From: an uncultured Bacilli bacterium
GTDB taxonomy: Bacteria > Bacillota_I > Bacilli_A > RF39 > UBA660
NCBI GenBank assembly: GCA_944363735.1
Contig: CALVVB010000063.1
Location: 11,296 to 75,295 of the forward strand
DNA: 64,000 nt
Direction of reading: 5' to 3'
This document shows, in pieces, positions 1-64,000 of this stretch (positions within the stretch are counted from its first letter, which is position 1; every line of letters begins with the position of its first letter). Both the position numbers and the translations under genes were made by a program. Below the pieces are notes generated by a model. The model was not told the DNA's origin. It made no database searches and saw only the letters and a program-made list of their open reading frames with translations.

Positions 1-1086
1 AATATCACGAGCAAGAGTTAAGGGATTACATGAAACATAGATAATATTTTTTACTTTTAATGATAAGAGAAAGTCTATTAACTCTTTAGAAATACCACTT
101 CTTGGAGGATCTAAAATAATAGTATCAGGAATATAATCAAGTTTATTAATAACTTTACTGACATCGCCTAAATAAAACTCTGTATTAGTAATATTATTTA
201 ACTTAGCATTATTTTTTGCATCCCTCACTGCATCTTCTACTACTTCAACACCAATTACTTTTTTAGCATAGTCACTTACCAATAAACTAATTGTACCTGT
301 ACCACAGTATAAATCATAGATAATATTACAATTTAGTTCTTTAACTAAATTAATAACTTCTTTATAAATTAAACTAATACCCTCTTTATTTACTTGAAAG
401 AAAGAGGCTTTTCTTACCATAAACTTTTTAGATAGAACATCTATCATTAAAGATGGAACACCACTGATTAGTTCATTGTTATAGTATAGGGAACTAACAG
501 TTGATGAGAAGAACTCTTTAATTGATTCTTTATCTTCCTTACCTTCTAATATTAACATAAGTTTACCATCTAAAGATTTAATAATCGCTTTAGTTAATTT
601 TTTATGTACCTTAATAAAAGAATTTAAAGAGGCGGTTAGAGTTATAATATCACTATCTAATAAATTACATTTATCTATAGGAATTAAATTATTAGTCTCT
701 TCTTCATAATAACCTAACTTATCTTCCTTAATATGAAAAGTTACTTTATTACGATAGTTATAACATTTAGTAGGAATTATCTCTAAAGAGTCTAAATTAT
801 AATTTGTATATTTAGAGAAAATATTCTTAACAGTATTCTTTTTAAATTCTAACTGTTCATCATAAGTTAAATGTCCTATCTGACAACCTCCACAATCATT
901 ATAATAAGGACAATACTTTACTTTAAGGAGATCATATCTTTTGCCTATAGAATAGTTTTTCTTATCTTTTACTAATTTAATAGAAACTTCTTCACCTAGT
1001 TTTACTTTAGGTATAAATATTACTTTATTATCAACTTTGGCAATACCTCTACCTTGATGGTCATAATCAATTATTTTAACTAACAT
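1..1086 (-). CDS. 23S rRNA (uracil-5-)-methyltransferase, RumA/RlmCD family (3' end runs off the window)
   Basis: Own translation: starts MLVKIIDYDHQGRGIAKV (TRAM-like N-terminus). Has the Cys cluster CPYYNDCGGCQ, SAM motif DLYCGTGTIS and DPPRS. This ORF is not in the supplied track because it is truncated. Confidence 0.8.
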   Translation of the reverse strand, partial: MLVKIIDYDHQGRGIAKVDNKVIFIPKVKLGEEVSIKLVKDKKNYSIGKRYDLLKVKYCPYYNDCGGCQIGHLTYDEQLEFKKNTVKNIFSKYTNYNLDSLEIIPTKCYNYRNKVTFHIKEDKLGYYEEETNNLIPIDKCNLLDSDIITLTASLNSFIKVHKKLTKAIIKSLDGKLMLILEGKEDKESIKEFFSSTVSSLYYNNELISGVPSLMIDVLSKKFMVRKASFFQVNKEGISLIYKEVINLVKELNCNIIYDLYCGTGTISLLVSDYAKKVIGVEVVEDAVRDAKNNAKLNNITNTEFYLGDVSKVINKLDYIPDTIILDPPRSGISKELIDFLLSLKVKNIIYVSCNPLTLARDI

Positions 1087-1207
1087 AAACTTCACCTACT
1101 AATAGATTACTACAAAATTTATGAATGGAAAAGTTTTATTTATTTAGTGTCGCTTGACATTTTAAGTACCAAGTTATATTATAAAAAAACAAAAAGGAGA
1201 AATAATT

Positions 1208-1588
1208 ATGTTTGAAAGAAATGATATTAATGATTTATTTTTAGCAAGTATTAGTGTTAAATATCCAGATAGCGAAATGTTAACTGATAATTTCGGCGGT
1301 ATTTTAAAAGTAAGAATAGGAGGATACGGATATACAACAATTTTAAAAAGAGAAGAAGAAAAATATATCGATTTAAATAATCCTAAAGTAGAAATAACTA
1401 CTACTAGAGATCCATTTAAAACTAGTTATACAATAGATTATATGGAACCATTAAGTAAATATTATACTAATGATGGAAAAAGAAAACAAATTTTTAGTAA
1501 TAGACAAGCGATAAAAATGGCAGAAACATATTATGATGAATTTTATAAAGATGAAAAAGAAGCACAGAAAGTAAGAGTTTATAAATAA
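1208..1588 (+). CDS. hypothetical protein
   Basis: 126-aa ORF with RBS aaaggaga upstream and a weak hairpin plus T7 downstream. I recognise no motif. Confidence 0.5.
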   Translation: MFERNDINDLFLASISVKYPDSEMLTDNFGGILKVRIGGYGYTTILKREEEKYIDLNNPKVEITTTRDPFKTSYTIDYMEPLSKYYTNDGKRKQIFSNRQAIKMAETYYDEFYKDEKEAQKVRVYK

Positions 1589-1740
1589 TTGAGGTTAAAT
1601 GCCTCTTTTTTTGTTTTAATAATATTATTTATTTTGGTAATACTAGAAATAAAATATAATGTTTATATAAGAGATTTTTAAATATAAAAAACTTGATTTT
1701 CACCAGTTTTTATCATATAATGATAAAAAGAGGTGAAAAT

Positions 1741-2331
1741 ATGATAATAACAAGTGATATAGCAAAACAATATTTAGCAAAATATTCTAATAAAAATACT
1801 AGATTATCTAGAGATGTTAGAGATGGAAAACTAATCAAGATAAGAAATGGTTTATATGAAACTGAGGCAAATACTCCTTCATATTTACTAGCTGGAAGTA
1901 TTTATGGTCCATCATACATATCTTTTGAATATGCACTTTCCTATTATGGATTAATTCCAGAAAGAGTAAGTACTATAACTTGTGCTACTTTTAATAAGAA
2001 AAAGAAAAAAAAATATGATACTCCATTTGGTACATTTACTTATAGAGATGTTCCATCATTAGTATATCCAGAAGAAATACTTTTAAAAGAAGAAAATAAT
2101 TATTCATATCAAATAGCAACTCCTGAAAAAGCTTTATGCGATAAATTATATACATTAAAATCATTAAAAAATTATTCTAATTTAGAAAAGATGTTATTTG
2201 AAGATTTACGAATAGATATAGAAGAGTTTAAAACCTTAAACACTGAAAAAATAGAAAAACTAAGTAATTTATATCATTCAAGAAATATAGTATTACTTGC
2301 TAAATATAAAAGGAGGAAAAATGATGAATAA
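1741..2331 (+). CDS. AbiEi-family antitoxin (type IV TA/abortive infection)
   Basis: Start trimmed to MIITSD behind RBS aagaggtg. RNGLYE ... PSYISFEYALSYYGLIPERV is typical of AbiEi_4 proteins. The gene overlaps the downstream toxin gene. Confidence 0.75.
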   Translation: MIITSDIAKQYLAKYSNKNTRLSRDVRDGKLIKIRNGLYETEANTPSYLLAGSIYGPSYISFEYALSYYGLIPERVSTITCATFNKKKKKKYDTPFGTFTYRDVPSLVYPEEILLKEENNYSYQIATPEKALCDKLYTLKSLKNYSNLEKMLFEDLRIDIEEFKTLNTEKIEKLSNLYHSRNIVLLAKYKRRKNDE

Positions 2332-3184
2332 TATAATAGAACAAATGCTTTCAAAATATGAAATAAAAAATGTTACTGATGAAATAAATGCTTTAAAAGA
2401 AATTATTCAAGAAATAGTATTATTAGGATTATCTAGGAGTGGATTTTTTGATAAGGCAGCATTTTATGGAGGAACTGCTTTAAGAATTTTTTATAAGTTA
2501 GATAGATTTTCAGAAGATTTAGATTTTGCCCTAATCTCCCCTAATAAAGATTTTGATTTAAGTAAATATTTTAGTTATATAGAAAAAGAACTTAAAGCCT
2601 ATGGATTAAATATGGAAGTTAATACTAAACAAAAAAGTATATCTTCTAATATAACTTCAGCCTTTGTAAAAGGTGATACATTAGAACATATCTTAAAATT
2701 TTTTCCTAATGAAGAAAGCCATAATTATGATCATATCTTAAAAAAAATTAAAATAAAATTCGAAGTTGATATTAACCCACCAGACAGTGCTACTTATGAA
2801 GACGTGTATAAATTACTACCAAGTCCACATCAAATTAAACTATATGATAAAGAATCTTTATTTGCTAGTAAAATTCATGCTATTCTATGTAGGAACTGGA
2901 AAACAAGAACTAAAGGAAGAGATTTATACGACTATATATTTTTTCTAGCTAATAATACAAGTGTTAATTTAAAACTTTTAAAGAATAAATTAATTGCATC
3001 AAATTATATAGATGCTAATAGTAAATTTGATATAAATATACTAAAAGAATTATTAATTAAGAAATTTGAAATAATTGATTATGAAGAAGCAAAAGAAGAT
3101 GTAATACCATTTATTAAAAATGTAGAAAGTTTAACTATGTGGAATAGAGATTTTTTTATCAGTATTACTGAAAAACTTAATTAA
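2321..3184 (+). CDS. AbiEii/AbiGii-family nucleotidyltransferase toxin
   Basis: FYGGTALRIFYKLDRFSEDLDF is the signature NTase motif. RBS aaaggagga precedes ATGATG. The gene is translationally coupled to AbiEi. Confidence 0.8.
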   Translation: MMNNIIEQMLSKYEIKNVTDEINALKEIIQEIVLLGLSRSGFFDKAAFYGGTALRIFYKLDRFSEDLDFALISPNKDFDLSKYFSYIEKELKAYGLNMEVNTKQKSISSNITSAFVKGDTLEHILKFFPNEESHNYDHILKKIKIKFEVDINPPDSATYEDVYKLLPSPHQIKLYDKESLFASKIHAILCRNWKTRTKGRDLYDYIFFLANNTSVNLKLLKNKLIASNYIDANSKFDINILKELLIKKFEIIDYEEAKEDVIPFIKNVESLTMWNRDFFISITEKLN

Positions 3185-3198
3185 GTAAAATTTCATGG

Positions 3199-3231
3199 AG
3201 AAGAACAGATTAAAAGTTCTTCTTTTATTTT
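3199..3231 (+). terminator. intrinsic terminator after AbiEii
   Basis: Hairpin agaagaac/gttcttct followed by tttatttt. Confidence 0.65.
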
Positions 3232-3279
3232 ATAAAATTTATTATTTTGGTAATACTAAAAGTGAAATGAGGTGAAGTG

Positions 3280-4707
3280 ATGCTTAGAGATGAGATTAAA
3301 AAAGCTTTTGGAAGCTCCACTGATTTAATTATTAGACCTTTTATTATCGATAATAGAGAAATTACTTTAGTCATGAGTGAAGTTTTAGGTAGTTCAAGTT
3401 ATGTTAATGATTTTATTTTAAGACGTCTTTTAACTATCAAGTTCCAAAGTGATGATATAGGAAGTGAACTTCTTAACTTTATTCCTACTAATAATGGTAA
3501 AATACTAAATAAATTAAGTGATATGACTGATTATATTTGTATGGGCTTCGCTCTTATTCTTTTTAGTGATAATGAATCTGAAAAAGCTATTGCAATTGAA
3601 GCTCGTGCTAGTGTTGATAGAGGAATTGGAGAAGTCAATAATGAAGCTAGTATAACGGGAAGTAAAGATGCTTTTAATGAGAATTTTAATACTAATGTTG
3701 GGCTTATTAGAAGAAGAATAAGAACTAGCGATTTATATGTAGATGGTATGTTTATAGGTAAATCTAGCAAGACTAAAATTGGTATTTTATATATGAATAA
3801 TATTGTTATTAAAGAAAATGTTGATAATATAAAAAATAAACTAAAAAAGATTAATATTGATGGCATAATTGATTCAGGTAATTTAAAGAGTTATTTAGAC
3901 AGTAAGACTAACTTTTTCTTTCCCACAATTACATCAACAGAACGTCCTGATAAAGTCGCACAATCCCTACTTGAAGGTAAGATTGCTATCGTCTCTGATA
4001 ACTCTCCTCTTGTTCTAATTACCCCTACTTTCTTTGTAGATTACCTACATACTAGTGATGATTATTATGAAAAAGCAATTAATACTTCTTTTATTAGAAT
4101 AATAAGATTTCTTGCCTTTTTAATCGCTATATTTACACCTGCTTTATACATTGCTTTAACTACTCATAATCAAGATATATTACCTCTATCATTATTCCTA
4201 AATTTTATGGAACAAAGAGAGTCAGTCCCTTTTTCTGCTTTAATAGAAGCTTTGTTTATGAGTATATCATTTGAAATATTAAGAGAAAGTGATATTAGAA
4301 AACCTGCTAGTATGGGTACATCTGTCTCTATTTTAGGGGGACTAATTCTAGGAGATGCCGCAGTTTCAGCAGGTATTATCTCTCCTATTATGATAATTGT
4401 AATATCTATATCTGCAATCTCTGGTCTTGCATTTTCATCAGTTGAAATGATTTATGCTTTAAGATGGTGGAGATTTATTATGTTATTCCTTGCTATGTTC
4501 TTTGGTATATTTGGTATCTTTGTAGGATTTATTATCTTACTTGCCTCCCTAGTCACAACATCATCACAATCTCTACCATATCTTGCACCTTTCTCTCCAT
4601 TTATTAAAGGAGAAATAAAAGACACTATTATTAAAGGAAACCACAAAAAGATAAGGTTTAGAAATCCATTACTTACTAAAAATAAAATAAGGGAGAAATC
4701 AGAATGA
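3280..4707 (+). CDS. spore germination protein, GerA(A) family
   Basis: SVDRGIGEV...GSKDAFNENFNTNVGLIRRRIR plus a C-terminal multi-TM region match the GerAA/KA family pattern. Confidence 0.85.
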   Translation: MLRDEIKKAFGSSTDLIIRPFIIDNREITLVMSEVLGSSSYVNDFILRRLLTIKFQSDDIGSELLNFIPTNNGKILNKLSDMTDYICMGFALILFSDNESEKAIAIEARASVDRGIGEVNNEASITGSKDAFNENFNTNVGLIRRRIRTSDLYVDGMFIGKSSKTKIGILYMNNIVIKENVDNIKNKLKKINIDGIIDSGNLKSYLDSKTNFFFPTITSTERPDKVAQSLLEGKIAIVSDNSPLVLITPTFFVDYLHTSDDYYEKAINTSFIRIIRFLAFLIAIFTPALYIALTTHNQDILPLSLFLNFMEQRESVPFSALIEALFMSISFEILRESDIRKPASMGTSVSILGGLILGDAAVSAGIISPIMIIVISISAISGLAFSSVEMIYALRWWRFIMLFLAMFFGIFGIFVGFIILLASLVTTSSQSLPYLAPFSPFIKGEIKDTIIKGNHKKIRFRNPLLTKNKIREKSE

Positions 4708-5666
4708 AAAAGATTATTATAGGCTTAATAATACTATTACTATTTTTAGGTTATACTCCATATCATGAATTAAATAACCTAGCTGTTGTTGATACTATTG
4801 GAATAGATTTTTCTAATAATAAATACTATCTTTATTTAAACGTCATTAATGATGACAATAAAGTCTATACTGTTACAGGTAATAGTTTAGGTGAAGTATT
4901 CTTAAAAGCTAGAAATATAGATAATAAAAAAACTTATTACAAACATCTTGAAGTAGTTGTTTTTAATACTAATACTTTAGATAATACTACTATTAACTTC
5001 TTTAAAGATGAATTTACATCTATTGATTATCTAGTATTTGCTACTGAAGATAAAATTAGTGATTTATTCAAAAATTATCACAAAAGAAGAGATTATAAAA
5101 ACTTTATAAGGAAAGAAAAAGAAATGAGCGGTTCTATTATTAATACCACTTTCAAAGAAGTTTTAAGTAGTAATTCAGATAATATAAAAGATGCAGCCAT
5201 TCCTCTAATTAGTTATAAAGATAATATTATAAGTAAAGGAATTTTTATACCAAGTAAAAACATTTATTTGGATAAAGAAATAGCAAGAGCAAGTTATTTA
5301 CTAAATGATAAAATAAATACTTATAATACTAATATTATAGTAGATAATAAAAGTTATGAAGTAGTACTATATGATTTAAAAGCTAATACTAAATATAAAG
5401 ATAATACTATTAATATAAAGATATCCGGTAATATCGATTCTCCTGATAGTAATGACTTAATAACACAAAAAAAGAAAGTTACTAATATATTGAAGGATAA
5501 TATAAAAGAGTTAATAAATAGTGAAAAGAATAATAATTATAATATCTCTAATACAATAAATCATATTTATTTAAATAAAAGAGAACTTAATTATACTACT
5601 TATAAGAATACTAATATTAAAATAGATATTGATCTATCAGAAAAGGAGAAAAACAATTATGACTAA
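4704..5666 (+). CDS. Ger(x)C-family germination protein (no lipobox Cys)
   Basis: Coupled by a 4-nt overlap to the GerAA gene. N-terminal signal-like segment followed by ELNNLAVVDTIGIDF, the typical GerxC start. There is no Cys in the signal region. Confidence 0.65.
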   Translation: MKKIIIGLIILLLFLGYTPYHELNNLAVVDTIGIDFSNNKYYLYLNVINDDNKVYTVTGNSLGEVFLKARNIDNKKTYYKHLEVVVFNTNTLDNTTINFFKDEFTSIDYLVFATEDKISDLFKNYHKRRDYKNFIRKEKEMSGSIINTTFKEVLSSNSDNIKDAAIPLISYKDNIISKGIFIPSKNIYLDKEIARASYLLNDKINTYNTNIIVDNKSYEVVLYDLKANTKYKDNTINIKISGNIDSPDSNDLITQKKKVTNILKDNIKELINSEKNNNYNISNTINHIYLNKRELNYTTYKNTNIKIDIDLSEKEKNNYD

Positions 5667-6531
5667 TAAAAAAATAGGACTATTACAACTTTCTAGCTTA
5701 ACATTTTTTCTTTCTATATCTAGTTTCCCTTTATTTATAGAAAAAATTATTAAAATCAGTAAAAGTGATACTCTAATCAGTATTATTATTGGTTCTCTTT
5801 TAACTTTAATTATATTTAAAGTAATTCTAGTTTTAAGAAAAAAAATAAAACCTAAAAATAGATATATAAAAACAATTATATCTTTACTATTATCTCCTAT
5901 ATTTATATATTTACTAATAGAAACTACTAATTTTATCAAAAATTCATATTTGAGTAGTGGTAATTTTTTTAGTATTATTATTCTTTTACTTTTAATGTGC
6001 TTAACTATATCTTTAAAAAGCTATAAAGAAATAACTAGTCTTTCATTAATACTTTTATTTATCTTTATTCCTTTATTTGCTATTAATATCATCGGTGGTA
6101 CTTTTAGTCTAGATTTAACATATTTAAAAGTTCCTTTCACTAATAATGTTATTGATATAATTAAAGGAGGTATTTTATTTTTTATTTATGAAATAATTCC
6201 TTTATTATTACTCTTATTTATACCATATAAGGAAATAGATAATAGAAAAAAACAAGATAAGTATTTATATCTTGCTCTAATATTTGGTATTTTAATAGTA
6301 ATGATAGAGTATCTAATTCTATCATTATCAACTAGCATAAATGTATTAACAACTTATAATTATCCTTTTATGTTGATTATTAATAGTTTATCTAGTACTT
6401 TTATTTTAGGTAGACTTAATTATCTAATAAGTTTCTATTTATTATTCTCACCATTACTTTCTCTTTCTTTAATTATCTGTATTGTTAAGCAGTTATGGTC
6501 TGACAAGTATAACCCAAAGACTCTAAATTAG
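5659..6531 (+). CDS. GerAB-like germination permease (short)
   Basis: Polytopic membrane protein that follows the GerAA and GerxC genes. Start trimmed to MTNKKIG behind RBS aaaggaga. Confidence 0.6.
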   Translation: MTNKKIGLLQLSSLTFFLSISSFPLFIEKIIKISKSDTLISIIIGSLLTLIIFKVILVLRKKIKPKNRYIKTIISLLLSPIFIYLLIETTNFIKNSYLSSGNFFSIIILLLLMCLTISLKSYKEITSLSLILLFIFIPLFAINIIGGTFSLDLTYLKVPFTNNVIDIIKGGILFFIYEIIPLLLLLFIPYKEIDNRKKQDKYLYLALIFGILIVMIEYLILSLSTSINVLTTYNYPFMLIINSLSSTFILGRLNYLISFYLLFSPLLSLSLIICIVKQLWSDKYNPKTLN

Positions 6532-6997
6532 TCTTTTGACTTTCTAATGGCTGAAAATAAGTATCTAAACTAGTAATGGTAGGATTTGATTCTTTTCTTT
6601 CTTTAGTTAAAACAAAAGAAGTTTTAGTATCAGTAGTTGTCTCCTCTAATAAGCCTGTATTTCTTAAATTATTCATTTCAGCTAAAACAGGATTATCTAC
6701 AATAGTAGAATCAAATACTTCTGGCAGTTCATAAGTAAATGTTACTTTATTTAAAACATTATTACCATAATTACTAGTAATTGTAACGTTATAAATCATT
6801 GTCCCAACTGGAACTTCTCTACGACATGTCAATGCTGTCGCACTAGTTAAATTATTAGTACTTGTATTGGTTTTATTAGAAGTATTATCAGGAAGAAATA
6901 CTCTCAATAGTGGTGGAATAACAATTAAAATAATAAAAATAACAATTAAAAGATATACAAAAATATTAGTAAAAGAACTTTCTTTTTTTTCTTTCAT
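6485..6997 (-). CDS. membrane-anchored hypothetical protein
   Basis: N-terminal TM segment followed by a Thr/Asn-rich linker. Its 3' end overlaps the gerAB-like 3' end by 47 nt in convergent orientation. Confidence 0.5.
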   Translation of the reverse strand: MKEKKESSFTNIFVYLLIVIFIILIVIPPLLRVFLPDNTSNKTNTSTNNLTSATALTCRREVPVGTMIYNVTITSNYGNNVLNKVTFTYELPEVFDSTIVDNPVLAEMNNLRNTGLLEETTTDTKTSFVLTKERKESNPTITSLDTYFQPLESQKTNLESLGYTCQTITA

Positions 6998-7410
6998 TAC
7001 TCTTCCCCTCTTTCATTATCTAATTTTTCCTTTTTTTTAATATTAATAATAAATTTACTAATATAATAGATTAAGAATGCTAGAGGAAAAGCTGGAAATA
7101 CCATAAAGAAATAATATAATACTTTATTTTCTTCTATAGCATTTAACTCTCTTACATTCTGTGTAAAAGCTAGTGCAAAACCAATCGATACAGAAAGAAG
7201 AATCGCTGTAAGTATTATTCCCATAACATTACTCCAATAATTAATAACAAAGTTAGTTCTATCTTCATTCTTCTTTTTATTAAAATATGCATATATTTTT
7301 GTACCCATAAAGAATAAAATAATTATTATTAATAAAGGAATAATTACATAATATAATAAAATCCTAAAATTCTCTTCACTATAAACTGTCTGTGTCATAG
7401 ATCTCACCAC
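6997..7410 (-). CDS. integral membrane protein, unknown function
   Basis: About 4 predicted TM segments. Its stop is adjacent to the start of the downstream ORF. Confidence 0.5.
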   Translation of the reverse strand: MVRSMTQTVYSEENFRILLYYVIIPLLIIIILFFMGTKIYAYFNKKKNEDRTNFVINYWSNVMGIILTAILLSVSIGFALAFTQNVRELNAIEENKVLYYFFMVFPAFPLAFLIYYISKFIINIKKKEKLDNERGEE

Positions 7411-7480
7411 CTATTATAATAATAACATAGTCTTAACTTCTCTTCAACTTAAAAGTAACTATTTTTATCAATCAAAATAG

Positions 7481-7945
7481 TTATTTTTCTTTATTATCTG
7501 TTTCAAACTCTAACAAAAAAATTTTCTTATCTATATCAGAAACATAAATTCCAATACCATCATCATCTACTACTCTATGACAGGGAATCAAAATAGGACA
7601 AGGATTTTCTTTTAAGATATTAATAATAGGACTAATAACTTCCTCATTTCCAAGTTCTTTAGCAATCATTCTATATGTTATTACTTCACCATATGGTATA
7701 TGGCTAACTATTTCTAAAATTCTTGCTTCTAGCCCTGATATTAAATAATTATAAAATGAAAATGAAGTTAGTTCTCCTTTAAAATATAAATCCAATTCTT
7801 GTTTAACCATAATACTTAATCTGTTTTCTCTTTCTTCTTCTGTTTGTTCATCAATAAAAGTTAGTGATAAAACGTCATAAAAACTAGTATTAATTCTAAT
7901 TATTCCAATAGGACTTTTATAAAAAGAAAGGTAACTAACATGCAT
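7481..7945 (-). CDS. ogt: methylated-DNA--protein-cysteine methyltransferase
   Basis: IPCHRVV active-site motif and the PYGEVITY helix region. Confidence 0.85.
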   Translation of the reverse strand: MHVSYLSFYKSPIGIIRINTSFYDVLSLTFIDEQTEEERENRLSIMVKQELDLYFKGELTSFSFYNYLISGLEARILEIVSHIPYGEVITYRMIAKELGNEEVISPIINILKENPCPILIPCHRVVDDDGIGIYVSDIDKKIFLLEFETDNKEK

Positions 7946-7958
7946 AACAAACTACTCC

Positions 7959-8531
7959 TTAAAATAATTTTACGAATAAGCTGTAAAATATTAATGTAAG
8001 AGGTTTACCTAATAATATTATAATAAGAAATTTTCTAAAGGTCAAATTACTAATACCTGCTATATAACATAACAAATCATCTGGTGCCCCAGGTAATAAA
8101 ATCCCCCAAAAGAAAACTGTTTCAAATTTTTTTGTTCTAATATATTTTAAATATTTATTAATAGTTTCTTCTTTAAATAATTTTTTTATAAGAGGAAGGC
8201 CAAAGTTTCTACTTAACATATATGCAAATACACTTCCTAAAGTTAAACCAATATAATTATAAATGAACCCTTCTATAGGTCCAAAAGCAAGTGTCCCTGC
8301 TAAACATGAAGCCCCACCTGGTATTACTGGAAATACTACTTGGACTATTTGAATAAATAAAAAGATTATAGGTCCAATTATTCCATAGGATTTTATTCTA
8401 TCAACTAAGAGTTCAGGACTAGTTAAAAGATTCATCTTAACAGCATATATGATAAAAGCCACTAAAAGGATAGTTACTATAACTGTTATAATTGTCATCG
8501 TTCTTTTTAATTTTGTTCCGTCTTTACCCAT
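7959..8531 (-). CDS. TVP38/TMEM64 (DedA-related) membrane protein
   Basis: The pattern FPVIPGG...LAG..FG ... PGAPDDLLCYIAG is typical of the family. Confidence 0.7.
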   Translation of the reverse strand: MGKDGTKLKRTMTIITVIVTILLVAFIIYAVKMNLLTSPELLVDRIKSYGIIGPIIFLFIQIVQVVFPVIPGGASCLAGTLAFGPIEGFIYNYIGLTLGSVFAYMLSRNFGLPLIKKLFKEETINKYLKYIRTKKFETVFFWGILLPGAPDDLLCYIAGISNLTFRKFLIIILLGKPLTLIFYSLFVKLF

Positions 8532-8597
8532 AATTATTCCTCCAACTATTTATACTACATTTATTATTGTAACCTAAACTTTCATTAATTACTACTA

Positions 8598-9509
8598 TTA
8601 TTCTTTCTCATCAGTGTTTATTGCTATTTTAGCAAGTTTAATAGCTGTATCTAAATCACTTGCTGTTACTAAAAATCTATTAGCATGACAAAATAATGAT
8701 CCTTCTACTCCTGTTTCATTTTCTAAATCACTATTAGTAAGTCCACCCCAAGACTTTGGAAAGTAAACTCTACTAGTTTTATCTGTCGTACTAATAGGAA
8801 TTGTTTTAATACCAAAACCTCCCCTATTAGAAGGATAAATTGCAAATTTAATTTTCTTCCCTGCAAGAGAATTTAAAACTGTCTCTTCATAAGGTAAATA
8901 TTCATCTAATATTAAAATAGATCCTTTAGTTTTATTAAGAATAGTTTTTACTTTTTTATTAGCTTCAACCTTACCTACAACATTTTTTAACTCTTCAGTT
9001 AATATAGTTTCTGCAAGTAATACCGCTTTTACAAATTGTTCATCTTCATTGTCAAAACTTCCATAACTTGGATTAAATATTTTTATAATATCACTTACTG
9101 TTTTTATTTTATATATTGACTTTATTTCAGGAAAAATACCATTATCAATAGCATCTATCGCTTCTATAAAATCTTTTACAAAATAATTATAGATTGCTTT
9201 AGTATTTTTTAATTTTAATTTTTTTAAATAATTAATTCCATACTCTTCAAAAAGAAGTCCTAATGATGAATATTTAATACCATTATCTCTTATTCTAGCA
9301 TCACTTTGATGATGATCAAATTTCCCCTTTCCAATATCATAAACAATAGTATTAGATGAAATGTTCTCAGGCACTTCACTTACTCTTGCTACTTTGAAAT
9401 TACCAAAGTAAAGAGATAGAAATGCTGTTGAAAACACTTCATCAGCATGCATAGTTCCATTATGAGTAATACCATTCGCTTCTTTTATATCTTTAACTAA
9501 AGTAATCAC
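8598..9509 (-). CDS. MYG1/UPF0160 family metal-dependent hydrolase
   Basis: N-terminal THNGTMHADEVFSTAFL and DHHQ motifs. Confidence 0.7.
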   Translation of the reverse strand: MITLVKDIKEANGITHNGTMHADEVFSTAFLSLYFGNFKVARVSEVPENISSNTIVYDIGKGKFDHHQSDARIRDNGIKYSSLGLLFEEYGINYLKKLKLKNTKAIYNYFVKDFIEAIDAIDNGIFPEIKSIYKIKTVSDIIKIFNPSYGSFDNEDEQFVKAVLLAETILTEELKNVVGKVEANKKVKTILNKTKGSILILDEYLPYEETVLNSLAGKKIKFAIYPSNRGGFGIKTIPISTTDKTSRVYFPKSWGGLTNSDLENETGVEGSLFCHANRFLVTASDLDTAIKLAKIAINTDEKE

Positions 9510-10753
9510 TTTTTATCCTCCTTTTCTATATTAACAGTGTGTTCAATTTTTTCCCATGCTAAATCTTTATTTTTTAAAGCCAAATACAAACATTTAACAT
9601 AACTTGCTAAAAATAATGGATTAAAAAATAGTGATTTAATCTTCATATTTCTATTTAATCTTAAATTATCTTTTTCTTTTATTAATAGTACTCCTGTAAA
9701 GCATAATAACACTATATAAATAGTAAATATTATTAATAGAAATTGTAAAAGTAAAGAATAAACTTCTACTTTAATAATAGAATTAGATATTATTTTAAAA
9801 ACTATATTTGCAAGATATAAAATAATACTAATAACAAATAAAACATAAGGTTTTACTCCAACCAAAGCAATAAAGACAGATGGATAATTATTATCTTTTC
9901 TACTAGCTTTATTTTTAAGTAGTGGATAATACTTTCTTCTCGAATCAAAGTATCCTTTAACCCAACGAGTTCTTTGCTTAATTGTAGTAGCATAATCAGT
10001 TGGCTGCTCATCAAAGTATTTGGCTTTCATATTATAAGTAGAAGTTAAATCATTTAAAGTTGCATATAAAGTAAATTCATAATCTTCTGTAAGACTATTA
10101 AAAGGATAACCTCCAAGTTCTTCTATAATTGTTCCTTTAATATAGAAACCTGTTCCACTAACTGTTAAAGTTAAATTATGTTTCATTTTATAATTATTAG
10201 AAAACGTATTAATCATAGAAAAAGTTAGAGATGAACAAGCAGAATATATACTCATATTACCATTTTTAGTATTACGATAACCTATACCTATATCATACCC
10301 TTTTTTATAACTTTTAACCATTTCTTTAAAATAATTTCTATCTAAAACATTATCGGCATCAAAGATGAAATAAGCATCATAGTGTTTTTTCTTTTTTAAT
10401 ATCTCTTTAACTGCATCGTCAAGTGCATAACCCTTTCTTCTTCTATTAGTTAAATCTTTACGATAGATAATATTAATACCTCTTTCTTTAGCAATATCAA
10501 CTGTTTTATCTTTCTTACTTTCAACAATAATATAAATATCATTAGAATTTATCTTAAAAGTTTGTTTTTTTATACTGTCTATTAGATTAGATATTACTTT
10601 AGATTCATCTCTTGCAGGTATTAAAACTGCAAATTTAGGTTCATCATAATTTCTTTTTAATTTAATTTTAGAACCTTTAAGTGCTACCATATATTCTTTT
10701 ATTAATAAATAACTTGCTATAAATATTAAAACCAAACATATTAGTGTTATCAT
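9506..10753 (-). CDS. family 2 glycosyltransferase, membrane-bound
   Basis: Has AVLIPARDES, FDADN (DxD) and QRTRW-like RWVKG motifs plus C-terminal TM segments. Start trimmed to MITLICL behind RBS aggaagga. Confidence 0.75.
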   Translation of the reverse strand: MITLICLVLIFIASYLLIKEYMVALKGSKIKLKRNYDEPKFAVLIPARDESKVISNLIDSIKKQTFKINSNDIYIIVESKKDKTVDIAKERGINIIYRKDLTNRRRKGYALDDAVKEILKKKKHYDAYFIFDADNVLDRNYFKEMVKSYKKGYDIGIGYRNTKNGNMSIYSACSSLTFSMINTFSNNYKMKHNLTLTVSGTGFYIKGTIIEELGGYPFNSLTEDYEFTLYATLNDLTSTYNMKAKYFDEQPTDYATTIKQRTRWVKGYFDSRRKYYPLLKNKASRKDNNYPSVFIALVGVKPYVLFVISIILYLANIVFKIISNSIIKVEVYSLLLQFLLIIFTIYIVLLCFTGVLLIKEKDNLRLNRNMKIKSLFFNPLFLASYVKCLYLALKNKDLAWEKIEHTVNIEKEDKK

Positions 10754-10754
10754 A

Positions 10755-11438
10755 CTACTTATCCTTCCTAATTTTAAAATCCATATTTGGAAAACTTTTA
10801 GATAGAACACTATCTGGATATATTTTATCATATAATCTTCCTACTGGTGTGGCAGGTTCAATGTTATTTCTTCTCATAGCACTTCTAAATAAAGCTGTCC
10901 AAGATATAAACATATCAATTATTAAAAAAATAAAAAGAATATAAAATATTATATTGCCAATATTTATAGGTATTTTTTCTATCCATTTTGAAAGGAAAGG
11001 ATAGACAATTTTTACGAATATTAATGCAAATAATCCCCATACTAACATAAATGGAATAGTTGTTCTTCCACCAATATTTAAAAAATGATAAGAATAATCC
11101 CAAGAAGTAGTATGAGTAAATATTTCTTGTAAAAGACTAATGAAATATTCTAAAAAACCACCTAAAAGAGAACCATATATAAAGGTTTTAATATTAGAAT
11201 AATTTGGTTTTGCTAATAAATAAATAACTAAAACTGCTCCTGCTCCATATAAGGGATTAAAAGGGCCATAAATAACTCCTCTTCTTAATTCCCAAACAAC
11301 TTCACCTGTTGCAAAGTAAATTTTAACTAAATTAAGAATCTGTTCATATAAAACACCAATAACTGAACCAATTACAAATATAAAGAACAATTTTTTAAAA
11401 CTATAACCTTCTGCAAACACACTCTTTTTACTACTCAT
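10755..11438 (-). CDS. polytopic membrane protein (possibly the CmpB/'ABC-transporter type IV' family)
   Basis: Multi-TM protein with GVIYGPFNPLYGAGAV. The family assignment is from memory only. Confidence 0.45.
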   Translation of the reverse strand: MSSKKSVFAEGYSFKKLFFIFVIGSVIGVLYEQILNLVKIYFATGEVVWELRRGVIYGPFNPLYGAGAVLVIYLLAKPNYSNIKTFIYGSLLGGFLEYFISLLQEIFTHTTSWDYSYHFLNIGGRTTIPFMLVWGLFALIFVKIVYPFLSKWIEKIPINIGNIIFYILFIFLIIDMFISWTALFRSAMRRNNIEPATPVGRLYDKIYPDSVLSKSFPNMDFKIRKDK

Positions 11439-11494
11439 ACTACATACCCCTTTGACTTGGTGTTATATTATCATATTTTATGTAATTTAGCAAG

Positions 11495-11518
11495 AAAAAG
11501 CAACCAAATGAAGGTTGC
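11495..11518 (-). terminator. intrinsic terminator after miaA
   Basis: Minus strand reads gcaacc-ttcattt-ggttgc followed by ttttt. Confidence 0.7.
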
Positions 11519-11523
11519 AGATG

Positions 11524-12402
11524 TTAATTATTAGTTTCATCTATATAGTTAATAACTTCATTTATTGTTTTATTAAAGTCATTATAATTAGTATTAAACC
11601 AAGTAAGATTAAACTGATGATTAAAGAAAGTATACTGTCTTTTAGCATAATGTCTTGAGTTTTTCTTAATATCATCTTTAATCTCTTCTAGAATTTTTTC
11701 ATGATTAAAGTATGGAATAAACTCTTTATAGCCTATCGCTGTATTCAACGCTTTAGATGTATCAAACTTATCTTTTAAAGCTTCTACTTCTTCTAATAGT
11801 CCATTATTAAACATGACATCTACTCTTTTATTAATCTCATCATATAAAGTGTTTCTATCAGTAGTTAATCCTATAAAGATAGTATCTTTATATATAAGAT
11901 CATTCCCATTATTAGTAATAGTCTCATTATTCTCTAATTTATTTAAAAGCCTTACTAATCTTTTCCTATTATTTACATGTGGTAATTCTTCCACGTTATA
12001 AGATTTTATTTTATTAAGAATCTCTTCATTAGTTAAATCATTATATTCTTTATAAGTTGTTCCTTTTGTAAAATTATAATCAAATAGCAAAGCTTTTAAA
12101 TAAAGCCCTGTTCCTCCTACTAAAATAATGTTTTTATTTTCTTTTAGAAGTTTATCTATTAAACATCTTGCATCTTTTTGATAATCATAAACAGAGTAAT
12201 TTTTATCAAGCGGGACAAAACTAAGTAAATGATGAGGTACTCCTTCCATTTCAACGCTCGTTACTTTAGCAGTACCTATATCTAATTTAACGTACACTTG
12301 CATAGCATCAAAATTAATAACTTCAGCTTTATATTTTTTGGCAAGTGCTATACTTAAAGCAGTTTTACCAACAGCAGTTGGTCCTAATATGGCAATTATC
12401 AT
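11524..12402 (-). CDS. miaA: tRNA dimethylallyltransferase
   Basis: IIAILGPTAVGKTALSIALAK P-loop and conserved overall MiaA layout. Sits in the mutL-miaA synteny. Confidence 0.9.
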   Translation of the reverse strand: MIIAILGPTAVGKTALSIALAKKYKAEVINFDAMQVYVKLDIGTAKVTSVEMEGVPHHLLSFVPLDKNYSVYDYQKDARCLIDKLLKENKNIILVGGTGLYLKALLFDYNFTKGTTYKEYNDLTNEEILNKIKSYNVEELPHVNNRKRLVRLLNKLENNETITNNGNDLIYKDTIFIGLTTDRNTLYDEINKRVDVMFNNGLLEEVEALKDKFDTSKALNTAIGYKEFIPYFNHEKILEEIKDDIKKNSRHYAKRQYTFFNHQFNLTWFNTNYNDFNKTINEVINYIDETNN

Positions 12403-12419
12403 AATATCACTATCTTTCT

Positions 12420-14213
12420 TTAATTCATCGCTCTTTTAAAAAGTCTTTCTAAATCATAATTACTGTATGTAATAACAGTTGGTCTACCATGAGGACAAGT
12501 AAAAGGATTATCACATCGTCTTAGGTTATCTAAAAGTATTTTAGCAGTGTCTAAGTCTAAATAGTCATTCGCTTTTATACTCATTTTACAAGCCATAGTA
12601 GATGCTGTCTTATAGATGAACTTCTCTTTATCAAATTCACCTTTTTCTAAGGTAATAGCAATTATTTTTTCGATGGCTTCCCTTTCATAGCCTTCAAAAA
12701 ACCATGTAGGATGACTTCTAACAATAAAAGTATTATCACCAAACTCTTCTAAAGAAATACCAATACTTTTTAAAATATCCATATGTTCTTTAATTCTAAT
12801 AAACTCATCTTTAGGATATTCTAATCTAATAGGTACTAATAAATCTATAACTTTATAATCGTCCTTTAATAGAGCATTTAGGACTTTCTCATAATTAATT
12901 CTCTCTGCCGCAGCATGTTGATCTATTATATACATACCACTAGAGTTTTCTGCGATTATATAAGTCTTATGGACTATACCTACTGGTACCATTTCTTTAA
13001 TACGGTACTCATCTTTACTTTCTTTTTCTTCTTCAACTACTTCTTCTGTTTTTACACCAGTTATTTTATTATCATTATCAAAATCAAAAGATAATTCTTC
13101 TAAATTAGGAGATGTTTCTTTAACAGTTTCTTCTTCCTCATCTAATTCATAGTTAATTGTATTAACAGGAAGAGAGTCTTCTACTTCATATATAGTATTT
13201 AAATCTCTAATATTAGCATGAGGAACAAGTAATACTTCTTTTAATTTAGAACTAATTACTTTAGTAATTAACTCTTTTAGACTATCCATTTTAGAAAACT
13301 TAATATCCATCTTTTGAGGATGTATATTAATATCTATTAGTATTGGGTCTACATCAATATTTAAAATAATCATAGGAAATTTATCCTTAGGTATATAGGT
13401 ATGATAACAGTCTATTAAACATCTATTTAAATCATGATTTTTAATAACCCTACCATTTACTAAAGTAGTAATAGCATTTCTTGATGTCTTGGCTATTTCA
13501 GGATAACCCATATAACCTGATATAACATAGTCATCATTTTCACCATTTATCTCTATCATTTTTTTAGTAACATCTATGCCATAAACAGCATAGATTACTT
13601 TTAAAAGATTACCATCACCACTCGTATTAAGAAGTTCTTTTTCATTATTAGTTAAAATAAATCTAATAAATGGATAAGATAGAGCCATTTTATTAACATA
13701 TTCAATTATTAGAGCAAGTTCTGTATAAAGATTTTTTATATATTTTAATCTTACTGGAGTATTATAAAATAAGTCTTTTACCTCAATAGTTGTACCAAGA
13801 CTTAAATCACTATTTTCTACCCTTTCTATTACTCCACCATTTAAAGAGATACTTGTTCCTATTTCATCTTTACTAGTTTGTAAAAAAATGTGAGATACTG
13901 ATGCAATAGACGGTAGGGCCTCTCCTCTAAAACCTAATGATGAAATATTGAATAAATCATCTAAGTCTTTTAATTTACTAGTAGCATGGCGTGAAAAAGA
14001 TAAGATAGCATCTTCTTTATTCATACCCATTCCATTATCACTTACCACTATTTTTTTAGTACCAGAATCTATCAAGTTTATTTTAATTTCTGTACTTTTG
14101 GCATCAATAGAGTTTTCTACTAATTCTTTAACAACATTTAAAGGACGTTCTACAACTTCTCCTGCTGCTATTTTATTAGCAAGTATTTCATCCATTACTT
14201 TAATAATACCCAT
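12420..14213 (-). CDS. mutL: DNA mismatch repair protein MutL
   Basis: N-terminal IAAGEVVERP, DNGMGM and GFRGEAL motifs; C-terminal CPHGRP. Confidence 0.95.
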   Translation of the reverse strand: MGIIKVMDEILANKIAAGEVVERPLNVVKELVENSIDAKSTEIKINLIDSGTKKIVVSDNGMGMNKEDAILSFSRHATSKLKDLDDLFNISSLGFRGEALPSIASVSHIFLQTSKDEIGTSISLNGGVIERVENSDLSLGTTIEVKDLFYNTPVRLKYIKNLYTELALIIEYVNKMALSYPFIRFILTNNEKELLNTSGDGNLLKVIYAVYGIDVTKKMIEINGENDDYVISGYMGYPEIAKTSRNAITTLVNGRVIKNHDLNRCLIDCYHTYIPKDKFPMIILNIDVDPILIDINIHPQKMDIKFSKMDSLKELITKVISSKLKEVLLVPHANIRDLNTIYEVEDSLPVNTINYELDEEEETVKETSPNLEELSFDFDNDNKITGVKTEEVVEEEKESKDEYRIKEMVPVGIVHKTYIIAENSSGMYIIDQHAAAERINYEKVLNALLKDDYKVIDLLVPIRLEYPKDEFIRIKEHMDILKSIGISLEEFGDNTFIVRSHPTWFFEGYEREAIEKIIAITLEKGEFDKEKFIYKTASTMACKMSIKANDYLDLDTAKILLDNLRRCDNPFTCPHGRPTVITYSNYDLERLFKRAMN

Positions 14214-14674
14214 TATTTAACCTCACAGTCTGCAGCAGCTTTTAATCTTTTAATACCAGAAATAGAATTAGAACAAGTAGGACTTTCATAACCTGAACAT
14301 TTAAGACAAGCAGAATATTCTATATCCATATTATAATTAGTATCATTATTTCTTTTAACAATAGCATAACTTTCTAAATTACAAGTTTTACTAGATTCTC
14401 TTGGATCTTCTAAATCTTCAATATACCCTTCACAAACTAACTTTTCTACATCAACAACTAAAGATTCTCCAACACTAGGAATAGAACCTGAATGATCTAT
14501 TAAATAATTAGTAACACCACTTGTAATATTTTTTTCAAAGTCTTCATATACACTATCCCTAGCTTGTTTCATATATTGTGATACTCCAATATAAGCAAGA
14601 GTAAGTAATATGCTTAATATTGCAATTACTGCTAATAATTCTATTAATGTAAATCCTTTTTTATTTATTTTCAT
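14213..14674 (-). CDS. prepilin-type N-terminal cleavage/methylation domain protein (orphan pilin/pseudopilin)
   Basis: MKINKKGFTLIELLAVIAILSIL is a class III signal. Start trimmed from the track ORF. The gene overlaps the uvrC 3' end by 14 nt and abuts the mutL start. Confidence 0.8.
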   Translation of the reverse strand: MKINKKGFTLIELLAVIAILSILLTLAYIGVSQYMKQARDSVYEDFEKNITSGVTNYLIDHSGSIPSVGESLVVDVEKLVCEGYIEDLEDPRESSKTCNLESYAIVKRNNDTNYNMDIEYSACLKCSGYESPTCSNSISGIKRLKAAADCEVK

Positions 14675-16439
14675 TTTCTTCCTCCTCATGCAAGACATTA
14701 TAAAGGTTAGTTGCAACAGTATCTCCTACTATTTCACTTAACTCCTCTACACTTGCTTCTTTCATTTTTTTCATAGAGCCAAATTTTTTAAGCAGTTCTT
14801 TACGTCTAACTTCTCCTATTCCCGGAACTAAATCTAAATAACTTGATAGTAGTCCTTTACTTTTAATATTACGATGATAGGATATAGCAAAGCGATGGAC
14901 TTCTTCTTGAATTTTAGATAAGTAAAGAAATAAATTACTATCACTTTTAATATCTAATATTTTATAATTACTATCAATAACAGTATTAGTTCTATGGTGT
15001 GAATCTTTTTTAAGACCAATTATAGGTATTGATAAGTTTAAACTAGAAAGTATCTCTTTACAGACATTTACTTGAGTTTCTCCACCATCCATTACTATTA
15101 AATCAGGTAATACTTCATTATCCATAATAGCTTTAAAATATCTTCGATATAATACTTCTCTCATCGCACCCAAATCATCTTTAACATCTGTACTTATTTT
15201 ATATTTACGATAATCATTCTTTAAAGGTTCAAAATCGCGAAAGACAACCATTGCACCAACATAATAGGTTCCAAATAAATGAGAATTATCAAAGCTTTCC
15301 ATTCTTGAAACACTTTCTACTCCAAGAAGAGTTTTAAGTTCATTCAAAGCTTCAATCTTTTTATTATCATCTTTCTTAAGAGTTTCTAACTCTTCATTTA
15401 AAACTACTTTAGAGTTCTCTTCGGCTAGATCAACTAGCTTCTTTAACTCTCCTCTTTTTGGAACATTTACTTTTACTTTTAAGTATTCACTTAAAAGTTC
15501 TGAATTTAAAGTATCTGGTATTAATATTTCATGGGCAAGAATATTCTTTTCATAAAATTTAATGATATATTCTTCCATATCATCAACAACATTATCTAGA
15601 GTCTGTAGTGTTTCATGATGTCTACCAAAAAGTATTCCTTCTCTTATAAAGAATACAGTTATTGATAAGTAGTTATCTACTACAGTATAATTAAAGATAT
15701 CAAAGTTATAATTCTTCTTTAAATCTATCTTTTGCTTAGTTAAAGTTATATCTATATCAGTTAACATTTCTCTTAATTCAAGAGCTTTCTCATAATTTAA
15801 ACTATTACTTGCTTTTTCCATCTCTTTAGTAATTTTCTCTTTAATAAAACTGCTATTTCCTTTAAGAAAGCTAGTAATCTCATCTGTCATAGATTTAATA
15901 TTATCTTTATCTATGTCTTTAATACAGTAACCTAGACACTCATTTATATGATAATATAAGCACTCTTTCTTAGGTAGTTTTTCACATTTACGAAGTGGAT
16001 ATAGACGATTAATCATATTAACTGTTTTACGAGCAGCGGTTACATTAGGAAATGGTCCAAATAGTTTATGATCTTTCTTTTTTCTTTTGACATTTCTAAC
16101 TACTCTAAGTCTTGGATATTTTTCATTTGTTAGTTCGATGTATGGATAACTCTTATCATCTTTAAGTAAGATATTATATTTAGGATCATATTTTTTTATT
16201 AGGTTTATTTCAAGGATTAAACTCTCTAACTCACTATCAGTAACAATGTATTCAAAGTCATCTATATCTTGGACAAGCATCGCAGTTTTTCCAGTTACAT
16301 TACCACGGAAGTAACTACTAACACGTTTTTTTAAGTTTTTAGCTTTACCTACATAGATAATATAGCCATTTTTATCTTTCATTTGATAACTTCCAGGTAA
16401 TTCCGGAACTAGTTTTAATTTTTCCTTAAAGTCTTTCAT
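14661..16439 (-). CDS. uvrC: excinuclease ABC subunit C
   Basis: GIY-YIG N-terminus (GSYQMKDKNGYIIYVGKAKNLKKR) and C-terminal HhH. Start trimmed to MKDFKEK behind RBS aggtggtg. Confidence 0.95.
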   Translation of the reverse strand: MKDFKEKLKLVPELPGSYQMKDKNGYIIYVGKAKNLKKRVSSYFRGNVTGKTAMLVQDIDDFEYIVTDSELESLILEINLIKKYDPKYNILLKDDKSYPYIELTNEKYPRLRVVRNVKRKKKDHKLFGPFPNVTAARKTVNMINRLYPLRKCEKLPKKECLYYHINECLGYCIKDIDKDNIKSMTDEITSFLKGNSSFIKEKITKEMEKASNSLNYEKALELREMLTDIDITLTKQKIDLKKNYNFDIFNYTVVDNYLSITVFFIREGILFGRHHETLQTLDNVVDDMEEYIIKFYEKNILAHEILIPDTLNSELLSEYLKVKVNVPKRGELKKLVDLAEENSKVVLNEELETLKKDDNKKIEALNELKTLLGVESVSRMESFDNSHLFGTYYVGAMVVFRDFEPLKNDYRKYKISTDVKDDLGAMREVLYRRYFKAIMDNEVLPDLIVMDGGETQVNVCKEILSSLNLSIPIIGLKKDSHHRTNTVIDSNYKILDIKSDSNLFLYLSKIQEEVHRFAISYHRNIKSKGLLSSYLDLVPGIGEVRRKELLKKFGSMKKMKEASVEELSEIVGDTVATNLYNVLHEEEENENK

Positions 16440-16535
16440 AAACATCACCACCTAACTAAAAAAATAAGTTATTTTACATAACTTATTTTAGACTACATTC
16501 ATTATTTTTACAAGACTTAATAAACTATAACTCAC

Positions 16536-17441
16536 CTACATTAACATTGTTATTTGACTTTTAGAAAGACCTGTCGCTTTAACTATATCTTTTATAGGCA
16601 TACCTATTTTAAGAAGATTTTTAGCGATAGATTTTTTCTCATTACTAGCACCTTGTTCAATGCCTATCTTAACTCCTTTTTCTTCAGCAGTATTTATTTT
16701 AGTATTCTCTATTCTTCTTCTTTCCTCTTCTTCATCATATAAACCTATTGTATTAATGTCATAAGTTAAATTTTTTAGTTCATTTGTAACTTCCATTAAC
16801 TCTTCATCTCCTTTCGCTATCTTCTCTATTTCACTAATCTCCTTTAGTGTTAATATTAATAACTCTTTCTCTAATTTATTTAAGGTTAAGCCTCTTTTAT
16901 ACTTTTCTCTTATTAGTTTTAAATTAATATAAAACTTTCCCCATTTATCACTTTCTATTATTCCATACTTATCTCTTGATTTAAATTCTAAAAGATTCTC
17001 TCCACTTAAGAAACAATAAAAGTTATTTATATTTATCTGTATTACTTTAGGTAACTTATTATAACTATCTGTCTTTCTTAATAAATCATTTTTTATCTTA
17101 CCTAAATAAGCATCATTACGTTCAATTAATCCATCCCATTTTCTCCCATTAAACTTATAATTAATAACATAGCCATCTATATCAAAAAGAACATCTGATA
17201 CTTTCCCTTTTTCTAAAGCATTATCTATTTTATATTCTGTATTTTTCTCTTGATAAGTATTTAGTATCAACTCTTTAGGTATACCTGTTATTCTAGAGGT
17301 TAAATCTGCCCTAAACTTAGGGCATTTATCCATAATTGCTTTAAAAACACCATCATAGGTTGCAGGTACTATCTCTTTCTTTTTATCTAATTCTTTTTTT
17401 ATTTGTTCAAATCTTTGTTGTGTTATAGCCAATAGACTCAC
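16536..17441 (-). CDS. Rpn-family recombination-promoting nuclease/putative transposase (PD-(D/E)xK)
   Basis: Length, the N-terminal D..FK.IM pattern and a C-terminal helical repeat region resemble YhgA/Rpn proteins (from memory). A TTGACA-N17-TACATT promoter lies upstream. Confidence 0.55.
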   Translation of the reverse strand: MSLLAITQQRFEQIKKELDKKKEIVPATYDGVFKAIMDKCPKFRADLTSRITGIPKELILNTYQEKNTEYKIDNALEKGKVSDVLFDIDGYVINYKFNGRKWDGLIERNDAYLGKIKNDLLRKTDSYNKLPKVIQININNFYCFLSGENLLEFKSRDKYGIIESDKWGKFYINLKLIREKYKRGLTLNKLEKELLILTLKEISEIEKIAKGDEELMEVTNELKNLTYDINTIGLYDEEEERRRIENTKINTAEEKGVKIGIEQGASNEKKSIAKNLLKIGMPIKDIVKATGLSKSQITMLM

Positions 17442-17695
17442 CCCCTACAACAGTTTTAACATAAGTTTTAACCTGTTCCAAAAGGATAATTTTGTAAATT
17501 GACTCTAGAAACATGAGGAAATTTAACAGATTCGTTATGTGAAAATGGAAAATTAAGCTAAAAAAGTAACATCAATTAACAAAATTCATATAAAATTAAC
17601 TTTTTTATAACCTCCTTTTCTCCATCTTTTTTAATAAGTCTCCCATTTATTTATAATGTATCATAATAGATAATTCATGTCAATGATTACTTTTC

Positions 17696-18637
17696 TTATT
17701 TGAAACAATATTTTATATTCTTCTTCAGTAATATTCTCCTAGTCTTACTAACAATTCTTCTCTTAATTTTATTATTCTTAACCTTATAATTAATACCTAG
17801 AAAAGTAAAACCTTCAGTACTTCTATATATTTTAGTTTTATTATTAAATTCTAATAGATATTCTCTTTTTATAATAGATTCTAATATTCTTAAAATATCT
17901 TTTAGTCTTTCTTTATTACTATCTAAAATAATACCATCGTCCATATATCTAATATAGTATTTATAATCTAACTTTTCTTTAATAAAGTGATCTAAGTCAT
18001 TAAGGTAAAACACTGCAAGAAACTGAGATGTATAGTTACCTATTGGAAGTCCTGTATCTTTCTTATAGAAAGTATCCATACCTAATCTTTCAATATTATT
18101 ATTTATATAATCATAATTAGTAGTATTTAATATTTCTTTAATTAATAATAAATCTTCATTACTTAGATATTTACTTAATTTATTAAGTAATACTTTATGA
18201 TTAATATTATAAAAGTATTTACTAAAATCAAATTTAAGGATATAAAAAGTACTAGATTTATTTTTAATTTTAATAAGATATTTATCTAACAAATATCTTG
18301 CATAAGAAGTGTCTTTACCTACTCTAGTAGCACAGTTACTATCTATTAAGTATTTATCTAAAGGTAATAGAACTTTCTTACAGATGATATGATTAACTAT
18401 CTTATCTTCTAGGGTACTACTCATAATAAGTCTTTTCTTTTTCTCTGTTATTGTAAAGATATGATAATTATTATAAGTATAGTTACCACTATTAATTTTA
18501 TCTACTAAGATATTACAATTACTATAATAATTCTTTTCAAAAAGATATAATTTCTTCTTATTTCTAATAGATTTTCTTATCTTTAAATAAGCATCTTCTA
18601 TATCACTTAACTCTACTTTCACTTTTAATCCATCCAT
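17696..18637 (-). CDS. DGR reverse transcriptase
   Basis: Catalytic YMDDGII and LPIGNYTSQ (the IGxxxSQ motif characteristic of DGR RTs). About 313 aa. Adjacent to the TR/VR repeats. Confidence 0.9.
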   Translation of the reverse strand: MDGLKVKVELSDIEDAYLKIRKSIRNKKKLYLFEKNYYSNCNILVDKINSGNYTYNNYHIFTITEKKKRLIMSSTLEDKIVNHIICKKVLLPLDKYLIDSNCATRVGKDTSYARYLLDKYLIKIKNKSSTFYILKFDFSKYFYNINHKVLLNKLSKYLSNEDLLLIKEILNTTNYDYINNNIERLGMDTFYKKDTGLPIGNYTSQFLAVFYLNDLDHFIKEKLDYKYYIRYMDDGIILDSNKERLKDILRILESIIKREYLLEFNNKTKIYRSTEGFTFLGINYKVKNNKIKRRIVSKTRRILLKKNIKYCFK

Positions 18638-18947
18638 ATATTAATTTAGTAATAGTAATATATTTCTTACTTATAGATATATACTTATCTTTAGATATTT
18701 CTTTATAAGTATATAGTTTATAATAGTAATAATCTAATAATTTAACTTCTATTAACATTTTTCTTTGAATATAAATTCTTTTAGATCTTTCTAATGTATT
18801 AGTATAATATAAATAATAAAGTAATTTATAATTAGAATCTATTATATTATTCTTGAGCGTTTTATATTTATTATTTATATTAAGAATTATTTTATCAGTA
18901 ATAATATCTATTTCTTTAAGTTTATTTTCTAAAACAAAGTTACTCAT
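18603..18947 (-). CDS. avd: Avd-like accessory variability determinant (four-helix-bundle candidate)
   Basis: 114 aa, basic, helical-looking, immediately upstream of and overlapping the RT gene. No motif-level proof. Confidence 0.55.
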   Translation of the reverse strand: MSNFVLENKLKEIDIITDKIILNINNKYKTLKNNIIDSNYKLLYYLYYTNTLERSKRIYIQRKMLIEVKLLDYYYYKLYTYKEISKDKYISISKKYITITKLIYGWIKSESRVK

Positions 18948-19278
18948 AGAACTTCTCCATTTTTGTTATAATTTCTTCAATATTATCTAGATATAAACAA
19001 TTCTTTAAATTAGTAGATAGTTTATCTATTCTATAAGACAACTTACCATACTCTACATATTTAGAATATTTATTATCTTTAAAGGTAACAACATCATCAT
19101 AGAAATAGTTAATATGACATTTATTTAATAGAGATATTATTTTATTAAGAGAATTTCTTTCTATATAAAATGTTTCTCTATAAGGTTTATCTAATAAATA
19201 ACTAATAATATAACTATCATTTTTAGTTACATAAATCATTAGTCCTTTACGCATAAAATATACCAAACTATCATTCAT
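18940..19278 (-). CDS. hypothetical protein, first gene of the DGR accessory operon
   Basis: 112-aa ORF with RBS aggagag, overlapping the avd-like start by 8 nt. No recognisable family. Confidence 0.55.
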   Translation of the reverse strand: MNDSLVYFMRKGLMIYVTKNDSYIISYLLDKPYRETFYIERNSLNKIISLLNKCHINYFYDDVVTFKDNKYSKYVEYGKLSYRIDKLSTNLKNCLYLDNIEEIITKMEKFYE

Positions 19279-19306
19279 ATATTTATCACTCTCCTATCTT
19301 TCACTT

Positions 19307-19336
19307 ATTTTACAAAAAAAAAAAAAAAAACGTCAA
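19307..19336 (-). promoter_or_regulatory. sigma-A-like promoter TTGACG-(T17 G)-TAAAAT for the orf112-avd-RT operon
   Basis: Minus strand reads TTGACG tttttttttttttttttg TAAAAT, about 25 nt upstream of the RBS and ATG at 19278. The 18-nt spacer is almost entirely a T17 homopolymer. Confidence 0.6.
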
Positions 19337-19349
19337 GCGATTTTGACGT
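19314..19349 (-). terminator. intrinsic terminator ending the target-gene/TR transcript
   Basis: Minus strand reads acgtcaa-aatcgc-ttgacgt (7-bp stem) followed by a T-run. The T17 tract is 19314-19330. Confidence 0.7.
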
Positions 19350-19528
19350 AAAAATTAGGACTAACCTTTCCTTTATTTTTATAGGGTCAGATAGTGTATA
19401 AATAGTTTCATAAATATTTACAATTCTATTATCTATCTAGTCTTTAGTGTTATTAACACAAGGAAATTACCTGTTCCTTTTATCTATTCTATATAGACTT
19501 ATCTATAATGCTAGGTTTAAAAGGAAAT

Positions 19529-19613
19529 GCCGCACACTGTTCGTGTTCGAAGGACTATTGTTGTTCGTGTTACCAGTGTTGTTGACGTTACGCACGTTAG
19601 ACGTACTGTTGGT
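19529..19613 (-). repeat. DGR template repeat (TR)
   Basis: In the VR frame the minus strand reads aac agt acg tct aac gtg cgt aac gtc aac aac act ggt aac acg aac aac aat agt cct tcg aac acg aac agt gtg cgg c (10 AAC codons). It lies in a non-coding position and is homologous to two segments of the upstream gene. Confidence 0.85.
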
Positions 19614-19665
19614 AATTCCCTACTATAATTTATTTAATCTAATTAATTATAGCCTAACTTAATTA

Positions 19666-19703
19666 GTCAGGAATCTAGGAAATACATTCCCTAGATTCCT
19701 GAC
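19666..19703 (-). promoter_or_regulatory. perfect 14-bp-stem hairpin 2 nt after the target stop codon
   Basis: gtcaggaatctagg / cctagattcctgac with a 10-nt loop and no U-tract. Confidence 0.6.
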
Positions 19704-19705
19704 AC

Positions 19706-21580
19706 CTAACTACCTAGAGAAAGAACAAACGGATCGGATTTAGTACCTGTTCCTGAGGTTATCTCGACGTTAGATTTTAGATTTATTGATGGCCGCACAC
19801 CGTACAGGCGCGAAGGACTATTGCTGCTCGTGTCACCAGTGTAGCCGACGTAACGCACGTTAAACGAAGAGTATGGTGTTAAGGTCCAATAAGATGTTGT
19901 TAAACCTGTACTAGTACTTCCTCCTTTAACTGAATATCTTTCAAATTGTCCTGACATCAATTCTCCCATTCGTAGTAATCCTACTTTAGCATCTGTAGTA
20001 GATGAAGTTAAACTACTCATATTGTTGTCTGTATACTTGGCTAGTTTATATGAAGTACCACTTCCTACTGTTCCTAAATACCATGTTGTACTATCTTCTA
20101 TCATTGAACTATAACTACTACCCACGTAATTTGTTAGATAATTTCCATTTAAGAATGTACCTATTGTATTGGTACTTGAAAATGTTGTATTACTTCCAAA
20201 GGCGCTTGTTATAAACGTATCAGAATTCTTTAACGGTTCGGCACTTACTATCTTTGTACCTGTTCCATTTTCATGGCTTACTATTCTATATAGATTATTT
20301 TCGCCACTTCCAAATCTTATATATTCTCCACTATATCTACTTGAAAGTAGTGTTCCCGTGAGGTCTGTATCATTATCTCCATTCAAGCGATAAGGGTTAT
20401 CTGCTGTACCATAGCCATCTACAATTTTAACGCTGGATTTTAGATTTATTGATGGCCGCACACCGTACAGGCTCGAAGGAATATCGTAGTTCGTGTGACC
20501 AGAGTAGGTGACGTTACGTACGTAAGACGCACTGTATGGCGTTAAAGTCCACCAATAAAGTCCATTATTTAAATAACCATTACTATACGTTGTTTCATGA
20601 TAACTAGATTGATATTCATACATATTTAGTAAACCTACTGGTGCTGTTACAGTTGCCTCCCCATTTGGTCTTGTTATACTTCCTAAACTAGTTGCATCAA
20701 GTGTTGCATCCCATACTGCATCTGTTACAATGAACTTCTCATAATCTCTTAAGTTACCAAGAAAGCCATCTACTGTTGTATCATTGAGCCAATCTTCCAT
20801 ATAACTTCCTTCAAAAGCTGTATTACCACTTGCATTATATGTAGTTGCACTTATATTCCATTGTGTTACTAACTTAACTGTCTTTGCTTCATTATTTACA
20901 GATACTGCTCTCCAAAGTTTTCCACTATACCATATATAGTTATTAGGATCTTCTCCTGTTATGAAGGTATCAACTCCATCATCATATTGATTTTCCTTTG
21001 GTATATTATTAAGTAGAGCATTAGATACTGTAACGCCTTGTTCTCTATCATAACTTGTTACTACTATCTTACTCTTATATTCTTTACCTTGTGCACTATT
21101 ATCAGCATTATAATCTAACCACATCCATAATTGATATGTTACTTTATCACTTGGTTTTAATGTCGCTTCACTAGTTATATCAAATGAACCTGTTCCATAA
21201 CCACTAACCTTTACTACTCCACTATCATATCCATTATCTCCTGTTAGCCTCATCTTTAAATAAGAATTTGGTAAGGTATTATTAACATCTTCTTCTAATG
21301 ATACATGATAATATGCATTTATATTACCTGTATTAGTTATAGTAAAAGTATAAGGTGTAGTCTTTTGACCTTGTGCATCTGTCATAGGTGCTACATTATC
21401 TAAATTAATATTATTTCCTTCAGCAAAATCAACTTTTAATATCCCTGCTGTTAAACTAACTTTTTTATCTCCTTCTAAAGTCATTGTAAGTAAAGCATAA
21501 CTTGCCCCTGCTAAAACTATAACACTTATTACAATCGTTACTATTACTAATGCAATATATTTTTTTCTTGATTTATCCAT
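19706..21580 (-). CDS. DGR target protein, membrane-anchored, with two tandem VR-bearing modules
   Basis: N-terminal TM segment (YIALVIVTIVISVIVLAGA). Two modules end in ...WWTLTPYS..(VR)..LYGVRPSINLKS, and each contains a TR-homologous segment. Confidence 0.85.
   Translation of the reverse strand: MDKSRKKYIALVIVTIVISVIVLAGASYALLTMTLEGDKKVSLTAGILKVDFAEGNNINLDNVAPMTDAQGQKTTPYTFTITNTGNINAYYHVSLEEDVNNTLPNSYLKMRLTGDNGYDSGVVKVSGYGTGSFDITSEATLKPSDKVTYQLWMWLDYNADNSAQGKEYKSKIVVTSYDREQGVTVSNALLNNIPKENQYDDGVDTFITGEDPNNYIWYSGKLWRAVSVNNEAKTVKLVTQWNISATTYNASGNTAFEGSYMEDWLNDTTVDGFLGNLRDYEKFIVTDAVWDATLDATSLGSITRPNGEATVTAPVGLLNMYEYQSSYHETTYSNGYLNNGLYWWTLTPYSASYVRNVTYSGHTNYDIPSSLYGVRPSINLKSSVKIVDGYGTADNPYRLNGDNDTDLTGTLLSSRYSGEYIRFGSGENNLYRIVSHENGTGTKIVSAEPLKNSDTFITSAFGSNTTFSSTNTIGTFLNGNYLTNYVGSSYSSMIEDSTTWYLGTVGSGTSYKLAKYTDNNMSSLTSSTTDAKVGLLRMGELMSGQFERYSVKGGSTSTGLTTSYWTLTPYSSFNVRYVGYTGDTSSNSPSRLYGVRPSINLKSNVEITSGTGTKSDPFVLSLGS
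19792..19876 (-). repeat. variable repeat VR1 (C-terminal module)
   Basis: Aligns to TR over about 82 nt. By hand alignment, 15 of 18 mismatches fall at TR adenines on the coding strand. Encodes YSSFNVRYVGYTGDTSSNSPSRLYGVR. Confidence 0.85.
20455..20539 (-). repeat. variable repeat VR2 (internal module)
   Basis: Aligns to TR over about 82 nt. By hand alignment, 13 of 16 mismatches fall at TR adenines. Encodes YSASYVRNVTYSGHTNYDIPSSLYGVR. Confidence 0.85.
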
Positions 21581-21583
21581 ATT

Positions 21584-21958
21584 TTACTCCCCATCCTTAG
21601 TTTCATAATTATCTTTATCACATACTAAATGTGCTTTATACAAATATTCTTTATCACTTATTTTCTCAACTTCTACATAACTTTTAGTTATATTACAATC
21701 ATTATTATTAATATCCTTTATTTTCTCAATATATTCTTCTATAACTAAAGCACTTAATAATACTCTAGTATTATGATCTATTTCTTTAGGCAAATAATTA
21801 TTATAATCTAAAAAATAATCTTTACTAGCTTTAATCATATCTTTTTCTAATTTATTATAGTATTCCAACTTATTAGAAGAAATTAATCTACTAACACTAT
21901 ATAATACTATTATTATTAATAAACCAAATATAATTATAATAGTTACTTTCTTACTCAT
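21584..21958 (-). CDS. membrane-anchored protein with a pilin-C-terminal-like domain
   Basis: N-terminal TM segment. The C-terminal pattern LV.EEYIE.I.D...DC....SYVEV......Y.Y.AHLVC parallels the orphan pilin at 14213-14674. Its stop lies 4 nt upstream of the DGR target start. Confidence 0.55.
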   Translation of the reverse strand: MSKKVTIIIIFGLLIIIVLYSVSRLISSNKLEYYNKLEKDMIKASKDYFLDYNNYLPKEIDHNTRVLLSALVIEEYIEKIKDINNNDCNITKSYVEVEKISDKEYLYKAHLVCDKDNYETKDGE

Positions 21959-22560
21959 TTTTTTCTTCTTTTACTTTTATTTATTGGTAATACTTTTTTT
22001 TCATCAAATTTAATTAATATAATAGATATAGTTGATTCTATTAATATTGTAACAAAATATGTTCTCCAAAAAGCATCTACTATAATCATTCTACTTATAA
22101 AGAGCATACTTATTAAGTTATCTACTAACATTGCAAATATATATGTTGCAAGTATCATTAGTTTATTACCATCTGTATTCATATATAGATAATAATAAAT
22201 AGTTAGGTTAATCATCTGACTTGCAAGATATCCAAAAATCTCTCCTGTTATAGGAATATAATCAATATCTCTTTGTCCTAGTAAAGATGCTACTATCATA
22301 AAAAGCAACATTAAACATGCTGAATAACTTATAGCATTCATAGTTTCTTTATAACCAAACTTTTTAGTTATAATATTTGCAACAAAATATCTAAATGGAT
22401 AAGCAAAGATTGCAAAAGTTAAACTAGCTTTACCTATATTAAAATCAAACTTACCTAATACCCATCCTAGTATGGCTATTGCTGTTAACAATAATATATA
22501 TATCCAGCTTGACACTTCTTCATGTTTAATTACTGCTTTTCTAGCACTTCCCCTCGTCAT
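21955..22560 (-). CDS. VUT-family (YhhQ/DUF165) queuosine-precursor transporter
   Basis: Polytopic protein with FAYPFRYFVANIITKKFGYK resembling YhhQ (from memory). Confidence 0.6.
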   Translation of the reverse strand: MTRGSARKAVIKHEEVSSWIYILLLTAIAILGWVLGKFDFNIGKASLTFAIFAYPFRYFVANIITKKFGYKETMNAISYSACLMLLFMIVASLLGQRDIDYIPITGEIFGYLASQMINLTIYYYLYMNTDGNKLMILATYIFAMLVDNLISMLFISRMIIVDAFWRTYFVTILIESTISIILIKFDEKKVLPINKSKRRKK

Positions 22561-22587
22561 ATTAACTCCTCCTATTCTTTATCATTA

Positions 22588-22628
22588 CTATAACACAAAA
22601 AAAAGAAAAGAGAAAGCCTTTCTTTTCT
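22588..22628 (-). terminator. intrinsic terminator after the lipoprotein gene
   Basis: Minus strand reads gaaaagaaagg/ctttctcttttc (bulged stem) followed by T8. Confidence 0.55.
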
Positions 22629-22630
22629 TT

Positions 22631-23086
22631 TTATTTACAAGTAAAACCGTCAGCTTCTGCTTCTTTTTTAGTATCTTCGTATGTAGCTTTTTCATCAGCG
22701 ATATCATCTAAACCATATTCTGCTAAAGCATCATCACTTGCTTTTGTTAAATCAATTTCTAATGAGACATTATAAGTATGTTTATCTTTATTATTATTAG
22801 TTTTTAAACTAACACCATCTTTTTCTGTCTCTTCAAATTGTGAATCTAACATAGATACAAACATATCCCAGTTATCAATAATAGTATCATCAGTCGCTTC
22901 ATTATCAATGCTCATTTTAACATAAGTAACTTTATCATCTTTGAAAGTCATAGTTACTTCTTGATCCATCTTCATGCCACTATTCTCTTCACTATTTGTA
23001 CAAGTTAGTGTCTTTTCTCCACCACAACCTGTCATCAATAGTAATGAACCTGCTAAAATAGCAAATAATTTTACTCCTCTCACCAT
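22631..23086 (-). CDS. lipoprotein, unknown function
   Basis: Signal peptide with lipobox LLMTGC. Confidence 0.7.
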   Translation of the reverse strand: MVRGVKLFAILAGSLLLMTGCGGEKTLTCTNSEENSGMKMDQEVTMTFKDDKVTYVKMSIDNEATDDTIIDNWDMFVSMLDSQFEETEKDGVSLKTNNNKDKHTYNVSLEIDLTKASDDALAEYGLDDIADEKATYEDTKKEAEADGFTCK

Positions 23087-23239
23087 TTATCCTCCTTCCT
23101 ATTTCTATGGTACGTTATAGTTAAGAAAAAAGCAAGAAATATTTTTTTATAATTATGATGTTTTACACTTAATGTTTTTATCTTTAAAAGAAAGTTATAC
23201 TTTTATTTTTTTAGAATAAGTTTTATTAGGTGAAGTACT

Positions 23240-24289
23240 ATGAAAAAAGGATTAGTTATGTTGTTATTATTTTTAATACCATTAAATATTTTAGGTAAAG
23301 AAAATGTTTTTGATACTGCTGGGAGTAGTATTGTTATGGATTTAGATAGTGGTAGAGTTTTATATGAAAATAACGCTGATGAAAAACGTTTAATTGCCTC
23401 TATTACTAAAATAATGACTTGTATTATTGCAATCGAAGAAGGTGATTTAGATAAAAATGTTGAAGCTGGGGAAGAAATTTTAAAGATGTATGGAACTAGT
23501 ATTTATTTAGAACTAAATGAAAAAATGAAATTAATTGATTTACTTTATGGGCTTATGTTAAGAAGTGGTAATGACGCATCAGTAGTAATTGCTAGAGAAA
23601 TAGCTGGTAGTGAAGAAAACTTTGTTGAGATGATGAATAAAAAAGCTAAAGAAATTGGTATGACTAATACTACCTTTAGTAATCCTCATGGTCTTGATGA
23701 AGAAACAAAAAACTACTCTACTGCTAGAGATATGGCCAAACTATCAATGTATGCTTATAAAAATAAAACTTATAGAAAAATTATAGGAACAGAAGAATAC
23801 CGGGTAAAAACTGATAATAAAAGTTATCTCTGGTATAATAGAATGAAATTATTAGGAAGTTATAAATATTGTACTGGTGGTAAAAATGGTTATACCCCTA
23901 GTGCTGGTAAAACTTTAGTTACTACAAATAGAAAAAGAAATTTAAAATTGACTATCGTTACTTTAGATGATAATGATGAATATAATAATCATGAAAGATT
24001 AGCAGAATATATTTTTAATAATTATAATAACTATAATATCGTTGATAAAAAGGATTTTGATCTTGTAATTAATAATAATAAGTATTATATAAAAAGCTCT
24101 TTTAGTTATCCTTTAACAGATAAAGAAAAAGACAACGTCAAAGTCCTAGCTAACATTGATGATTCTTTAAGTACTGGTAAAGTTGGTAATATAAATATAA
24201 CTCTTAATAATAAGACCCTTAAAAAGATTCCTCTTTATATTGAAGAAAAAAAGAAAAAGGAAAACTTTTTTACTAAATTGTTTTCCTAA
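23240..24289 (+). CDS. D-alanyl-D-alanine carboxypeptidase (serine-type, PBP5-like)
   Basis: Contains SITK (SxxK) and SGN, with a signal peptide. Confidence 0.8.
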   Translation: MKKGLVMLLLFLIPLNILGKENVFDTAGSSIVMDLDSGRVLYENNADEKRLIASITKIMTCIIAIEEGDLDKNVEAGEEILKMYGTSIYLELNEKMKLIDLLYGLMLRSGNDASVVIAREIAGSEENFVEMMNKKAKEIGMTNTTFSNPHGLDEETKNYSTARDMAKLSMYAYKNKTYRKIIGTEEYRVKTDNKSYLWYNRMKLLGSYKYCTGGKNGYTPSAGKTLVTTNRKRNLKLTIVTLDDNDEYNNHERLAEYIFNNYNNYNIVDKKDFDLVINNNKYYIKSSFSYPLTDKEKDNVKVLANIDDSLSTGKVGNINITLNNKTLKKIPLYIEEKKKKENFFTKLFS

Positions 24290-25166
24290 ATCTAAAGAAA
24301 TTAATAGATGGTCTTGCATTAATTCTAACATCATATATATCTGTTCCTATTCCAGATGTTATATAAAACTTAGTACTATCAAATTCATAATATGAATTAA
24401 TGTATTTAGAAGCATAATCTTTAGAAGCAAAATTAAGTAAGTAAGGTATTCTAATTTCTCCTAAATGAGAATGACCTGCTAACGCCAAATCAACAGGATA
24501 TGTTTTTATAAAATTATCTATATAGTCTGGTTTATGAAATATTGCTATAGTATATATATTTTCATTATAATTAGTAAAGGCCCCATCATAATTAATTGTA
24601 TCACTATTAGTATTTAATCCTACTAACATAATTGGTTCATTACTTTCGTTATAAATTAATTCATTAGTATTATCTAATATTGTAAAACCACAATCTACTA
24701 AAATAGATATCGCTTCATCATTATCAGATTCCCCCAACACAGCATATTTACCTAAAGTTGCATCTATTTTTTTTAACTCTTTAACTAGTTTTTTCCTATC
24801 ATCTGGAGTTAAATCCTCATCACTCAATAAATCTCCTGTAAATAAAATTAAATCAGGTTTTCTTATCTTAATAGATTTAATTACATCTTTTAATAAGTTA
24901 TTATCACTATAATGTAAATCACCAAATTGAATAACTTTAATACCACTAAAGGACTCTGGTAATTTATTATTAACTATAGGCTCTTCATTAACTATTAAAG
25001 ATGTAGTACCTATTCTAGTAATATAGAGAAATGTAAAAAAGACAAGAAAAAATACTATAATAATAGATATTACAATTCTCTTAACTATCTTTTTTACTTT
25101 TTCTGTATGTTTTTCTCTATCTATATCTTTTTGTTTATCTTTATTTAATTCTATTCTACTATTCAT
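24273..25166 (-). CDS. membrane-anchored metallophosphoesterase
   Basis: GDLH, TGDL and GHSH motifs; N-terminal TM segment. Confidence 0.75.
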   Translation of the reverse strand: MNSRIELNKDKQKDIDREKHTEKVKKIVKRIVISIIIVFFLVFFTFLYITRIGTTSLIVNEEPIVNNKLPESFSGIKVIQFGDLHYSDNNLLKDVIKSIKIRKPDLILFTGDLLSDEDLTPDDRKKLVKELKKIDATLGKYAVLGESDNDEAISILVDCGFTILDNTNELIYNESNEPIMLVGLNTNSDTINYDGAFTNYNENIYTIAIFHKPDYIDNFIKTYPVDLALAGHSHLGEIRIPYLLNFASKDYASKYINSYYEFDSTKFYITSGIGTDIYDVRINARPSINFFRFRKTI

Positions 25167-25218
25167 TACTAATCCCTCTATAATAAGTATATAAGAAAAA
25201 AGTTTTTTTTTAAAGAGT

Positions 25219-26376
25219 TTAATTTCTTACTTTTTCAATTTCTTCTTTTAAAGCATCATAACTCATACTTCCAAAAGATGTAAAAGAAATGTTACCATTA
25301 GAATTTATGATATATGTATTGGGATATGTTGTTATATAGTATTTATCAAATAAATCATTTTTAGCCATTAAAGATGTAAAGGTATAGTTATTTTCTTTTA
25401 ATAATTTCACTATATCTTTTTTAGTATTACGAGATGTATTAGCAATACCTAATATAATAACATCATCCTGATTTTTATTATAATAATTATATAATTTCTC
25501 TATATTAGGAAGTTCATCTAAACATGAAAAACAATCTATGGCATAAAAATGTAAAATAATAGTTTTACCTATATAGTCATCCAAAGTATAAGTATTATTG
25601 TACTGATCTTTTAAAGTAAAGTTAATAGGTGTTGCCAGTTCTACTTTACCAGTGCTTTTTACAGTCTCCTCTTCTTTAATCGGTTTCATCATAAATCCTG
25701 TATAAGATACATATACTCCCATAATAATTATGATAATTGCCCCTATCTTAACAACATAGTTTAGGATATTTTGTTTCTTTTTAATTATGTTTAAAACTTC
25801 AGTAGTAAATAATCCTAAAATAATAAAAGGTAATAAAAAGCCTAAAGCATAAACTAAAACAAATAAATTTCCTATTAAAGTAGTACTTGCTGTACTTGCC
25901 ATAATTAAAGTTGATGATAAAGCAGGTCCAACACAAGGAGTCCAAGCAAAAGAGAATAAAAACCCCATTAGAAAAGCAGTTTTTTTACTCATCTTATTAG
26001 GATTAAAATTAATTTTTAACTTTTTTTCTTTATTCAGAAAATTAACTCTCAATATCCCTAATTGAAATAGTCCCAATATTACAATTAATAATCCACCTGC
26101 TTCTAAAAATATTTTTCTATTATCTTTAAAGAATAATCCTAATCCAGTAAAAGATAATCCTAATATAAAGAAAGACATTGATATACCAAAAATAAAGAAT
26201 AAAGTATAAATTAGAACTACTTTCTTTTTATAGGTAATGTTACCATCCTTATCTATATTTTTAGCATTACTAGCAAGATACCCCATATATAAAGGGATCA
26301 AAGGAATAACACATGGTGAGAAAAAGGATATTATTCCTTCTAAAAATACACCTGACATTTGAATTAATTCACTCAT
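25219..26376 (-). CDS. CcdA-type cytochrome c biogenesis/thiol-disulfide transporter fused to a thioredoxin-fold (TlpA/ResA-like) domain
   Basis: Membrane Cys motifs FFSPCVIP and WTPCVGP, with a C-terminal CFSC (CxxC). Confidence 0.75.
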   Translation of the reverse strand: MSELIQMSGVFLEGIISFFSPCVIPLIPLYMGYLASNAKNIDKDGNITYKKKVVLIYTLFFIFGISMSFFILGLSFTGLGLFFKDNRKIFLEAGGLLIVILGLFQLGILRVNFLNKEKKLKINFNPNKMSKKTAFLMGFLFSFAWTPCVGPALSSTLIMASTASTTLIGNLFVLVYALGFLLPFIILGLFTTEVLNIIKKKQNILNYVVKIGAIIIIIMGVYVSYTGFMMKPIKEEETVKSTGKVELATPINFTLKDQYNNTYTLDDYIGKTIILHFYAIDCFSCLDELPNIEKLYNYYNKNQDDVIILGIANTSRNTKKDIVKLLKENNYTFTSLMAKNDLFDKYYITTYPNTYIINSNGNISFTSFGSMSYDALKEEIEKVRN

Positions 26377-26426
26377 TAAATCACTCTCCTAAAAGATTTT
26401 AACAAAAATTAGAGTCAATAACAACT

Positions 26427-28226
26427 CTAATTTTCTTTAGTATTTAAGATAGCAAGAAAAGCATCCGGAGGTACTTCAACACTACCTATTTGCTTCATCT
26501 TCTTCTTACCTTCCTTTTGTTTTTCCAAAAGCTTTTTCTTACGAGTAATATCACCACCATAACATTTAGCAAGTACATCTTTTCTTAAAGCCTTTATATC
26601 AGTTCTTGCAATTACTTTATTTCCAATACTAGCTTGTACTGGCACTTCAAATAGTTGCCTTGGTATTACTTCTTTTAGTCTGTGAACTATTAATTTACCT
26701 CTATTATATGAGAAATCTTTATGAACAATAACACTTAAAGCATCTACTACTTCACCATTTAATAGTATATCTAACTTTACTAAATCACTAGGTTCATATC
26801 CTACCATTTCATAATCAAAAGAGGCATATCCTTTTGTAATTGATTTTAACTTATCAAAGAAATCATAAACTATTTCTGATAGTGGTAATTTGTAAATAAG
26901 ACATACTCTTTCATCATCCAAATAATTCATATTGATAAATGTTCCCCTTTTATCTTGACACAGTTCCATTAAAGAACCAATATAATCCTTTGGCGTATAA
27001 ATAGATGTCTTAACAAATGGCTCTTTTATTTCTTTTATCTTAACTCTAGGAGGCATTTTATTAGGAGCATCAACTTGTAAAACACTACCATCAGTAAGTG
27101 TTACTTCATAAATTACTGAAGGTGTTGTGGCTACTACATCAATATTAAATTCACGTTTTATACGTTCTATAGTCACTTCCATATGCAATAACCCTAAAAA
27201 ACCAGTTCTAAAACCAAAACCTAAAGCGACTGATGTTTCAGGCTCAAAGACTAATGCCGCATCATTTAACTTTAATTTAGATAAAGATTCTCTTAAATCT
27301 TCAAATTGATTAGTTTCAAGTGGATAAAGACCACAGTAAACAACACTTTTCAATTTCTTATATCCAGGCAAAGCCTCTATTTCATTCTTAGTAGAGTTTA
27401 AAGTTATAGTATCACCAACATGAACATCGCTAATACTTTTAATAGAAGCATAGATATAGCCCACTTCCCCTGTATTTAAAGTATTAACCTCTACTTCTTT
27501 AGGTGTATTTTTTAAAATTGATAACACTTCATAGTTAGCACTACTTTCTAGCATATAAATAGTATCACCTTTTTTTACACTACCATTAAAAATACGAACA
27601 GCAGTTAAAACACCACGATAAGAATCATACATACTATCAAAAATTAATCCTTGTAAAGGCTTATTACAATCACCTTTAGGAGCAGGTATTTTAGTAATAA
27701 TAGATTCTAATAATTCTTTTATTCCCTCACCTGTTTTAGCACTAGTTAAGATAATATCTTTTTCATCAAAACCTAAATTAGTAATCTCTTCTGTTACTTT
27801 AGGAATATCAGCACTAGGTAAGTCTATTTTATTAATAACAGGAATAATAGTTAAATTATTATCAAGAGCAAGATATAGATTTGCAAGAGTTTGTGCTTCT
27901 ATTCCCTGTGTTGCATCTACTACTAAAATAGCACCTTCACATGAAGCAAGAGAACGATTAACCTCATAAGAGAAATCAACATGACCAGGAGTATCAATTA
28001 AATTTAGTAAATATGTTTTATTATTATATGAATAATTAATTGATACAGCATTTAATTTAATAGTAATACCACGTTCTCTTTCTATATCCATAGAGTCCAA
28101 TAACTGAGCTTTCATTTCTCTTTCTGTAACTGCTTTAGTCTCTTCTAAAATTCTATCTGCTAAAGTACTTTTTCCATGATCTATATGAGCGATTATCGAA
28201 AAATTACGAATATTTTCTTGTTCCAT
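26427..28226 (-). CDS. lepA: elongation factor 4
   Basis: [28 protein letters not shown] and NKID motifs. Start trimmed to MEQEN behind RBS aggtga. Confidence 0.95.
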
Positions 28227-28591
28227 AAACTTCACCTACTTAAAAATATAGTAACATCAGTTACTATATTATCATATTTTTAAAAGTTTTTTAACTATTG
28301 TATTGCTTTTTTGGAAAATCCAGTTGTTTTTATAATTATCTAAAACTTTTTTATATTTTCTTATACCGCATTTTTATTTATAAAGCTATTTAGTCCATTC
28401 ATATCAAACTTAAACAACAGACTTATTTTCGTATAATCTTCTATTATTTTATTTACAGTTTGAATTCTATGTATCTAAATCCCTAATAAAGAACATCTAA
28501 CAACTTCTTTCTATTGTGTTAGAACTTAATTCAAAGCTCTCTTGTAATTATGTGGTTATTATAATACTAAACCATATAGATAAATCAATAT

Positions 28592-28915
28592 TTAAGAAGA
28601 TACCGCTTCATTTAACATCTCAAAGAAAGCATTCATTCCTTTATTAAAAATATCTCCTATAAACTCTGATAAATCCAGCCCTAGGTCTGATACTTTATTA
28701 TCATAATTAACTTTATCTTTATTGAGATAATCTTTTATAGTTACATCCTTTCCGGCTGCTATGTCTTCCTCATATTCTTTTATTTGTTCTTCTGTTAACA
28801 TATTCTCTCTATTTTTAGTATATTCATTATAACCTGATGTTTGCATAAAGTATAAAATAAAGAAAAGAAATACTAATATTAAAACTATAAGTCTAGCAAG
28901 ATTAGTTTTGGTCAC
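28592..28915 (-). CDS. small membrane protein in the yqxA position
   Basis: 107 aa with one TM segment. Lies between spoIIP and lepA, as yqxA does in Bacillus. Assigned by synteny only. Confidence 0.45.
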   Translation of the reverse strand: MTKTNLARLIVLILVFLFFILYFMQTSGYNEYTKNRENMLTEEQIKEYEEDIAAGKDVTIKDYLNKDKVNYDNKVSDLGLDLSEFIGDIFNKGMNAFFEMLNEAVSS

Positions 28916-29879
28916 TTTTTATCACCTCTGTTAGAACATCGCTTAAAATAAGAAGCGTCTCATATACTTCATCAATCGTATTCTCTGGTCCCCCTACTTC
29001 TATTAAAATTGTCCTGTTAGAAAAATCTTGATTATAAACACCATTTACACCCTCTCCTTCCTTTTCATATATTCCTTTAGAAAGTCCTGGTACTTTAGTA
29101 TTTACTAATTCACTTATTTTTGTACTAAAATCCAAATTTCCCACGTAATTAGGATTTTCTAATCCTACTAAAAACATTACTTTAGCATAATTCTTATCAT
29201 TATAAGTTAAAGTTGTTTTATCATGAGATAGAGAGTCTCTATGTAAATCTATAAAATAGATTAAGCTAGGATACTTTTCTTTTGCTTGTTCCATTAAAGA
29301 TCTACTAGCCTGATAACTCCCTGCATAATTCAGTCCTAAACTACTTCTAATACTACTAATAGATTGTTCTTCAATTATAACGCTAAAACCATTATCTTCT
29401 AACTTCTCTTTTAAGACATAATCAGATAGTTTTACAGTTGGCATAACACTGTATTCTGCAAAGGATGATGGTTTATATTCTTCTGTATCATGAGAATTAT
29501 ATAGATATATTGTTGGTTCAACTTCTTTTATAACATCTTCATTACTTACTTTTTTAATATCTTTATTATCTACATCTATCTTTTTAGTTAAACCTTTAAA
29601 ATTAGTATCAAGTATAGAAAGAGGATCAGTTAAATCTAAATCTATTAATTTTGTCATAATCTTATGAAAATAACTATAGTTAGATTTACTATTAACAATA
29701 AAATGATTATTGTTTTCTATTAAGAAAGTTACTAAATCACTATTTTGATAAGGTAAATTATATTTAGATAAAGTTTTAATTGTTATGATAAATGAAGAAA
29801 AAATCATAATAAATAATAGTATGATTTTAGGTTTTATTTTTTTAGATTTTTTATTTTTTGATATAAACTTTTTCTTCAT
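28902..29879 (-). CDS. spoIIP: stage II sporulation protein P
   Basis: IYLYNSHDTEEY and IDLHRD motifs, with gpr-spoIIP synteny. Confidence 0.8.
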   Translation of the reverse strand: MKKKFISKNKKSKKIKPKIILLFIMIFSSFIITIKTLSKYNLPYQNSDLVTFLIENNNHFIVNSKSNYSYFHKIMTKLIDLDLTDPLSILDTNFKGLTKKIDVDNKDIKKVSNEDVIKEVEPTIYLYNSHDTEEYKPSSFAEYSVMPTVKLSDYVLKEKLEDNGFSVIIEEQSISSIRSSLGLNYAGSYQASRSLMEQAKEKYPSLIYFIDLHRDSLSHDKTTLTYNDKNYAKVMFLVGLENPNYVGNLDFSTKISELVNTKVPGLSKGIYEKEGEGVNGVYNQDFSNRTILIEVGGPENTIDEVYETLLILSDVLTEVIKSDQN

Positions 29880-29932
29880 AAAAATTCTCCTTTATTACAT
29901 AGTAATAAAAGAGTTATTAAAATTATGTCGAA

Positions 29933-30949
29933 TTAATTTAATTCTAAACTTTTATTTAAAGCTTTCGATAAAAGAAGACTTAACTTTTCTATAACAAAGT
30001 CTACTTCTTTAGGGGTTACTAATAGATTATATCCTAAAGGTGTTAAAACCTCTGTAATTAATGTCTTGATTTCATCTTCTGATAGATTACCAATTAAGCC
30101 CATTACTTCTTCTCGTTCTTCCTTATTTAAAGTCTTATCATGACTTTTATAATCTCTATTAATTTGAGGAACTAGTTTTAATTTATTATTATTAATATTT
30201 TCTTTTTCATAAGAGAAATGTCTAAACATATAATTGATTGTATTACTAACTATGGTCGTTGCATCTACTACTGTTGGTATACCTATGGCAATTACAGGAA
30301 GCCCTAGTGTTTCCTTACTAATTTCAAAACGATTATTTAAAAGACCACTACCAGGATAAATGCCAGTATCAGTTATTTGAATTGTTTTATTAATACGATC
30401 AAGACTTGAAGCAGCAAGGGCATCTATTACTATTAAAAAATCTGGTTTAGTTTTTTCTATTACTCCTTCTATTATCTCTTTAGTTTCAATTCCTGTTGTT
30501 CCCATAACCCCTGGTATTAGGGAAGATATTACCCTATATTTAGAATCTAATGGTAGCCCTAACTCTACTATTTGTCTTGTTATTTTGATAGAATCAACTG
30601 TTAGAGGTCCTAGAGCATCAGGAGTTGCTTTTCTATTACCAAGACCTACAATTAAACAGCTGTAACTATCTTTAATATTAATACTCTTTAATAAATCTTT
30701 TAAAGCTTTAATAGTTGCGCTTAATAAATTATTAAAATTAGCCTCATCTGTAACATCCTCAAAATAAATAGTCTTATAAACTCCTTTTTTTTTAGATATA
30801 AGTTTAGCAGAATCTTTATCTAAGGTGATAGTTTCTACTTTAATATCTTTATATTGTTCCTCATGTTTTTCATATTCTTTAAAATTATTAAGATGTTCAA
30901 CTATTAAGTCTGTTCTAATTTTATATTTACTTAAATCTATTTCATGCAT
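29933..30949 (-). CDS. gpr: GPR germination protease
   Basis: Starts RTDLIVE, with GLGN and IDALAA regions. Lies next to a divergent rpsT, as in Bacillus. Start trimmed to MHEID. Confidence 0.85.
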   Translation of the reverse strand: MHEIDLSKYKIRTDLIVEHLNNFKEYEKHEEQYKDIKVETITLDKDSAKLISKKKGVYKTIYFEDVTDEANFNNLLSATIKALKDLLKSINIKDSYSCLIVGLGNRKATPDALGPLTVDSIKITRQIVELGLPLDSKYRVISSLIPGVMGTTGIETKEIIEGVIEKTKPDFLIVIDALAASSLDRINKTIQITDTGIYPGSGLLNNRFEISKETLGLPVIAIGIPTVVDATTIVSNTINYMFRHFSYEKENINNNKLKLVPQINRDYKSHDKTLNKEEREEVMGLIGNLSEDEIKTLITEVLTPLGYNLLVTPKEVDFVIEKLSLLLSKALNKSLELN

Positions 30950-31068
30950 TAAAAACACTACCTTTCATATTTTCTCTTTTTATATTATTAACAAAAAGTA
31001 CAAAAATATTTGCAAAATATACTATTATTTGGTAAAATTAGATTGTTTACAAAAAGTGAGGTGAAAAC

Positions 31069-31332
31069 ATGCCAAATATTAGAAGTGCTAAGAAAAGAGT
31101 ACGTAGTAATGCTAGAAAAGCAGATGTTAATACTTTAGTTAAATCTAGTATGAGAACTGCTGTTAAAAATTGTGAAAAAGCTATAGTAGCTGGAAACAAA
31201 GAAGAAGCTGCTAATAAATTAAACATCGCATTACAAAGAGTTGATAAAGCTTGTACTAGTGGACTAGTTCATAAGAATAAAGCTGCTAGATTAAAATCAA
31301 GACTTACTAAAGCAGTTAATGCTATGAATTAA
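31069..31332 (+). CDS. rpsT: 30S ribosomal protein S20
   Basis: Starts MPNIRSAKKRVR; 87 aa and basic. Confidence 0.95.
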   Translation: MPNIRSAKKRVRSNARKADVNTLVKSSMRTAVKNCEKAIVAGNKEEAANKLNIALQRVDKACTSGLVHKNKAARLKSRLTKAVNAMN

Positions 31333-31372
31333 AAAGAAATGTGGATAGTGTACACGCACATTTCTTTTTTAT
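31333..31372. terminator. bidirectional terminator between rpsT and rbgA
   Basis: aaagaaatgtg ... cacatttcttt flanked by A- and T-runs. Confidence 0.7.
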
Positions 31373-32247
31373 TTTCTGTCTAATGTTATTTCTTTAAAAG
31401 CATTATTTTTAATATCATTTAGAATAATACTAGATACTCTCTCATAATCAGTAATATTACCTTTGGTAAGACAACCTCTTTTTTTAGCAATTTCTTCCAT
31501 TATTTCTATATTAGTTATATTATCTACATTAATATTATAACGATCCTCTAGTTTTTCTTTATATAGTTTTATTAGGATATCTATGGCAAATAAAGCTAGA
31601 TCTTCTTTATTTAGTATTTCTTCTTTAATAGATGATAATACGGCAAGTATCCTTGCTTCATATTGATCTTCTAATTTAGGCCATAAAATACCAGGAGAGT
31701 CTAGTAAATCGATATCTTTATTAATTCTAATCCAAGATATACTTTTAGTAAAACCGGGTTTATTACCAACGCCTACAGCCTTTTTACCTACTAATCTATT
31801 TATTAATGTACTCTTTCCGACATTAGGTATACCTATAATTAAAGCTCTTAAATTACGAGGTTTTAAACCTTTAGATTTTCTTTTATCATTTAATTCTTTA
31901 CTAACACTTTCGCTTAATTCTAGGACATTCTTAACATTTTTATTATTAGCTAAATCAACTGGTACTACTTTATAGCCAAGACTCTCATAATAACTAATAA
32001 ATTTATCGGTTTCTTTTTTATCACATAAATCATATTTAGTCATTATTAATATTCTAGGCTTATCTTTAATTAAATCATCAATATCTTTAATTTTAGATGA
32101 GATAGGCATTCTTGCATCTATTACTTCATAGATTATATCTATTAAATTAATCTTTTCTCTTATTTCTCTTTTGGTTTTAGCCATATGGCCTGGATACCAG
32201 TTGATACCGATTTTGTAAACCCCCTCTTTTTTATTATCATTTGACAT
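31369..32247 (-). CDS. rbgA: ribosome biogenesis GTPase A (YlqF)
   Basis: INWYPGHMAKT, the circularly permuted G motifs (TKYDL then GIPNVGKST) and DSPG. Confidence 0.9.
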   Translation of the reverse strand: MSNDNKKEGVYKIGINWYPGHMAKTKREIREKINLIDIIYEVIDARMPISSKIKDIDDLIKDKPRILIMTKYDLCDKKETDKFISYYESLGYKVVPVDLANNKNVKNVLELSESVSKELNDKRKSKGLKPRNLRALIIGIPNVGKSTLINRLVGKKAVGVGNKPGFTKSISWIRINKDIDLLDSPGILWPKLEDQYEARILAVLSSIKEEILNKEDLALFAIDILIKLYKEKLEDRYNINVDNITNIEIMEEIAKKRGCLTKGNITDYERVSSIILNDIKNNAFKEITLDRK

Positions 32248-32369
32248 ATAAATCACTTCCTTGCATAAAATCTATTTCATTATATCATACTTTTTAACCA
32301 AAAGAAAAAGTAGACATTAATCTACTCTATAAATTGTAATTTGTATTATTTTTAGCTAATATTAATTAC

Positions 32370-33287
32370 TTAAATATTATTATTTTTTTCATTATACATT
32401 CTTGCTTGTGAATCCTTTTGCATTTCATATCCATATTCAAATATATATGACATACTAAAGATAATTAAAATTTCTAATATACTCATTAATTCAAATGGAC
32501 TGCTTCCACCAGTAGATATACCTAATATTATACTAAACAAAATATCAGATATTGGTGTAATTAAAATTAATGCAATTATTAAATAAGAAATCTTTTTAAT
32601 ATATTTTACATTATCTAAAGTAAACGGTGTCGTTTTATCTTTAATATTATTAAATAATTTTTCTACACATCCTAATATAATTATCATAATATATAGTTCA
32701 ACTAACAAAAAAACCAACCCTGTTTCAATATAAGTAATTATTTTAATATTAGAATTATCTTCAAAAATTTCAATAACATCATAATCTTCATCTTGAATAT
32801 CAAACTCACCAATAATAATATCATGAATTTCAATTTTGTTTTCACCAATAATTTTAATATTGTCCGTTTTAAATACTATTTCATTGTCCTTAATTTCAAT
32901 ATTATTAACTATATAAGGAACTAATATCATTCCTAATATAATAAATGGTATTGCAACTTTTAAAACAATTGCACCAATTTTTCCTATTAGGCTAATTACA
33001 TTGCTTAATGTTTTAACTTCTTTTTGTTTCTTTTCATTAAACTTAACTACATTCATAACTATTTCTTCATCTAATGAAGTAATATCTGCCATATCAGTAT
33101 GGACAAGATCATTCAATTTGCAGTTAAATATTTTACATAGTTCTAAAATATTATTCATTTCAGGATATGATTCGCCATTCTCCCATTTTGAAACTGATTG
33201 TCTTGTTACATTAACTTTTTCTGCTAATTGTTCTTGCGACATTTTTTTACTTTTTCTTATTTGTCTTAAATTATCTCCAAACTTCAT
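32370..33287 (-). CDS. XRE-family HTH protein fused to a multi-TM domain
   Basis: MKFGDNLRQIRKSKKMSQEQLAEKVNVTRQSVSKWENG followed by TM segments. Confidence 0.75.
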   Translation of the reverse strand: MKFGDNLRQIRKSKKMSQEQLAEKVNVTRQSVSKWENGESYPEMNNILELCKIFNCKLNDLVHTDMADITSLDEEIVMNVVKFNEKKQKEVKTLSNVISLIGKIGAIVLKVAIPFIILGMILVPYIVNNIEIKDNEIVFKTDNIKIIGENKIEIHDIIIGEFDIQDEDYDVIEIFEDNSNIKIITYIETGLVFLLVELYIMIIILGCVEKLFNNIKDKTTPFTLDNVKYIKKISYLIIALILITPISDILFSIILGISTGGSSPFELMSILEILIIFSMSYIFEYGYEMQKDSQARMYNEKNNNI

Positions 33288-33448
33288 TAGACTAACTCCT
33301 TTCACAAATTAAGTTTAATATTATATAATTTTATTCTCCATCTATTTTCAGTTGCATTTTATTTTTGCAACTAAAACATTACATATTTATTATAGCACAA
33401 AAAAAGCAAGTTCTTTTATAGAACTGCTCGTTAAATTGTAATTTGAAT

Positions 33449-34204
33449 TTATTTTTTTAATACTTTATTTAATGTTTTAATATGTTCTTCGGGATTAATT
33501 AGTGCATCTTCACAATGACCTTTTCCTTTTAAACAAATAGTAGTAGTATTTTGATAGTTTTTCTTCAAATAATGTGCAACTTTACGAAATAAAATCTCAT
33601 TTATTTTACTACCATAAAAATAATAAATCTCTGTATTTGGTGTGTTAATATCGCTAGGTAAATTAAATTTTCCAACTTCCTGAACACAATTAATTATTGT
33701 TTTATCTGACAGATAATCAAACAACTCTAAAAACACATCTACTTTATCTTCGCTAATAATAGTGCCAATGGCTTGTTTTATGGTTTTTTCATCTCTATTT
33801 TGAGTTTTATGAGTAATATTCAAATACCATTTTGTAAAATAATTTGTCATAAATTTATTCCAAGATAAAAGAGGAGAACTCTCTAATATTAGTTTTTCTA
33901 TTTCTATATTTTTATTCTTCCAAATATAACTTGCTAAAATTCCACCCATACTCATACCATAAATTGCAAAAACTTTATTACCATATTTAGTAATATAGTA
34001 TTCTTCTAATTCTTTAGCACAAATATCGAATGATACAAAATCCTCTTTCTCATTGATATTATGACCTGCAAGAATCGGTACAATTACACAGTAGTCATTT
34101 TTATAGTAATCAATATAATCATCCCATATTTGATATGGACTTTGAAAACCGTGAATCAAAATGATTTTCTCATTTTTGGGATTACCATATTCTAATATTT
34201 CCAT
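33449..34204 (-). CDS. alpha/beta hydrolase
   Basis: GMSMGG nucleophile elbow and an HG N-terminal motif. Confidence 0.7.
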   Translation of the reverse strand: MEILEYGNPKNEKIILIHGFQSPYQIWDDYIDYYKNDYCVIVPILAGHNINEKEDFVSFDICAKELEEYYITKYGNKVFAIYGMSMGGILASYIWKNKNIEIEKLILESSPLLSWNKFMTNYFTKWYLNITHKTQNRDEKTIKQAIGTIISEDKVDVFLELFDYLSDKTIINCVQEVGKFNLPSDINTPNTEIYYFYGSKINEILFRKVAHYLKKNYQNTTTICLKGKGHCEDALINPEEHIKTLNKVLKK

Positions 34205-34261
34205 CTCAACAACTCACTTTCAAATTACTATTTACCTATCTATTTTCTTCCGAAGTATTAT

Positions 34262-34283
34262 GGGGTTTACCTTGCGGTATCAA
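34262..34283. repeat. 22-bp box GGGGTTTACCTTGCGGTATCAA, copy A (intact leader unit upstream of the hydrolase gene)
   Basis: Identical 22-mer at 35229-35250. The unit continues to about 34335 and includes a 30-codon minus-strand uORF, MSNEEKSFQKRNINCLIPQGKPHNTSEENR. Confidence 0.8.
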
Positions 34284-34368
34284 ACAATTGATATTTCTTT
34301 TTTGGAAACTTTTTTCTTCATTAGACATTACTATCACTTCCTACTTCTCGCTTCGTTTCTAATTTTTT

Positions 34369-35199
34369 CTATTCCTTATTTTCTAATAATTTTCTTTCTT
34401 TTTCAAGTTCTTTTAAACTCTTTTTAGGAGTTGGCATATTCTCTGGCATCATTCCGCCGATATCAGCAATTGCTTTTCTTACCTTTTTACCAACTTCATA
34501 ATGTACGTTTTTTGCATTGTTTTCGCCTTTAACATTATCTCTTAAAAGTTTTTGTTTTGTTTGATTGATTCTAAACAAATTTGCTACTAACTCATCCTCA
34601 TTCATATTATCTAGAATATCTTCTCTATAACGTAATTTTTTCCTCTTAAAAATATCATCAGCAGTTTCACCATTATATAATCCTCTATATCCTGCATTAT
34701 GAAACTCGGCCATATTTTTGACTCCTGCAGATGAGGCTACTTTTTGTAATGTATAATTTCCTCGTCTAGTTAACTTTCTTTGATAAAATCTTTTCTCATC
34801 ATCTGATAAAGAATCATATTCTTGTTCAGTAATTTCTTGTTTTCTTGTTTGAACAGCAAAATAAGTTTGACCTAAAGCAACCACTTCCTTACTTGGGTCG
34901 GCATTTTGAACTATCAAATAACAGGCATATCTAGAAAGTTTATAGTCAAGAATTTTTCTTTTTGCAGTTTTACCTATTTCTATCATTTTGTTGGCTTCAA
35001 CAAAATGATCAAACACATTAAATTTACTATTTTTGCAAGATGTAATAGCTTTATCTATTACTACTTTGAAATTTCTCCATTCTTTATATTCCAAAACTTT
35101 TTGCAAATCACGAGCAAACCAGTACTCGCCTCCATACTCATCAATATGTTTTATATCTTCAAAAGTTTTACTAGTGTATTTATTAACAATTTCTTCCAT
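34369..35199 (-). CDS. dinD: DNA damage-inducible protein D
   Basis: Collinear with E. coli DinD as I remember it (FEDIKHI..G.EYWFARDL, LSRYACYLIVQN.DP.K, GQTYFA.QTR.QE, ANLFR..QT..KL). Start trimmed to MEEIVNK behind RBS aaggaggg. Confidence 0.8.
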   Translation of the reverse strand: MEEIVNKYTSKTFEDIKHIDEYGGEYWFARDLQKVLEYKEWRNFKVVIDKAITSCKNSKFNVFDHFVEANKMIEIGKTAKRKILDYKLSRYACYLIVQNADPSKEVVALGQTYFAVQTRKQEITEQEYDSLSDDEKRFYQRKLTRRGNYTLQKVASSAGVKNMAEFHNAGYRGLYNGETADDIFKRKKLRYREDILDNMNEDELVANLFRINQTKQKLLRDNVKGENNAKNVHYEVGKKVRKAIADIGGMMPENMPTPKKSLKELEKERKLLENKE

Positions 35200-35228
35200 T
35201 CTACCCTCCTTTTTAAAATATAATATTA

Positions 35229-35250
35229 GGGGTTTACCTTGCGGTATCAA
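35229..35250. repeat. 22-bp box, copy B (upstream of dinD)
   Basis: Perfect match to 34262-34283. Confidence 0.8.
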
Positions 35251-35394
35251 CTAAAATGTTTTACCCCATTTTTAATAAAAATCGCTTATTTTGCACATTT
35301 TTTGCCATTTTTTGTTGTTTTTTTTTAAAGTGAAAATTATCGATGCTCGTAAGCCCTTTATTTATAAGATTTTCTAAGAGAGGTTAAATAAATT
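35251..35394. mobile_element. 144-bp insertion splitting the dinD-proximal leader unit, flanked by the 8-bp direct repeat GGTATCAA
   Basis: GGTATCAA occurs at 35243-35250 and 35395-35402. The sequence outside it on either side rejoins collinearly with copy A. The ends form only a weak imperfect inverted repeat. Confidence 0.5.
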
Positions 35395-35605
35395 GGTATC
35401 AAGCAGTTAATATTAGTTTTATTTTCATTCATAAAAATCACTTCCTTGGTTTCAATCTAATTTATTATATCATAATTATTAATTAAAATAAAAATCTACT
35501 AAATAGTACGTTCAAAAAACTATTACTTTTATAAGTATTTATTTTACAACTTATGATATAATATTCTATGAAAAAAATAACATAAAATAATGTTGGAGGT
35601 AAATT

Positions 35606-36391
35606 ATGAAAAAGAAAGAACTAATCATTATAGGTTTTCTTACTGTATTATTAGCATTTATAGAGTTAAGTGGCTTACCAAGTGCCTTATTTGTAAATAT
35701 TAATTTTTTAGATATCACTCCATATTACTTTACACTTATGTTTAATTTTCTAATTATTGGTTTAATTTCATTTTTAACATTAAAGTTTCTTTGTCCTAAT
35801 TGGAAGTTAGGACTTAAGAAGGATGGACTAAAAGAAGGACTAAAAAGATATGGTATACCCGGTATTGCTGTAGGTATTATATCTTGTGTTGCTTTTTATA
35901 TTGGATTAACCCCTTTTGATTATAATCCAACAATATTGAAAGTTTTAATAGAAGGCATCATTTATTACATAGGTGTTGCAATAGTTGAAGAATTATATGT
36001 TAGAGGATTATTATTAAATCTTATTGAAAAATTATGTCATAACAAAAGAAACAAAGAAATTATTGCAATTATTTTATCATCTATTATTTTTGGACTAGGT
36101 CATATATTTGGTGTTTTGGGACAATCAGTTTTTATTATAATTACAAGAATAATTTCAACGATTTCTATGGGGATTTACTTTGGAACAATATATAAGAAAA
36201 CAAAAAACTTATGGTTACCAATCATTATTCATTTTATAATAAATGTATGCGCTCTTCCTTATTGTTTTAGTAGTATATCAACTTATCCTAATGTGAGTTC
36301 ATACATTATTTTACCAGCTTATTTATTACTTCTAATATATAGTTTATATATTATGAAAAAAATTAATAAAAGCAAATCTTCTAATAAGTAG
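35606..36391 (+). CDS. CPBP-family intramembrane glutamic endopeptidase
   Basis: EELYVRG and FGLGH motifs; multi-TM. Confidence 0.8.
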   Translation: MKKKELIIIGFLTVLLAFIELSGLPSALFVNINFLDITPYYFTLMFNFLIIGLISFLTLKFLCPNWKLGLKKDGLKEGLKRYGIPGIAVGIISCVAFYIGLTPFDYNPTILKVLIEGIIYYIGVAIVEELYVRGLLLNLIEKLCHNKRNKEIIAIILSSIIFGLGHIFGVLGQSVFIIITRIISTISMGIYFGTIYKKTKNLWLPIIIHFIINVCALPYCFSSISTYPNVSSYIILPAYLLLLIYSLYIMKKINKSKSSNK

Positions 36392-36448
36392 ATTTGCTTT
36401 ATTAATTATAATTAACATTTATCTATTTTCTTAAAGACAAAGATAAAA

Positions 36449-36883
36449 TTATAATAAATTCATAATTCCATAGGTTATAAATGGACTAGCATATATTGTT
36501 ATATATATTAAAGTTATCCAGGGTTGATAATCTATATAAAATGCTTTAAAAGATAAAGACCACGGATGTTTAACTAATACCCATCCGATTAAATCACCTA
36601 CTACTGTTATCGTCCCCCATATAATTGATGTTAAAATAACAGTTGTTAAAGTTACTGTTTCTAGGCCATTAAAGTATAAATAGGCAAAGATAGGAAATAC
36701 AATTAAATTATATAAAGTGTGCCAAGGCTTTGTTTTTTCATAGCCTTCACCCATACCTTCACTTTCTTTCATTGATTTCATTTTTAAAACTTTAATATTA
36801 AATATTGTATGTAAAACTCCAATTCCTGTAACAATAAAATATGCTACTAAATACCATAATATTAAAAAACCAAACTTCTCCAT
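36449..36883 (-). CDS. membrane protein, unknown function
   Basis: 4 TM segments, downstream of the TetR gene. Confidence 0.5.
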   Translation of the reverse strand: MEKFGFLILWYLVAYFIVTGIGVLHTIFNIKVLKMKSMKESEGMGEGYEKTKPWHTLYNLIVFPIFAYLYFNGLETVTLTTVILTSIIWGTITVVGDLIGWVLVKHPWSLSFKAFYIDYQPWITLIYITIYASPFITYGIMNLL

Positions 36884-36931
36884 TTTTTCTCCTTTCCATT
36901 CAATGAATAAAATTAAAAAGTAGATGAAGTA

Positions 36932-37501
36932 TTATACTTTTCTTAAAATATCTACTATCCAATCAACTTCTGGTAATGAAAGTTGTGGTAAAGCAACTTT
37001 TTGTTCCATTATTCCTTGCACACTACACCAAAAAGCAGTTGATAATGCTAATGCATTACCATTTTTTATAGATCCTATTTTTTGTCCTTCTTCTATAATT
37101 TTAGATGATAATTCAATTTGATTTACAGATAACGCTAATTCTCTAATTTCATCCGGTGTACCTTGCTTTTGGGCTCGTGCTATAAGGATAAACATTTGAC
37201 AAATCCATGGTTCCTTATCTATTGCTTCAAATAATCTATCTAAAAATTTACTAAAATATTCTATTGGATCTTTATACTCTATTTTTTGTGGAGCTTTCAT
37301 TCCATCTATACCAATTTTAATAAGCTCTAAATATAATTGCTCTTTGGATTTATAATAATGAAATAATAATCCTATACTAATATTTAAACTATCTGCAATA
37401 TCAGAAATTTTTGTTTCTGAATATCCTTTTATTACAAACAATTCTAAAGCCTTAAACAATATTTGCTTTTCTCTAAATTCTTTTTGCTCTTTTCTAGTCA
37501 T
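36932..37501 (-). CDS. TetR/AcrR family transcriptional regulator
   Basis: The HTH KISDIADSLNISIGLLFHYYKSKEQLY. Confidence 0.85.
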   Translation of the reverse strand: MTRKEQKEFREKQILFKALELFVIKGYSETKISDIADSLNISIGLLFHYYKSKEQLYLELIKIGIDGMKAPQKIEYKDPIEYFSKFLDRLFEAIDKEPWICQMFILIARAQKQGTPDEIRELALSVNQIELSSKIIEEGQKIGSIKNGNALALSTAFWCSVQGIMEQKVALPQLSLPEVDWIVDILRKV

Positions 37502-37618
37502 ATTACACTCCTAAAATTAAATTTTTATTCATTGAACTAATATTCAGTATAAATCATTAATAATTACTTGTCAATAATTATTAAAAAAGATACTAATCCT
37601 AGTAACTTTATCCCTTTA

Positions 37619-38137
37619 TCATATTAAATTATTGACAAAATATTTTTTATTATTAATTATTTCATCTATTGTTTGATTAATTGTTAATTTATCTGTATAT
37701 AATATATATTTTTCGTCATAATTATTATTTAAAAATTCATTAAGTAATACCAAACATCTTTCTTTCATTTGATATTCTTCTTTTCGCTCTTTATCTCTTT
37801 TTAAAATAGTTGTTTCATCTACTAATAAGACTACAAACTTTGTCTCTACATTTTCAAATATACTTTTTAATTGCGTAAATTTATCTTTATCTATAATATA
37901 ATTAAAAACAACATCATATCCAGCATTTAAATAGTTATTAATGGTATCTATACATACTTTCCAAAAGATATTAAGATGATTACCAGGTTTCCATGCTTTC
38001 ACATAACCTCCTACTACTTGATGATAGAAATCATCTCCTTCTAGTAAAACAGATTTTTCTAACCTTTCTGATAGTCCTCTAGAAACAGTACTCTTCCCTA
38101 CTCCTGCTGGTCCTGTTATAATATATAATTTTGCCAT
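37619..38137 (-). CDS. P-loop kinase/AAA-family ATPase
   Basis: GPAGVGKST Walker A; 172 aa. Confidence 0.6.
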   Translation of the reverse strand: MAKLYIITGPAGVGKSTVSRGLSERLEKSVLLEGDDFYHQVVGGYVKAWKPGNHLNIFWKVCIDTINNYLNAGYDVVFNYIIDKDKFTQLKSIFENVETKFVVLLVDETTILKRDKERKEEYQMKERCLVLLNEFLNNNYDEKYILYTDKLTINQTIDEIINNKKYFVNNLI

Positions 38138-38165
38138 AATTTTTCTCCTATATCACTTTATTATT

Positions 38166-38672
38166 TTAATTAGCATTACCTATTCTATTAAATGGTAAAA
38201 TAATCAAACTAGTTCTACCTAATAATTGATCTATCTTCATAAAACCTAACTCTCTACTATCTAAAGAATTTTCTCTATTATCTCCCATAACTAGATAAGC
38301 GTCTTCCGGAACAGTATCACTACCTAATTCTTCTATGTTAAAATCTTCTGTCTTACCATGTTTAAAGTTTTCTTTAACTTTTTTACCATCTACATATAAA
38401 GTATTATTCTTATATTCTATATGTTCTCCAGGTAATCCTATAACTCTTTTAATTAAATATTCATTAGGCATATTAACAACAACTATATCAAATCTTTTAG
38501 GTTCATTAAAGTAATAAGCTGTCTTATTTAAAATCATTATGTCACTTTCTTCTAATGTTGGGTGCATAGACTCTCCATTTACTTTAATAGGTGTTACTAT
38601 AAAAGCTTTTATAAATAAGACGACAGCAATAATGATTATATATGGTAATAATGGTTTAATTTTCTCTTTCAT
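38166..38672 (-). CDS. lepB: signal peptidase I
   Basis: GESMHPTL, KRVIGLPGE and GDNRENSLDSR boxes. Confidence 0.9.
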   Translation of the reverse strand: MKEKIKPLLPYIIIIAVVLFIKAFIVTPIKVNGESMHPTLEESDIMILNKTAYYFNEPKRFDIVVVNMPNEYLIKRVIGLPGEHIEYKNNTLYVDGKKVKENFKHGKTEDFNIEELGSDTVPEDAYLVMGDNRENSLDSRELGFMKIDQLLGRTSLIILPFNRIGNAN

Positions 38673-38744
38673 ATTATATCCTTTCTAATACATTACTACT
38701 ATATTATACATCTAATTTAATGTTAAGAAAAGAAAAAAGAGGAA

Positions 38745-39089
38745 CTATTGTTGTCCTCTTTCTTTAATACGATATTGACCTACTCTTCCTCTTAGGAAGT
38801 TTAGTTTAGCACGTCTTACTTTACCATGTCTTAAGACTGTAATTCCTGCAATCTTAGGTGAATGGATTGGGAATGTTCTTTCAACACCTACACCACTACT
38901 CATTTTACGAACTGTAAATGTTTCACTAACACTACCACCACGACGAGCGATTACAATTCCTTCAAAAGCTTGGATTCTTTCACGTTTACCTTCGATAATC
39001 TTAACGTCAACACGAACAGTATCTCCAACTCTAAATTCAGGAATGTTCTTATTAATTTGTTTTTCATTAATTTTGTCAATTACGTTCAT
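38745..39089 (-). CDS. rplS: 50S ribosomal protein L19
   Basis: [21 protein letters not shown] and VRRAKL. Start trimmed to MNVIDK behind RBS aaaggagg. Confidence 0.95.
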
Positions 39090-39194
39090 ATAAGATCCTC
39101 CTTTACCTATAACCAATGCTCATAACCAAAGAGCCAGCGGAACATTTTTTTGACGACTTCAATTATATCATAGCATTAGTCATTTTGTAAAGGA

Positions 39195-40481
39195 TTATTT
39201 TTCACCTACTACTCTAACAATAGCTTTATTACTAAAATCTAAACTATTAATAACTTCCATAATTGTTGTAACATTCATATTCTTAATTAACTCTACATAA
39301 TTATCAACTACTTTATGATAATTAACTAAATCATCTACTACATTATCCACTAGATTATCTGCATAATCTGTCTTAATAACTTCACTAGAAATCCATACCT
39401 TTTTCATTCTCTCTAAATCTATCTCATCAATAGATAGATTAGCAAGATAGTTTTCTAACTCCTTTATAAATACTGGATAATTTAAAACATCAGCTTCTAC
39501 CATAAAAGTAATAATATTATCTACATCTTGAAAATAATAACCACTTCTACTTACTAAATGTCTTTTCCTTATCATTTCTCTAAATTCTGAACTAGAACCA
39601 AAACAAAGAGATACTATCATATTAAGATATAAATCTAATATAACTTTATTCTTAATCGGAAACTTTGCTTTTTCCATTTTAAATCCCATAGCAAGTTTTT
39701 CAACTTGAACCTCTCTTTTTATTTCTTCATAGTCTTTTACTACTTTGACAGGTTCTTTATAATGCTTAATTTTAATATCCTTATCTTTTTCTAAATTAAA
39801 TCTTGCTAAAGTATCAGTTGTAATTTTAAGAACTTCATCAGGAGAAACAGCACCACCTACTACTAAAAACATATTACTAGGACGGTAGAAGATATTATAA
39901 CAAGCATATAAATCTTCTTTAGTTATTTTTTTAATCGTTGAAACAGTACCCAATATTGGAGTATTATATGGTGATAATTTATATAAATTCTTATTTATAG
40001 TTTTATATGCTAAATAATCAGGATTATCATCATTCATAGCAGCTTCTTCAGAAATTATTCCTTGTTCTTTCGCTACATTTTCATCTGTAAAGTAAGGACT
40101 ATTAACAAAAGTTAATAAATACTCCAAATTTTCTTTCATCTTTTTATTACCAGTTACAATATAACAAGTACTTTTATAACTAGTAAAAGCATTAACATAA
40201 CTACCAGTTTTGGCATAAAAGTCAAAAGGTTTATTACCATCTTTACTTTCAAACATTTTATGTTCTAGAAAATGTGCTATACCATTAGGAAAAATAGTCA
40301 TTTTACTTTCGCCTTTAGGAACAAACTCATTATTAAGGGCACCATAGTAAGTACCATAGTTAAAATAATAATTTTTCTTTTTACTAAACTCATTATTTGG
40401 AATAATAATAATTTCTAAACCATTATCTAAAACTTCTCTATAAATCGTTTTATCTACATTTTTTAGTTCAATTTTCTCCAT
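39195..40481 (-). CDS. M16-family zinc peptidase (active subunit)
   Basis: HFLEH (HxxEH) motif. Confidence 0.8.
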   Translation of the reverse strand: MEKIELKNVDKTIYREVLDNGLEIIIIPNNEFSKKKNYYFNYGTYYGALNNEFVPKGESKMTIFPNGIAHFLEHKMFESKDGNKPFDFYAKTGSYVNAFTSYKSTCYIVTGNKKMKENLEYLLTFVNSPYFTDENVAKEQGIISEEAAMNDDNPDYLAYKTINKNLYKLSPYNTPILGTVSTIKKITKEDLYACYNIFYRPSNMFLVVGGAVSPDEVLKITTDTLARFNLEKDKDIKIKHYKEPVKVVKDYEEIKREVQVEKLAMGFKMEKAKFPIKNKVILDLYLNMIVSLCFGSSSEFREMIRKRHLVSRSGYYFQDVDNIITFMVEADVLNYPVFIKELENYLANLSIDEIDLERMKKVWISSEVIKTDYADNLVDNVVDDLVNYHKVVDNYVELIKNMNVTTIMEVINSLDFSNKAIVRVVGEK

Positions 40482-41739
40482 TATCATCACTTCCTTCTAG
40501 AATATAAACTGTATTCATTTTAACTTTTTTTGCAACAGCGATGATTTCTTCTTTAGTTACTTTTAACATTTTCTTACGTTTAGTTTCAATATCATCTACT
40601 CCAAGTAATTCTATCATATAGTAACTTTCTATAATTTGAAAAGGACTTTCTATTATATCATCAATAGCACTAGTATAGTATTCTTTCGCTTTCACTATTC
40701 TATCATCATCTATTTTACCTGCTTCTAAATTTTTTAAAAGTTTTTTTACAATATTAACTGCATCCATACTTTTATCTTTAGTAATACCACCTCTAATAAT
40801 AATTAAATTATCTAATTTATTAGGAGTACTACTTACATAATAGGCAAGAGAATTTTTTTCTCTAATCTCTGTAAATAATAAAGATTCTGAACCACCACCA
40901 AGTATAGCATTATATAAAGAAAGAGGATAATTTCTTTCATAGTCTGTCAAATTATTAAGAGATAATGTTATTATTAAGTTATCTTGTTCTGCTGATGCTT
41001 TTTCTTTAACCATTTTTGTTCTAGAAGTTTTTGTCTCTTCTACTAAAGCTTTTATAGGTTGCTTCTTAAAGGTATTTATCTTAAACTTCTCTCTTATAAC
41101 ATTTGTAATATATTCTTCATCTACATCACCTAAAACAAAGATATCAACAAAATCATGTTTAATTACTTCTTCATAATAAGAATATAGATTTTCTCTAGTA
41201 ATTTTCTCTAAATCTTCCAGATAACCAATTCCTCGATAACTTATAACACTTTTATCATTAGTCGCTTCTAATCCTTTAATTAAAGCATAAGTCATTTTGT
41301 TTTCAACCAAACTATTAAGATCTGCTTTATACTCTTCATAAACTGTATTAAAATCAGTCTCGTCAAAAGCTTTATTAGTAACTTTAGGATTAAATATTAA
41401 AGAATCTAATAAATCTAAACTCTTCTCAAAGTTACCTTTTTCAGTATACTTATCATGTAATACTTTTAGACTAATTCCTGTATCTAAATAATTACCTATT
41501 CTCCTATTAGTTCCTGATATATTAACAGCGTACAGATCTTGTTCAGCTTTAGTAAGTTCTACTTTAGTTTTATAATCATTACTACCAAGCATCATAATAC
41601 GACTTAAAAAATTCCGTTTCGTAATATTTTCTTTTAAGGCTTTCTCTCGAAAAAATATTTTAACAGTAATAGTTTTATAAAGGTTTGTTTTGATTATATG
41701 AAGATTATAAGCCCCCATCTCTTTCTTTACATAATTCAT
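40468..41739 (-). CDS. M16-family peptidase-like protein (no HxxEH motif)
   Basis: Paired with and overlapping the downstream M16 gene. Has the family's length and layout but I see no HxxEH. Confidence 0.7.
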   Translation of the reverse strand: MNYVKKEMGAYNLHIIKTNLYKTITVKIFFREKALKENITKRNFLSRIMMLGSNDYKTKVELTKAEQDLYAVNISGTNRRIGNYLDTGISLKVLHDKYTEKGNFEKSLDLLDSLIFNPKVTNKAFDETDFNTVYEEYKADLNSLVENKMTYALIKGLEATNDKSVISYRGIGYLEDLEKITRENLYSYYEEVIKHDFVDIFVLGDVDEEYITNVIREKFKINTFKKQPIKALVEETKTSRTKMVKEKASAEQDNLIITLSLNNLTDYERNYPLSLYNAILGGGSESLLFTEIREKNSLAYYVSSTPNKLDNLIIIRGGITKDKSMDAVNIVKKLLKNLEAGKIDDDRIVKAKEYYTSAIDDIIESPFQIIESYYMIELLGVDDIETKRKKMLKVTKEEIIAVAKKVKMNTVYILEGSDDNGEN

Positions 41740-41755
41740 TTTTCACCTTTCCTTT

Positions 41756-42469
41756 CTATATAACCGCAGCATCTAAGGCTAGTGTAATCATCTGATTAAG
41801 TGATTGTTCCCGCTCCTCACTTGTTAAACTTTTCTCATCATAAAAAGAATCAACAACAGTCATTAGGCAAGTAGCTTCTTTATTAAGCTTTTTCGCTACA
41901 TAAAACAATCCAAAAGCCTCCATTTCTGCTGCTAAAAAATCATCATCAGGAAAATTAGATCTAAACTCATCAAGAGAACTACTATATAGATCAAATACAT
42001 CACTGGTAATAGTCTTACCAGTTTTTAAAGGAATATTCTTACTACTAGCAGTCTTCTTAATATTTTCATTCAAAGCTTCACTAGAACAAACAAAATCAAC
42101 CTCATTATCATCTAATAATTTTGGAAAGTATGTTTTAGAATATGCTCCTTCTGATAAAACAACATCTAGAACCTTAATATTTTTATTAAACGAACCACTA
42201 GTTCCAATACGAATTATTTTCTTTACATCATAAAATTTATATAGTTCATAAGAATATATTCCAATACTAGGAATCCCCATACCAGATGCAAAAACTGTTA
42301 CTTTATTTCCTTTATAATAACCAGTATAGCCAAACATATTTCTAACTTTATTAACCAATTTGTAATCAGTTAAAAAATTTTCAGCGATATATTTTGCACG
42401 TAAAGGATCTCCTGGCATCAGAACTACTTCTGCAATATCTTCTATTTTACTTTCAATATGTGGTGTCAT
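41756..42469 (-). CDS. deoD: purine nucleoside phosphorylase, DeoD type
   Basis: MTPHIESKIEDIAEVVLMPGDPLRAKYIAENFL is nearly collinear with the E. coli DeoD N-terminus. Confidence 0.9.
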   Translation of the reverse strand: MTPHIESKIEDIAEVVLMPGDPLRAKYIAENFLTDYKLVNKVRNMFGYTGYYKGNKVTVFASGMGIPSIGIYSYELYKFYDVKKIIRIGTSGSFNKNIKVLDVVLSEGAYSKTYFPKLLDDNEVDFVCSSEALNENIKKTASSKNIPLKTGKTITSDVFDLYSSSLDEFRSNFPDDDFLAAEMEAFGLFYVAKKLNKEATCLMTVVDSFYDEKSLTSEEREQSLNQMITLALDAAVI

Positions 42470-42600
42470 AATAAACCTCCTAAAAAAATTATAAAAATGT
42501 TAACTTTTTATAATCTTATCGTTAACACTCCCTATTAAAATTATAACTTAATTAATTTAAAAAAGGAAGTTAATTTTTGATAAAGCCTAGTACCTAGCTT

Positions 42601-43137
42601 TTAATCGTCATATAAACCATGTATTTTTTCTAAATCATGATCACTTATTTTTTCTAATACCCATTTTTTATTATCTTTAACTAAATTAAAATTTATTGTA
42701 TAACTAGCCTTATCAGTTACTTCTTTCATAGCATTTATCTTATAGTGATCAATCTTCTCTTCTTTTGATTCTTTATCATCACTAGCAAATTCTTCATCAT
42801 GTTCTTCAATATAATCATTCGCTTCATTTAAAGCATTATTATAATCAAAAACTTCTAATTCTACTATTACAGTAGCACTATCGCCATTAGTCTGTTCATT
42901 TTTTATCTTATAGGATAAATTTTGATATTGTTTAATCATCAACTCTTTATACTCTTCTTTATATTCATCACTATAATTACTATTATCCACTACATCATCC
43001 AATTCAGTTAAAACAGTACTATCAAGTATTTGATATTTACCTAAATATTCTTCTACTCTTTTAGTTGGAGTATTCATCATATCATTACACCCAGTAAGTA
43101 ATACTAAAAACATCACTAACAATAATATTTTCTTTTT
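42601..43137 (-). CDS. lipoprotein, unknown function
   Basis: Lipobox LLTGC. Start trimmed to MKKKILL. Confidence 0.65.
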   Translation of the reverse strand, partial: KKKILLLVMFLVLLTGCNDMMNTPTKRVEEYLGKYQILDSTVLTELDDVVDNSNYSDEYKEEYKELMIKQYQNLSYKIKNEQTNGDSATVIVELEVFDYNNALNEANDYIEEHDEEFASDDKESKEEKIDHYKINAMKEVTDKASYTINFNLVKDNKKWVLEKISDHDLEKIHGLYDD

Positions 43138-43247
43138 CATTTCTATCACCTAATATTATTATTTACATTTTTTTATATTTTATACTTTAGTTTGACAAAT
43201 AAATATATTTATCATATAATTTATATCACTCTAGGGGGATATAATAA

Positions 43248-43427
43248 ATGGATTCTAATAATGAAAATAATAATTATAAATATAGTTATAGTGATATAGA
43301 TTTAGAAGAATTAGAAGATCTAATTTTAAAATCTACTAAAGAAATAATAGAATATTATGAATATACAGATTTATTAAAAGAAGAAGAACAAGAAAATGAT
43401 TCTACAAAAACATACAAAATAAAGTAA
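43248..43427 (+). CDS. small acidic hypothetical protein (59 aa, below the track cutoff)
   Basis: RBS taggggga 8 nt upstream. Translation: MDSNNENNNYKYSYSDIDLEELEDLILKSTKEIIEYYEYTDLLKEEEQENDSTKTYKIK. Confidence 0.4.
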   Translation: MDSNNENNNYKYSYSDIDLEELEDLILKSTKEIIEYYEYTDLLKEEEQENDSTKTYKIK

Positions 43428-44081
43428 TTATTTTTTCTTAATTGTTGATAATTTTAAAAGATTATATAATTTATGATGAAATTTATTATAATCTTTTGAT
43501 ATTTCTTTTTCCAATACTATTAACTTGTTATCAAAATCTCCCCCTTCATCCATAAAGAACTCTTTATAAAGATAATTTAATTTAGACACCTCTTTATTTT
43601 GTCTAATTTTTTTTATTTCTCTTGATAAAAACTTATGTTCTTCTTCCTCTTTTCTAGTTAAATAAGATATATTACTACTCTTTCTTATAATATTATATGG
43701 AATATCCATTACAACTAACTCTTCTCCTATTTCTAAAACTTCTTCCTCTTCATCTAATAAAAGATTACTTTTATAAACAACATTACCTTCACTATCAAGT
43801 TCTAAAGCTAAAGCTTTTTTATTAGTAGTTACAATAACAGCATAATCAACTATATCTATTTCATTATGGAAATAACTTTCTGTTTTATCTTTTATTTTAA
43901 ATAAAAAACTCTTATCTATTTTAATTTTAGATGTTAATAAATCTTTAAGCATAATATCTTTAACTCTAATAATTGGTATTTTCTTTATATGTTCTAAATC
44001 ATCTTCTAAATTCCATTCATAAAATTCCTTTAATCTTATATCTTTTGTCCAATTAAGTAAAATATCGTAAGTGTAAATCAT
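43428..44081 (-). CDS. hypothetical protein
   Basis: 217-aa ORF coupled to the upstream small membrane ORF. Confidence 0.5.
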   Translation of the reverse strand: MIYTYDILLNWTKDIRLKEFYEWNLEDDLEHIKKIPIIRVKDIMLKDLLTSKIKIDKSFLFKIKDKTESYFHNEIDIVDYAVIVTTNKKALALELDSEGNVVYKSNLLLDEEEEVLEIGEELVVMDIPYNIIRKSSNISYLTRKEEEEHKFLSREIKKIRQNKEVSKLNYLYKEFFMDEGGDFDNKLIVLEKEISKDYNKFHHKLYNLLKLSTIKKK

Positions 44082-44263
44082 CTTTTATTCCCCTTTCTTT
44101 TTAATGATACAATTAATAAGATAATACCCAATATTAAAGTATAGTTCTTAATATTAGAAAACATGAATTTTAGATATTCTATAAAAGAATATCCAAAGGT
44201 AAATAGATTAGAATAAATTATAAAATAAAAGAACCCTACTGTTGTTAAAATAAAACCTATCAA
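44078..44263 (-). CDS. small membrane protein
   Basis: 61 aa with two TM segments; 4-nt overlap with the next gene. Confidence 0.45.
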   Translation of the reverse strand: MIGFILTTVGFFYFIIYSNLFTFGYSFIEYLKFMFSNIKNYTLILGIILLIVSLKRKGNKR

Positions 44264-44358
44264 TCCTATAAATATATATTTAATAATATCACCTAATATA
44301 ATTTATTCTAATTTATTTTTAGTATACAAGAATAATTATTTTTTATACAAAAAAAAGC

Positions 44359-45444
44359 TTAAAAAAGCTTCTCTTTAGATTCTATTTCTTTAGTATCTTT
44401 AAACTCTACTTTATTAATACTTTCAAACTTTTTACTAATTTTATCTGTTGTAATTGAAACATTCTCTACATCTTTATTAACTGCCTGAATGCTTCTTGAT
44501 AATTTATCCCATCGTTCTTTATATCTTGCAAATTCCAAACTTAATTTATTCAACTCTTCATGAATAATAGAAGTGTATTTATCCTTTTCCATATTTTTAA
44601 TAATCATTTGTATAACGGTTAGTGTTGACATTAAAGTTGTAGGAGATGTTAGCCATACTCTTTTCTTATAGGCATATTCAATTAAATCTGGATGATAGGC
44701 ATTTATCTCTGCAAATATTGCTTCTGCAGGTAAAAACATAATTGCTTGATTACTTGTAACACCATCTATAATATATTTACTACTAATAGCATCTATATGT
44801 TTTTTTACATCCAACTTAAAAGCTTTGGTAGCAGCCTCTCTTTCTATTTTAGATAAATCTTTATCAACCATAATTTGATAATGCTCTAAAGGAAATTTAG
44901 AATCTATTGCAATAGTACCAAGAGGTTCAGGTGCGAAAAGAATTGAGTCTGCAATAGTACCATTTGGAAGAGTATATTGTAATCTATAAATAGAATCATT
45001 TCCTTCACCAAATATATTAACAAGTATATGTTTTAAGTTAACTTCACCATAGATACCTCTTGTCTTTTTATCTGTTAATATACTTTGTAAGGAGATAATA
45101 TCAGTAGATAGTGTATCTATTTTCTTCTGTGCTTCATCTATTTTACTAAGACGTTCTATAACCGATGTAAAAGTTTTATTAGTCTTCTCAAAATTTTGAT
45201 TAATTCTTTCATTTACCGCTTCATTAATAGCAAGGAGTCTCTTTTCCAATCCCTCATTTAATTTAGTAAAATCATCAGTTAGATTTCTAGTTAATCCATC
45301 TTTAAATTCATTTAACTCTTTAATAGTATTAATTTCTAAATTATTAAGTCTATCAGTTATTTTAGACTCATTTATATTTTTCATAAGTGATATAACTATT
45401 AAAATAATTATTAGTACAAGTAATATTATAATTAAGTAATCCAT
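44359..45444 (-). CDS. rmuC: DNA recombination protein RmuC
   Basis: N-terminal TM segment, a long coiled coil, then a nuclease-like C-terminus (AIDSKFPLE). Confidence 0.8.
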   Translation of the reverse strand: MDYLIIILLVLIIILIVISLMKNINESKITDRLNNLEINTIKELNEFKDGLTRNLTDDFTKLNEGLEKRLLAINEAVNERINQNFEKTNKTFTSVIERLSKIDEAQKKIDTLSTDIISLQSILTDKKTRGIYGEVNLKHILVNIFGEGNDSIYRLQYTLPNGTIADSILFAPEPLGTIAIDSKFPLEHYQIMVDKDLSKIEREAATKAFKLDVKKHIDAISSKYIIDGVTSNQAIMFLPAEAIFAEINAYHPDLIEYAYKKRVWLTSPTTLMSTLTVIQMIIKNMEKDKYTSIIHEELNKLSLEFARYKERWDKLSRSIQAVNKDVENVSITTDKISKKFESINKVEFKDTKEIESKEKLF

Positions 45445-45496
45445 AAATTTATCCTCCTATATATAGGATACATTTAGAACAAATTTTCGTCAAGAA

Positions 45497-45763
45497 TTAT
45501 TTTTCATAACCAGACTTAATACTATAAGTATTATATCCTTTATTATTAAGAATAGCAGATAGTCTTTTACTATTAAAACCAGTTTCACATATTAAGTAAT
45601 AAGTTTTATCAAAGGATAGATATTTATCAGGCATAGTTCGTAGTACTCTTAAAGGAATATTAATAGCATTTTTAAGATGCCCTCTTTCATATAAGTAATG
45701 TTCTCTTATATCAATTATATTAGAATTATCTAAATATTTAATTTCATCATAATCTATTTCCAT
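45497..45763 (-). CDS. rhodanese-like domain protein
   Basis: About 88 aa with IIDIRE...GH...AINIP and a C..G..S loop. Confidence 0.6.
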   Translation of the reverse strand: MEIDYDEIKYLDNSNIIDIREHYLYERGHLKNAINIPLRVLRTMPDKYLSFDKTYYLICETGFNSKRLSAILNNKGYNTYSIKSGYEK

Positions 45764-45786
45764 ACATAACACCACTATATTATATG

Positions 45787-45817
45787 AAAAAAAAGAAAAA
45801 AGAGGTAAGTCCTCTTA
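45787..45817 (-). terminator. intrinsic terminator after the target-paralog remnant
   Basis: Minus strand reads aagagg-actta-cctctt followed by a T-rich run. Confidence 0.65.
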
Positions 45818-47380
45818 ATTAGATAATTCGATAGTAAATGGATCTGTTTTAGTTCCTGTTCCTCCAGTTATTACAACATTAGATTTTAGATTCATGGATG
45901 GACGCACACATAAACTAACAGACAAATTATACATAGTAACACCATATGAATGATTGCCGGAAATAACACTTACTGAACCTGTTGAATCAATATATGGTGT
46001 TAAGAGAAAATAATTATCTATATACATATTAAAGTTAAATTGTTGTTGCATTAATTCTCCATATCTTAATAATCCTACTTTAGCAGTTGTTGTATTTGAA
46101 GTTAATATGCTTTCACTTGGATCCGTATATTTTGCTAGTTTATAATATGGTGTATCTGCTCCTACAGTTCCAAGATACCATGTTGTATTATCTTCTATCA
46201 TATTCACTTGCTCACTTGTCAAGTATTCTCCACTTGTTAAATATTCTCCATTTAAGAATGTACCTATTGTATTCGTACTTGAAAAATATTATTACCACCA
46301 AACAACATTAATTTAAAACTCCCAGAATCTTTCAATGGTTCTGCACTGGTTATTTTAGTTAAACCTTCTGTTTCATGGCTTACTATTTGATATAAATTGT
46401 TTTCTCCTGTTCCAAATCTTATATATTCTCCACTATATCTTGTATTTAGAAGACTACCAGATAAATCACTATCATTATCTCCTTCTAATCTGTATGGATC
46501 ATCTGCTGTTCCATTTCCACTTACTATCTTTACATCACTTTTTAAATTTATAGCTGGACGAATATTAGTACTAACTTCTGAAAAAGTTTCCATACTAGGA
46601 TAACAATAGGAAATATAAATTATAGTATTGGCAGTTTGTGGTGTTAAAGTATACCAACTTGATTTTGTGTTTAAATATCCATTATCATAGGTTGTACCTC
46701 TATAACTAGTTTGATATTCATATAAATTAAGTAGTCCTACTGCATCTGTTACTACTGTTGTTCCGTTTGGTCTTGTTATACTTCCATACTTATACCTCAT
46801 TTCTCTATCTAACTTGATCTCCTGTTATTCTAAGTTTTCCTTTCCAAACTTGACCACCAAAATCTCCATCTATTTCTATTGTCGGCCACACTCTTAAAAC
46901 ATAACTATTTTCTTCTCCTCTAGTTAATGTTCCCTTATCTAAAATTCTAGAACCATCTACCCCTAAACTCTCTAAATATTTGGCAGATCCTACACTATCA
47001 TTTTTATCTAAACTATACTTTAAATACATATCATCTAATTGAACCTCTGGAGAAGTTATTTCAATATTATCTAAATAGATTGCATAATTTACATCTGCAG
47101 TACCAGTATTTTCTAAAGTAAAATTATAACCTGTCAAAGCTAATCCCTCACTATCAGTTAAAGGATACGTATCCTCCAAATTAATAGTATTACCTTCATT
47201 TAAAGTTAATTCTAAAGTTCCAAGAGTAATAATATTTTCACTACCTTGTCTACTATAACTAAAGGCTGCAAATGATAATGCTATTATTACTATTAACAAC
47301 ACAAATAATAAAACTATTAAAAATATTTTATTTCTTTTTTCTTTCATATTCTCACCTACATTATACATAAAGTATAACAT
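45815..47380 (-). pseudogene. disrupted paralog of the DGR target protein (three ORF fragments)
   Basis: The 191-, 178- and 135-aa ORFs are collinear with the N-terminal, middle and C-terminal parts of the 19706-21580 product. About 130 aa are missing at 46800-46807, with a stop and frame change there. There is a +1 shift at the A5 run 46282-46286, where the intact gene has A4. Confidence 0.65.
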
Positions 47381-47407
47381 TATTACTTTTATCTTTCAAC
47401 TGCCTTT

Positions 47408-48358
47408 TTAATTTAAACTACTTCTTTTAACATTATTAACTTCTTTACCATTTACTCTAAAACTAACCGTATTCACATTATAATTTGCAAAAACTGATGA
47501 ACTTATCATATATAATACTTCTTCTTGTATTTTACTATCACTATCAAACAAGGCATTATTAAAATCTAATATTAATAATTCATCATCTACAATCTCTTTG
47601 TCCATTAGTTCTACATTCTCATTTAATATACTTCTTAAGTTATCCTCATATATATAACTAGTTGTAAGTTCTTCAACTATAATATTTATTTTATCTTTAT
47701 TATCTTCATTATTTAAATATTTAGTAACAGGTACATAGTAAGTATCTTCATCTATTAATTCTTGATAATAAATAGTAACTTTAGTTAAGTCTTTTAAGCT
47801 AGTATAAGAGTATTCTTTATTTATACCTATATCTCTAGTAAGAGGTAAAGATAACTTTTTACTTGTATTAGGATATGTTTCTAAAGAATTACCTTCTATT
47901 GATATATTAACTTTATTTATATCATCAAGTTCTGTTATAGAGTATACTAAAGATTCTATTAATTTAAGAGAAGTTTCTTCATTAACATTCATAAATTCTT
48001 TAGAAAAATCTAATGAAACTAAATCGTTTTCTATTGTAACTTTATTTAGTTTAGTATTTTTAGGTATTAAACTCTTTAATTTATCAGGAAATTTAGTATT
48101 ACTACTTATAGTAAGATTACTAATTATACTTTTTATTTTATCTTCTGTTTTTTCACTATCTAATAAAATTTTAGTTTTAACTAAATAATTATTTTCATCT
48201 AATAAGTAAATAGATGAATTAGCAAGATCTGTTATGTATTCAAATTCTAAATTAGTCTCAAGTGTCTTTTCTGTTAAAGGAATTAAATAGATAGTCATGA
48301 TAATAAAAACACTCATAGTAGTAATAAATATTTTTCTTAAAGCTTTTTTTCTTAACAT
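47408..48358 (-). CDS. GerM-like sporulation/germination protein (GerMN repeats)
   Basis: N-terminal anchor and two modules ending in LDFSKEF / LILDFNNALFD, as in GerMN domains (from memory). Confidence 0.55.
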   Translation of the reverse strand: MLRKKALRKIFITTMSVFIIMTIYLIPLTEKTLETNLEFEYITDLANSSIYLLDENNYLVKTKILLDSEKTEDKIKSIISNLTISSNTKFPDKLKSLIPKNTKLNKVTIENDLVSLDFSKEFMNVNEETSLKLIESLVYSITELDDINKVNISIEGNSLETYPNTSKKLSLPLTRDIGINKEYSYTSLKDLTKVTIYYQELIDEDTYYVPVTKYLNNEDNKDKINIIVEELTTSYIYEDNLRSILNENVELMDKEIVDDELLILDFNNALFDSDSKIQEEVLYMISSSVFANYNVNTVSFRVNGKEVNNVKRSSLN

Positions 48359-48406
48359 AAAATCACCTAGTAAAGTATATAAAAAAAAGTACTGTTTTAG
48401 TACTTT

Positions 48407-48610
48407 TTATAATTCAATTTCATTTAATTTTAAAAGCTCAATTACAGCATTAGCTCTTCCTTTTACACCAAGCTTTTGCATAACATTAGAAATATGATTT
48501 CTAACTGTTTTTTCACTTATTTTTAAAGATGAAGCTATTTCTTTAGTAGTTAAACCGCTCACTAAAAGTTCAAAGACTTCTTTTTCTCTTGTTGTTAATA
48601 TTCCTCTCAT
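48407..48610 (-). CDS. gerE: LuxR-type sporulation regulator GerE
   Basis: LTTREKEVFELLVSGLTTKEIASSLKISEKTVRNHISNVMQKLGVKGRANAVIELLKLNEIEL is nearly collinear with B. subtilis GerE. Confidence 0.85.
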   Translation of the reverse strand: MRGILTTREKEVFELLVSGLTTKEIASSLKISEKTVRNHISNVMQKLGVKGRANAVIELLKLNEIEL

Positions 48611-48687
48611 AATTATCCCCTTTCCCAATTCTTGAAGTACTCAATAGTAGTTTATGAGAAAAGGTTTATTTGTTGTAGATAAAAGTC

Positions 48688-49203
48688 CTAGCTACCTTCA
48701 AACTTAACGGTTATTGTTTTTTTAGTATTATATTCTCCTTGAATAGTTCTCATTATGTTATTAGCAAGGGTTATATCATGTTTTTTCTTTGCAGCAACTA
48801 CTGTAATTTTATTAGAATCTACTTTAACAAAACTATTCAAGTTATGCTTTTCTTTAATTAATTTTTCTAATTTTTCTTCTTCTCCTTCTATTACTGATAA
48901 GTATTTTAATTGTTCATAGGCATTATTCTTCTCATCAGTAGTAGCATCTTCATTAGTCATAGTAGTTTTTAATTCTTCTTTTTCTTTATCTCTTTCTTCA
49001 TCTAGACTCACTCTTAAAGCAGTTAAGTTATCTGTTTCACTAACTGTTTCTTGATCTTCTGTTTCTTCTTTTGTTTCACTTTTTTTATCATTAGTAGAAC
49101 TACTAGCAATTAACAAGTCATTAGGCATAGTTATATAATAAACACTAAGAACTAATATAAGACTAAAAAGAGTTAAAAACCATAAATTTTGTTTATTAAT
49201 CAT
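48688..49203 (-). CDS. spoIIIAH: SpoIIIAH-like protein
   Basis: N-terminus KQNLWFLTLFSLILVLSVYYI matches the SpoIIIAH start (KQTVWLLTMLSLVVVLSVYYI). Also has an acidic linker and a C-terminal ...ITVKFE. Confidence 0.65.
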   Translation of the reverse strand: MINKQNLWFLTLFSLILVLSVYYITMPNDLLIASSSTNDKKSETKEETEDQETVSETDNLTALRVSLDEERDKEKEELKTTMTNEDATTDEKNNAYEQLKYLSVIEGEEEKLEKLIKEKHNLNSFVKVDSNKITVVAAKKKHDITLANNIMRTIQGEYNTKKTITVKFEGS

Positions 49204-49250
49204 TTGTTTCCTCCCTTTTACTATTACAATTTATGAGGGAGATATTAGTT

Positions 49251-50471
49251 TTATGACTTTAAATTATTAATAGTATTAATGACAGCAAGACGACCATAGG
49301 TATAAGTTAATGATCCTTGTTGATAAGCAACAAATGGGCTTCTTAATGGACCATCACAAGATAATTCTATAGATGAGCCTTGGGTAAATGAACCACTAGC
49401 CATAATTATTTTATCAGTATAACCTGGCATATCATCAGGTATTGGTAGAGAATTAGAATCTATTGGACTGTTGGACTGTATTCCTTGAACATATTTTATC
49501 AACAGTTTTTCATCATTAAAGATAATAGTTTGAACAATGTCAGCACGATTTTCATTGTATTTAGGATCTACATTATATCCTAATTCTTCTAGTAATCCCG
49601 CTGTAAATATAGCAGTTTTTAGAGATGCTGCAACAACACTAGGTGCTAGAAATAGTCCTTGTAAAAGTTGTCTATTAATTCCTAAAGATGGTCCTACTTC
49701 ACTACCTTCTCCAGGTAAAGTTAATCGTTCTGCACAAAGATTAATAAGATCATCTCTTCCTACAATATAGGCACCATTAGGAGCGATACCTCCACCTAGA
49801 TTTTTTATTAAAGATCCTACGGCAATATCTGCTCCTACTTCTATAGGTTCTTTTTTATTTACAAATTCACAGTAACAGTTATCTACCATAATAATAATAT
49901 CTTTATCAAGAGATTTAATAAAACTACTAACCGATTCTACTTTGTCTATAGTAAGACTCTTCCTAGTAGAATATCCTTTACTTCTTTGTATCTCTACTAC
50001 TTTAATTTTGTTAGTAGTAATAACTTCTTTAATTTTTTCATAGTCAAAGTCATTATTAACTAAATCTACTTGCATATAATTGATGCCAAAACTTTTTAAT
50101 GATGATTTATTATCTACAAGTCCTATAACTTCATCCATAGTGTCATAGGGTTTACCTGTAATACTCAAAAGAGTATCCCCTGGTCTTAAAAGAGCGAAGA
50201 AAGCGACTGTTAGAGCGTGAGAACCGGATATAAACTGATTACGTACTAAAGCTGCTTCAGCTTTAAAAATATCAGCATATATTTTCTCTATTTTGTCACG
50301 TCCTATATCATTATACCCATAACCTGTTGTAGAGTTGAAATCAGTCTCTGCAACTTGTTCTTTAATAAAGGCATTTAATACTTTCTCACTATTTATTCTT
50401 TCTAGTTCATCAACTTTACTTAATTCATCTTTTATTTTTAAATCAATTTTTTTAATTAAATCTTCACTCAT
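49251..50471 (-). CDS. methionine gamma-lyase-family PLP protein (YnbB/'aluminium resistance')
   Basis: STTGYGYNDIGRDKIEKIYADIFKAEAALVRNQFISGSHAL is characteristic of the family. Confidence 0.7.
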   Translation of the reverse strand: MSEDLIKKIDLKIKDELSKVDELERINSEKVLNAFIKEQVAETDFNSTTGYGYNDIGRDKIEKIYADIFKAEAALVRNQFISGSHALTVAFFALLRPGDTLLSITGKPYDTMDEVIGLVDNKSSLKSFGINYMQVDLVNNDFDYEKIKEVITTNKIKVVEIQRSKGYSTRKSLTIDKVESVSSFIKSLDKDIIIMVDNCYCEFVNKKEPIEVGADIAVGSLIKNLGGGIAPNGAYIVGRDDLINLCAERLTLPGEGSEVGPSLGINRQLLQGLFLAPSVVAASLKTAIFTAGLLEELGYNVDPKYNENRADIVQTIIFNDEKLLIKYVQGIQSNSPIDSNSLPIPDDMPGYTDKIIMASGSFTQGSSIELSCDGPLRSPFVAYQQGSLTYTYGRLAVINTINNLKS

Positions 50472-51208
50472 CTTTTAACACCTCCATCTATTCTAATAAT
50501 AGAATCATTTATATAACTTGCTTTATCAGTTCCTAGGAAATAGACAAGATTTGCAATTTCAGAGGTTTCTGCAAAGCGATTAAGTAATATTTTCTTGAGT
50601 TCTTCTTCTTGAAACTCTTTACTTATTTTTTTAGACATATCAGTATTAATCCAACCAGGACAAATAGTATTAACACGAATATAAGGAGCGAAATAACTAG
50701 CAAGATTATGATTAAGAGAAATAATTCCTGCTTTAGAAGCATCATAGTCAATAGATTCTGGATATGTCGTATCAAGCCCATTAGTAGATGAAATATTAAT
50801 AATATTACCTTTCTTTTCTTCTAGCATTTTAAGACCTATCTTTTTAGATAATAAATATGTACCTACAAGATTAACTTCTAAAGTCTTCATAAACTCATTT
50901 TTAGTCTTCAACTCAAAATCTTGATCAAGAGCAATACTTGCATTATTAACTAAAACATCAAGATGATCAAATTCTTTATAAATTTCATCTATCATAGAAT
51001 CAATCTCTTCTTCTTTAGATATATCACATTTAATTACTAAAGCTTTTACTTTATAAGTAGACTCTACATAATCTTTTAATTCTAAAGCTTCCTCTTTACT
51101 ATTATTATAATTAATAATAACATCATAGCCATTTTTAGCATATTCTAAAATAATTATTTTACCTAACCCTCTACTAGAACCTGTTACAAGTACATTCACA
51201 TTTATCAA
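50468..51208 (-). CDS. SDR-family oxidoreductase
   Basis: TGSSRGLG and YDASK (YxxxK) motifs. Confidence 0.8.
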   Translation of the reverse strand: MINVNVLVTGSSRGLGKIIILEYAKNGYDVIINYNNSKEEALELKDYVESTYKVKALVIKCDISKEEEIDSMIDEIYKEFDHLDVLVNNASIALDQDFELKTKNEFMKTLEVNLVGTYLLSKKIGLKMLEEKKGNIINISSTNGLDTTYPESIDYDASKAGIISLNHNLASYFAPYIRVNTICPGWINTDMSKKISKEFQEEELKKILLNRFAETSEIANLVYFLGTDKASYINDSIIRIDGGVKR

Positions 51209-51296
51209 CTCCTGCTAGTATTATAATGTAATAAGGAAAAAAAAGAAAGTACTAAGATGTACTTCATATTATCAATTCCTTGTATCAAATTATTGT

Positions 51297-51458
51297 CTAC
51301 CAACACTATTTGACAAAGAACCAAAAGAACTCTTTACACTAAATGATGTTAAGGGGGCTTGTTTTGAATATATCGAGGGTTTTTATAATACTAAAAGATC
51401 TCATTCTGCTCTTAACTTTTTATCTCCAATTCAGTTTGAAAACAGTCTAAATTTATAA
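51297..51458 (+). mobile_element. IS3-family transposase C-terminal remnant
   Basis: Own translation: ...ELFTLNDVKGACFEYIEGFYNTKRSHSALNFLSPIQFENSLNL*. This is the conserved end of the rve/OrfB domain. No start codon or upstream catalytic region is present. Confidence 0.7.
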
Positions 51459-51520
51459 AAACCCCCTCTAAAATGTGTCCACTTTCTTGACATAAGTCCC
51501 CATAGTTACTACCTTCTTTC

Positions 51521-51877
51521 TTATCTTTCTAACTTATCTACTGGTAATATAATTCCAATTTCACCCTTGGTTTGTCTTGCTTTTTGCCAACAAGAACTAA
51601 TATTAAGTCCTCCATCTGGTAGCCAAGCCATAATTATATTAACTATAGTTGGTAAAAGAAAAACTATTATAGCAGCTGCTATTTGAGATATAAGTTTTCT
51701 AATAAAGTGTTTTTGGTCTGGATCTGTTATAACTTTAATAAGTGTAAGCACTAAACTAATAATTAATATCATGGGAACTGCTATACAAATAATATCAAAT
51801 GCAGTCTGTGTAAGTGATAAAATATTTGCTAAAGCATAATCACTACAAGCATCTGCTGTTGCTAAAACATATACCAT
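51521..51877 (-). CDS. membrane protein, unknown function
   Basis: Start trimmed to MVYVLAT behind RBS aaaggagg. 3 TM segments. Confidence 0.5.
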   Translation of the reverse strand: MVYVLATADACSDYALANILSLTQTAFDIICIAVPMILIISLVLTLIKVITDPDQKHFIRKLISQIAAAIIVFLLPTIVNIIMAWLPDGGLNISSCWQKARQTKGEIGIILPVDKLER

Positions 51878-51878
51878 C

Positions 51879-52496
51879 TTAACTACCTCCTTTAGCTTTT
51901 TTCTCACTAACAGCTATTCCATCACCTATATCATAGATTGTTGTATTATAATTTTCATTATCTTTTAGAAAAGCTATATAGTCTTTTATTTTCCTCACTA
52001 TTCCCCTTACATTTCTACTTTTAATTTCTCTCTCGTTCTTATGAACAAGTCCATGAAAATACATATTATCTGTAATTATATAACCATTATCATTTAGATT
52101 TTTCTCAAAAAGTTCAAAGAACTTAATATTTTGAGCTTTCGCTGCATCTATAAAAATCAAATCAAATTTATCTTCTATTTTTACCTTTAAAGCATCATTA
52201 AATATTAAAGTAATACGATCTTCTAAATTAAGTTTTTTAATATTTTTAATTGCTTCTAAATATCTTTCTTCATCTCGCTCTATTGTTGTAATTTTTAAAT
52301 TGGGACTACAAAGACTCATCATAATAGCAGAATATCCTATAGCACTACCTATTTCTAAAACATTTTTTATTTGGTGTTTAATAATAAAGGTTGTTAGAAA
52401 GTCTATACCTTCATTTTGCATAATAGGAATTTTATTTTCTATGGCATATTCTTTTATTTGTTTTATGAGTGTATAGTTATTATTTACCATATCCAA
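51879..52496 (-). CDS. SAM-dependent O-methyltransferase (YrrM/TrmR-like)
   Basis: VLEIGSAIGYS motif I, with mltG-yrrM synteny. Confidence 0.75.
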   Translation of the reverse strand: MDMVNNNYTLIKQIKEYAIENKIPIMQNEGIDFLTTFIIKHQIKNVLEIGSAIGYSAIMMSLCSPNLKITTIERDEERYLEAIKNIKKLNLEDRITLIFNDALKVKIEDKFDLIFIDAAKAQNIKFFELFEKNLNDNGYIITDNMYFHGLVHKNEREIKSRNVRGIVRKIKDYIAFLKDNENYNTTIYDIGDGIAVSEKKAKGGS

Positions 52497-53545
52497 TCAC
52501 CATTTTCTTTTAATTCTTGCACTTTCTTATCATGTTCAGTAACACTTTTAGTAAAGTAAACATTTCTATTCTTATCTGCTACAAAATATAAATAATCACT
52601 AGTACTTGGATTAATAGCTGCTTCTATACTAGATAAAGATGGATTACATATTGGTCCAACTGGTAGACGTCCTGCCATTTTACTACTTCTAGTATTATAA
52701 GGATTATAAGTATTAAACATTTCACTAGTTAAATCAGAGTTCATATCTTCATCAAAAGCATAATATGTAGTAACATCACTTCCTAAATTCATGCCCTTAG
52801 CTAGTCTATTATTAAAAACACTTATAATCATTTTTCTATCTTCATCTTTCACACCTTCAAGTTCGGCAATACTTGCTAAAGTTATAATACTATGGATATT
52901 GTTGTTTTTTAAAGTGTTTTTATAAGGTGCTAATTTTGCTTCTTCTTCATCTAATAGTTTTCTTATAATAGTTTTACTATCTAAATTATCTTTAGAAAAC
53001 TCATAAGTATCTGGGAAAAGATATCCTTCTAAAGGATAATATATATTTTCATCTAAAATACTATCTGTTAGAAACCAATATTCATTTATTAAGCTTTTTA
53101 TAAATGTAGTATCCTTAATAGTAGAAATAAAATCTTCACTAGTAATATTAGTGTTTTTAGATATCATATCAGCATAGTCTTTAACACTTTCTCCTTCTTT
53201 AAAAGTTAACCTAATAACATTATCATTAGTATTACCATTTTCAAGTTCTAAAACAATCTCTTTTAGACTCATACCTTTATTTAAAATATATGTAGAAGCC
53301 TTTAGACTACTAACATTATTTAATTTTAGATAAACTTTAAAAAAGAATTCATCTCTTATTAAACCTTTATCATAAAGTGTTTTTGCTATGTTAGTTGTAC
53401 TCATTCCTTCTGGGATAACTACCTCAATATTTGCCTTACTACTTTTATCTATAGGACTGACATTATATTGATAATAAATAAAACTACCAATCAATAGAAC
53501 TCCTATAAAACCAAGTATTAAAGCTAATACACGCATTTTCTTCAT
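52484..53545 (-). CDS. mltG: endolytic murein transglycosylase MltG (YceG-like)
   Basis: N-terminal TM segment, LASIAELEG, and YNTR....GRLPVGPICNPS. Confidence 0.85.
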   Translation of the reverse strand: MKKMRVLALILGFIGVLLIGSFIYYQYNVSPIDKSSKANIEVVIPEGMSTTNIAKTLYDKGLIRDEFFFKVYLKLNNVSSLKASTYILNKGMSLKEIVLELENGNTNDNVIRLTFKEGESVKDYADMISKNTNITSEDFISTIKDTTFIKSLINEYWFLTDSILDENIYYPLEGYLFPDTYEFSKDNLDSKTIIRKLLDEEEAKLAPYKNTLKNNNIHSIITLASIAELEGVKDEDRKMIISVFNNRLAKGMNLGSDVTTYYAFDEDMNSDLTSEMFNTYNPYNTRSSKMAGRLPVGPICNPSLSSIEAAINPSTSDYLYFVADKNRNVYFTKSVTEHDKKVQELKENGDWIW

Positions 53546-53565
53546 ACTGCCAATCCCTTCTTTTA

Positions 53566-53874
53566 TTAAGCAGTGCTGCTTTCTGTATTAGTATCATTAC
53601 CAACTTGAGCTTTAACTTCTTCTTGAATTGTTTCAAGAATTTTTTCAATTACCTGCCACTCTTTTTCTGTCTCAATAGGATCTAGTTTAGTAGAATCAGT
53701 TCCTGGATAATATACACTAGCATAAACTTGAACATTGCCCTTATCATCTAAACTATTATCTGTGTATACAATATAACTTTTTTTAGTTTCTTCATTATCA
53801 AAAGTAAATAGCACATCATAAATTGTTTCTTTACCATATTCATCTTTTAATTTAAATTGATTTTTTCCATCCAT
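53566..53874 (-). CDS. DUF1292 (YrzB-like) protein
   Basis: YDVLFTFDNEETKKSYIVYTD pattern and conserved operon position. Confidence 0.7.
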   Translation of the reverse strand: MDGKNQFKLKDEYGKETIYDVLFTFDNEETKKSYIVYTDNSLDDKGNVQVYASVYYPGTDSTKLDPIETEKEWQVIEKILETIQEEVKAQVGNDTNTESSTA

Positions 53875-53875
53875 A

Positions 53876-54292
53876 TTATTTTCTCCTTTGATCTAAAAAT
53901 GATTGTAATATAATTGTAGCAGCTACTTTATCTATAACTTTTTTCCTTTTTTTTCTACTAGTATCTCCTTTTATTAATAGTGATTCTGCACTTTTAGTAG
54001 TCAACCGTTCATCTTCTAAATAAACAGGTATATTTAAATTAGTCTCTAGAAATTCTTTAAATTCTAGTGTTTCTTCTGCTCTTTTACCTAAAGTATTATT
54101 CATATTTTTAGGCAATCCTAAAACCAAAGCTTCAATATTAAGTTCTTTTACAATAAAGCTTAATTCTTCCAAGCAGTTTTTGGGATTATTATCATGATGC
54201 AATACTTTATATGCACTAGCAATCAAACCAGTCTTATCACTAACAGCAAGACCAATAGTTTTAGTACCTAAATCTAGTCCTAAATATCTCAT
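53876..54292 (-). CDS. ruvX: Holliday junction resolvase-like RuvX/YqgF
   Basis: Starts MRYLGLDLGTKTIGLAVSD. Confidence 0.9.
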   Translation of the reverse strand: MRYLGLDLGTKTIGLAVSDKTGLIASAYKVLHHDNNPKNCLEELSFIVKELNIEALVLGLPKNMNNTLGKRAEETLEFKEFLETNLNIPVYLEDERLTTKSAESLLIKGDTSRKKRKKVIDKVAATIILQSFLDQRRK

Positions 54293-54537
54293 TACTTATT
54301 AAGCATACTAGTAAGTAAGACTTCTACAATCTTACTTCTATCTATTGTTTTTATTTTACTTCTAGCATCTTGATAACTTGAAATATAACCTAAATCTCCA
54401 CTTATTAAGTACCCCACAATTTGATCAGTAGGATTATATCCTCTTTCTTTTAGAGAGTTATATACTTCAAGTAATGTCTTATGCACTTTTGCTTGATCAT
54501 TACTAACTAATTTAAATAATCTTGTTTTATCATCCAT
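54292..54537 (-). CDS. IreB/UPF0297 (YrzL) family protein
   Basis: VYNSLKERGYNPTDQIVGYLISGDLGYISS matches the family. Confidence 0.8.
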   Translation of the reverse strand: MDDKTRLFKLVSNDQAKVHKTLLEVYNSLKERGYNPTDQIVGYLISGDLGYISSYQDARSKIKTIDRSKIVEVLLTSMLNK

Positions 54538-54692
54538 AGTATCACCTCACTACAATTACTAAAATAAGTTTAGCATTTTTTATTGATAAGTTCAAGTAAA
54601 AGAGAAAAAAAGCATATAGATATAAAAACGTATAGTACTTTTATATTTTCATTTTATAATATTTTAACACCTCAACTTTTCTTTATAATTAA

Positions 54693-54986
54693 TTTATTAT
54701 ATATAAGTATAATGATTGTAAAGTTCCAATTTATCCTGAAGCGATTAAATATCAATATAGTGATAAAGAGTTAGAAATTGCTAAAATCTTTGCTAGTTTA
54801 AATAATAATTATTATGGAGTTCAAAGAATCGACTTTTTAAAGCGAGAAAATAATGAGTTATTATTAACTGAAATTGAAGATATTGCCCCGTATCTAGATT
54901 CTAATAGACTAGAGGAGCAAGATAGAGACAGGTTTATTAATAATTATAAAAAGATGGTATATGAATATCTGAAAAAAAGAAAATAG
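54693..54986 (+). pseudogene. C-terminal remnant of an ATP-grasp-like protein
   Basis: An open frame with no start codon: ...VPIYPEAIKYQYSDKELEIAKIFASLNNNYYGVQRIDFLKRENNELLLTEIEDIAPYL... The RIDF..(n)..L.EIE pattern resembles an ATP-grasp C-terminal lobe. Confidence 0.4.
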
Positions 54987-54999
54987 ATGGAATTACCAT

Positions 55000-56823
55000 C
55001 TATTCTGCAACACTTTCAAATTGTGAATTATAAAGTTCGGCGTAGAAACCATTTTTCTTAAGCAATTCATCATGAGTTCCTTGTTCTACTATGTCTCCAT
55101 CTCTCATTACTAAAATAAGGTTAGCATTTTTAATAGTAGAAAGTCTATGGGCGATAACAAAGCTTGTTCTACCTTCCATTAAATGGTCCATCGCTTCCTG
55201 TATTAATTGTTCCATTCTAGTATCTACACTACTAGTCGCTTCATCTAATATTAATATTTTAGGGTCTTTAAGAATAACTCTAGCGATAGTTAATAATTGT
55301 TTTTGACCTGCTGATACATTATCACTTTCTTCATTTAAAACCATATCATAACCTTCTGGCATTGTTCTAATAAAGTGATCAACGTGAGATGCTATCGCTG
55401 CATCATATACGGCTTCATCGTTAGCATTCAAATTACCATAACGGATATTTTCTTTAATAGTATCACTATAAAGCCAAGTGTCTTGTAAAACCATACCAAA
55501 GAGACTTCTTAAATCATCACGTTTCATATCTTTTATATCAACTCCATCTATCTTAATAGAACCAGAGTTAACATCATAGAATCTCATTAATAGTTTTACA
55601 ATAGTTGTCTTACCAGCACCAGTTGGTCCAACAATGGCAATCTTTTGGCCTTTATGCATCTTAGCATTAAAATCATTAATAACAATTTTATTTTTGTTAT
55701 AACCAAACTTAACATCTTCAAAAGTAACAGTATTGCCCATTTTCTCTAAATCATAAGTAACTTTCTTAACTTCAGGCACTTCTTCTTTTTCTTCTAAGAA
55801 TTCAAAGACACGTTCTGCTGATGCTACCATCGATTGAATCATATTACCTATTTGAGCGATTTGAGCAAGTGGATTCATGAAGTTTCTTATATATTGTATA
55901 AATGATAAAATATCACCTACTTCTATTTTATTCTTTATAACTAAATATCCACCTAAAATAGAGATTAAAACATAACCAAGATTACCAATAAAGTTCATAA
56001 TTGGATGCATCATACCAGAGAAAAATTGTGCTCTCCATGCAGAATCATATAACTTCTCATTAGTTTTATTAAAATCTTCTATAGTTTTCTCTTCTCCATT
56101 AAATAATTTGATAACCGTATGTCCAGAATAAGCTTCTTCTATAGTACCATTTATATTTCCTAAATACTTTTGGTGATTCATAAAGTATTTTTGTGAGTGT
56201 TTCATAATAAAACTCATCATAAATAATGCAATTGGTACTATTACTAAAGTTACTAAAGTCATTAAAGGACTTATCGTTACCATCATAATAATAACACCAA
56301 TTAAAGTAGTTACTGAAGTTAACATTTGCGAAATTGACTGATCTAAACTTTGTGATAAAGTATCAACATCATTTGTTACTCTTGAAAGTATCTCCCCTGT
56401 TGTTTTACTCTCAAAATAAGATAAAGGAAGTTTATGCATTTTATGAGATATTTTCTCTCTTAAATTGAAAGTAACTTTTTGGTTTACACCACTCATAATA
56501 AAAGCTTGTAGATATTGAAAAATAGCACTAATTATATAAAGTGATAGCAAAGTTAAAAGAATAGTACCTACTTTGGAAAAATCAATACCACTACTCGTTC
56601 CCATTACCTTACCAACAAGTCCATTAAATATTTCTGTAGTTGCTTGTCCTGATATTTTAGGTCCAATTATTGAGAATATAGCACTACAAACAGCAAAAAT
56701 TACAACAAATATTAAACTTATTTTATAAACACCTAAATACTTAAATAATTTCCTTAAAGTGCCTTTAAAATCCTTTGCCTTTTCAGTTGTTTCCATTCCT
56801 CTTGTTCCATGTCCATTAGGCAT
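55000..56823 (-). CDS. ABC exporter, fused permease/ATPase
   Basis: 6-TM domain, Walker A GPTGAGKTT, and signature VSAGQKQ. Confidence 0.9.
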   Translation of the reverse strand: MPNGHGTRGMETTEKAKDFKGTLRKLFKYLGVYKISLIFVVIFAVCSAIFSIIGPKISGQATTEIFNGLVGKVMGTSSGIDFSKVGTILLTLLSLYIISAIFQYLQAFIMSGVNQKVTFNLREKISHKMHKLPLSYFESKTTGEILSRVTNDVDTLSQSLDQSISQMLTSVTTLIGVIIMMVTISPLMTLVTLVIVPIALFMMSFIMKHSQKYFMNHQKYLGNINGTIEEAYSGHTVIKLFNGEEKTIEDFNKTNEKLYDSAWRAQFFSGMMHPIMNFIGNLGYVLISILGGYLVIKNKIEVGDILSFIQYIRNFMNPLAQIAQIGNMIQSMVASAERVFEFLEEKEEVPEVKKVTYDLEKMGNTVTFEDVKFGYNKNKIVINDFNAKMHKGQKIAIVGPTGAGKTTIVKLLMRFYDVNSGSIKIDGVDIKDMKRDDLRSLFGMVLQDTWLYSDTIKENIRYGNLNANDEAVYDAAIASHVDHFIRTMPEGYDMVLNEESDNVSAGQKQLLTIARVILKDPKILILDEATSSVDTRMEQLIQEAMDHLMEGRTSFVIAHRLSTIKNANLILVMRDGDIVEQGTHDELLKKNGFYAELYNSQFESVAE

Positions 56824-59023
56824 TTTCTAACTCCTCCTTTGAAAGTTGACTTTCTGCAATCTCACGATAAACAGAACATTCTTTAAGTAAGTCTTTATGA
56901 GTTCCGATACCAACAACCTTACCTTCATCTAAAACTACTATTTGATCTGCCTTTAGAATTGTATTAATGCGTTGAGCGACAATAAAGATAGTTGCATTTT
57001 TAGCATATTCATATAATGCTTTTCTAAGTTCAAAATCAGTCTTAAAGTCAAGTGCAGAAAAACTATCATCAAAGATATAAATCTCTGGATCTTTTGCAAT
57101 AGCACGAGCAATAGATAATCTTTGTTTTTGCCCTCCTGATACATTAGTTCCTCCTTGACTAATAGGACTCTTATAACCTTCTTTTTTAGCTAGTATGAAA
57201 TCTTCAGCTTGTGCAATTCTAGCTGCTTCTATCATCTTCTCATCAGACATATCTTCATTACTATATTTGATATTAGATTCTATTGTTCCAGAAAATAATA
57301 CTCCTTTTTGAGGAACATAACCTATTCTTTCATGTAAATCTTTTTGTAATACCTCTTTAACATTAATACCATCAACTAATATTTCTCCTTTAGTTACATC
57401 ATAAAGTCTTGGTATTAAGTTAATAAGAGTACTTTTACCACTACCAGTAGAACCAATAAAAGCAGTTGTTGTTCCTGGTTTTGCTGTAAATGTTACATCA
57501 GTAATAACATCCTCATCACTATCAGGATATCTAAAACTAACATTTTTAAACTCAACAAGTCCTTTAATTCTCTTACTATATGTTTTAGGCTTTTCTGGAT
57601 CCTTAATAGATTCATCTGTCTCTAATACTTCCATAATACGATTAGCAGAAACATTAGCACGTGGTAACATAATAGAAAACATTGATATCATTAAAAATGA
57701 CATAATTATTTGCATAGAATATTGAATAAATGCTAACATATCTCCAACTTGTAATAATCCAGAATCTATTTTATGGGCACCTATCCAAATTATTAGAACA
57801 ACAATACCATTCATAACAAACATCATTCCTGGCATCATAAAATTCATTACCCTATTAACAAAAAGGTTTGTCTTCTTTAAGTTAATATTTGCTTCACTAA
57901 ATCTCTCTTTTTCATATTTCTGATTAGAGAAAGCTCTAATTACTGGAATACCAGTAATAATTTCTCTTGTTACTTGGTTTAATTTATCAATAAGCTTTTG
58001 AACTTTTTTAAATTTAGGCATAGTAAGTGAAAATAAAGTAAATATTAATGTTAAAACACATACTATTCCTAACCAAATAATATAAGTCATTGATGGAGCT
58101 GTTTCAAAAACTTTTCTTACTGCTCCAAAAGCAAGTATTGGAGCATAAATAAACAGTCTCAAAGTCATAATAATCATCATTTGTACCTGTTGAATATCAT
58201 TAGTACTTCTAGTAATCAATGATGATATACCAATAGTTTTATATTCAGCTGTACCAAAGTTTAAGACTTTTTTAAATTCTTTATTTCTAACCCGTTTAGA
58301 AAGACCAGAACCTACTCTAGCTCCTAATAATACAGTTAAAATAGTTGAACATACACTTATTAAAGATAGTCCTAACATCTTAAGTCCTGTAATTATAATA
58401 TAGTTAGTTTGAATAGCGTCAGTATCAAGTCCTACTTCTACATATTCTAGTCTAATCGCAGAAACAGCACTTTGACTTATAATACTATCTGGCATGGAAG
58501 AAAATTGTTCATTGATAGATTTTCTCATCTCATTTAGTTCATTACTAGGTAACATTTCAATGATATCAATTATAGCCATATCTTGCATAGTACTTGGCAT
58601 ATCTTTCTTGATTTCATTTTGAATGTTAACCGCTTCCTTCTCTTCACTTGTTAACATATAATCAACAAGTATAGCTTTCTCTAAATCACTATTAGATTTT
58701 TCTTCATCTTTAATGACATAAACTGGCTCTTCACTTAAGATATCATAGTCATGTTCATCACTTTTTTCAGTAACTAACTCATAATTAGATAAAATCTCTT
58801 CTTTTTCTTTATCACTTACAAAAAGTAAAATTTCATCTAATTTAGATTTTCTAATTACTTTAGGATTAACCTCCTCTATACCACCTTGTTGTACTCCCAC
58901 ATTAATAATGTTTGAAGTATACTCTGGTATAGTTAAATCACAGTTCGCTTGAACTATTAACAGTAAAATAATTAGAATAACTGATAAAATATTATCCTTT
59001 AAATATCTAAATATCTTTAACAT
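56816..59023 (-). CDS. ABC exporter, fused permease/ATPase with a roughly 170-aa insert after TM1
   Basis: GSTGSGKST and VSGGQKQR motifs. 735 aa with a long hydrophilic segment between TM1 and TM2. Confidence 0.85.
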   Translation of the reverse strand: MLKIFRYLKDNILSVILIILLLIVQANCDLTIPEYTSNIINVGVQQGGIEEVNPKVIRKSKLDEILLFVSDKEKEEILSNYELVTEKSDEHDYDILSEEPVYVIKDEEKSNSDLEKAILVDYMLTSEEKEAVNIQNEIKKDMPSTMQDMAIIDIIEMLPSNELNEMRKSINEQFSSMPDSIISQSAVSAIRLEYVEVGLDTDAIQTNYIIITGLKMLGLSLISVCSTILTVLLGARVGSGLSKRVRNKEFKKVLNFGTAEYKTIGISSLITRSTNDIQQVQMMIIMTLRLFIYAPILAFGAVRKVFETAPSMTYIIWLGIVCVLTLIFTLFSLTMPKFKKVQKLIDKLNQVTREIITGIPVIRAFSNQKYEKERFSEANINLKKTNLFVNRVMNFMMPGMMFVMNGIVVLIIWIGAHKIDSGLLQVGDMLAFIQYSMQIIMSFLMISMFSIMLPRANVSANRIMEVLETDESIKDPEKPKTYSKRIKGLVEFKNVSFRYPDSDEDVITDVTFTAKPGTTTAFIGSTGSGKSTLINLIPRLYDVTKGEILVDGINVKEVLQKDLHERIGYVPQKGVLFSGTIESNIKYSNEDMSDEKMIEAARIAQAEDFILAKKEGYKSPISQGGTNVSGGQKQRLSIARAIAKDPEIYIFDDSFSALDFKTDFELRKALYEYAKNATIFIVAQRINTILKADQIVVLDEGKVVGIGTHKDLLKECSVYREIAESQLSKEELENA

Positions 59024-59037
59024 AAATCATACTCCTC

Positions 59038-59646
59038 CTATTTCTTTTCTACACTACATCCATATTTTAAGATATCAAGTTGTTCATAATAATCTTTAAG
59101 TATTTTTCTATCAAGACTATCCTCTTTTAACAACTTCATTAAAGTTACCATTAAAAGGTGCATATTAATGACAAAAATTACTTCAATATGCTTTTTAGCA
59201 TTATCATTAAGTAATTCTAAATTGATGTTAGGAATTAGTTCTTTAAGTAATCTCTTGTCGCGAAAACCAAAAGTTTTCTTAGACTCTTCCATCATAGTAA
59301 TATTTTCTAAAGATTTTTTTAAGAAATTAATATTATTTTTTTTAAAGGAATTATAGATTTCTTTAATGTTATCTTGAAACATTTTAAAGATATCTCCTTT
59401 ATTTTTTATTAAATTCGTTTTCATATTATCAATCAGCACTTCTAAATACTGTTCTAGAAGATAAAAATATAAATCTTTCTTATCTTCAAAATACATATAG
59501 AAACTTCCTCTAGAAATTGAAGCTTCTTTAATAATTCTATTAATGGATACATCATTAAAATTATTAATAGAAAACTCTTTAAAGCTAGCATCTATTAATT
59601 TTTTCTTCTTTTCATCATTTAATCTTAGAAAAGTATCACTAGGCAT
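59038..59646 (-). CDS. TetR/AcrR family regulator
   Basis: The HTH INRIIKEASISRGSFYMYFEDKKDLY, upstream of the ABC exporter pair. Confidence 0.8.
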   Translation of the reverse strand: MPSDTFLRLNDEKKKKLIDASFKEFSINNFNDVSINRIIKEASISRGSFYMYFEDKKDLYFYLLEQYLEVLIDNMKTNLIKNKGDIFKMFQDNIKEIYNSFKKNNINFLKKSLENITMMEESKKTFGFRDKRLLKELIPNINLELLNDNAKKHIEVIFVINMHLLMVTLMKLLKEDSLDRKILKDYYEQLDILKYGCSVEKK

Positions 59647-59729
59647 AGGCTTCCCTCCTAACAGTCACTATATCATTATATGTGACAAGTTGTCATGTGT
59701 CAACAAAAAAATAAAAAAGTAAGTAAAGA

Positions 59730-60158
59730 TTACCTACTTAAACGATTCCTTCTTTTAAAAACTTTAGCACTGCTTCCAATACTATCAACTACTCTTCTAT
59801 TCATTTCATTTATTAGTGTAGAGTCTAATGTTTCTTCACCCACACTGTTTAAAAATTGATGATATGAGTGAGCTATTTTATATTGAGTTAAAAATATAGC
59901 AAGATTCTCATCGGTTAAATTTGTAAGAAGTGCTTCTTTTTCTTGTCTTATTGTTCTATAACTTGCTTGTAATATTTCATAACAAGTAGTATCTTCAGTT
60001 GTTAAATTTGTAATTTGTGAAATAATACTTCTTTCACTTCTTGCTGATATGTCAGAAACTAGTTCAATAGTTTTTACAGTTTCCATACACGGTATTGATT
60101 CTTGACGTTCAAAATAACCATCAATTTTATATATTTGTTCTACTACTTTTGATTTCAC
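59730..60158 (-). CDS. hypothetical protein (paralog of the 60222-60635 product)
   Basis: 142 aa. Shares the METVKTIELVSDI / MDYVKTLELIRDV block and a basic C-terminal tail with its neighbour. Confidence 0.5.
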   Translation of the reverse strand: MKSKVVEQIYKIDGYFERQESIPCMETVKTIELVSDISARSERSIISQITNLTTEDTTCYEILQASYRTIRQEKEALLTNLTDENLAIFLTQYKIAHSYHQFLNSVGEETLDSTLINEMNRRVVDSIGSSAKVFKRRNRLSR

Positions 60159-60221
60159 ATTAATTCCCCCCTTCTTATTATTTTCTTAAGTATTTTATTT
60201 TTCATTTCTTTCTTTATAAAA

Positions 60222-60635
60222 TTACATTTTACGACTTGTTATTACTTTTTGAAACTGTTCATGTCTTCTATTTATATTATTTTTAAGTTTGTGATGTTCA
60301 CTAAATTTAAGTCCTCTCTCAATTTCTACGATATCCTTGTACTGTTCTATTACTAAACTTAATGAATCTAGGGTTAAATCATCTAACGCTGGTTCCATTT
60401 CACTTAATACTAAATCATAATGTCTGTAAAATTCATCTGGTAATGAATGATGTTTATCACGTAACCAAGTAACAACATCTCTTATTAATTCAAGTGTCTT
60501 AACATAATCCATAGCAGGTAAATCTCTTTCTGTTTGTAACTTGATTTCATTTTGTAATAATTGTCTATCTAAAGTTTTTTCTTTAGTGTTTTCTTTTTTT
60601 AAATTAATGTTAAATACATCTGATTCTTCAAACAT
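60222..60635 (-). CDS. hypothetical protein (paralog pair)
   Basis: 137 aa with RBS aaggagg. Has its own TTGCAT-N17-TATAAT promoter at 60662-60690. Confidence 0.5.
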   Translation of the reverse strand: MFEESDVFNINLKKENTKEKTLDRQLLQNEIKLQTERDLPAMDYVKTLELIRDVVTWLRDKHHSLPDEFYRHYDLVLSEMEPALDDLTLDSLSLVIEQYKDIVEIERGLKFSEHHKLKNNINRRHEQFQKVITSRKM

Positions 60636-60691
60636 TTACACTCCTCCTTAAAGGTGCTTATATTATACACTATTTTCTAAAAAAATGCAAG

Positions 60692-60879
60692 AAAAAAAGT
60701 CCAAAGAAACGTTTTGGATCTACGATAAAACCTATACTTATGTACAGGTGGGTGTATATAGTCAGTTCTTAGGATCCCTAACCAGTGGAAAGGTCTTCAA
60801 CACGAACGTGACAATCATCAATACTCCCTTATCGTCTCTTTAGTCGGTTTTATACTAAGTCATCCGCATCAATTTCTTT
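60692..60879 (-). ncRNA. candidate free-standing structured sRNA of about 188 nt (rod-like, 6S-like fold)
   Basis: Promoter ATTCAA-N16-TATAAT, with the -10 at 60885-60890. Terminator tccaaa/tttgga plus T7 at 60692-60720. Hand fold: the 5' and 3' ends form an 11-bp closing stem, followed by an 8-bp helix, a 17x17-nt internal loop and then a 7/8-bp helix. The next gene has its own promoter. Confidence 0.5.
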
Positions 60880-60911
60880 AGACAATTATAGTATATCACA
60901 GTTATTTTGAA

Positions 60912-62222
60912 TTATTCAATATTTTCTAGTGCTTTTGTAAAATTTTCAATCAAATGAGATACCGTTGCACAGCCCATAAAGGCAACTACTCCATCTTTAT
61001 CTTTTACTACTTTGTTAACAGTATTATCATCTATTAATTCACTACCTGGTATAAGTTCTATTATATCTTCTGATTTAATTTTAGGATAGTCATTTGGATT
61101 TTCTCTATCACATTTAATTGGTGTTAAATAAACTTTATCGGCTATAGATAGAGCCTCTGCAAATTCATTTTTAAAGTGTGAAGTTCTAGAATAAGTATTA
61201 GGACGAAAGACAACAGTTAATTTTCTATCAGGATACTTTTGTCTAATCGCTTCAAGAGTTACTTTAATCTCAGTTGGATGGTGAGCATAGTCATCTACTA
61301 TAATAGTATTGCCAATAATAGTCTCTGCAAAACGACGATCAGCATTTTTAAAACTTGGTAATAACTCTTTTATTTTCTCTTTACTAACACCTTCATCTAA
61401 AGCACAGATTATGGCACCTACTGTATTCATAACCATATGATGTCCATATAAAGGAACAGTAAAAGTATCAATTAACTCATCTTTTTTATATAAGGTAAAA
61501 GTTGAACCAGTAGTTTCTAACTTAATATCTTTAATAATATAGTCATTAGATTCATCTTCTCCATAGAATATAACATCATTGTTAAAATTAATCTTTCTAA
61601 TATTTAGATCATCACCGTTTACAATAACATTTCTAGCTTTATTTGCAAACTTCTCAAATGTATTAATAGTATCTTCTAAATCTTTATAGATTTCAGTATG
61701 TTCTAGTTCAATACAAGTAATGATAGCAGTTGTAGGATGATAGGCAAGAAAATGACGATTAAACTCATCTGATTCTATTACTAGTAATTTATTTTTCATA
61801 TCAATATGGCCATTACCATCGCCAATAAAATAATTACAACCAACAGTATTTTCAAAAATATGTTTTAAAATAGAAGTGGTTGTTGTTTTACCATGAGTAC
61901 CACTAACTGAAATAGTATCAAACTCTTTAGTAATACTACCTACTACTTCATTATATGGTTTGAAAGATAAACCTAATTTTTTTACTCTCTTCATTTCAGA
62001 ATGATCATCACTAAAAGCACGAGATGCCGTTACAATAGTATCTTTATCTACTTTATGATTACCATCATAAAATATCTTTATACCACGATCATCTAGTCCT
62101 TTTTGTGTAAATTTATAATCTTTCGCATCATCATAGCCACTAACTTCATTGCCCATATCATATAACATCTGAGCTAGAGTACTCATGCCTGTTCCTTTTA
62201 TTCCTATACAATAATATTTCAT
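60912..62222 (-). CDS. murC: UDP-N-acetylmuramate--L-alanine ligase
   Basis: GIKGTGMSTLAQML, GTHGKTTTT and the overall Mur ligase layout. Confidence 0.95.
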   Translation of the reverse strand: MKYYCIGIKGTGMSTLAQMLYDMGNEVSGYDDAKDYKFTQKGLDDRGIKIFYDGNHKVDKDTIVTASRAFSDDHSEMKRVKKLGLSFKPYNEVVGSITKEFDTISVSGTHGKTTTTSILKHIFENTVGCNYFIGDGNGHIDMKNKLLVIESDEFNRHFLAYHPTTAIITCIELEHTEIYKDLEDTINTFEKFANKARNVIVNGDDLNIRKINFNNDVIFYGEDESNDYIIKDIKLETTGSTFTLYKKDELIDTFTVPLYGHHMVMNTVGAIICALDEGVSKEKIKELLPSFKNADRRFAETIIGNTIIVDDYAHHPTEIKVTLEAIRQKYPDRKLTVVFRPNTYSRTSHFKNEFAEALSIADKVYLTPIKCDRENPNDYPKIKSEDIIELIPGSELIDDNTVNKVVKDKDGVVAFMGCATVSHLIENFTKALENIE

Positions 62223-62374
62223 AAAACTTCCTTCTTTCTTTATTCATTATACCTTATGTTATATAGATTTTCAAATATACTTGAATTTATTATATATTTA
62301 TGATACTATGAATATGTAAAGAGAATTTACATATAATAAAAAATGAGGAATACCTAGTTTGCGTTTCGGGTGTT

Positions 62375-62425
62375 ACCTCTAAAAAATAGTGTAAACACCC
62401 TAATTACAATGTTGTAATAGGGTGT
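62375..62425 (-). terminator. terminator after the small peptide gene
   Basis: 14-bp stem acaccctattacaa/ttgtaattagggtgt starting 4 nt after the stop codon, followed by ttacactatttttt. Confidence 0.6.
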
Positions 62426-62429
62426 CTTT

Positions 62430-62504
62430 CTATCTAAAAATAATTAAGAGTATGATAATTATAATCAATGCTGAAATTAATAAATCCTTCTTATTCATAG
62501 ACAT
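62430..62504 (-). CDS. small hydrophobic peptide (22-24 aa), candidate type I toxin
   Basis: M(SM)NKKDLLISALIIIIILLIIFR with RBS aaagggga. TTGATT-N17-TATTAT promoter at 62581-62609, a 5' UTR of about 75-80 nt, and a strong terminator. Confidence 0.45.
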   Translation of the reverse strand: MSMNKKDLLISALIIIIILLIIFR

Positions 62505-62658
62505 TTCCCCTTTCTTCCCCTGAATAATAATAGAGTTACGAAAGAGGTAAGCTCACCCATACTAGGTATTCCTAGTAGATATAATAACATATCTAATATT
62601 ATAAATCAATCGAACATAATACAGAAAATTTGTTCTATAAAAAGGAAATGAGGTAACT

Positions 62659-63564
62659 ATGATAGATGTATATAAAAAATGTAATTTATGTCCTAGAAAG
62701 TGTTTAATAGATAGAACTAAAACTTTAGGATATTGTAAAGCGACTGATAAAGTTAAGGTTGCAAGAAGTGCCCTACACTATTTTGAAGAGCCTTCTATAT
62801 CTGGTACTAATGGTAGTGGTACTATCTTTTTTAGTAATTGTAATTTAAAGTGTTGTTATTGTCAGAATAAAGAGATATCTACTGATGGATTTGGAAAAGA
62901 AGTATCTATAGAAAGAATTTCAGAAATGATGCTAGAATTAGAAGAAAAACATGCTAACAACATTAATCTAGTTACTCCTACTCACTATGTTCCTAGTATT
63001 ATAGAAGCGATTAAACTAGCTAGAAGCAAAGGATTATCTATTCCTATTGTTTATAATACTAGTGGTTATGAGAATGTAGAAACATTAAAACTATTAGAGG
63101 GATATATTGATATTTATCTAACAGATTTTAAATATTTTGATAATAATTTAGGTAAAGACTTATCAAAATGTTCTAACTATTTTGAAGTAACATCTAAAGC
63201 ATTACAAGAAATGTATAGGCAAACAGGTAAAAATAAATTTAATGATGAGAGTCTAATGACTAAAGGTATTATTGTTAGATGTTTAGTCTTACCTACTAAA
63301 AGCGATGATACTAAAAAAATAATAAATTATTTATACAAAAAATACCAAGATAATATCTATCTTAGTATTATGAATCAATATACTCCAGTTAATCATATTA
63401 AAGACTATACCTTTTTAAATAAAACTGTTAGTGAAGATGAATATAATGAAGTAATAAATTATGCAATAGATTTAGGTATTAAAAATGCTTATATGCAAGA
63501 AGGTGGTACTTGTAGTGAATCATTTATACCTAGTTTTGACCTTGAAGGAGTTATAGAAAGATAA
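62659..63564 (+). CDS. radical SAM protein (PflX-like activase family)
   Basis: CNLKCCYCQN (CxxxCxxC) plus an N-terminal C..CPR.C cluster. Confidence 0.8.
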   Translation: MIDVYKKCNLCPRKCLIDRTKTLGYCKATDKVKVARSALHYFEEPSISGTNGSGTIFFSNCNLKCCYCQNKEISTDGFGKEVSIERISEMMLELEEKHANNINLVTPTHYVPSIIEAIKLARSKGLSIPIVYNTSGYENVETLKLLEGYIDIYLTDFKYFDNNLGKDLSKCSNYFEVTSKALQEMYRQTGKNKFNDESLMTKGIIVRCLVLPTKSDDTKKIINYLYKKYQDNIYLSIMNQYTPVNHIKDYTFLNKTVSEDEYNEVINYAIDLGIKNAYMQEGGTCSESFIPSFDLEGVIER

Positions 63565-64000
63565 CTCTTTTTGAATTTCACTTTCTAGTTTAGTATAAAC
63601 TTCATAATATAAATCTCTATTATTAGAATAAAAACTTTCTAAAACATCTTTATTATTATCTAAAAACTCTATTGTACTTTGATATTCTTTAACATTTACA
63701 TTATTCTCTTGTTTCCTTAATGATGGCATAAAAGCTCCTTTATTAAGTTCGTTAATAAACCAAGCAATATAACGATTATCTTCGTAATTATACTTAACAA
63801 TTCTTTTATCTACTAATTCTGGGAAGTGATCATTATCATCAATGGCATCAAAAACAATATGTTTATCACCATCTTTAATATAATTAATTACATGAGTTCC
63901 TAGTAATTTAGGAAATAATTTAGTATATATTAGTAATGTTTTCTCTTGATTACGAAATCTACTTGCATCATCTAATGACAGATTATAACAACTATAATTC
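63520..64000 (-). CDS. hypothetical protein (5' end runs off the window)
   Basis: The frame stays open from 64000 through the track ORF at 63520-63729: ...KHIVFDAIDDNDHFPELVDKRIVKYNYEDNRYIAWFINELNKGAFMPSLRK... An internal start at 63729 (behind aaggag) is also possible. Confidence 0.45.
   Translation of the reverse strand, partial: NYSCYNLSLDDASRFRNQEKTLLIYTKLFPKLLGTHVINYIKDGDKHIVFDAIDDNDHFPELVDKRIVKYNYEDNRYIAWFINELNKGAFMPSLRKQENNVNVKEYQSTIEFLDNNKDVLESFYSNNRDLYYEVYTKLESEIQKELSFYNSFKVKTRYK

Follow-up and report, generated by a model that had tools for sequence, protein, structure and literature searches.

We have identified a complete, chromosomally encoded diversity-generating retroelement (DGR) of the Avd and Msl type, an assignment that we make with high confidence. 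All parts of the element lie on the minus strand of the 64-kb stretch of DNA that was analysed (the window), and are listed in Table 1. Because the element is a complete DGR, the main interpretation of the initial annotation, which had invoked TR/VR pairs, adenine bias, a DGR-type RT and Avd, still stands. The parts themselves, the adenine bias and the covarying RNA structure are directly supported by the data, and the same applies to the retention of the whole cassette across many species and to the finding that RT, Avd and Msl evolve under purifying selection. The DGR type has been described previously, and the locus is a further, largely ordinary example of it.

Table 1. Features of the DGR locus (coordinates within the window)
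Feature	Coordinates	Strand	Description
RT	17696..18637	-	DGR-type reverse transcriptase, 313 aa
avd	18603..18947	-	114 aa; overlaps msl and RT gene
msl (orf112)	18940..19278	-	112 aa, divergent MutS-domain-I-like DGR accessory protein
TAAAAT -10-like box	19307-19312	-	Promoter-like match upstream of msl
T17 homopolymer	19314..19330	-	Terminator U-tract and spacer to TAAAAT box
Intrinsic-terminator hairpin	19331..19349	-	Predicted end of TR RNA; 3' arm TTGACG
Structured spacer-like RNA	19345..19528	-	~180 nt, directly 3' of TR
Duplex 3' arm GGTAATTTCCT	19461-19471	-	Inside structured spacer RNA
TR	19529..19613	-	85 nt, non-coding; copied core 19529-19610 (82 nt)
Duplex 5' arm AGGGAATTACC	19611..19621	-	Long-range duplex bracketing TR
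TATAAT (-10-like) box	19646..19651	-	~35 nt upstream of TR
Hairpin, 14-bp stem	19667..19704	-	Directly 3' of target stop codon; no U-tract; read from sequence
Target (variable protein) gene	19706..21580	-	ORF, 624 aa, both VRs inside
VR2	19792..19876	-	Ungapped TR match; near C-terminus, aa 569-597, end of second DUF6273 module
VR1	20455..20539	-	Ungapped TR match; internal, aa 348-376, C-terminal end of first DUF6273 module

Adenine-biased repeats and recent activity

The initial annotation had singled out three mutually homologous GC-rich patches, the first with 10 AAC codons and the other two in frame within one gene, and these are recovered here as an ungapped three-copy repeat comprising the TR and two VRs, both in frame 0 of the target ORF. 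The TR has a G+C content of 48%, against a background of ~25%, and its minus-strand reading in the VR frame contains 10 AAC codons and one AAT codon. Its 29 adenines are confined to codon positions 1 and 2, and adenine changes cannot create a stop codon. No further VR was found in the 64-kb window.

Over 85 nt, the TR differs from VR2 at 20 positions, 16 of them TR adenines (Fisher P=4e-6), and from VR1 at 18 positions, 14 of them TR adenines (P=4e-5). Pooling both VRs, 30/38 mismatches fall at TR adenines, or 28/34 in the 82-nt core; an earlier hand count of about 28/34 is reproduced when the first three TR nucleotides are left out. These nucleotides (19611-19613) form part of the TR-flanking duplex and are probably uncopied. 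The core holds six non-adenine mismatches among its 34, and a C to T change at 19543 is common to VR1 and VR2.

Homing appears to be rare in this strain lineage. Judged from sequence comparison, recent activity looks low, because the VRs of near-identical strains are almost unchanged and because of the six non-adenine mismatches. Strain pairs that are 0.3-0.9% apart overall differ at one to four VR positions, with no VR rewritten. Two strains with a TR identical to that of the window (L084 and L087) have VRs that differ at four and two positions, respectively, and VR amino-acid sequences are identical in five of the six near-identical strains, which come from other samples. VR heterogeneity in populations, which had been put forward as a check, is weak for this strain lineage, and the element may therefore be rarely active here.

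A stronger reading, which we consider possible but rather unlikely, is that the DGR is structurally intact but silent or decaying in this lineage, with frozen VRs in which point mutation and recombination of the usual kind are now the sole sources of change. Besides the unchanged VR proteins, this reading could draw on the six non-adenine mismatches, some of which are private to the window strain (VR1 position 20519, for example, is A in the window and G, as in the TR, in L084 and L087); on the 20-50% share of non-adenine mismatches in relatives L003, L005 and L013; and on the -35-like and -10-like boxes that precede msl, whose spacing depends on a variable T-tract. However, the RT, avd and msl genes are all intact and show purifying selection (dN/dS 0.08-0.28), and sister lineages show clean adenine-only patterns. 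Between strains the TR is identical, whereas the density of VR differences is ~9 times the background, and 7 of 10 such differences fall at TR-adenine positions, compared with ~35% expected. We favour the interpretation of a DGR that homes rarely in this lineage.

Target protein and genomic setting

At its N-terminus the target protein has a hydrophobic anchor, which is followed by a beta-sandwich domain (~aa 45-180) and a tandem pair of DUF6273 modules. Both modules end in a VR followed by YGVRPSINLKS. It matched Pfam DUF6273 in two stretches with 37.2 bits (cut-off 23.5) and has more than 3000 homologues. The AF2 model contains a helix at residues 3-23 and is confident for aa 45-180 only. 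The DUF6273 modules that carry the VRs are putatively C-type-lectin-like; the AF2 model has a pLDDT of 48.6, and a PDB search by sequence returned no relatives.

The host, a relative of Candidatus Onthousia, is an AT-rich, uncultured Bacilli bacterium from the gut. The initial annotation had described the element as chromosomal and free of phage genes, in agreement with its housekeeping flanks and with our comparison against phage databases. Targets with DUF6273 are nevertheless best known from gut phages, in which the VR lies at the C-terminal end of DUF6273 as it does here (PMC10743442, PMC11792537), and we considered whether the DGR could reside on a prophage or mobile element and diversify a phage receptor-binding protein. 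In PHROG the target matched, among others, a Hoc-like head decoration protein, and in other species the cassette occupies differing genomic contexts, with two copies in some MAGs. Set against this, the flanking genes are uvrC, mutL, miaA, lepA, a D-Ala-D-Ala carboxypeptidase gene, spoIIP and gpr, the context is identical in several samples, the target protein bears a membrane anchor, and no RT relative exceeds 38% identity in IMG/VR or 35% in GenBank phages. We regard a phage location as very improbable, and treat the element as a cellular, chromosomal DGR.

Reverse transcriptase and accessory proteins

The YMDD and IGNYTSQ (IGxxxSQ) motifs reported in the initial annotation are both present in the RT, which matched Pfam RVT_1 (2e-20), phrog_1423 (5e-70) and 126 phage records, among them the Bordetella, nd12 and ANMV-1 DGR phages. 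Its dN/dS is 0.11-0.18. Weak NCBIfam matches to a group II intron RT/maturase, Drt3a and the retron St85 RT could suggest an RT of another class (group II intron, retron or Abi/DRT defence) beside coincidentally DGR-like repeats, but these scores are far under the curated cut-offs (89 versus 300, 53.5 versus 200 and 44 versus 235), and the protein, at only 313 aa, lacks a maturase or endonuclease part. Moreover, the closest solved relative is the 328-aa RT 8ub7 (E=1e-18), aligned through GIPIGSLTSQ and YMDD, and an adenine-biased TR/VR pair adjoins the RT in about half of 80 genomic relatives, most of those without a TR/VR call being contigs that end close to the RT. A coincidental association with a non-DGR RT can hardly be credited, and we retain the DGR-type assignment.

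Scored singly, the Avd and Msl proteins of the window fall below curated Pfam and NCBIfam cut-offs. The Avd-sized ORF that had been noted before the RT is assigned at the family level: alone it is a weak match to Pfam bAvd (E=0.009) and to the PHROG 'Avd protein of DGR' (E=2e-5), while 21/28 family members match bAvd, with a top value of 1e-14. The dN/dS of avd is 0.09-0.25. As for orf112, the gene is not novel but encodes a divergent Msl, assigned by the Pfam matches of its family members, a PDB profile search and a fold search. Related loci contain 26 members of this family, and distant members matched Pfam MutS_I with 28-35 bits (cut-off 20.6). The family profile matched MutS in the PDB (E=0.004), and in the AF2 model residues 1-57 can be superposed on domain I of MutS at 1.6 Å. 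The dN/dS of msl is 0.08-0.28. The window protein belongs to a subfamily with a shortened N-terminus, in which the G-x-F-Y motif reads G-L-M-I-Y.

Gene order and conservation of the cassette

The initial annotation had stressed the position of the TR before the accessory genes and the shortness of the TR, but both are ordinary among related gut-Bacilli loci. In all of the ~40 such loci with a TR callable upstream of the RT, zero to three small ORFs (mostly one to three) lie between TR and RT, and the order target-TR-accessory genes-RT is the norm. Nine relatives with RT identities of 73-92% retain two VRs and one TR, and in four of these the mismatches are almost purely at adenines (13/13, 10/10, 17/18 and 15/15). 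Domain duplication and gene conversion alone, beside an unrelated RT, could account for the 122-nt duplication (83% identity) that comprises VR1, VR2 and their flanks inside the tandem modules, but this explanation is effectively refuted by the adenine bias, since the third copy is non-coding and departs from both VRs almost solely at TR adenines, whereas mismatches between VR1 and VR2 show no base bias, and the TR/two-VR/RT layout recurs with lineage-specific TRs in many species.

RNA elements around the TR

In the relatives L003, L015, L021 and L058, the stem of the 14-bp hairpin behind the target gene is kept by changes that fully compensate one another. The hairpin probably serves as an RNA end or as a stability element, dividing the target mRNA from the TR RNA. 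The TATAAT box region, GGCTATAAT, is kept in 13/13 aligned relatives and may be the promoter of a separate TR RNA; the sequence upstream of it has no clear -35 element.

An 11-bp long-range duplex brackets the TR, with its 5' arm at the 5' boundary of the copied part. In 13 sequences it is 95.8% paired, compared with 37-67% in slid controls, with compensatory changes in two pairs, and its arms co-vary in nine distant loci. The structured spacer RNA has 83% column identity across species, 95% of cells paired versus 41-48% in slid controls, and double changes in 42/48 pairs. In eight distant loci, matches to its covariance model (R1) start no more than 4 nt from the 3' end of the TR, and an Rfam search returned no matching family.

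The intrinsic-terminator hairpin is the single terminator-like site in 17400-22700, and at this position relatives retain a hairpin with a changed sequence. The T17 tract is the longest homopolymer of the window (the runner-up has 9 nt). The poly-T tract between terminator and msl is hypervariable, ranging from 7 to 76 nt among relatives and strains.

Proposed mechanism

In the scheme that follows, priming, homing, Msl function and transcript ends are inferred. A TR RNA of roughly 320 nt, made up of a short leader, the TR, the structured spacer and the terminator, would be transcribed either from the conserved TATAAT box upstream of the TR, as a unit of its own, or by read-through of the target gene, and the leader-spacer duplex would bracket the TR. 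The RT-Avd complex would bind this RNA, prime inside it and copy the TR into cDNA with misincorporation opposite the 29 template adenines. The cDNA would then replace VR1 or VR2, and homing could re-randomise as many as 18 codons in the tip of each DUF6273 module of a membrane-anchored surface protein, with a potential diversity of ~1e17 protein variants for each VR and no stop codons. Msl is a MutS-domain-I protein that stands alone, and it probably protects the cDNA:VR heteroduplex, with its dense mismatches, from repair by the host MutS/MutL. MutS limits DGR mutagenesis 5-10-fold in Bacteroides (bioRxiv 10.1101/2024.11.15.621889), and the host mutL lies ~3 kb from the DGR.

Comparison with known systems

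In gene content, rather than the gene order of published examples, the locus resembles 'Architecture D', the MSL-containing DGRs defined by Wu et al. 2018 (PMC5758913): it has RT, Avd and a small MutS-like protein, no HRDC gene, one TR and a cellular location. Its Msl, at 112 aa, stands at the lower end of the 112-283 aa in that survey. The order TR-msl-avd-RT is shared with a Clostridium sp. CAG:628 locus (L065, GenBank record). Compared with Architecture D and the Msl-encoding Bacteroides DGRs (Bfr/Bth/Bun; bioRxiv 10.1101/2024.11.15.621889), the window Msl is divergent, N-terminally shortened and alone misses Pfam MutS_I, and the element targets a DUF6273 protein with two VRs instead of a pilus tip.

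With the prototype BPP-1 (mtd-avd-TR-brt), the element shares adenine-specific TR-to-VR flow, an AAC-rich TR, Avd, an RT with IGxxxSQ and YMDD, and a structured RNA downstream of the TR together with a duplex joining the upstream and downstream sequences; the Sp region and 'cPRT Stop' duplex of the Bordetella phage DGR RNA are the parallels (bioRxiv 10.1101/2023.10.23.563531). It differs in that the TR precedes avd instead of lying between avd and RT, an Msl gene is added, the TR RNA has its own terminator and is set off from the enzyme genes, two VRs lie in one gene, and the location is chromosomal. TR length is 85 nt versus 134 nt in BPP-1, and RT identity is only ~30%.

The gut-phage DUF6273 DGRs, whose targets are the tentaclins and Mtd-like proteins of nd4/nd12 (PMC10743442) and those of Faecalibacterium prophages (PMC11792537), resemble the locus in the VR at the C-terminal end of DUF6273, in an Ig-like beta-sandwich domain in the target and in two VRs served by one TR, and the nd12 RT has ~34% identity to the window RT. 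In phages, however, the two VRs lie in separate genes, whereas here, with no phage genes nearby, they occupy tandem modules of one membrane-anchored cellular protein.

Template and variable repeats

The locus encodes a genuine and complete diversity-generating retroelement (DGR); both its Avd plus Msl type and its kind of target domain are already known. A complete DGR had been proposed in the initial annotation, and we found all of its elements: a reverse transcriptase (RT), Avd, a template repeat (TR) and variable repeats (VR1 and VR2) with adenine-biased differences, and an AAY codon design. The coordinates of these and associated features are collected in the table.

Features of the DGR locus and its immediate surroundings, in window positions
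Feature	Position	Strand	Description
Rpn-type PD-(D/E)XK nuclease / putative transposase	16536-17441	minus	PDDEXK_2, HTH_Rpn_C
RT	17696..18637	minus	RVT_1, phrog_1423, IGNYTSQ, YMDD
avd	18603..18947	minus	114 aa; bAvd, PHROG and family-level Pfam matches
msl (orf112)	18940..19278	minus	112 aa; family HMM, Pfam MutS_I, PDB profile, fold search
T17 homopolymer (gene strand)	19314-19330	minus	between TR-RNA terminator hairpin and msl
Terminator hairpin, then T17	19349-19331	minus	sole terminator-like site of 5.3-kb region; ends spacer
3' duplex arm GGTAATTTCCT	19471-19461	minus	in downstream spacer; pairs with AGGGAATTACC
Structured spacer RNA	~180 nt immediately 3' of TR	minus	83% column identity, covariance model
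TR	19529-19613	minus	85 nt
5' duplex arm AGGGAATTACC	19621-19611	minus	overlaps first TR bases
Candidate promoter, TATAAT box	19651-19646	minus	invariant in 13 relatives
Hairpin, 14 bp	19704-19667	minus	immediately 3' of target stop; stem kept by wholesale compensatory changes in relatives
Target	19706..21580	minus	624 aa; anchor helix, beta-sandwich, two DUF6273 modules, two VRs
VR2	19792-19876	minus
VR1	20455-20539	minus
201-aa VUT-family-like membrane protein (below Pfam cut-off) and 124-aa protein	21584-22560	minus	upstream neighbours of target

The TR, VR1 and VR2 are G+C-rich in a window averaging ~25% G+C, and form one ungapped repeat family. As had been read from the sequence, the TR copy is intergenic and the other two lie in one gene, in frame 0 of the target ORF. 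In the VR frame (minus strand, 5' to 3') the TR reads TNSTSNVRNVNNTGNTNNNSPSNTNSVR, with 10 AAC codons and 1 AAT codon. Its adenines are confined to codon positions 1 or 2, adenine substitution can reach no stop codon, and ~1.4e17 peptides are encodable per VR. No further VR was found in the 64-kb window.

Over 85 nt, the TR differs from VR2 at 20 positions, 16 of them TR adenines (Fisher p 4e-6), and from VR1 at 18 positions, 14 of them TR adenines (Fisher p 4e-5), giving 30/38 for both VRs pooled. TR bases 19611-19613 are part of a duplex arm and probably uncopied; without them, the pooled count over the 82-nt copied core (19529-19610) becomes 28/34, with 6/34 mismatches left at other bases. 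The same figure of 28/34 had been reached by eye. Comparison of VR1 with VR2 revealed no base bias. Plain gene conversion, considered as a source of the repeats, was rejected. At the 3' end, TR and VRs have a GC-rich sequence in common, GTGTGCGGC, immediately after which they diverge; VR1 and VR2 run on with an identical stretch of ~25 nt, CATCAATAAATCTAAAATC... Judged from this pattern, an IMH at the VR 3' end versus an IMH* at the TR is a candidate signal for one-way transfer.

Reverse transcriptase and accessory proteins

The RT matched phrog_1423 at 5e-70, and its IGNYTSQ and YMDD motifs fit the DGR-type (I/L/V)GxxxSQ motif 4 and YxDD. Among solved structures, its closest relative is 8ub7-8ube, with a 328-aa "Reverse transcriptase" (E = 1e-18), and the two window motifs align to GIPIGSLTSQ and YMDD of 8ub7. 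Given its GIPIGSLTSQ sequence, we take this protein to be bRT from Bordetella phage BPP-1, which a cryo-EM preprint describes. Among GenBank phages the RT matched 126 records, Bordetella, nd12, Faecalibacterium, Bacteroides and ANMV-1 included, at no more than 35% identity throughout; these phage relatives are DGR phages. The RT had been assigned to the DGR type, and this assignment holds. The models of other RT classes all scored far below their cut-offs: 89 versus 300 for group II introns (TIGR04416), 53.5 versus 200 for Drt3a and 44 versus 235 for retron St85. An Rfam scan of the locus found no intron or msr/msd RNA family.

Scored alone, the ORF proposed as Avd gave weak matches to bAvd (E = 0.009, full length) and to the PHROG "Avd protein of DGR" (2e-5). 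Iterated HMM searches tied it to 38 ORFs at the same position in related loci, and 21 of the 28 members scanned from this family of 39 matched Pfam bAvd (best 1e-14), which backs its identification as Avd. The family profile had a weak match only in the PDB (2rld, "uncharacterized protein", E = 0.18), and the assignment therefore rests on the Pfam matches of family members instead.

The second small ORF, orf112, had been listed as a separate, unnamed accessory gene; it is instead Msl, a known DGR accessory protein. The protein alone had no match in Pfam, NCBIfam or PHROG library searches. Its family, assembled by iterated HMM search, comprises 26 ORFs always positioned between TR and avd. Three distant members reached Pfam MutS_I (28-35 bits versus a cut-off of 20.6), and the top 12 PDB matches of the family profile were all MutS, aligned across domain I. 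A database search with the family returned 1074 homologues, with PF01624 on most of the small ones. The AF2 model (pLDDT 71; residues 11-60 at 80-88) superposed on MutS domain I with an rmsd of 1.6 Å over 57 residues, and every top Foldseek match was MutS, at weak E-values of 0.06. Because the MutS_I, PDB-profile and fold matches all point to MutS domain I, we identified orf112 as Msl.

Most family members carry G-x-F-Y without the Glu of GDFYE; the window subfamily has G-L-M-I-Y and a shortened N-terminus. We rejected a bona fide MutS mismatch sensor, which would carry the Phe-x-Glu (GDFYE) motif and ATPase domains, the window protein being domain I only and lacking the motif. Wu et al. 2018 (PMC5758913) introduced Msl as a MutS-like protein of 112-283 aa, always found with avd, in "Architecture D". 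Msl is also known from Bacteroides DGRs (bioRxiv 10.1101/2024.11.15.621889).

Target protein

The target N-terminus combines positive charge with one hydrophobic helix (aa 3-23) and is followed by a beta-sandwich (aa ~45-180) that AF2 modelled confidently. DUF6273 is present as a tandem pair of modules (Pfam 37.2 bits versus a cut-off of 23.5, 2 stretches), each ending in a VR (aa 348-376 and aa 569-597) and then YGVRPSINLKS, and VR1 occupies the C-terminal end of a DUF6273 domain. This is the arrangement described in gut phages, for which DUF6273 is characterised as a DGR target domain resembling C-type lectins, with a C-terminal VR (PMC10743442, PMC11792537). The full-length AF2 model had a pLDDT of 48.6, with VR modules unreliable and too poor for a check of the C-lectin fold, and a PDB profile search with the target found no relative. 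Target homologues exceeded 3000 matches; the best 120 were full-length, 60-86% identical and mostly singleton 90% clusters. A single TR paired with one VR in each of the two tandem, putatively lectin-like modules of this surface-anchored protein would permit combinatorial diversification of two binding sites.

The two upstream genes share an overlap and directly adjoin the target, a spacing which suggests that the three form one operon. Neither neighbour was found beside the target in other species. The 124-aa protein has a hydrophobic N-terminus, as read from its translation.

Sequence and structure signals near the TR

Comparison of about 40 related loci yielded a covariation-supported anatomy of the TR RNA, in which a duplex brackets the TR, the spacer is structured and the RNA has its own terminator. 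The 11-bp duplex formed by AGGGAATTACC and GGTAATTTCCT is 95.8% paired, with 2 compensatory pairs, compared with 37-67% in slid controls. Co-varying arms that pair with each other also occur in nine distant loci, AGGG-N7-9 close to the 5' end of the TR and N7-9-UCCU downstream.

Conservation of the spacer exceeds that of the TR, and in L085, a same-species contig, the spacer is nearly the same as that of the window although the TR differs by 27%. We derived a covariance model from an alignment of 15 close sequences; its matches in distant loci (RT 40-46% identical) started no more than 4 nt from the TR 3' end in 8. In the model-fitted alignment 95% of cells were paired, with double changes in 42/48 pairs, versus 41-48% paired in slid controls. 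The spacer has no curated family, the Rfam scan of the locus giving only a sub-threshold chance match (SodC thermometer, 28.9 bits versus 125). We rejected a priming duplex between spacer ACAC and the TR 3' end, as the latter varies in relatives and the spacer shows no corresponding variation.

The hairpin behind the target stop codon was considered as a BPP-1-type cruciform for target recognition. Its distance from VR2 is 87 nt and no such hairpin accompanies VR1, yet adenine changes are present in both VRs; this role was therefore set aside. Further towards the TR, a 4-nt duplication (TAAT) at 19641-19651, right behind a conserved GGCTATAAT box, is present in the window and close strains and absent in all other relatives.

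Variable poly-T tract

No other homopolymer of the 64-kb window is as long as the T17 tract, the runner-up measuring 9 nt. In relatives and strains its length is 7, 8, 9, 10, 13, 14, 16-20, 22, at least 27, 41, 42 or 76, and it differs in nearly every one of them, including same-species contigs (among L003-L021 and L084-L093, contigs with relatives of the window RT); several contigs terminate inside it. A promoter-like site spans the tract: the terminator hairpin contributes its 3' arm, TTGACG, as a -35-like box, and the -10-like box, a conserved TAAAAT/TAnnnT, lies just past the tract, with 18-nt spacing in the window and a fixed distance from the site to the msl ribosome-binding site.

The tract could be merely a slippage-prone terminator tail. 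A slipped-strand switch, or phase-variable promoter of msl-avd-RT, appears improbable to us. Such a switch would let tract length set expression of the mutagenesis enzymes, on at ~16-18 nt spacing and off otherwise; targeted hypermutation would then be phase-variable within a population, and the frozen look of many lineages would be explained. No relation was visible across relatives between tract length and the "cleanness" of adenine mismatches, and a literature search found no paper linking DGR control to a homopolymer switch. The variable tract as a possible on/off switch is the sole feature of the element that could be new.

In the related locus L012, three tandem tyrosine-recombinase genes ("recombinase in trio"-like, 4204-7178) lie between the spacer-RNA terminator and msl, inserted at the position of the T-tract.

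Conservation of the cassette and gene order

RT relatives were found in GTDB genomes (80), the closest (74-94% identical) being gut MAGs labelled as Candidatus Onthousia, uncultured Bacilli or "Tenericutes". Nine close relatives keep the whole cassette, with two VRs in one target, msl, avd and one TR ~900 nt upstream of RT. Mismatches in four related loci (L015, L016, L017 and L021) fall almost exclusively at adenines (13/13, 10/10, 17/18, 15/15, 13/13), and for this reason we conclude that the family carries out adenine mutagenesis.

The position of the TR before the accessory genes had been flagged as peculiar, but is typical of the clade, which follows the rule target-TR-[avd / msl-avd / msl-avd-ORF of ~210 aa]-RT. 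The sole exception is a Clostridia subgroup (L074-L078), in which RT directly follows the TR and the VR lies downstream. Clostridium sp. CAG:628 (L065), long in GenBank, already shows TR-msl-avd-RT.

Some related DGRs form a subgroup in which a third conserved ORF, 208-219 aa long, separates avd from RT (L033 7318-7950; L051 7330-7977; L053 7327-7977; L054 4750-5409; L055 7328-7954; L060 4424-5083). In Pfam it had only sub-threshold matches (E 0.03-0.07), to membrane-protein families over the N-terminal ~60 residues. It is a candidate for an additional accessory gene.

Genomic context and mobility

A prophage or phage-borne origin was rejected. The neighbours are housekeeping genes (uvrC, mutL, miaA, a glycosyltransferase, lepA, D-Ala-D-Ala carboxypeptidase, spoIIP and gpr), the context is identical in contigs of several samples, and viral collections held no close RT relative (best 38% identity in IMG/VR, 35% in GenBank phages). 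The chromosomal, non-phage setting described initially is thereby upheld. The lineage, ~25% G+C and often labelled "Tenericutes" in MAG records, carries sporulation genes, since spoIIP and the germination protease gene gpr are present (within 28902-30958).

The cassette occupies different locations in other species, and three MAGs hold two copies on different contigs (L004/L008, L009/L012 and L021/L030), from which we conclude that it has moved or duplicated over time. The Rpn-type gene downstream of RT recurs in ten related loci (L001, L002, L004-L008, L012, L019 and L030), at only 30-77% identity where RT is ~90% identical. The gene may be linked to mobility or recombination of the cassette.

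Two same-species contigs, L085 and L086, are mosaics relative to window positions 16400-22600: vut, orf124, avd and rpn differ by 0-1%, and the target 3' half, both VRs, TR and msl by 12-44%. RT divergence is 5% for L085 but just 0.3% for L086. The pattern indicates that a module of target 3' half, TR and msl was swapped by recombination.

Activity and proposed mechanism

The evidence on activity points both ways. In its favour, RT, avd and msl are intact and under purifying selection (dN/dS 0.08-0.28). Between close strains the TR is identical, and in assembled contigs the density of VR differences is ~9x background, with 7/10 at TR-adenine positions (expected ~35%). Against recent activity, VR peptides were identical in 5/6 near-identical strains, and of the 6/34 core mismatches outside adenines at least one is a private point mutation of the window strain: at VR1 position 20519, close strains L084 and L087 carry G, as does the TR. 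No strain pair showed wholesale VR rewriting as after homing, and from these comparisons we conclude that homing appears to have been rare in the window lineage, or its products mostly purged.

Taking BPP-1 and Bacteroides DGRs as models, we propose that RT-Avd binds a leader-TR-spacer RNA, which may arise from its own start at the TATAAT box or by processing of the target transcript, and primes inside the spacer. The TR would be copied as far as the bracketing duplex, with misincorporation opposite adenines, and the cDNA would replace VR1 or VR2 by way of flanking homology and the GC-rich 3' end common to TR and VRs. Msl may bind the mismatch-dense heteroduplex or compete with MutS, so that repair would not restore the parental VR. 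In Bacteroides, MutS lowers DGR mutagenesis 5-10-fold (bioRxiv 10.1101/2024.11.15.621889). As Msl is conserved and the host has MutL, the locus suits tests of whether Msl shields the heteroduplex, and the defined RNA elements provide constructs for reconstitution.

Comparison with known DGRs

The element leaves the definition of a DGR unchanged. It is a well-resolved cellular Avd plus Msl DGR from a poorly known lineage of uncultured gut Bacilli, and its main value lies in how the TR RNA is built, in a target with two VRs and in the T-tract of variable length. With "Architecture D" of Wu et al. 2018 it shares avd and msl, a likeness of gene content. The DGR RNA of Bordetella phage BPP-1 is structured downstream of the TR, and a "cPRT Stop" duplex, which joins sequences on either side of the TR, limits its cDNA synthesis (bioRxiv 10.1101/2023.10.23.563531). 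The structured spacer of the window and the duplex between the upstream and downstream flanks of its TR parallel these features, and extend the RNA elements of the Bordetella phage cryo-EM work to Bacillota.

Follow-up and report, generated by a model that had tools for sequence, protein, structure and literature searches.

A poly-T tract of hypervariable length as a putative terminator and candidate promoter spacer between the template RNA and the accessory genes of a DGR in gut Bacilli

Phase variation by simple-sequence repeats (SSRs) placed in promoter spacers is familiar from several bacteria, the described cases including the poly(A) tract of the Mycoplasma hyorhinis vlp genes, the poly-G/C tracts of Neisseria meningitidis porA and opc, the TA repeats of Haemophilus influenzae hif and the poly-C tract of Bordetella pertussis fim. 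The overlap of a terminator with a promoter has a precedent as well, in the Escherichia coli frd terminator and the ampC promoter/attenuator. SSR phase variation in general has been reviewed (PMC11868660, PMC2831843). Among DGRs, the Sp element of BPP-1 recruits RT-Avd and primes cDNA (PMC12875486), and the TR of Trichodesmium erythraeum is a discrete, separately transcribed non-coding RNA of 265 nt whose ends have been mapped experimentally (PMC4143802). Our full-text literature searches returned no report linking DGRs to homopolymer or phase-variable control.

The DGR described here, which lies in a 64-kb stretch of DNA analysed in full (the window), carries a run of 17 T's at the junction between its TR-spacer region and its accessory genes. 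As in the SSR promoter switches, a mononucleotide run that is most indel-prone and differs between close strains stands between hexamers resembling -35 and -10 elements, and, as in the vlp case, it does so in a low-GC host, here a relative of the Mollicutes. Unlike those switches, the run in the window would also be the U-tract of an upstream terminator, the genes that follow encode a DGR RT and an Avd-like protein rather than a surface antigen, and the implied spacings are mostly 18-19 nt or outside the working range. With ordinary intrinsic terminators the junction shares a hairpin that runs directly into 7 or more coding-strand T's where a non-coding RNA gene ends; it differs from them in that the U-tract of the window exceeds all others of the genome in length 2-3-fold and in that the 3' arm of the stem doubles as a -35-like hexamer. 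The resemblance to frd/ampC is that one short intergenic segment ends the upstream unit and belongs to the promoter region of the downstream one, although the layout differs in detail and the E. coli segment is without a hypermutable tract. Like the BPP-1 DGR (PMC12875486, PMC5703328), the locus has a structured, conserved spacer of 140-180 nt after the TR, adenine-specific changes, a hairpin after the VR, and an RT with an Avd or Avd-like partner. In BPP-1, however, TR-Sp is embedded between avd and the RT gene, whereas here it lies upstream of the accessory genes, in the order target, TR-Sp, orf112, avd, RT; the present locus further differs in the terminator that would split the template RNA from the protein genes, in the extra gene orf112 and in having one target with two VRs. 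The discrete TR RNA predicted here, at about 300 nt, is comparable to the 265-nt RNA of Trichodesmium, whose TR is located 3' of the RT and for which no homopolymer junction has been described (PMC4143802).

The window has a GC content of 25% and is chromosomal, encoding UvrC and the D-Ala-D-Ala carboxypeptidase DacA (Pfam); a phage origin was considered and rejected, on account of these two genes and of a megablast search with the 4-kb DGR that gave no match in a phage database. The related loci come from MAGs of gut samples labelled uncultured Bacilli, 'Tenericutes' or Candidatus Onthousia, and the host of the window is itself an uncultured, "Onthousia"-like member of the gut Bacilli. On the minus strand the DGR consists, in this order, of a target gene with two VRs, a hairpin, the TR, a 177-nt spacer, a second hairpin with the T-run, and orf112-avd-RT (Table 1). 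Its identification rests on an RT gene beside TR/VR pairs, with two VRs and with mismatches that fall mostly at TR adenines. A few VR positions differ among three near-identical strains, which shows recent activity of the DGR. The position of the hairpin after the target stop codon matches that of the hairpin or cruciform that follows the VR in other DGRs, for which a role has been described (PMC3240598); in relatives its stem sequence is altered and its pairing kept. The 114-aa ORF between orf112 and RT matches bAvd weakly (E = 0.009, 16.9 bits against a Pfam cutoff of 40), and its size and position fit Avd. For orf112, the only homologues are close ones (at least 63% identity), each of them adjoining avd-RT, and an AlphaFold2 model built with 17 homologues was unusable (mean pLDDT 48.5). 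A PD-(D/E)XK Rpn-like gene is found 3' of RT in most loci.

Table 1. Positions of the DGR features in the window (position 1 is the first nucleotide of the 64-kb stretch).
Feature	Position	Strand	Description
DGR target gene	19706..21580	-	624 aa, exported, signal/TM N-terminus, DUF6273 (ORF list, Pfam)
VR2, internal in target	~20455-20535	-	Match to TR
VR1, C-terminal in target	~19792-19866	-	Match to TR
17-bp perfect hairpin directly after target stop codon	19666..19703	-	-27.1 kcal/mol, z = -7; without T-run
TATAAT, candidate -10 of separate TR-Sp RNA promoter	19646..19651	-	About 35 nt upstream of TR, in small AT hairpin
TR	19527..19612	-	Adenine-specific mismatches in alignment with both VRs
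Spacer (Sp-like) RNA, 177 nt	19350..19526	-	Conserved, structured, 3' of TR
Putative terminator stem, 7-bp ACGTCAA/TTGACGT	19330..19349	-	3' arm 19336-19331, TTGACG, is -35-like
T17 homopolymer (A17 on + strand)	19314..19330	-	Sole outlier in the window
Candidate -10 hexamer TAAAAT	19307..19312	-	Conserved as TAnnnT
Shine-Dalgarno GGAG of orf112	19291..19294	-	AGGAG conserved in relatives
orf112, first accessory-operon gene	18940..19278	-	112 codons, clade-specific, without Pfam match
Avd-like ORF	18603..18947	-	114 aa, between orf112 and RT, frame overlapping both
DGR reverse transcriptase (RT)	17696..18637	-	313 aa, RVT_1, E = 2e-20

Read on the minus strand, the junction is ACGTCAA-AATCGC-TTGACGT (19349..19330), followed by T's as far as 19314, a G at 19313 and TAAAAT, exactly as the first-pass annotation had it; the count of 17 includes the first T, which is paired in the stem. 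The distance of the run from the TR, put at about 180 nt in that annotation, is 177 nt from the TR end. Its placing of the -10 about 25 nt ahead of the ribosome-binding site was wrong: TAAAAT is followed by AAGTGAAAGATA, GGAG and the orf112 ATG at 19278, and lies 12 nt before GGAG and 28 nt before the ATG. A consensus scanner reported both a terminator-like site (7 pairs, 3 of them G-C, with a loop of 6) and a promoter-like site, TTGACG-18-TAAAAT, whose 18-nt gap is made up, as had been proposed, of T17 and the G. The 7-bp hairpin folds at -7.3 kcal/mol (z = -3.25 against shuffles). No other homopolymer in the 64 kb is longer than 9, the length of the next longest runs of A or T, and across 162 kb of related loci an internal run reaches 10 nowhere but at this same junction tract. 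Sigma-70-like matches are found at chance level in such DNA (142 against 147 expected in 20 kb, and 33 against 35.8 expected in 5 kb), and this holds for consensus matches such as the window's TTGACG at 18 bp from the -10. TAAAAT has the T-12, A-11 and T-7 of a -10 element, at a position suitable for orf112. The significance of the promoter-like site comes from its conservation across species; a consensus match alone carries no weight. Two further candidates were rejected: an extended -10 at the junction of the window (group A, see below), where the TG is one base too near TAAAAT, and a bidirectional terminator, as the opposite strand is without a T-run after the stem.

We compared the window with about 90 related contigs, comprising 10 contigs with identical orf112, 22 species-level genome loci, one metagenome contig (L088) and about 60 further contigs from eight other orf112 lineages. 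L088 is the one relative confirmed by tblastn among 106 stretches returned by a DNA-pattern scan of metagenome contigs; a protein-pattern scan of metagenome contigs found no relatives. The arrangement Sp, hairpin, T-run, 1-3 nt, TAnnnT, AAG..RBS and orf112 is common to all canonical loci, and in every canonical relative the hairpin abuts at least 7 T's. The hairpin occurs in two architectures. Group A, to which the window belongs, has GTCAA-loop-TTGAC with a folding energy of -7 to -8 kcal/mol, and group B, the commoner one, has an extra 12-bp hairpin in the loop (22 pairs, -22 to -23 kcal/mol), closes with TCAAG/CTTGA against the T-run and has 97% of cells paired across 11 variants. The right arm TTGA is invariant in canonical relatives, and the left arm is GTCAA, GTTAA or ATCAAG, with G-U or A-U pairing retained. 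Covariation in this terminal hairpin is weak (2 compensatory pairs, with 8 of 500 shuffles as good), so that an RNA hairpin and a palindromic protein site are not separable by covariation. The conservation of the hairpin, always with at least 7 T's, supports the earlier proposal that hairpin and T-run form an intrinsic terminator for a discrete TR-Sp RNA, and we consider a terminator at this position likely.

The hexamer right after the tract, which the first-pass annotation had read as a -10, is conserved through seven TAnnnT variants (TAAAAT, TAAACT, TAGAAT, TATGTT, TACATT, TAAATT and TACAGT), with positions 1, 2 and 6 fixed and positions 3-5 free, a distribution of information like that of -10 elements. 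In front of the hexamer, group B invariably has TGn, where n can be any of the four bases, as in an extended -10, whereas group A has no canonical extended -10 because the G abuts the hexamer. In known sigma-70/sigmaA promoters a TGn extended -10 reduces the dependence on the -35, and in group B it may make the -35 dispensable and tract length hence irrelevant. The association of the hexamer with the accessory genes is also apparent where the junction has come apart. In L020, the tract is interrupted by a 3.2-kb element that has inverted repeats and encodes three tyrosine recombinases on the opposite strand; hairpin-T12 remains at one flank of this element, and T8-TGATACATT-RBS-orf112-avd-RT at its other flank. 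In L003-5/8, L009, L013, L017, L152, L189 and L191, homology on the upstream side breaks off precisely at the tract, and the tract, -10, RBS and orf112 are retained together; most of these non-canonical junctions lie within 50-130 nt of contig ends and could be chimeric assemblies formed at a low-complexity run. Because L020 and the other contigs keep tract, -10 and RBS with orf112, the -10 can be tied to the accessory operon, and the conserved hexamer is likely to mark a promoter.

Upstream of the junction, the spacer has changed less than the proteins encoded on either side of it: most loci share 90-97% identity in the spacer, and the most divergent ones 74-87%, against only 51-62% for the target proteins and 63-92% for orf112. 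RNAalifold on 16 spacer sequences predicts 49 pairs, 11 of them with compensatory double changes, and an Rfam search of the TR-Sp region gave no family match, with two sub-threshold chance hits only. The 177-nt spacer is what one would expect as a counterpart to the BPP-1 'Sp'. A terminator directly after it would be biologically sensible, given the role of Sp in BPP-1 (PMC12875486) and the discrete TR non-coding RNA of Trichodesmium (PMC4143802). The TATAAT upstream of the TR is a putative -10 from which a separate TR-Sp RNA could start; GGCTATAAT at this position is kept in most relatives, with TATAAG in L028-L030.

The length of the T-run is the part of the junction that varies. In contigs that span it, it counts 7 T's in L027, 8 in L012 and L015, 9 in L025, L028 and L088, 10 in L029 and L032, 13 in L024, 14 in L016, 15 in L019, 16 in L022, 17 in the window and L031, 18 in L001, L011 and L023, 19 in L021 and L030, and 20 in L002 and L014. 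The first-pass annotation had held that an invariant tract would speak against its proposal; between related genomes the length ranges from 7 to 22, and the tract is the only indel against strains that are at least 99% identical, in alignments of 6.3, 4.7 and 3.4 kb with 17-35 substitutions. Taking contigs from independent studies that share an identical orf112 protein as one lineage, we found variable tracts in P0010 (T15, two of T18, T20 and T22), P0005 (two of T17, T18 and T21), P0031 (two of T18, seven of T19, and T21) and P0025 (T16 to T18), and invariant tracts in P0029 (T8 in 9/9), P0050 (T10 in 10/10), P0048 (T8 in 3/3) and P0053 (T15 in 4/4). Variation within lineages is thus seen at 16 or more T's, and tracts of 8, 10 and 15 are invariant. 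At least 10 contigs stop in a long tract or within about 25 nt of one, and none of the contigs of the T8 and T10 lineages does so. Differences of 1-2 T's and contig breaks are expected from Illumina sequencing and de Bruijn assembly wherever a run reaches 15 T's, and runs of T27, T37, T49 and T65 in some contigs are assembler products. The frequent breaks at long tracts would also fit reversible changes of length at high frequency in one population, for which they are not specific. Because differences of 1-2 T's fit technical noise, only the larger differences in length are secure. As judged from these contigs, the tract is a real, locus-specific hypervariable site whose instability depends on its length, and it has two of the sequence features of a contingency locus, namely a slip-prone run (at least about 9) in what would be a core promoter and a length that is polymorphic among close strains.

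If the 3' arm of the hairpin serves as the -35, a run of n T's sets a -35/-10 spacer of n+1 nt in group A and of n nt in group B. The spacing implied by long tracts is mostly 18-19 nt (range 13-23) and that implied by short tracts 7-12 nt, a distance not tolerated by any sigma-70-type promoter; across relatives the distance covers 8-23 nt, and only about one third of the species-level loci fall within 16-19 nt. The suggestion that the loss of one T would bring the window to an optimum of 17 nt is weakened by the modal spacing in relatives, which is 18-19 nt. We scored the integrity of the operon per lineage, by intact orf112, avd and RT ORFs. Intact operons with at least 13 T's are those of the window lineage, P0010, P0005/L014, P0031, P0025/L019, L016, L021, L024 and L030, and L012 (T8) is apparently intact with a short tract; L016 has T14 and L024 T13, and spacings of 13-14 nt, like those of 21-23 nt, occur in apparently intact loci. 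Disrupted operons with a short tract are found in P0029 (T8; avd truncated and an IS200-like gene in place of RT), P0050/L032 (T10; orf112 frameshift, 15 contigs), P0048 (T8; all genes broken), L015 (T8), L027 (T7), L029 (T10) and L025 (T9; TR lost), and disrupted operons with a long tract in P0053 (T15), L011 (T18), L022 (T16) and L031 (T17). The RT-less remnant locus L003-L008 has at least 22 T's. Counted by lineage, 9 intact operons have a long and 1 a short tract, against 4 and 7 of the disrupted ones (Fisher two-sided p = 0.024; p = 0.031 with the RT-less remnant, and 0.062 with the non-canonical junctions also), the lineages being phylogenetically non-independent and frameshifts in MAGs being possible errors. 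Intact orf112-avd-RT operons thus tend to be those with long tracts (p 0.02-0.06). Such an association is predicted if the tract acts as a promoter spacer, with a collapsed tract silencing the operon and a silent operon decaying, and is not predicted if the tract belongs to a terminator only.

These observations suggest how the junction could work. RNA polymerase that has traversed the target gene, or that has started at a promoter close ahead of the TR, would transcribe the TR and the 177-nt spacer and would be stopped by the hairpin and the 7 or more U's that follow, releasing a discrete TR-Sp RNA of about 300 nt. The -10 (TAnnnT), with the 3' arm of the hairpin (TTGACG or TTGATT) as its -35, would then direct an mRNA for orf112-avd-RT that starts about 20 nt before the ATG, and RT/Avd would, we infer, be transcriptionally insulated from the TR RNA. 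T's beyond the first 8 or so would be unneeded for termination and would set the distance between -35 and -10, which is 18 nt in the window. A run of 15 or more T's would slip in replication, its length would drift between strains, and transcription of the accessory genes, and mutagenic homing with it, could in this way be raised, lowered or silenced. On the conservation set out above, a composite junction in which terminator and promoter share one hypermutable tract is somewhat more probable than not. The further step, a length-dependent (phase-variable) ON/OFF switch of the accessory genes, is more tentative, and we would put it below an even chance. It is favoured by the variability of the tract, by its association with operon integrity and by lengths that cluster near 17-19, and weakened by a modal spacing of 18-19 nt that is above the optimum, by the spacings of 13-14 and 21-23 nt in apparently intact loci, by L012, which is intact with T8, and by the extended -10 of group B. 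The full reading, in which one poly-T both terminates the TR-Sp RNA and sets the geometry of the orf112-avd-RT promoter, so that it gates DGR mutagenesis as a clade-conserved contingency switch for stochastic ON/OFF hypermutation of a surface protein, and in which collapse to 10 or fewer T's locks the operon off and precedes decay of the retroelement, has in our estimate a probability of roughly 0.3.

The same junction could be a terminator only, with extra T's that are neutral slippage and with accessory genes whose expression, whether driven by the -10 or extended -10 alone or resulting from read-through, is at a level unaffected by the length of the tract. This would agree with the fact that every length from 7 to 22 suffices for termination and that the minimum is exactly 7, with spacings that vary far beyond the -35/-10 tolerance, with intact loci that have T8, T13 and T14, with the TGn extended -10 of group B, which needs no -35, and with promoter-like matches that occur at chance frequency. 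Against it stand the facts that this tract has repeatedly reached 13-22 in many lineages, when all other terminator-like sites and homopolymers of the window and of the 162 kb of relatives stay at 9 or below; that long tracts cluster at about 17-19 and are associated with intact operons; and that the right arm TTGA is invariant despite changes in the left arm. We regard a terminator of this simple kind as a serious possibility, still short of probable. It could also be argued that the tract is a hot spot for recombination or insertion, or the boundary of a cassette, where a module of T-run and orf112-avd-RT(-Rpn-like) moves and leaves the length of the run as a scar. Upstream homology that stops exactly at the tract in the loci listed above, the three-tyrosine-recombinase element of L020, which has T12 on the left and T8 on the right, and the Rpn-like PD-(D/E)XK gene after RT in most loci are what such movement might produce, but most of the non-canonical junctions are near contig ends and may be chimeric, most loci are canonical with identical flanks that differ only in the number of T's, and the conserved hairpin and -10 are left unexplained. 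Mobility of the module is for these reasons an improbable source of the variation in length.

A technical artefact, in which slippage in library PCR, sequencing and de Bruijn assembly make a fixed true length appear variable, has some observations in its favour: the contigs with T27, T37, T49 and T65 are clearly made by the assembler, and differences of 1-2 T's are within Illumina error at long A/T runs. As a general explanation it is very improbable: the contrast between 7-10 and 13-22 T's recurs within lineages whichever study or assembler the contigs come from (T8 nine times, T10 ten times, T15 four times and T19 seven times), the range of 15-22 in one lineage is greater than stutter, and the tract is present in every assembly. 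The tendency of intact operons to have long tracts could, finally, reflect a role at the level of the RNA or of the retroelement itself, either because RT-Avd needs a long 3' U-tail or because the activity of the DGR RT expands the tract. That association is the only observation that points to such a role, to which we give very little credence, since intrinsic termination normally occurs within the first 7-9 U's and later T's would be outside the RNA, and since a long tract is present in the remnant locus without RT too. Moreover, in the DGR studied, cDNA is primed inside Sp into the TR, away from the 3' end (PMC12875486).

Whether or not the tract acts as a switch, the locus presents a DGR architecture in which the TR and a covarying 177-nt spacer are predicted to form a separate, terminated transcript, an arrangement that would be useful for the annotation of DGR RNAs and for the engineering of compact DGRs. 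A practical effect of the tract is that assemblies from short reads break just where the DGR lies. To our knowledge, DGRs are the only dedicated protein-diversifying systems known in bacteria, and their control in natural hosts is almost uncharted. If tract length does gate RT/Avd, these gut Bacilli would have a two-layer form of bet-hedging, with a simple-sequence switch set over a targeted hypermutator.

The non-coding spacer that follows the template repeat (TR) is a candidate for a new DGR ‘Sp’ RNA family. It is conserved above the neighbouring proteins, with 90-97% identity in most loci, it shows compensatory changes at 11 base pairs, and it has no match among Rfam families. The hairpin that follows the target gene also keeps its pairing across relatives while the sequence of its stem changes, and an ATGTATT-like loop is conserved in the corresponding hairpins; it resembles the hairpin/cruciform required for target recognition in DGRs. 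The coordinates of these and other features are collected in the table.

Features of the DGR locus in the window and of disrupted related loci (L009, L020, L163 and L186)
Feature	Location	Strand	Remarks
PD-(D/E)XK_2 / Rpn-like ‘transposase’ gene	window 16536-17441	minus	C-terminal HTH; 3' of RT
orf112	window 18940-19278	minus	clade-restricted ORF; always gene 1 of the avd-RT operon
Non-coding spacer, 177 nt	window 19350-19526	minus	3' of TR; conservation and compensatory pairs
Perfect hairpin, 17 bp, -27 kcal/mol	window 19666-19703	minus	directly 3' of target stop codon
C-terminal VR	window 19792-19866	minus	matches TR
Internal VR, DUF6273-like repeat	window 20455-20535	minus	matches TR
3.2-kb element	L020 783-3990 (MAG BRZ_NN__bin51)		terminal inverted repeats ATGTGAAGTATTTAGTTATGTTAA
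Accessory-operon disruption	L009 763-3291		RT truncated at 237 aa, then 438-aa ORF
Accessory-operon disruption by mobile element	L163 1368-1739		
Accessory-operon disruption by mobile element	L186 1-1416		

The single TR is matched by two variable repeats (VRs), both inside one target gene, and the differences between TR and VR are adenine-specific at the internal as well as the C-terminal repeat. Each VR also varies at a few sites when strains of 99% identity or more are compared. Elsewhere in the window (~45800-47300, minus strand) lies a DUF6273-type paralogue of the target protein, with 29-62% identity over segments and no detectable match to the TR, which could be a former or non-diversified member of the family.

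Homologues of orf112 number only 53, every one of them at least 63% identical; Pfam finds no domain in the protein, its AlphaFold model reaches a pLDDT of 48, and its rate of evolution exceeds those of avd and RT. Its disruption has become fixed in at least two lineages in which avd and RT remain intact. A homologue of the Rpn-like gene (39-100% identity) is also found downstream of RT in most related loci, and this gene may be part of the cassette.

The accessory operon is disrupted independently by mobile elements in L009, L163 and L186, and in L009 the ORF that follows the truncated RT also matches RVT_1. An IS200/IS605 Y1 transposase takes the place of RT in the T8 lineage. In P0048, one of the lineages defined by an identical orf112 protein, the upstream region holds Mutator-type transposases. 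The L020 element carries three consecutive tyrosine-recombinase genes and is inserted within the poly-T tract itself, so that T12 remains to its one side and T8 to the other. Two assemblies, L001 (2952-2975) and L193, have no G separating the tract from the -10 hexamer; L001 also lacks TAA, TAAAAT being replaced by the T-run followed by AATAAG. The change is either a real, promoter-killing deletion at the edge of the tract or an assembly error.

Four contigs of the same species as the window (L003, L004, L005 and L008) hold a second copy of the cassette without RT, in which orf112, an Avd-like ORF, part of the Rpn-like gene and acetate kinase follow one another in that order. The orf112 protein of this copy is identical to that of the window, the Avd-like ORF diverges at its C-terminus, and each of the contigs terminates within or close to a very long poly-T. 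L004 comes from the same sample as L001, at equal coverage. The species therefore seems to carry an intact DGR together with a remnant copy.

Follow-up and report, generated by a model that had tools for sequence, protein, structure and literature searches.

This locus raises the question of whether one DGR can diversify two recipient sites in a single polypeptide, as a first-pass annotation had proposed for two variable repeats (VRs) of one protein. The 64,000-nt stretch of DNA analysed here as a whole (the window) comes from an uncultured gut bacterium (Candidatus Onthousia-like Bacilli) with a small genome. We identified a full DGR cassette at this chromosomal locus, with a target gene, a TR RNA, a 112-aa ORF (ORF112), an Avd protein and a reverse transcriptase (RT), all on the minus strand. 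Very probably, this is a chromosomal DGR with a single adjacent target that carries two VRs, each of which forms the C-terminal part of a tandem DUF6273 module.

The RT (17696–18637, minus strand) is an intact protein of 313 aa that matches RVT_1 (E 2.4e-20). DGR-clade RTs carry I/LGxxxSQ where group II introns have QGxxxSP, together with YxDD; the RT of this cassette has IGNYTSQ at aa 199, i.e. the IGxxxSQ of the DGR clade, and YMDD at aa 231. Its top PDB sequence match is 8ub7, a 328-aa chain named 'Reverse transcriptase' (E 1.3e-18), which we take to be the Bordetella phage bRT, and it is 90–92% identical in other species. The adjoining gene (18603–18947, minus strand) encodes an Avd-like accessory protein of 114 aa with a full-length match to PHROG 3206 'Avd protein of DGR' (E 2.2e-5) and a weak full-length match to Pfam bAvd below the threshold; a search of its sequence against the PDB returned no relative. 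The first gene of this accessory operon is ORF112 (18940–19278, minus strand), which stands beside every related cassette with 79–92% identity and had zero matches in Pfam, NCBIfam and PHROGs. The TR (19529–19610, minus strand) is a non-coding repeat of 82 nt with 28 A in 81 nt and ten AAC codons in the VR frame, and lies within an intergenic RNA region that is conserved in an alignment of 7–11 cassettes. The conserved 3' spacer of the DGR RNA (19330–19528, minus strand) ends in an intrinsic terminator (19330–19349) and a T-run, as located by a terminator scan. It is structured (fold z = −2.9), with base pairing to the TR 5' flank (GGGAAUUACC/GGUAAUUUCC), and hardly varies among 11 cassettes, in which one pair has changed in a compensatory manner. 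Comparison of the TR RNA with Rfam gave no family and chance-level matches only.

The target gene is one ORF of 624 aa (19706–21580, read from 21580 to 19706 on the minus strand). The TR sits outside it, downstream, as the third copy of a repeat whose other two copies, the 82-nt VRs, are part of the coding sequence. The internal repeat VR2 (20455–20536, minus strand; aa 349–376) forms the C-terminal end of module 1 and is 81% identical to the TR, and the C-terminal repeat VR1 (19792–19873, minus strand; aa 570–597) forms that of module 2 with 79% identity. Over 81 aligned nt, VR1 has 17 mismatches to the TR (14 at TR A, two at C, one at G) and VR2 has 15 (12 at A, two at G, one at C), an adenine bias with binomial p values of 7e-5 and 4e-4, respectively. 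At 80–82%, the share of mismatches at adenines is above the cut-off of Roux et al. 2021 (75%; PMC8144416), yet three mismatches per VR are not at adenines, so the present TR has not rewritten either VR very recently. The residues encoded by VR1 and VR2 differ at 8 of the 10 AAC-templated codons. The first-pass annotation was thus right that the two VRs differ at most AAC-templated residues and, both repeats being adenine-biased relative to a single TR, that one DGR has two VRs in one polypeptide.

It had also described 37 identical bp at two sites inside this one 624-aa gene, and both were found again. In the window, the minus-strand 37-mer GCCTGTACGGTGTGCGGCCATCAATAAATCTAAAATC has exactly two occurrences, 19773–19809 (VR1 copy) and 20436–20472 (VR2 copy); no further match with up to three mismatches was found in the window, and 0 were expected in 100 shuffles. 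Both copies have the same tripartite build: mutagenised codons account for 8 nt (GCCTGTAC), and these are followed by the GC-rich core of 10 nt (GGTGTGCGGC) and then by a flank of 19 nt (CATCAATAAATCTAAAATC). Their placement at the 3' ends of the VRs applies to the first 18 nt, which are TR-homologous, but not to the last 19 nt, which lie outside the repeat and are without TR counterpart, the TR flank being ATTTCCTTTTAAACC.

The N-terminal part of the target comprises a signal-anchor and a pilin/TasA-like beta-sandwich domain (aa 1–190) and is followed by the two modules at approximately aa 196–392 and 405–606. Module 1 matches Pfam DUF6273 at aa 250–382 (E 3.6e-9, 37.2 bits, cut-off 23.5), and module 2 alone scores 21.3 bits, just under this cut-off. 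The modules are homologous to each other (E 2e-22), with 29–37% identity over the full length and 49% over the last 95 aa. A structural model of module 2, computed from an alignment that mixed both module types (pLDDT 67, pTM 0.70), matched viral DUF6273 proteins (TM 0.56–0.59, E 3e-5) and the IgA peptidase structure 9qa6, the N-terminal domain of which is described as DUF6273 (PMC12402451). The check for two CLec- or DUF6273-like folds that the first-pass annotation had suggested therefore found the DUF6273 type in both modules (by Pfam, homology and the module 2 model): both are DUF6273-type domains, each ending in a VR. Published work describes DUF6273 as a C-type-lectin-like domain that DGRs target and that carries the VR C-terminally (PMC10743442, PMC11792537, bioRxiv 10.1101/2024.10.15.618418), and the C-lectin likeness of the modules is taken from this literature (PMC10743442). 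The full-length AlphaFold2 model was poor (mean pLDDT 55.7, module 2 below 45), and its Foldseek matches were to the N-terminal sandwich only. Foldseek gave no direct match to Mtd or TvpA, and a PDB sequence search with the module profile returned nothing relevant.

The two-VR layout is kept in at least 11 related cassettes from several species. Both VRs depart from the adjacent TR almost solely at adenines (A) rather than other bases (N) in L003 (A16/N0 and A14/N1), L049 (A13/N0 and A10/N1) and L076 (A18/N1 and A11/N0), and the hypervariable columns among 118 homologues coincide with the TR-templated codons of both modules. Both VRs vary in two of three near-identical allele lineages. P0003, P0004 and P0129 occupy the same chromosomal site and have identical TRs; their 13 variable gene sites cluster in or next to the internal VR (5 of 13, Fisher p = 2e-5) and the C-terminal VR (5 of 13, p = 5e-5), although only four of the six polymorphic sites within the TR-homologous part fall on TR adenines. 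P0083 and P0086 likewise differ in both VRs. Between the window strain and L081, VR2 differs at two AAC-templated codons and one further site (Fisher p = 0.009) and VR1 at one non-adenine, synonymous site only (p = 0.32), in what is a tiny strain sample. That both VRs can receive cDNA at present is weakly supported: between-strain A-site changes occur in both VRs in the P0003 group and the P0083/P0086 pair, and in VR2 only in the lineage of the window. P0128 (L082), considered as a case of VR2-only retrohoming, was rejected because recombination with a P0002-like allele has brought in a tract of 590 nt that has many non-adenine changes. The idea of one TR serving many paralogues was likewise not supported: compared with the available TRs, most paralogues from the same genomes show 10–30 mismatches at bases other than adenine, although L019, L079 and L051 may be exceptions whose second modules are remote targets.

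The uneven variation in the window lineage would also fit a state in which only one VR is a live recipient in this strain and the other is a fossil that has retained an old adenine-biased pattern. VR1 is constant at the protein level across seven near-identical strains, VR2 has changed at two codons in one strain, and the first (5') codons of VR1 fit another TR subtype better. However, this strain sample is very small, the two VRs have equal numbers of non-adenine mismatches and similar numbers of adenine mismatches, the GC core and flank are intact at both, and the VRs behave alike in sister alleles and in clean cassettes. A single live VR is in our view a minor but real possibility.

Somewhat less probable, and unlikely overall, is that decay or silencing of the element in this lineage has left the VRs to ordinary mutation and inter-strain recombination, with the 37 nt being only a remnant of the module duplication under protein-level selection for GVRPSINLKS. 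Decay would agree with the non-adenine mismatches in both VRs, the recombinant tract of L082, the codon inertia that is widespread in the target gene and the scarcity of VR changes between closely related strains, with VRs that do not differ at all in most pairs of near-identical family proteins. It would also agree with the TR of the window itself, which has AGT where all 13 other TRs examined have GGN; AGT is therefore a derived TR mutation (G>A), located at an invariant Gly codon, and would render most new cDNAs deleterious if copied. Yet RT, Avd and ORF112 are intact and 90–97% conserved across species, the TR RNA region is nearly invariant, structure included, and the few changes in VR2 hit AAC codons. 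Moreover, the modules are otherwise just 29–37% identical over their whole length, so a perfect 37-nt match that spans variable positions is not a passive remnant.

The 5' part of this match requires a separate explanation. As the first-pass annotation had noted and our alignment confirms, the TR has ACG AAC AGT where both VRs have CTG TAC GGT, which includes a shared non-adenine change (C>T at TR 19543). Its interpretation of this difference as an IMH/IMH* signature was not supported. Immediately 5' of the GC core, the AAY codon reads CTT/TAT in the two VRs of L003, TAT/AAT in L049 and TAC/CTC in L076, and strains of the P0003 group differ in it as well (gene nt 1763). This codon, independently mutagenised and variable between strains, therefore lies inside the mutagenised zone. 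The exact 17-mer CTGTACGGTGTGCGGCC is confined to the strain lineage of the window; the identical state of the last codons is specific to that lineage and is no built-in IMH/IMH* difference. Most likely, the shared CTG-TAC-GGT reflects the derived G>A in the TR combined with either short-tract conversion between the VR ends, an event that probably occurred, or shared selection. That the block is functional and defines how far 3' the transfer extends in both VRs is highly improbable: all five TR differences in the last nine templated nt are common to both VRs, one of them non-adenine, with a chance agreement at the three unconstrained A-sites of ~0.04 (our own estimate, three substitutions equally used), but no other TR/VR set of the family has fixed differences there, and the mutagenised AAY codon, the GGN of every other TR and the restriction of the motif to one strain lineage already contradict this reading at the family level.

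Sequence that distinguishes recipient from donor is instead found further 3'. Both VRs have GGTGTGCGGC as their GC-rich core, the TR has AGTGTGCGGC; in the general form GGNGYNCGNC, TR and both VRs are equal in L003, L049 and L017, and the internal VR (VR-mid) of L076 is one base off. The last adenine mismatch falls in the codon just 5' of this core. In the clean cassettes TR/VR homology ends at CGGC, and the discriminating sequence follows 3' of CGGC (CCATCNATNAATCTAAAATCT in VRs, ATTTCCTTTTAAACC in TRs). VR and TR flanks are each conserved and nearly invariant, and are mutually barely alignable (12/20, 4-nt gap). All 22 TR-linked modules carry the 12-nt flank core AATCTAAAATCT, compared with 95 of 131 unlinked paralogue modules. 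The 19-nt flank CATCAATAAATCTAAAATC, shared by almost all modules of the family, is by its sequence the strongest candidate for an IMH-like recipient mark. Of the IMH-like 3' stretch proposed earlier, the flank is thus plausible and the shared codons are not. The Leu codon of the flank is the non-preferred CTA (90% in the flank versus 15% genome-wide), and the flank codons are non-preferred and 86–98% fixed in a synonymous-site test. Because position-specific codons are common elsewhere in the gene, this is only suggestive of DNA-level constraint on the flank; the test was dismissed as proof, given that many other conserved positions behave alike and it does not discriminate.

A GC-rich inverted repeat immediately 3' of the IMH, a BPP-1-type feature, was found at neither VR. 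The 115 nt 3' of VR2 contained no inverted repeat, and neither VR has a hairpin only a few nt away. The sole inverted repeat near VR1 (18 bp, 19666–19703) directly follows the target stop codon, ~90 nt 3' of the GC core, and is probably the terminator of the target gene or a DNA hairpin; in L049 its structure is retained and its sequence differs. Inverted repeats of this kind occur in only 34% of DGRs (Wu et al., PMC5758913). An internal recipient without a nearby hairpin narrows the sequence that is shared by recipients and absent from the TR to ~19 nt.

A putative mechanism for the two-VR element can be built on what is directly observed (the anatomy of the element, the adenine bias in both VRs, the conserved architecture and the domain type). 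By analogy with BPP-1, a ~300-nt non-coding RNA consisting of the TR and the structured 3' spacer would be transcribed between the target gene and the accessory operon, and the RT–Avd complex would copy its TR into cDNA with misincorporation opposite adenines. We infer that the cDNA could replace either VR, using the 10-nt GC-rich core common to TR and VRs (GGNGYNCGGC) as 3' anchor, and that the 19-nt flank CATCAATAAATCTAAAATC may mark a VR as recipient while ATTTCCTTTTAAACC of the TR would mark the donor. The last two mutagenised codons of the 37-nt stretch would then be in the same state in both VRs by happenstance.

The cassette resembles the prototypical DGR of BPP-1 (mtd-avd-TR-brt) in its I/LGxxxSQ RT with an Avd partner, in a TR with AAC codons and adenine-specific TR/VR differences, in a repeat whose 3' end is GC-rich and beyond which the sequences next to VR and TR differ, and in a lectin-like target domain that terminates in the VR. 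Unlike the phage-borne BPP-1 system, it is chromosomal, is ordered target–TR RNA–ORF112–avd–RT, has two VRs in one gene and lacks a hairpin within a few nt of either; its TR/VR homology stops right after the 10-nt GC core, whereas BPP-1 has a 21-nt imperfect IMH. Several VRs per gene are rare but already documented, so that the present finding, though genuine, is an ordinary case of its class. A CLec1 target described by Wu et al. 2018 (PMC5758913) has three tandem FGE-sulfatase domains, with two of their VRs internal; the authors pointed out that an internal IMH has to fit the coding sequence around it. A list of 31 DGRs with multiple VRs per ORF was given by Yan et al. 2019 (PMC6642488), and a further study reported two VRs in four targets and three VRs in three targets (PMC11661182). 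These systems share with ours a single TR, more than one VR per gene and tandem lectin-type domains that each terminate in a VR; ours differs in having DUF6273 instead of FGE-sulfatase domains, a small-genome uncultured member of the Bacilli as host and a double-VR layout that is conserved in at least 11 cassettes of several species. Phage DUF6273 targets are known from tentaclins (PMC10743442), Faecalibacterium prophages (PMC11792537) and Toutatisvirus (bioRxiv 10.1101/2024.10.15.618418). They belong to the same domain family, have the VR at the C-terminal end of DUF6273, and one TR can serve two VRs. However, the two VRs of the phage systems reside in two separate genes, in contrast to the two tandem domains of one cellular protein here, which in addition has a signal-anchor and a pilin/TasA-like N-terminal domain.

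The locus leaves the current understanding of DGRs unchanged and provides a natural example, conserved across species, of one TR feeding two recipient sites in one polypeptide, by which two binding surfaces of one surface protein could be varied independently. The ~19 nt represent a compact candidate recipient signal of use for the mechanistic question. Quite tentatively, we suggest that the in-frame flank (CC-ATC-NAT-NAA-TCT-AAA-ATC-T, PS(I/M/L/V)NLKS) may act as a hairpin-independent, sequence-specific recipient signal, together with exchange within a pool of paralogues. If true, a DGR lineage could address any number of sites in coding sequence, here two per protein, and the 5–10 or more signal-bearing paralogues per 1.5-Mb genome would be a pool that recombines with the diversified copy, which would combine targeted hypermutation with cassette-style surface-protein variation in a small-genome gut bacterium.

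Exactly two copies of the 37-mer occur in the 64-kb window, at positions 19773-19809 and 20436-20472, both within a single minus-strand ORF (21580..19706, 624 aa); no third match with ≤3 mismatches was found in the window, and none is expected by chance. The 37-mer forms the closing end of the C-terminal (VR1, 19792-19873, minus strand, aa 570-597) and the internal variable repeat (VR2, 20455-20536, minus strand, aa 349-376), and a third copy of the repeat, the template repeat (TR, 19529-19610, minus strand), lies outside the target gene. Over 81 aligned nucleotides, 28 of which are A in the TR, VR1 has 17 mismatches to the TR (14 at A, two at C, and one at G; binomial p = 7e-5) and VR2 has 15 (12 at A, two at G, and one at C; binomial p = 4e-4). 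As described in the first-pass annotation, both VRs read CTG TAC GGT against ACG AAC AGT in the TR, including a common non-adenine change, here placed as C>T at TR position 19543. VR1 and VR2 encode unlike residues at eight of the ten AAC-templated codons. The 37-mer is composite: homology to the TR covers its first 18 nt and is lost over the last 19 nt (CATCAATAAATCTAAAATC), where the TR reads ATTTCCTTTTAAACC instead.

The target is followed on the minus strand by an inverted repeat, the TR, a spacer, and three overlapping ORFs. The 18-bp inverted repeat (19666-19703) lies just past the target stop codon, has retained its structure with a changed sequence in the related cassette L049, and may act as a terminator or form a DNA hairpin tied to target recognition. 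It has no counterpart at the internal VR, after which a hairpin was searched for and not found. The ~200-nt spacer ends in an intrinsic terminator (19330-19349, minus strand) and is followed by 17 consecutive T (minus strand, 19314-19333), a tract whose length varies among the near-identical strains L081, L082, and L084. The DGR non-coding RNA (19330-19650, minus strand) has no match in Rfam and is nearly invariant between species outside the TR. The TR is enclosed by a conserved stem of GGGAAUUACC with GGUAAUUUCC that connects its 5' flank and the spacer; in cassette L076, a single pair of this stem shows a compensatory change (C-G to U-A). A conserved hairpin comes directly 3' of the TR. Between the TR RNA and avd, a 112-aa ORF (18940-19278, minus strand) without a family match in Pfam, NCBIfam, or PHROGs adjoins every related cassette at 79-92% identity and may serve this DGR lineage as an additional, third accessory protein. 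The other two ORFs encode Avd (114 aa; PHROG 3206, E 2.2e-5) and a reverse transcriptase of 313 aa (RVT_1, E 2.4e-20) with the DGR-type motifs IGNYTSQ and YMDD, closest in PDB to a 328-aa reverse transcriptase (entries 8ub7-8ube, E 1.3e-18). The locus is a complete DGR. Its setting is chromosomal, between uvrC/mutL and lepA, in a genome with a G+C content of 26%; among named taxa, Candidatus Onthousia (Bacilli incertae sedis) is the closest. A gene for an Rpn-family PD-(D/E)XK nuclease or putative transposase (16536-17441, minus strand) directly follows the reverse transcriptase gene, also in the sister strains. Elsewhere, locus L041 (6826-7571) carries a second TR, spacer, and 112-aa ORF without avd or RT in a genome that also has a complete cassette (L008); this TR may function in trans as an orphan template.

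When species-representative genomes were scanned, 80 loci encoding relatives emerged, with several paralogues per genome. In 11 distinct cassettes, a TR and the invariant spacer lie beside a two-module target. In three of these, nearly all mismatches of both VRs to the adjacent TR fall on adenines, with A/non-A counts of 16/0 (internal VR) and 14/1 (C-terminal VR) in L003, 13/0 and 10/1 in L049, and 18/1 and 11/0 in L076. With 118 homologues aligned, the positions lacking a consensus residue coincide with TR-templated codons in both modules. On this family-wide sequence evidence, both VRs can be regarded as DGR recipients. The two-module protein constitutes a multigene family of ~5-10 or more paralogues per ~1.5-Mb genome (L001-L080, e.g., OZ006970.1, DVHC01, CALVJB01), most of which mismatch the available TRs at many non-adenine positions and keep GC-rich VR-like codons, resembling fossil VRs.

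The other TRs (13/13) end in ...AAY GGN GYN CGN C, directly followed by the invariant ATTTCCTTTTAAACCTAGC; AGT in place of GGN is confined to the TRs of the window and its two sister strains and is a derived G>A change at an invariant-glycine codon. The 10-nt GC-rich core is identical between TR and VRs in L003, L049, and L017 and nearly so in L076, and homology ends at CGGC. Just 5' of this core, the AAY codon was independently mutagenised in the two VRs of the cleaner cassettes (CTT/TAT, TAT/AAT, TAC/CTC) and is also polymorphic among the P0003-group strains (gene nt 1763). The codons previously proposed as an IMH/IMH* pair therefore lie inside the mutagenised zone, and that proposal is not upheld. 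The 17-mer CTGTACGGTGTGCGGCC is restricted to the window strain lineage among 89 loci. For the matching VR ends, including the non-adenine change, short-tract conversion between the two repeats or shared selection is the best explanation. In every case, VR and TR differ in the sequence past CGGC. All 22 TR-linked modules contain the VR flank core AATCTAAAATCT, versus 95 of 131 unlinked paralogue modules, and its Leu codon is CTA in 90% of modules versus 15% genome-wide; a DNA-level constraint on the flank is only suggested, because other conserved gene positions likewise keep position-specific codons.

Evidence from close strains for two recipient VRs is thinner than that from the family. The alleles P0003, P0004, and P0129 share the chromosomal site, and their TRs are identical; the gene has 13 variable sites among them, five in or beside the internal VR (p = 2e-5) and five in or beside the C-terminal VR (p = 5e-5), and TR adenines account for four of the six in the strictly TR-homologous part. 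P0083 and P0086 differ in both VRs. The VR1 protein sequence is constant in seven strains of the window lineage, and one strain of this lineage, L081, differs in VR2 at two AAC-templated codons. In another, L082 (4001-5875), a 590-nt, ~19% divergent tract from a P0002-like allele, corresponding to window positions 19968-20557, has displaced VR2 together with most of module 2 and spares VR1; thus, homologous recombination also reshuffles the target gene. Most near-identical protein pairs family-wide show no VR difference. DGR activity thus appears episodic, and current activity at both VRs of the window strain is putative.

Residues 250-382 of the target match Pfam DUF6273 (E 3.6e-9), and the second half scores just under the threshold (21.3 vs 23.5 bits). 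The two halves align end to end with 29-37% identity, which rises to 49% across the final 95 residues (E 2e-22). AlphaFold2 gave a poor model of the full-length target; that of module 2 (pLDDT 67, pTM 0.70; input alignment mixing both module types) resembles predicted viral DUF6273 proteins (TM 0.56-0.59, E 3e-5) and an experimentally solved structure, Thomasclavelia ramosa IgA peptidase 9qa6 (E 1.3e-4), reported to have an N-terminal DUF6273 domain (PMC12402451). In published work on phage DGR targets, DUF6273 is described as C-type-lectin-like and carries the VR C-terminally (PMC10743442, PMC11792537, bioRxiv 10.1101/2024.10.15.618418). Each VR therefore ends one lectin-like module, as had been guessed from the sequence. 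The residue immediately before WW/YW (20557 and 19894 region; aa 342 and ~563), which precedes the TR-homologous part by 7-8 codons, is hypervariable family-wide and polymorphic among close strains; aligning the TR there requires an indel and fixed non-A mismatches. N-terminally, aa 1-180 (21040-21580, minus strand) comprise a signal-anchor and a beta-sandwich with Foldseek likeness to pilins (FimA) and TasA-like archaeal bundling pili and a weak camelysin (Peptidase_M73) match, and the target may be a fibre or surface subunit.

By analogy with BPP-1, RT-Avd would make adenine-mutagenised cDNA from the TR RNA, and this cDNA would replace either VR with the GC core as anchor and the 19-nt coding flank as the likely recipient mark. 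Several VRs per ORF have been reported elsewhere: a CLec1 target with three tandem domains and three VRs, for which coding constraint on internal IMHs was discussed (Wu et al. 2018, PMC5758913), 31 DGRs (Yan et al. 2019, PMC6642488), and, in a 2024 survey, four targets with two VRs and three with three (PMC11661182). DUF6273 DGR targets are likewise known from gut phages (PMC10743442, PMC11792537, bioRxiv 10.1101/2024.10.15.618418). New are the host lineage of the DGR, the joint presence of two DUF6273 modules, in tandem, within one cellular protein, and the conservation of this double-VR layout between species.
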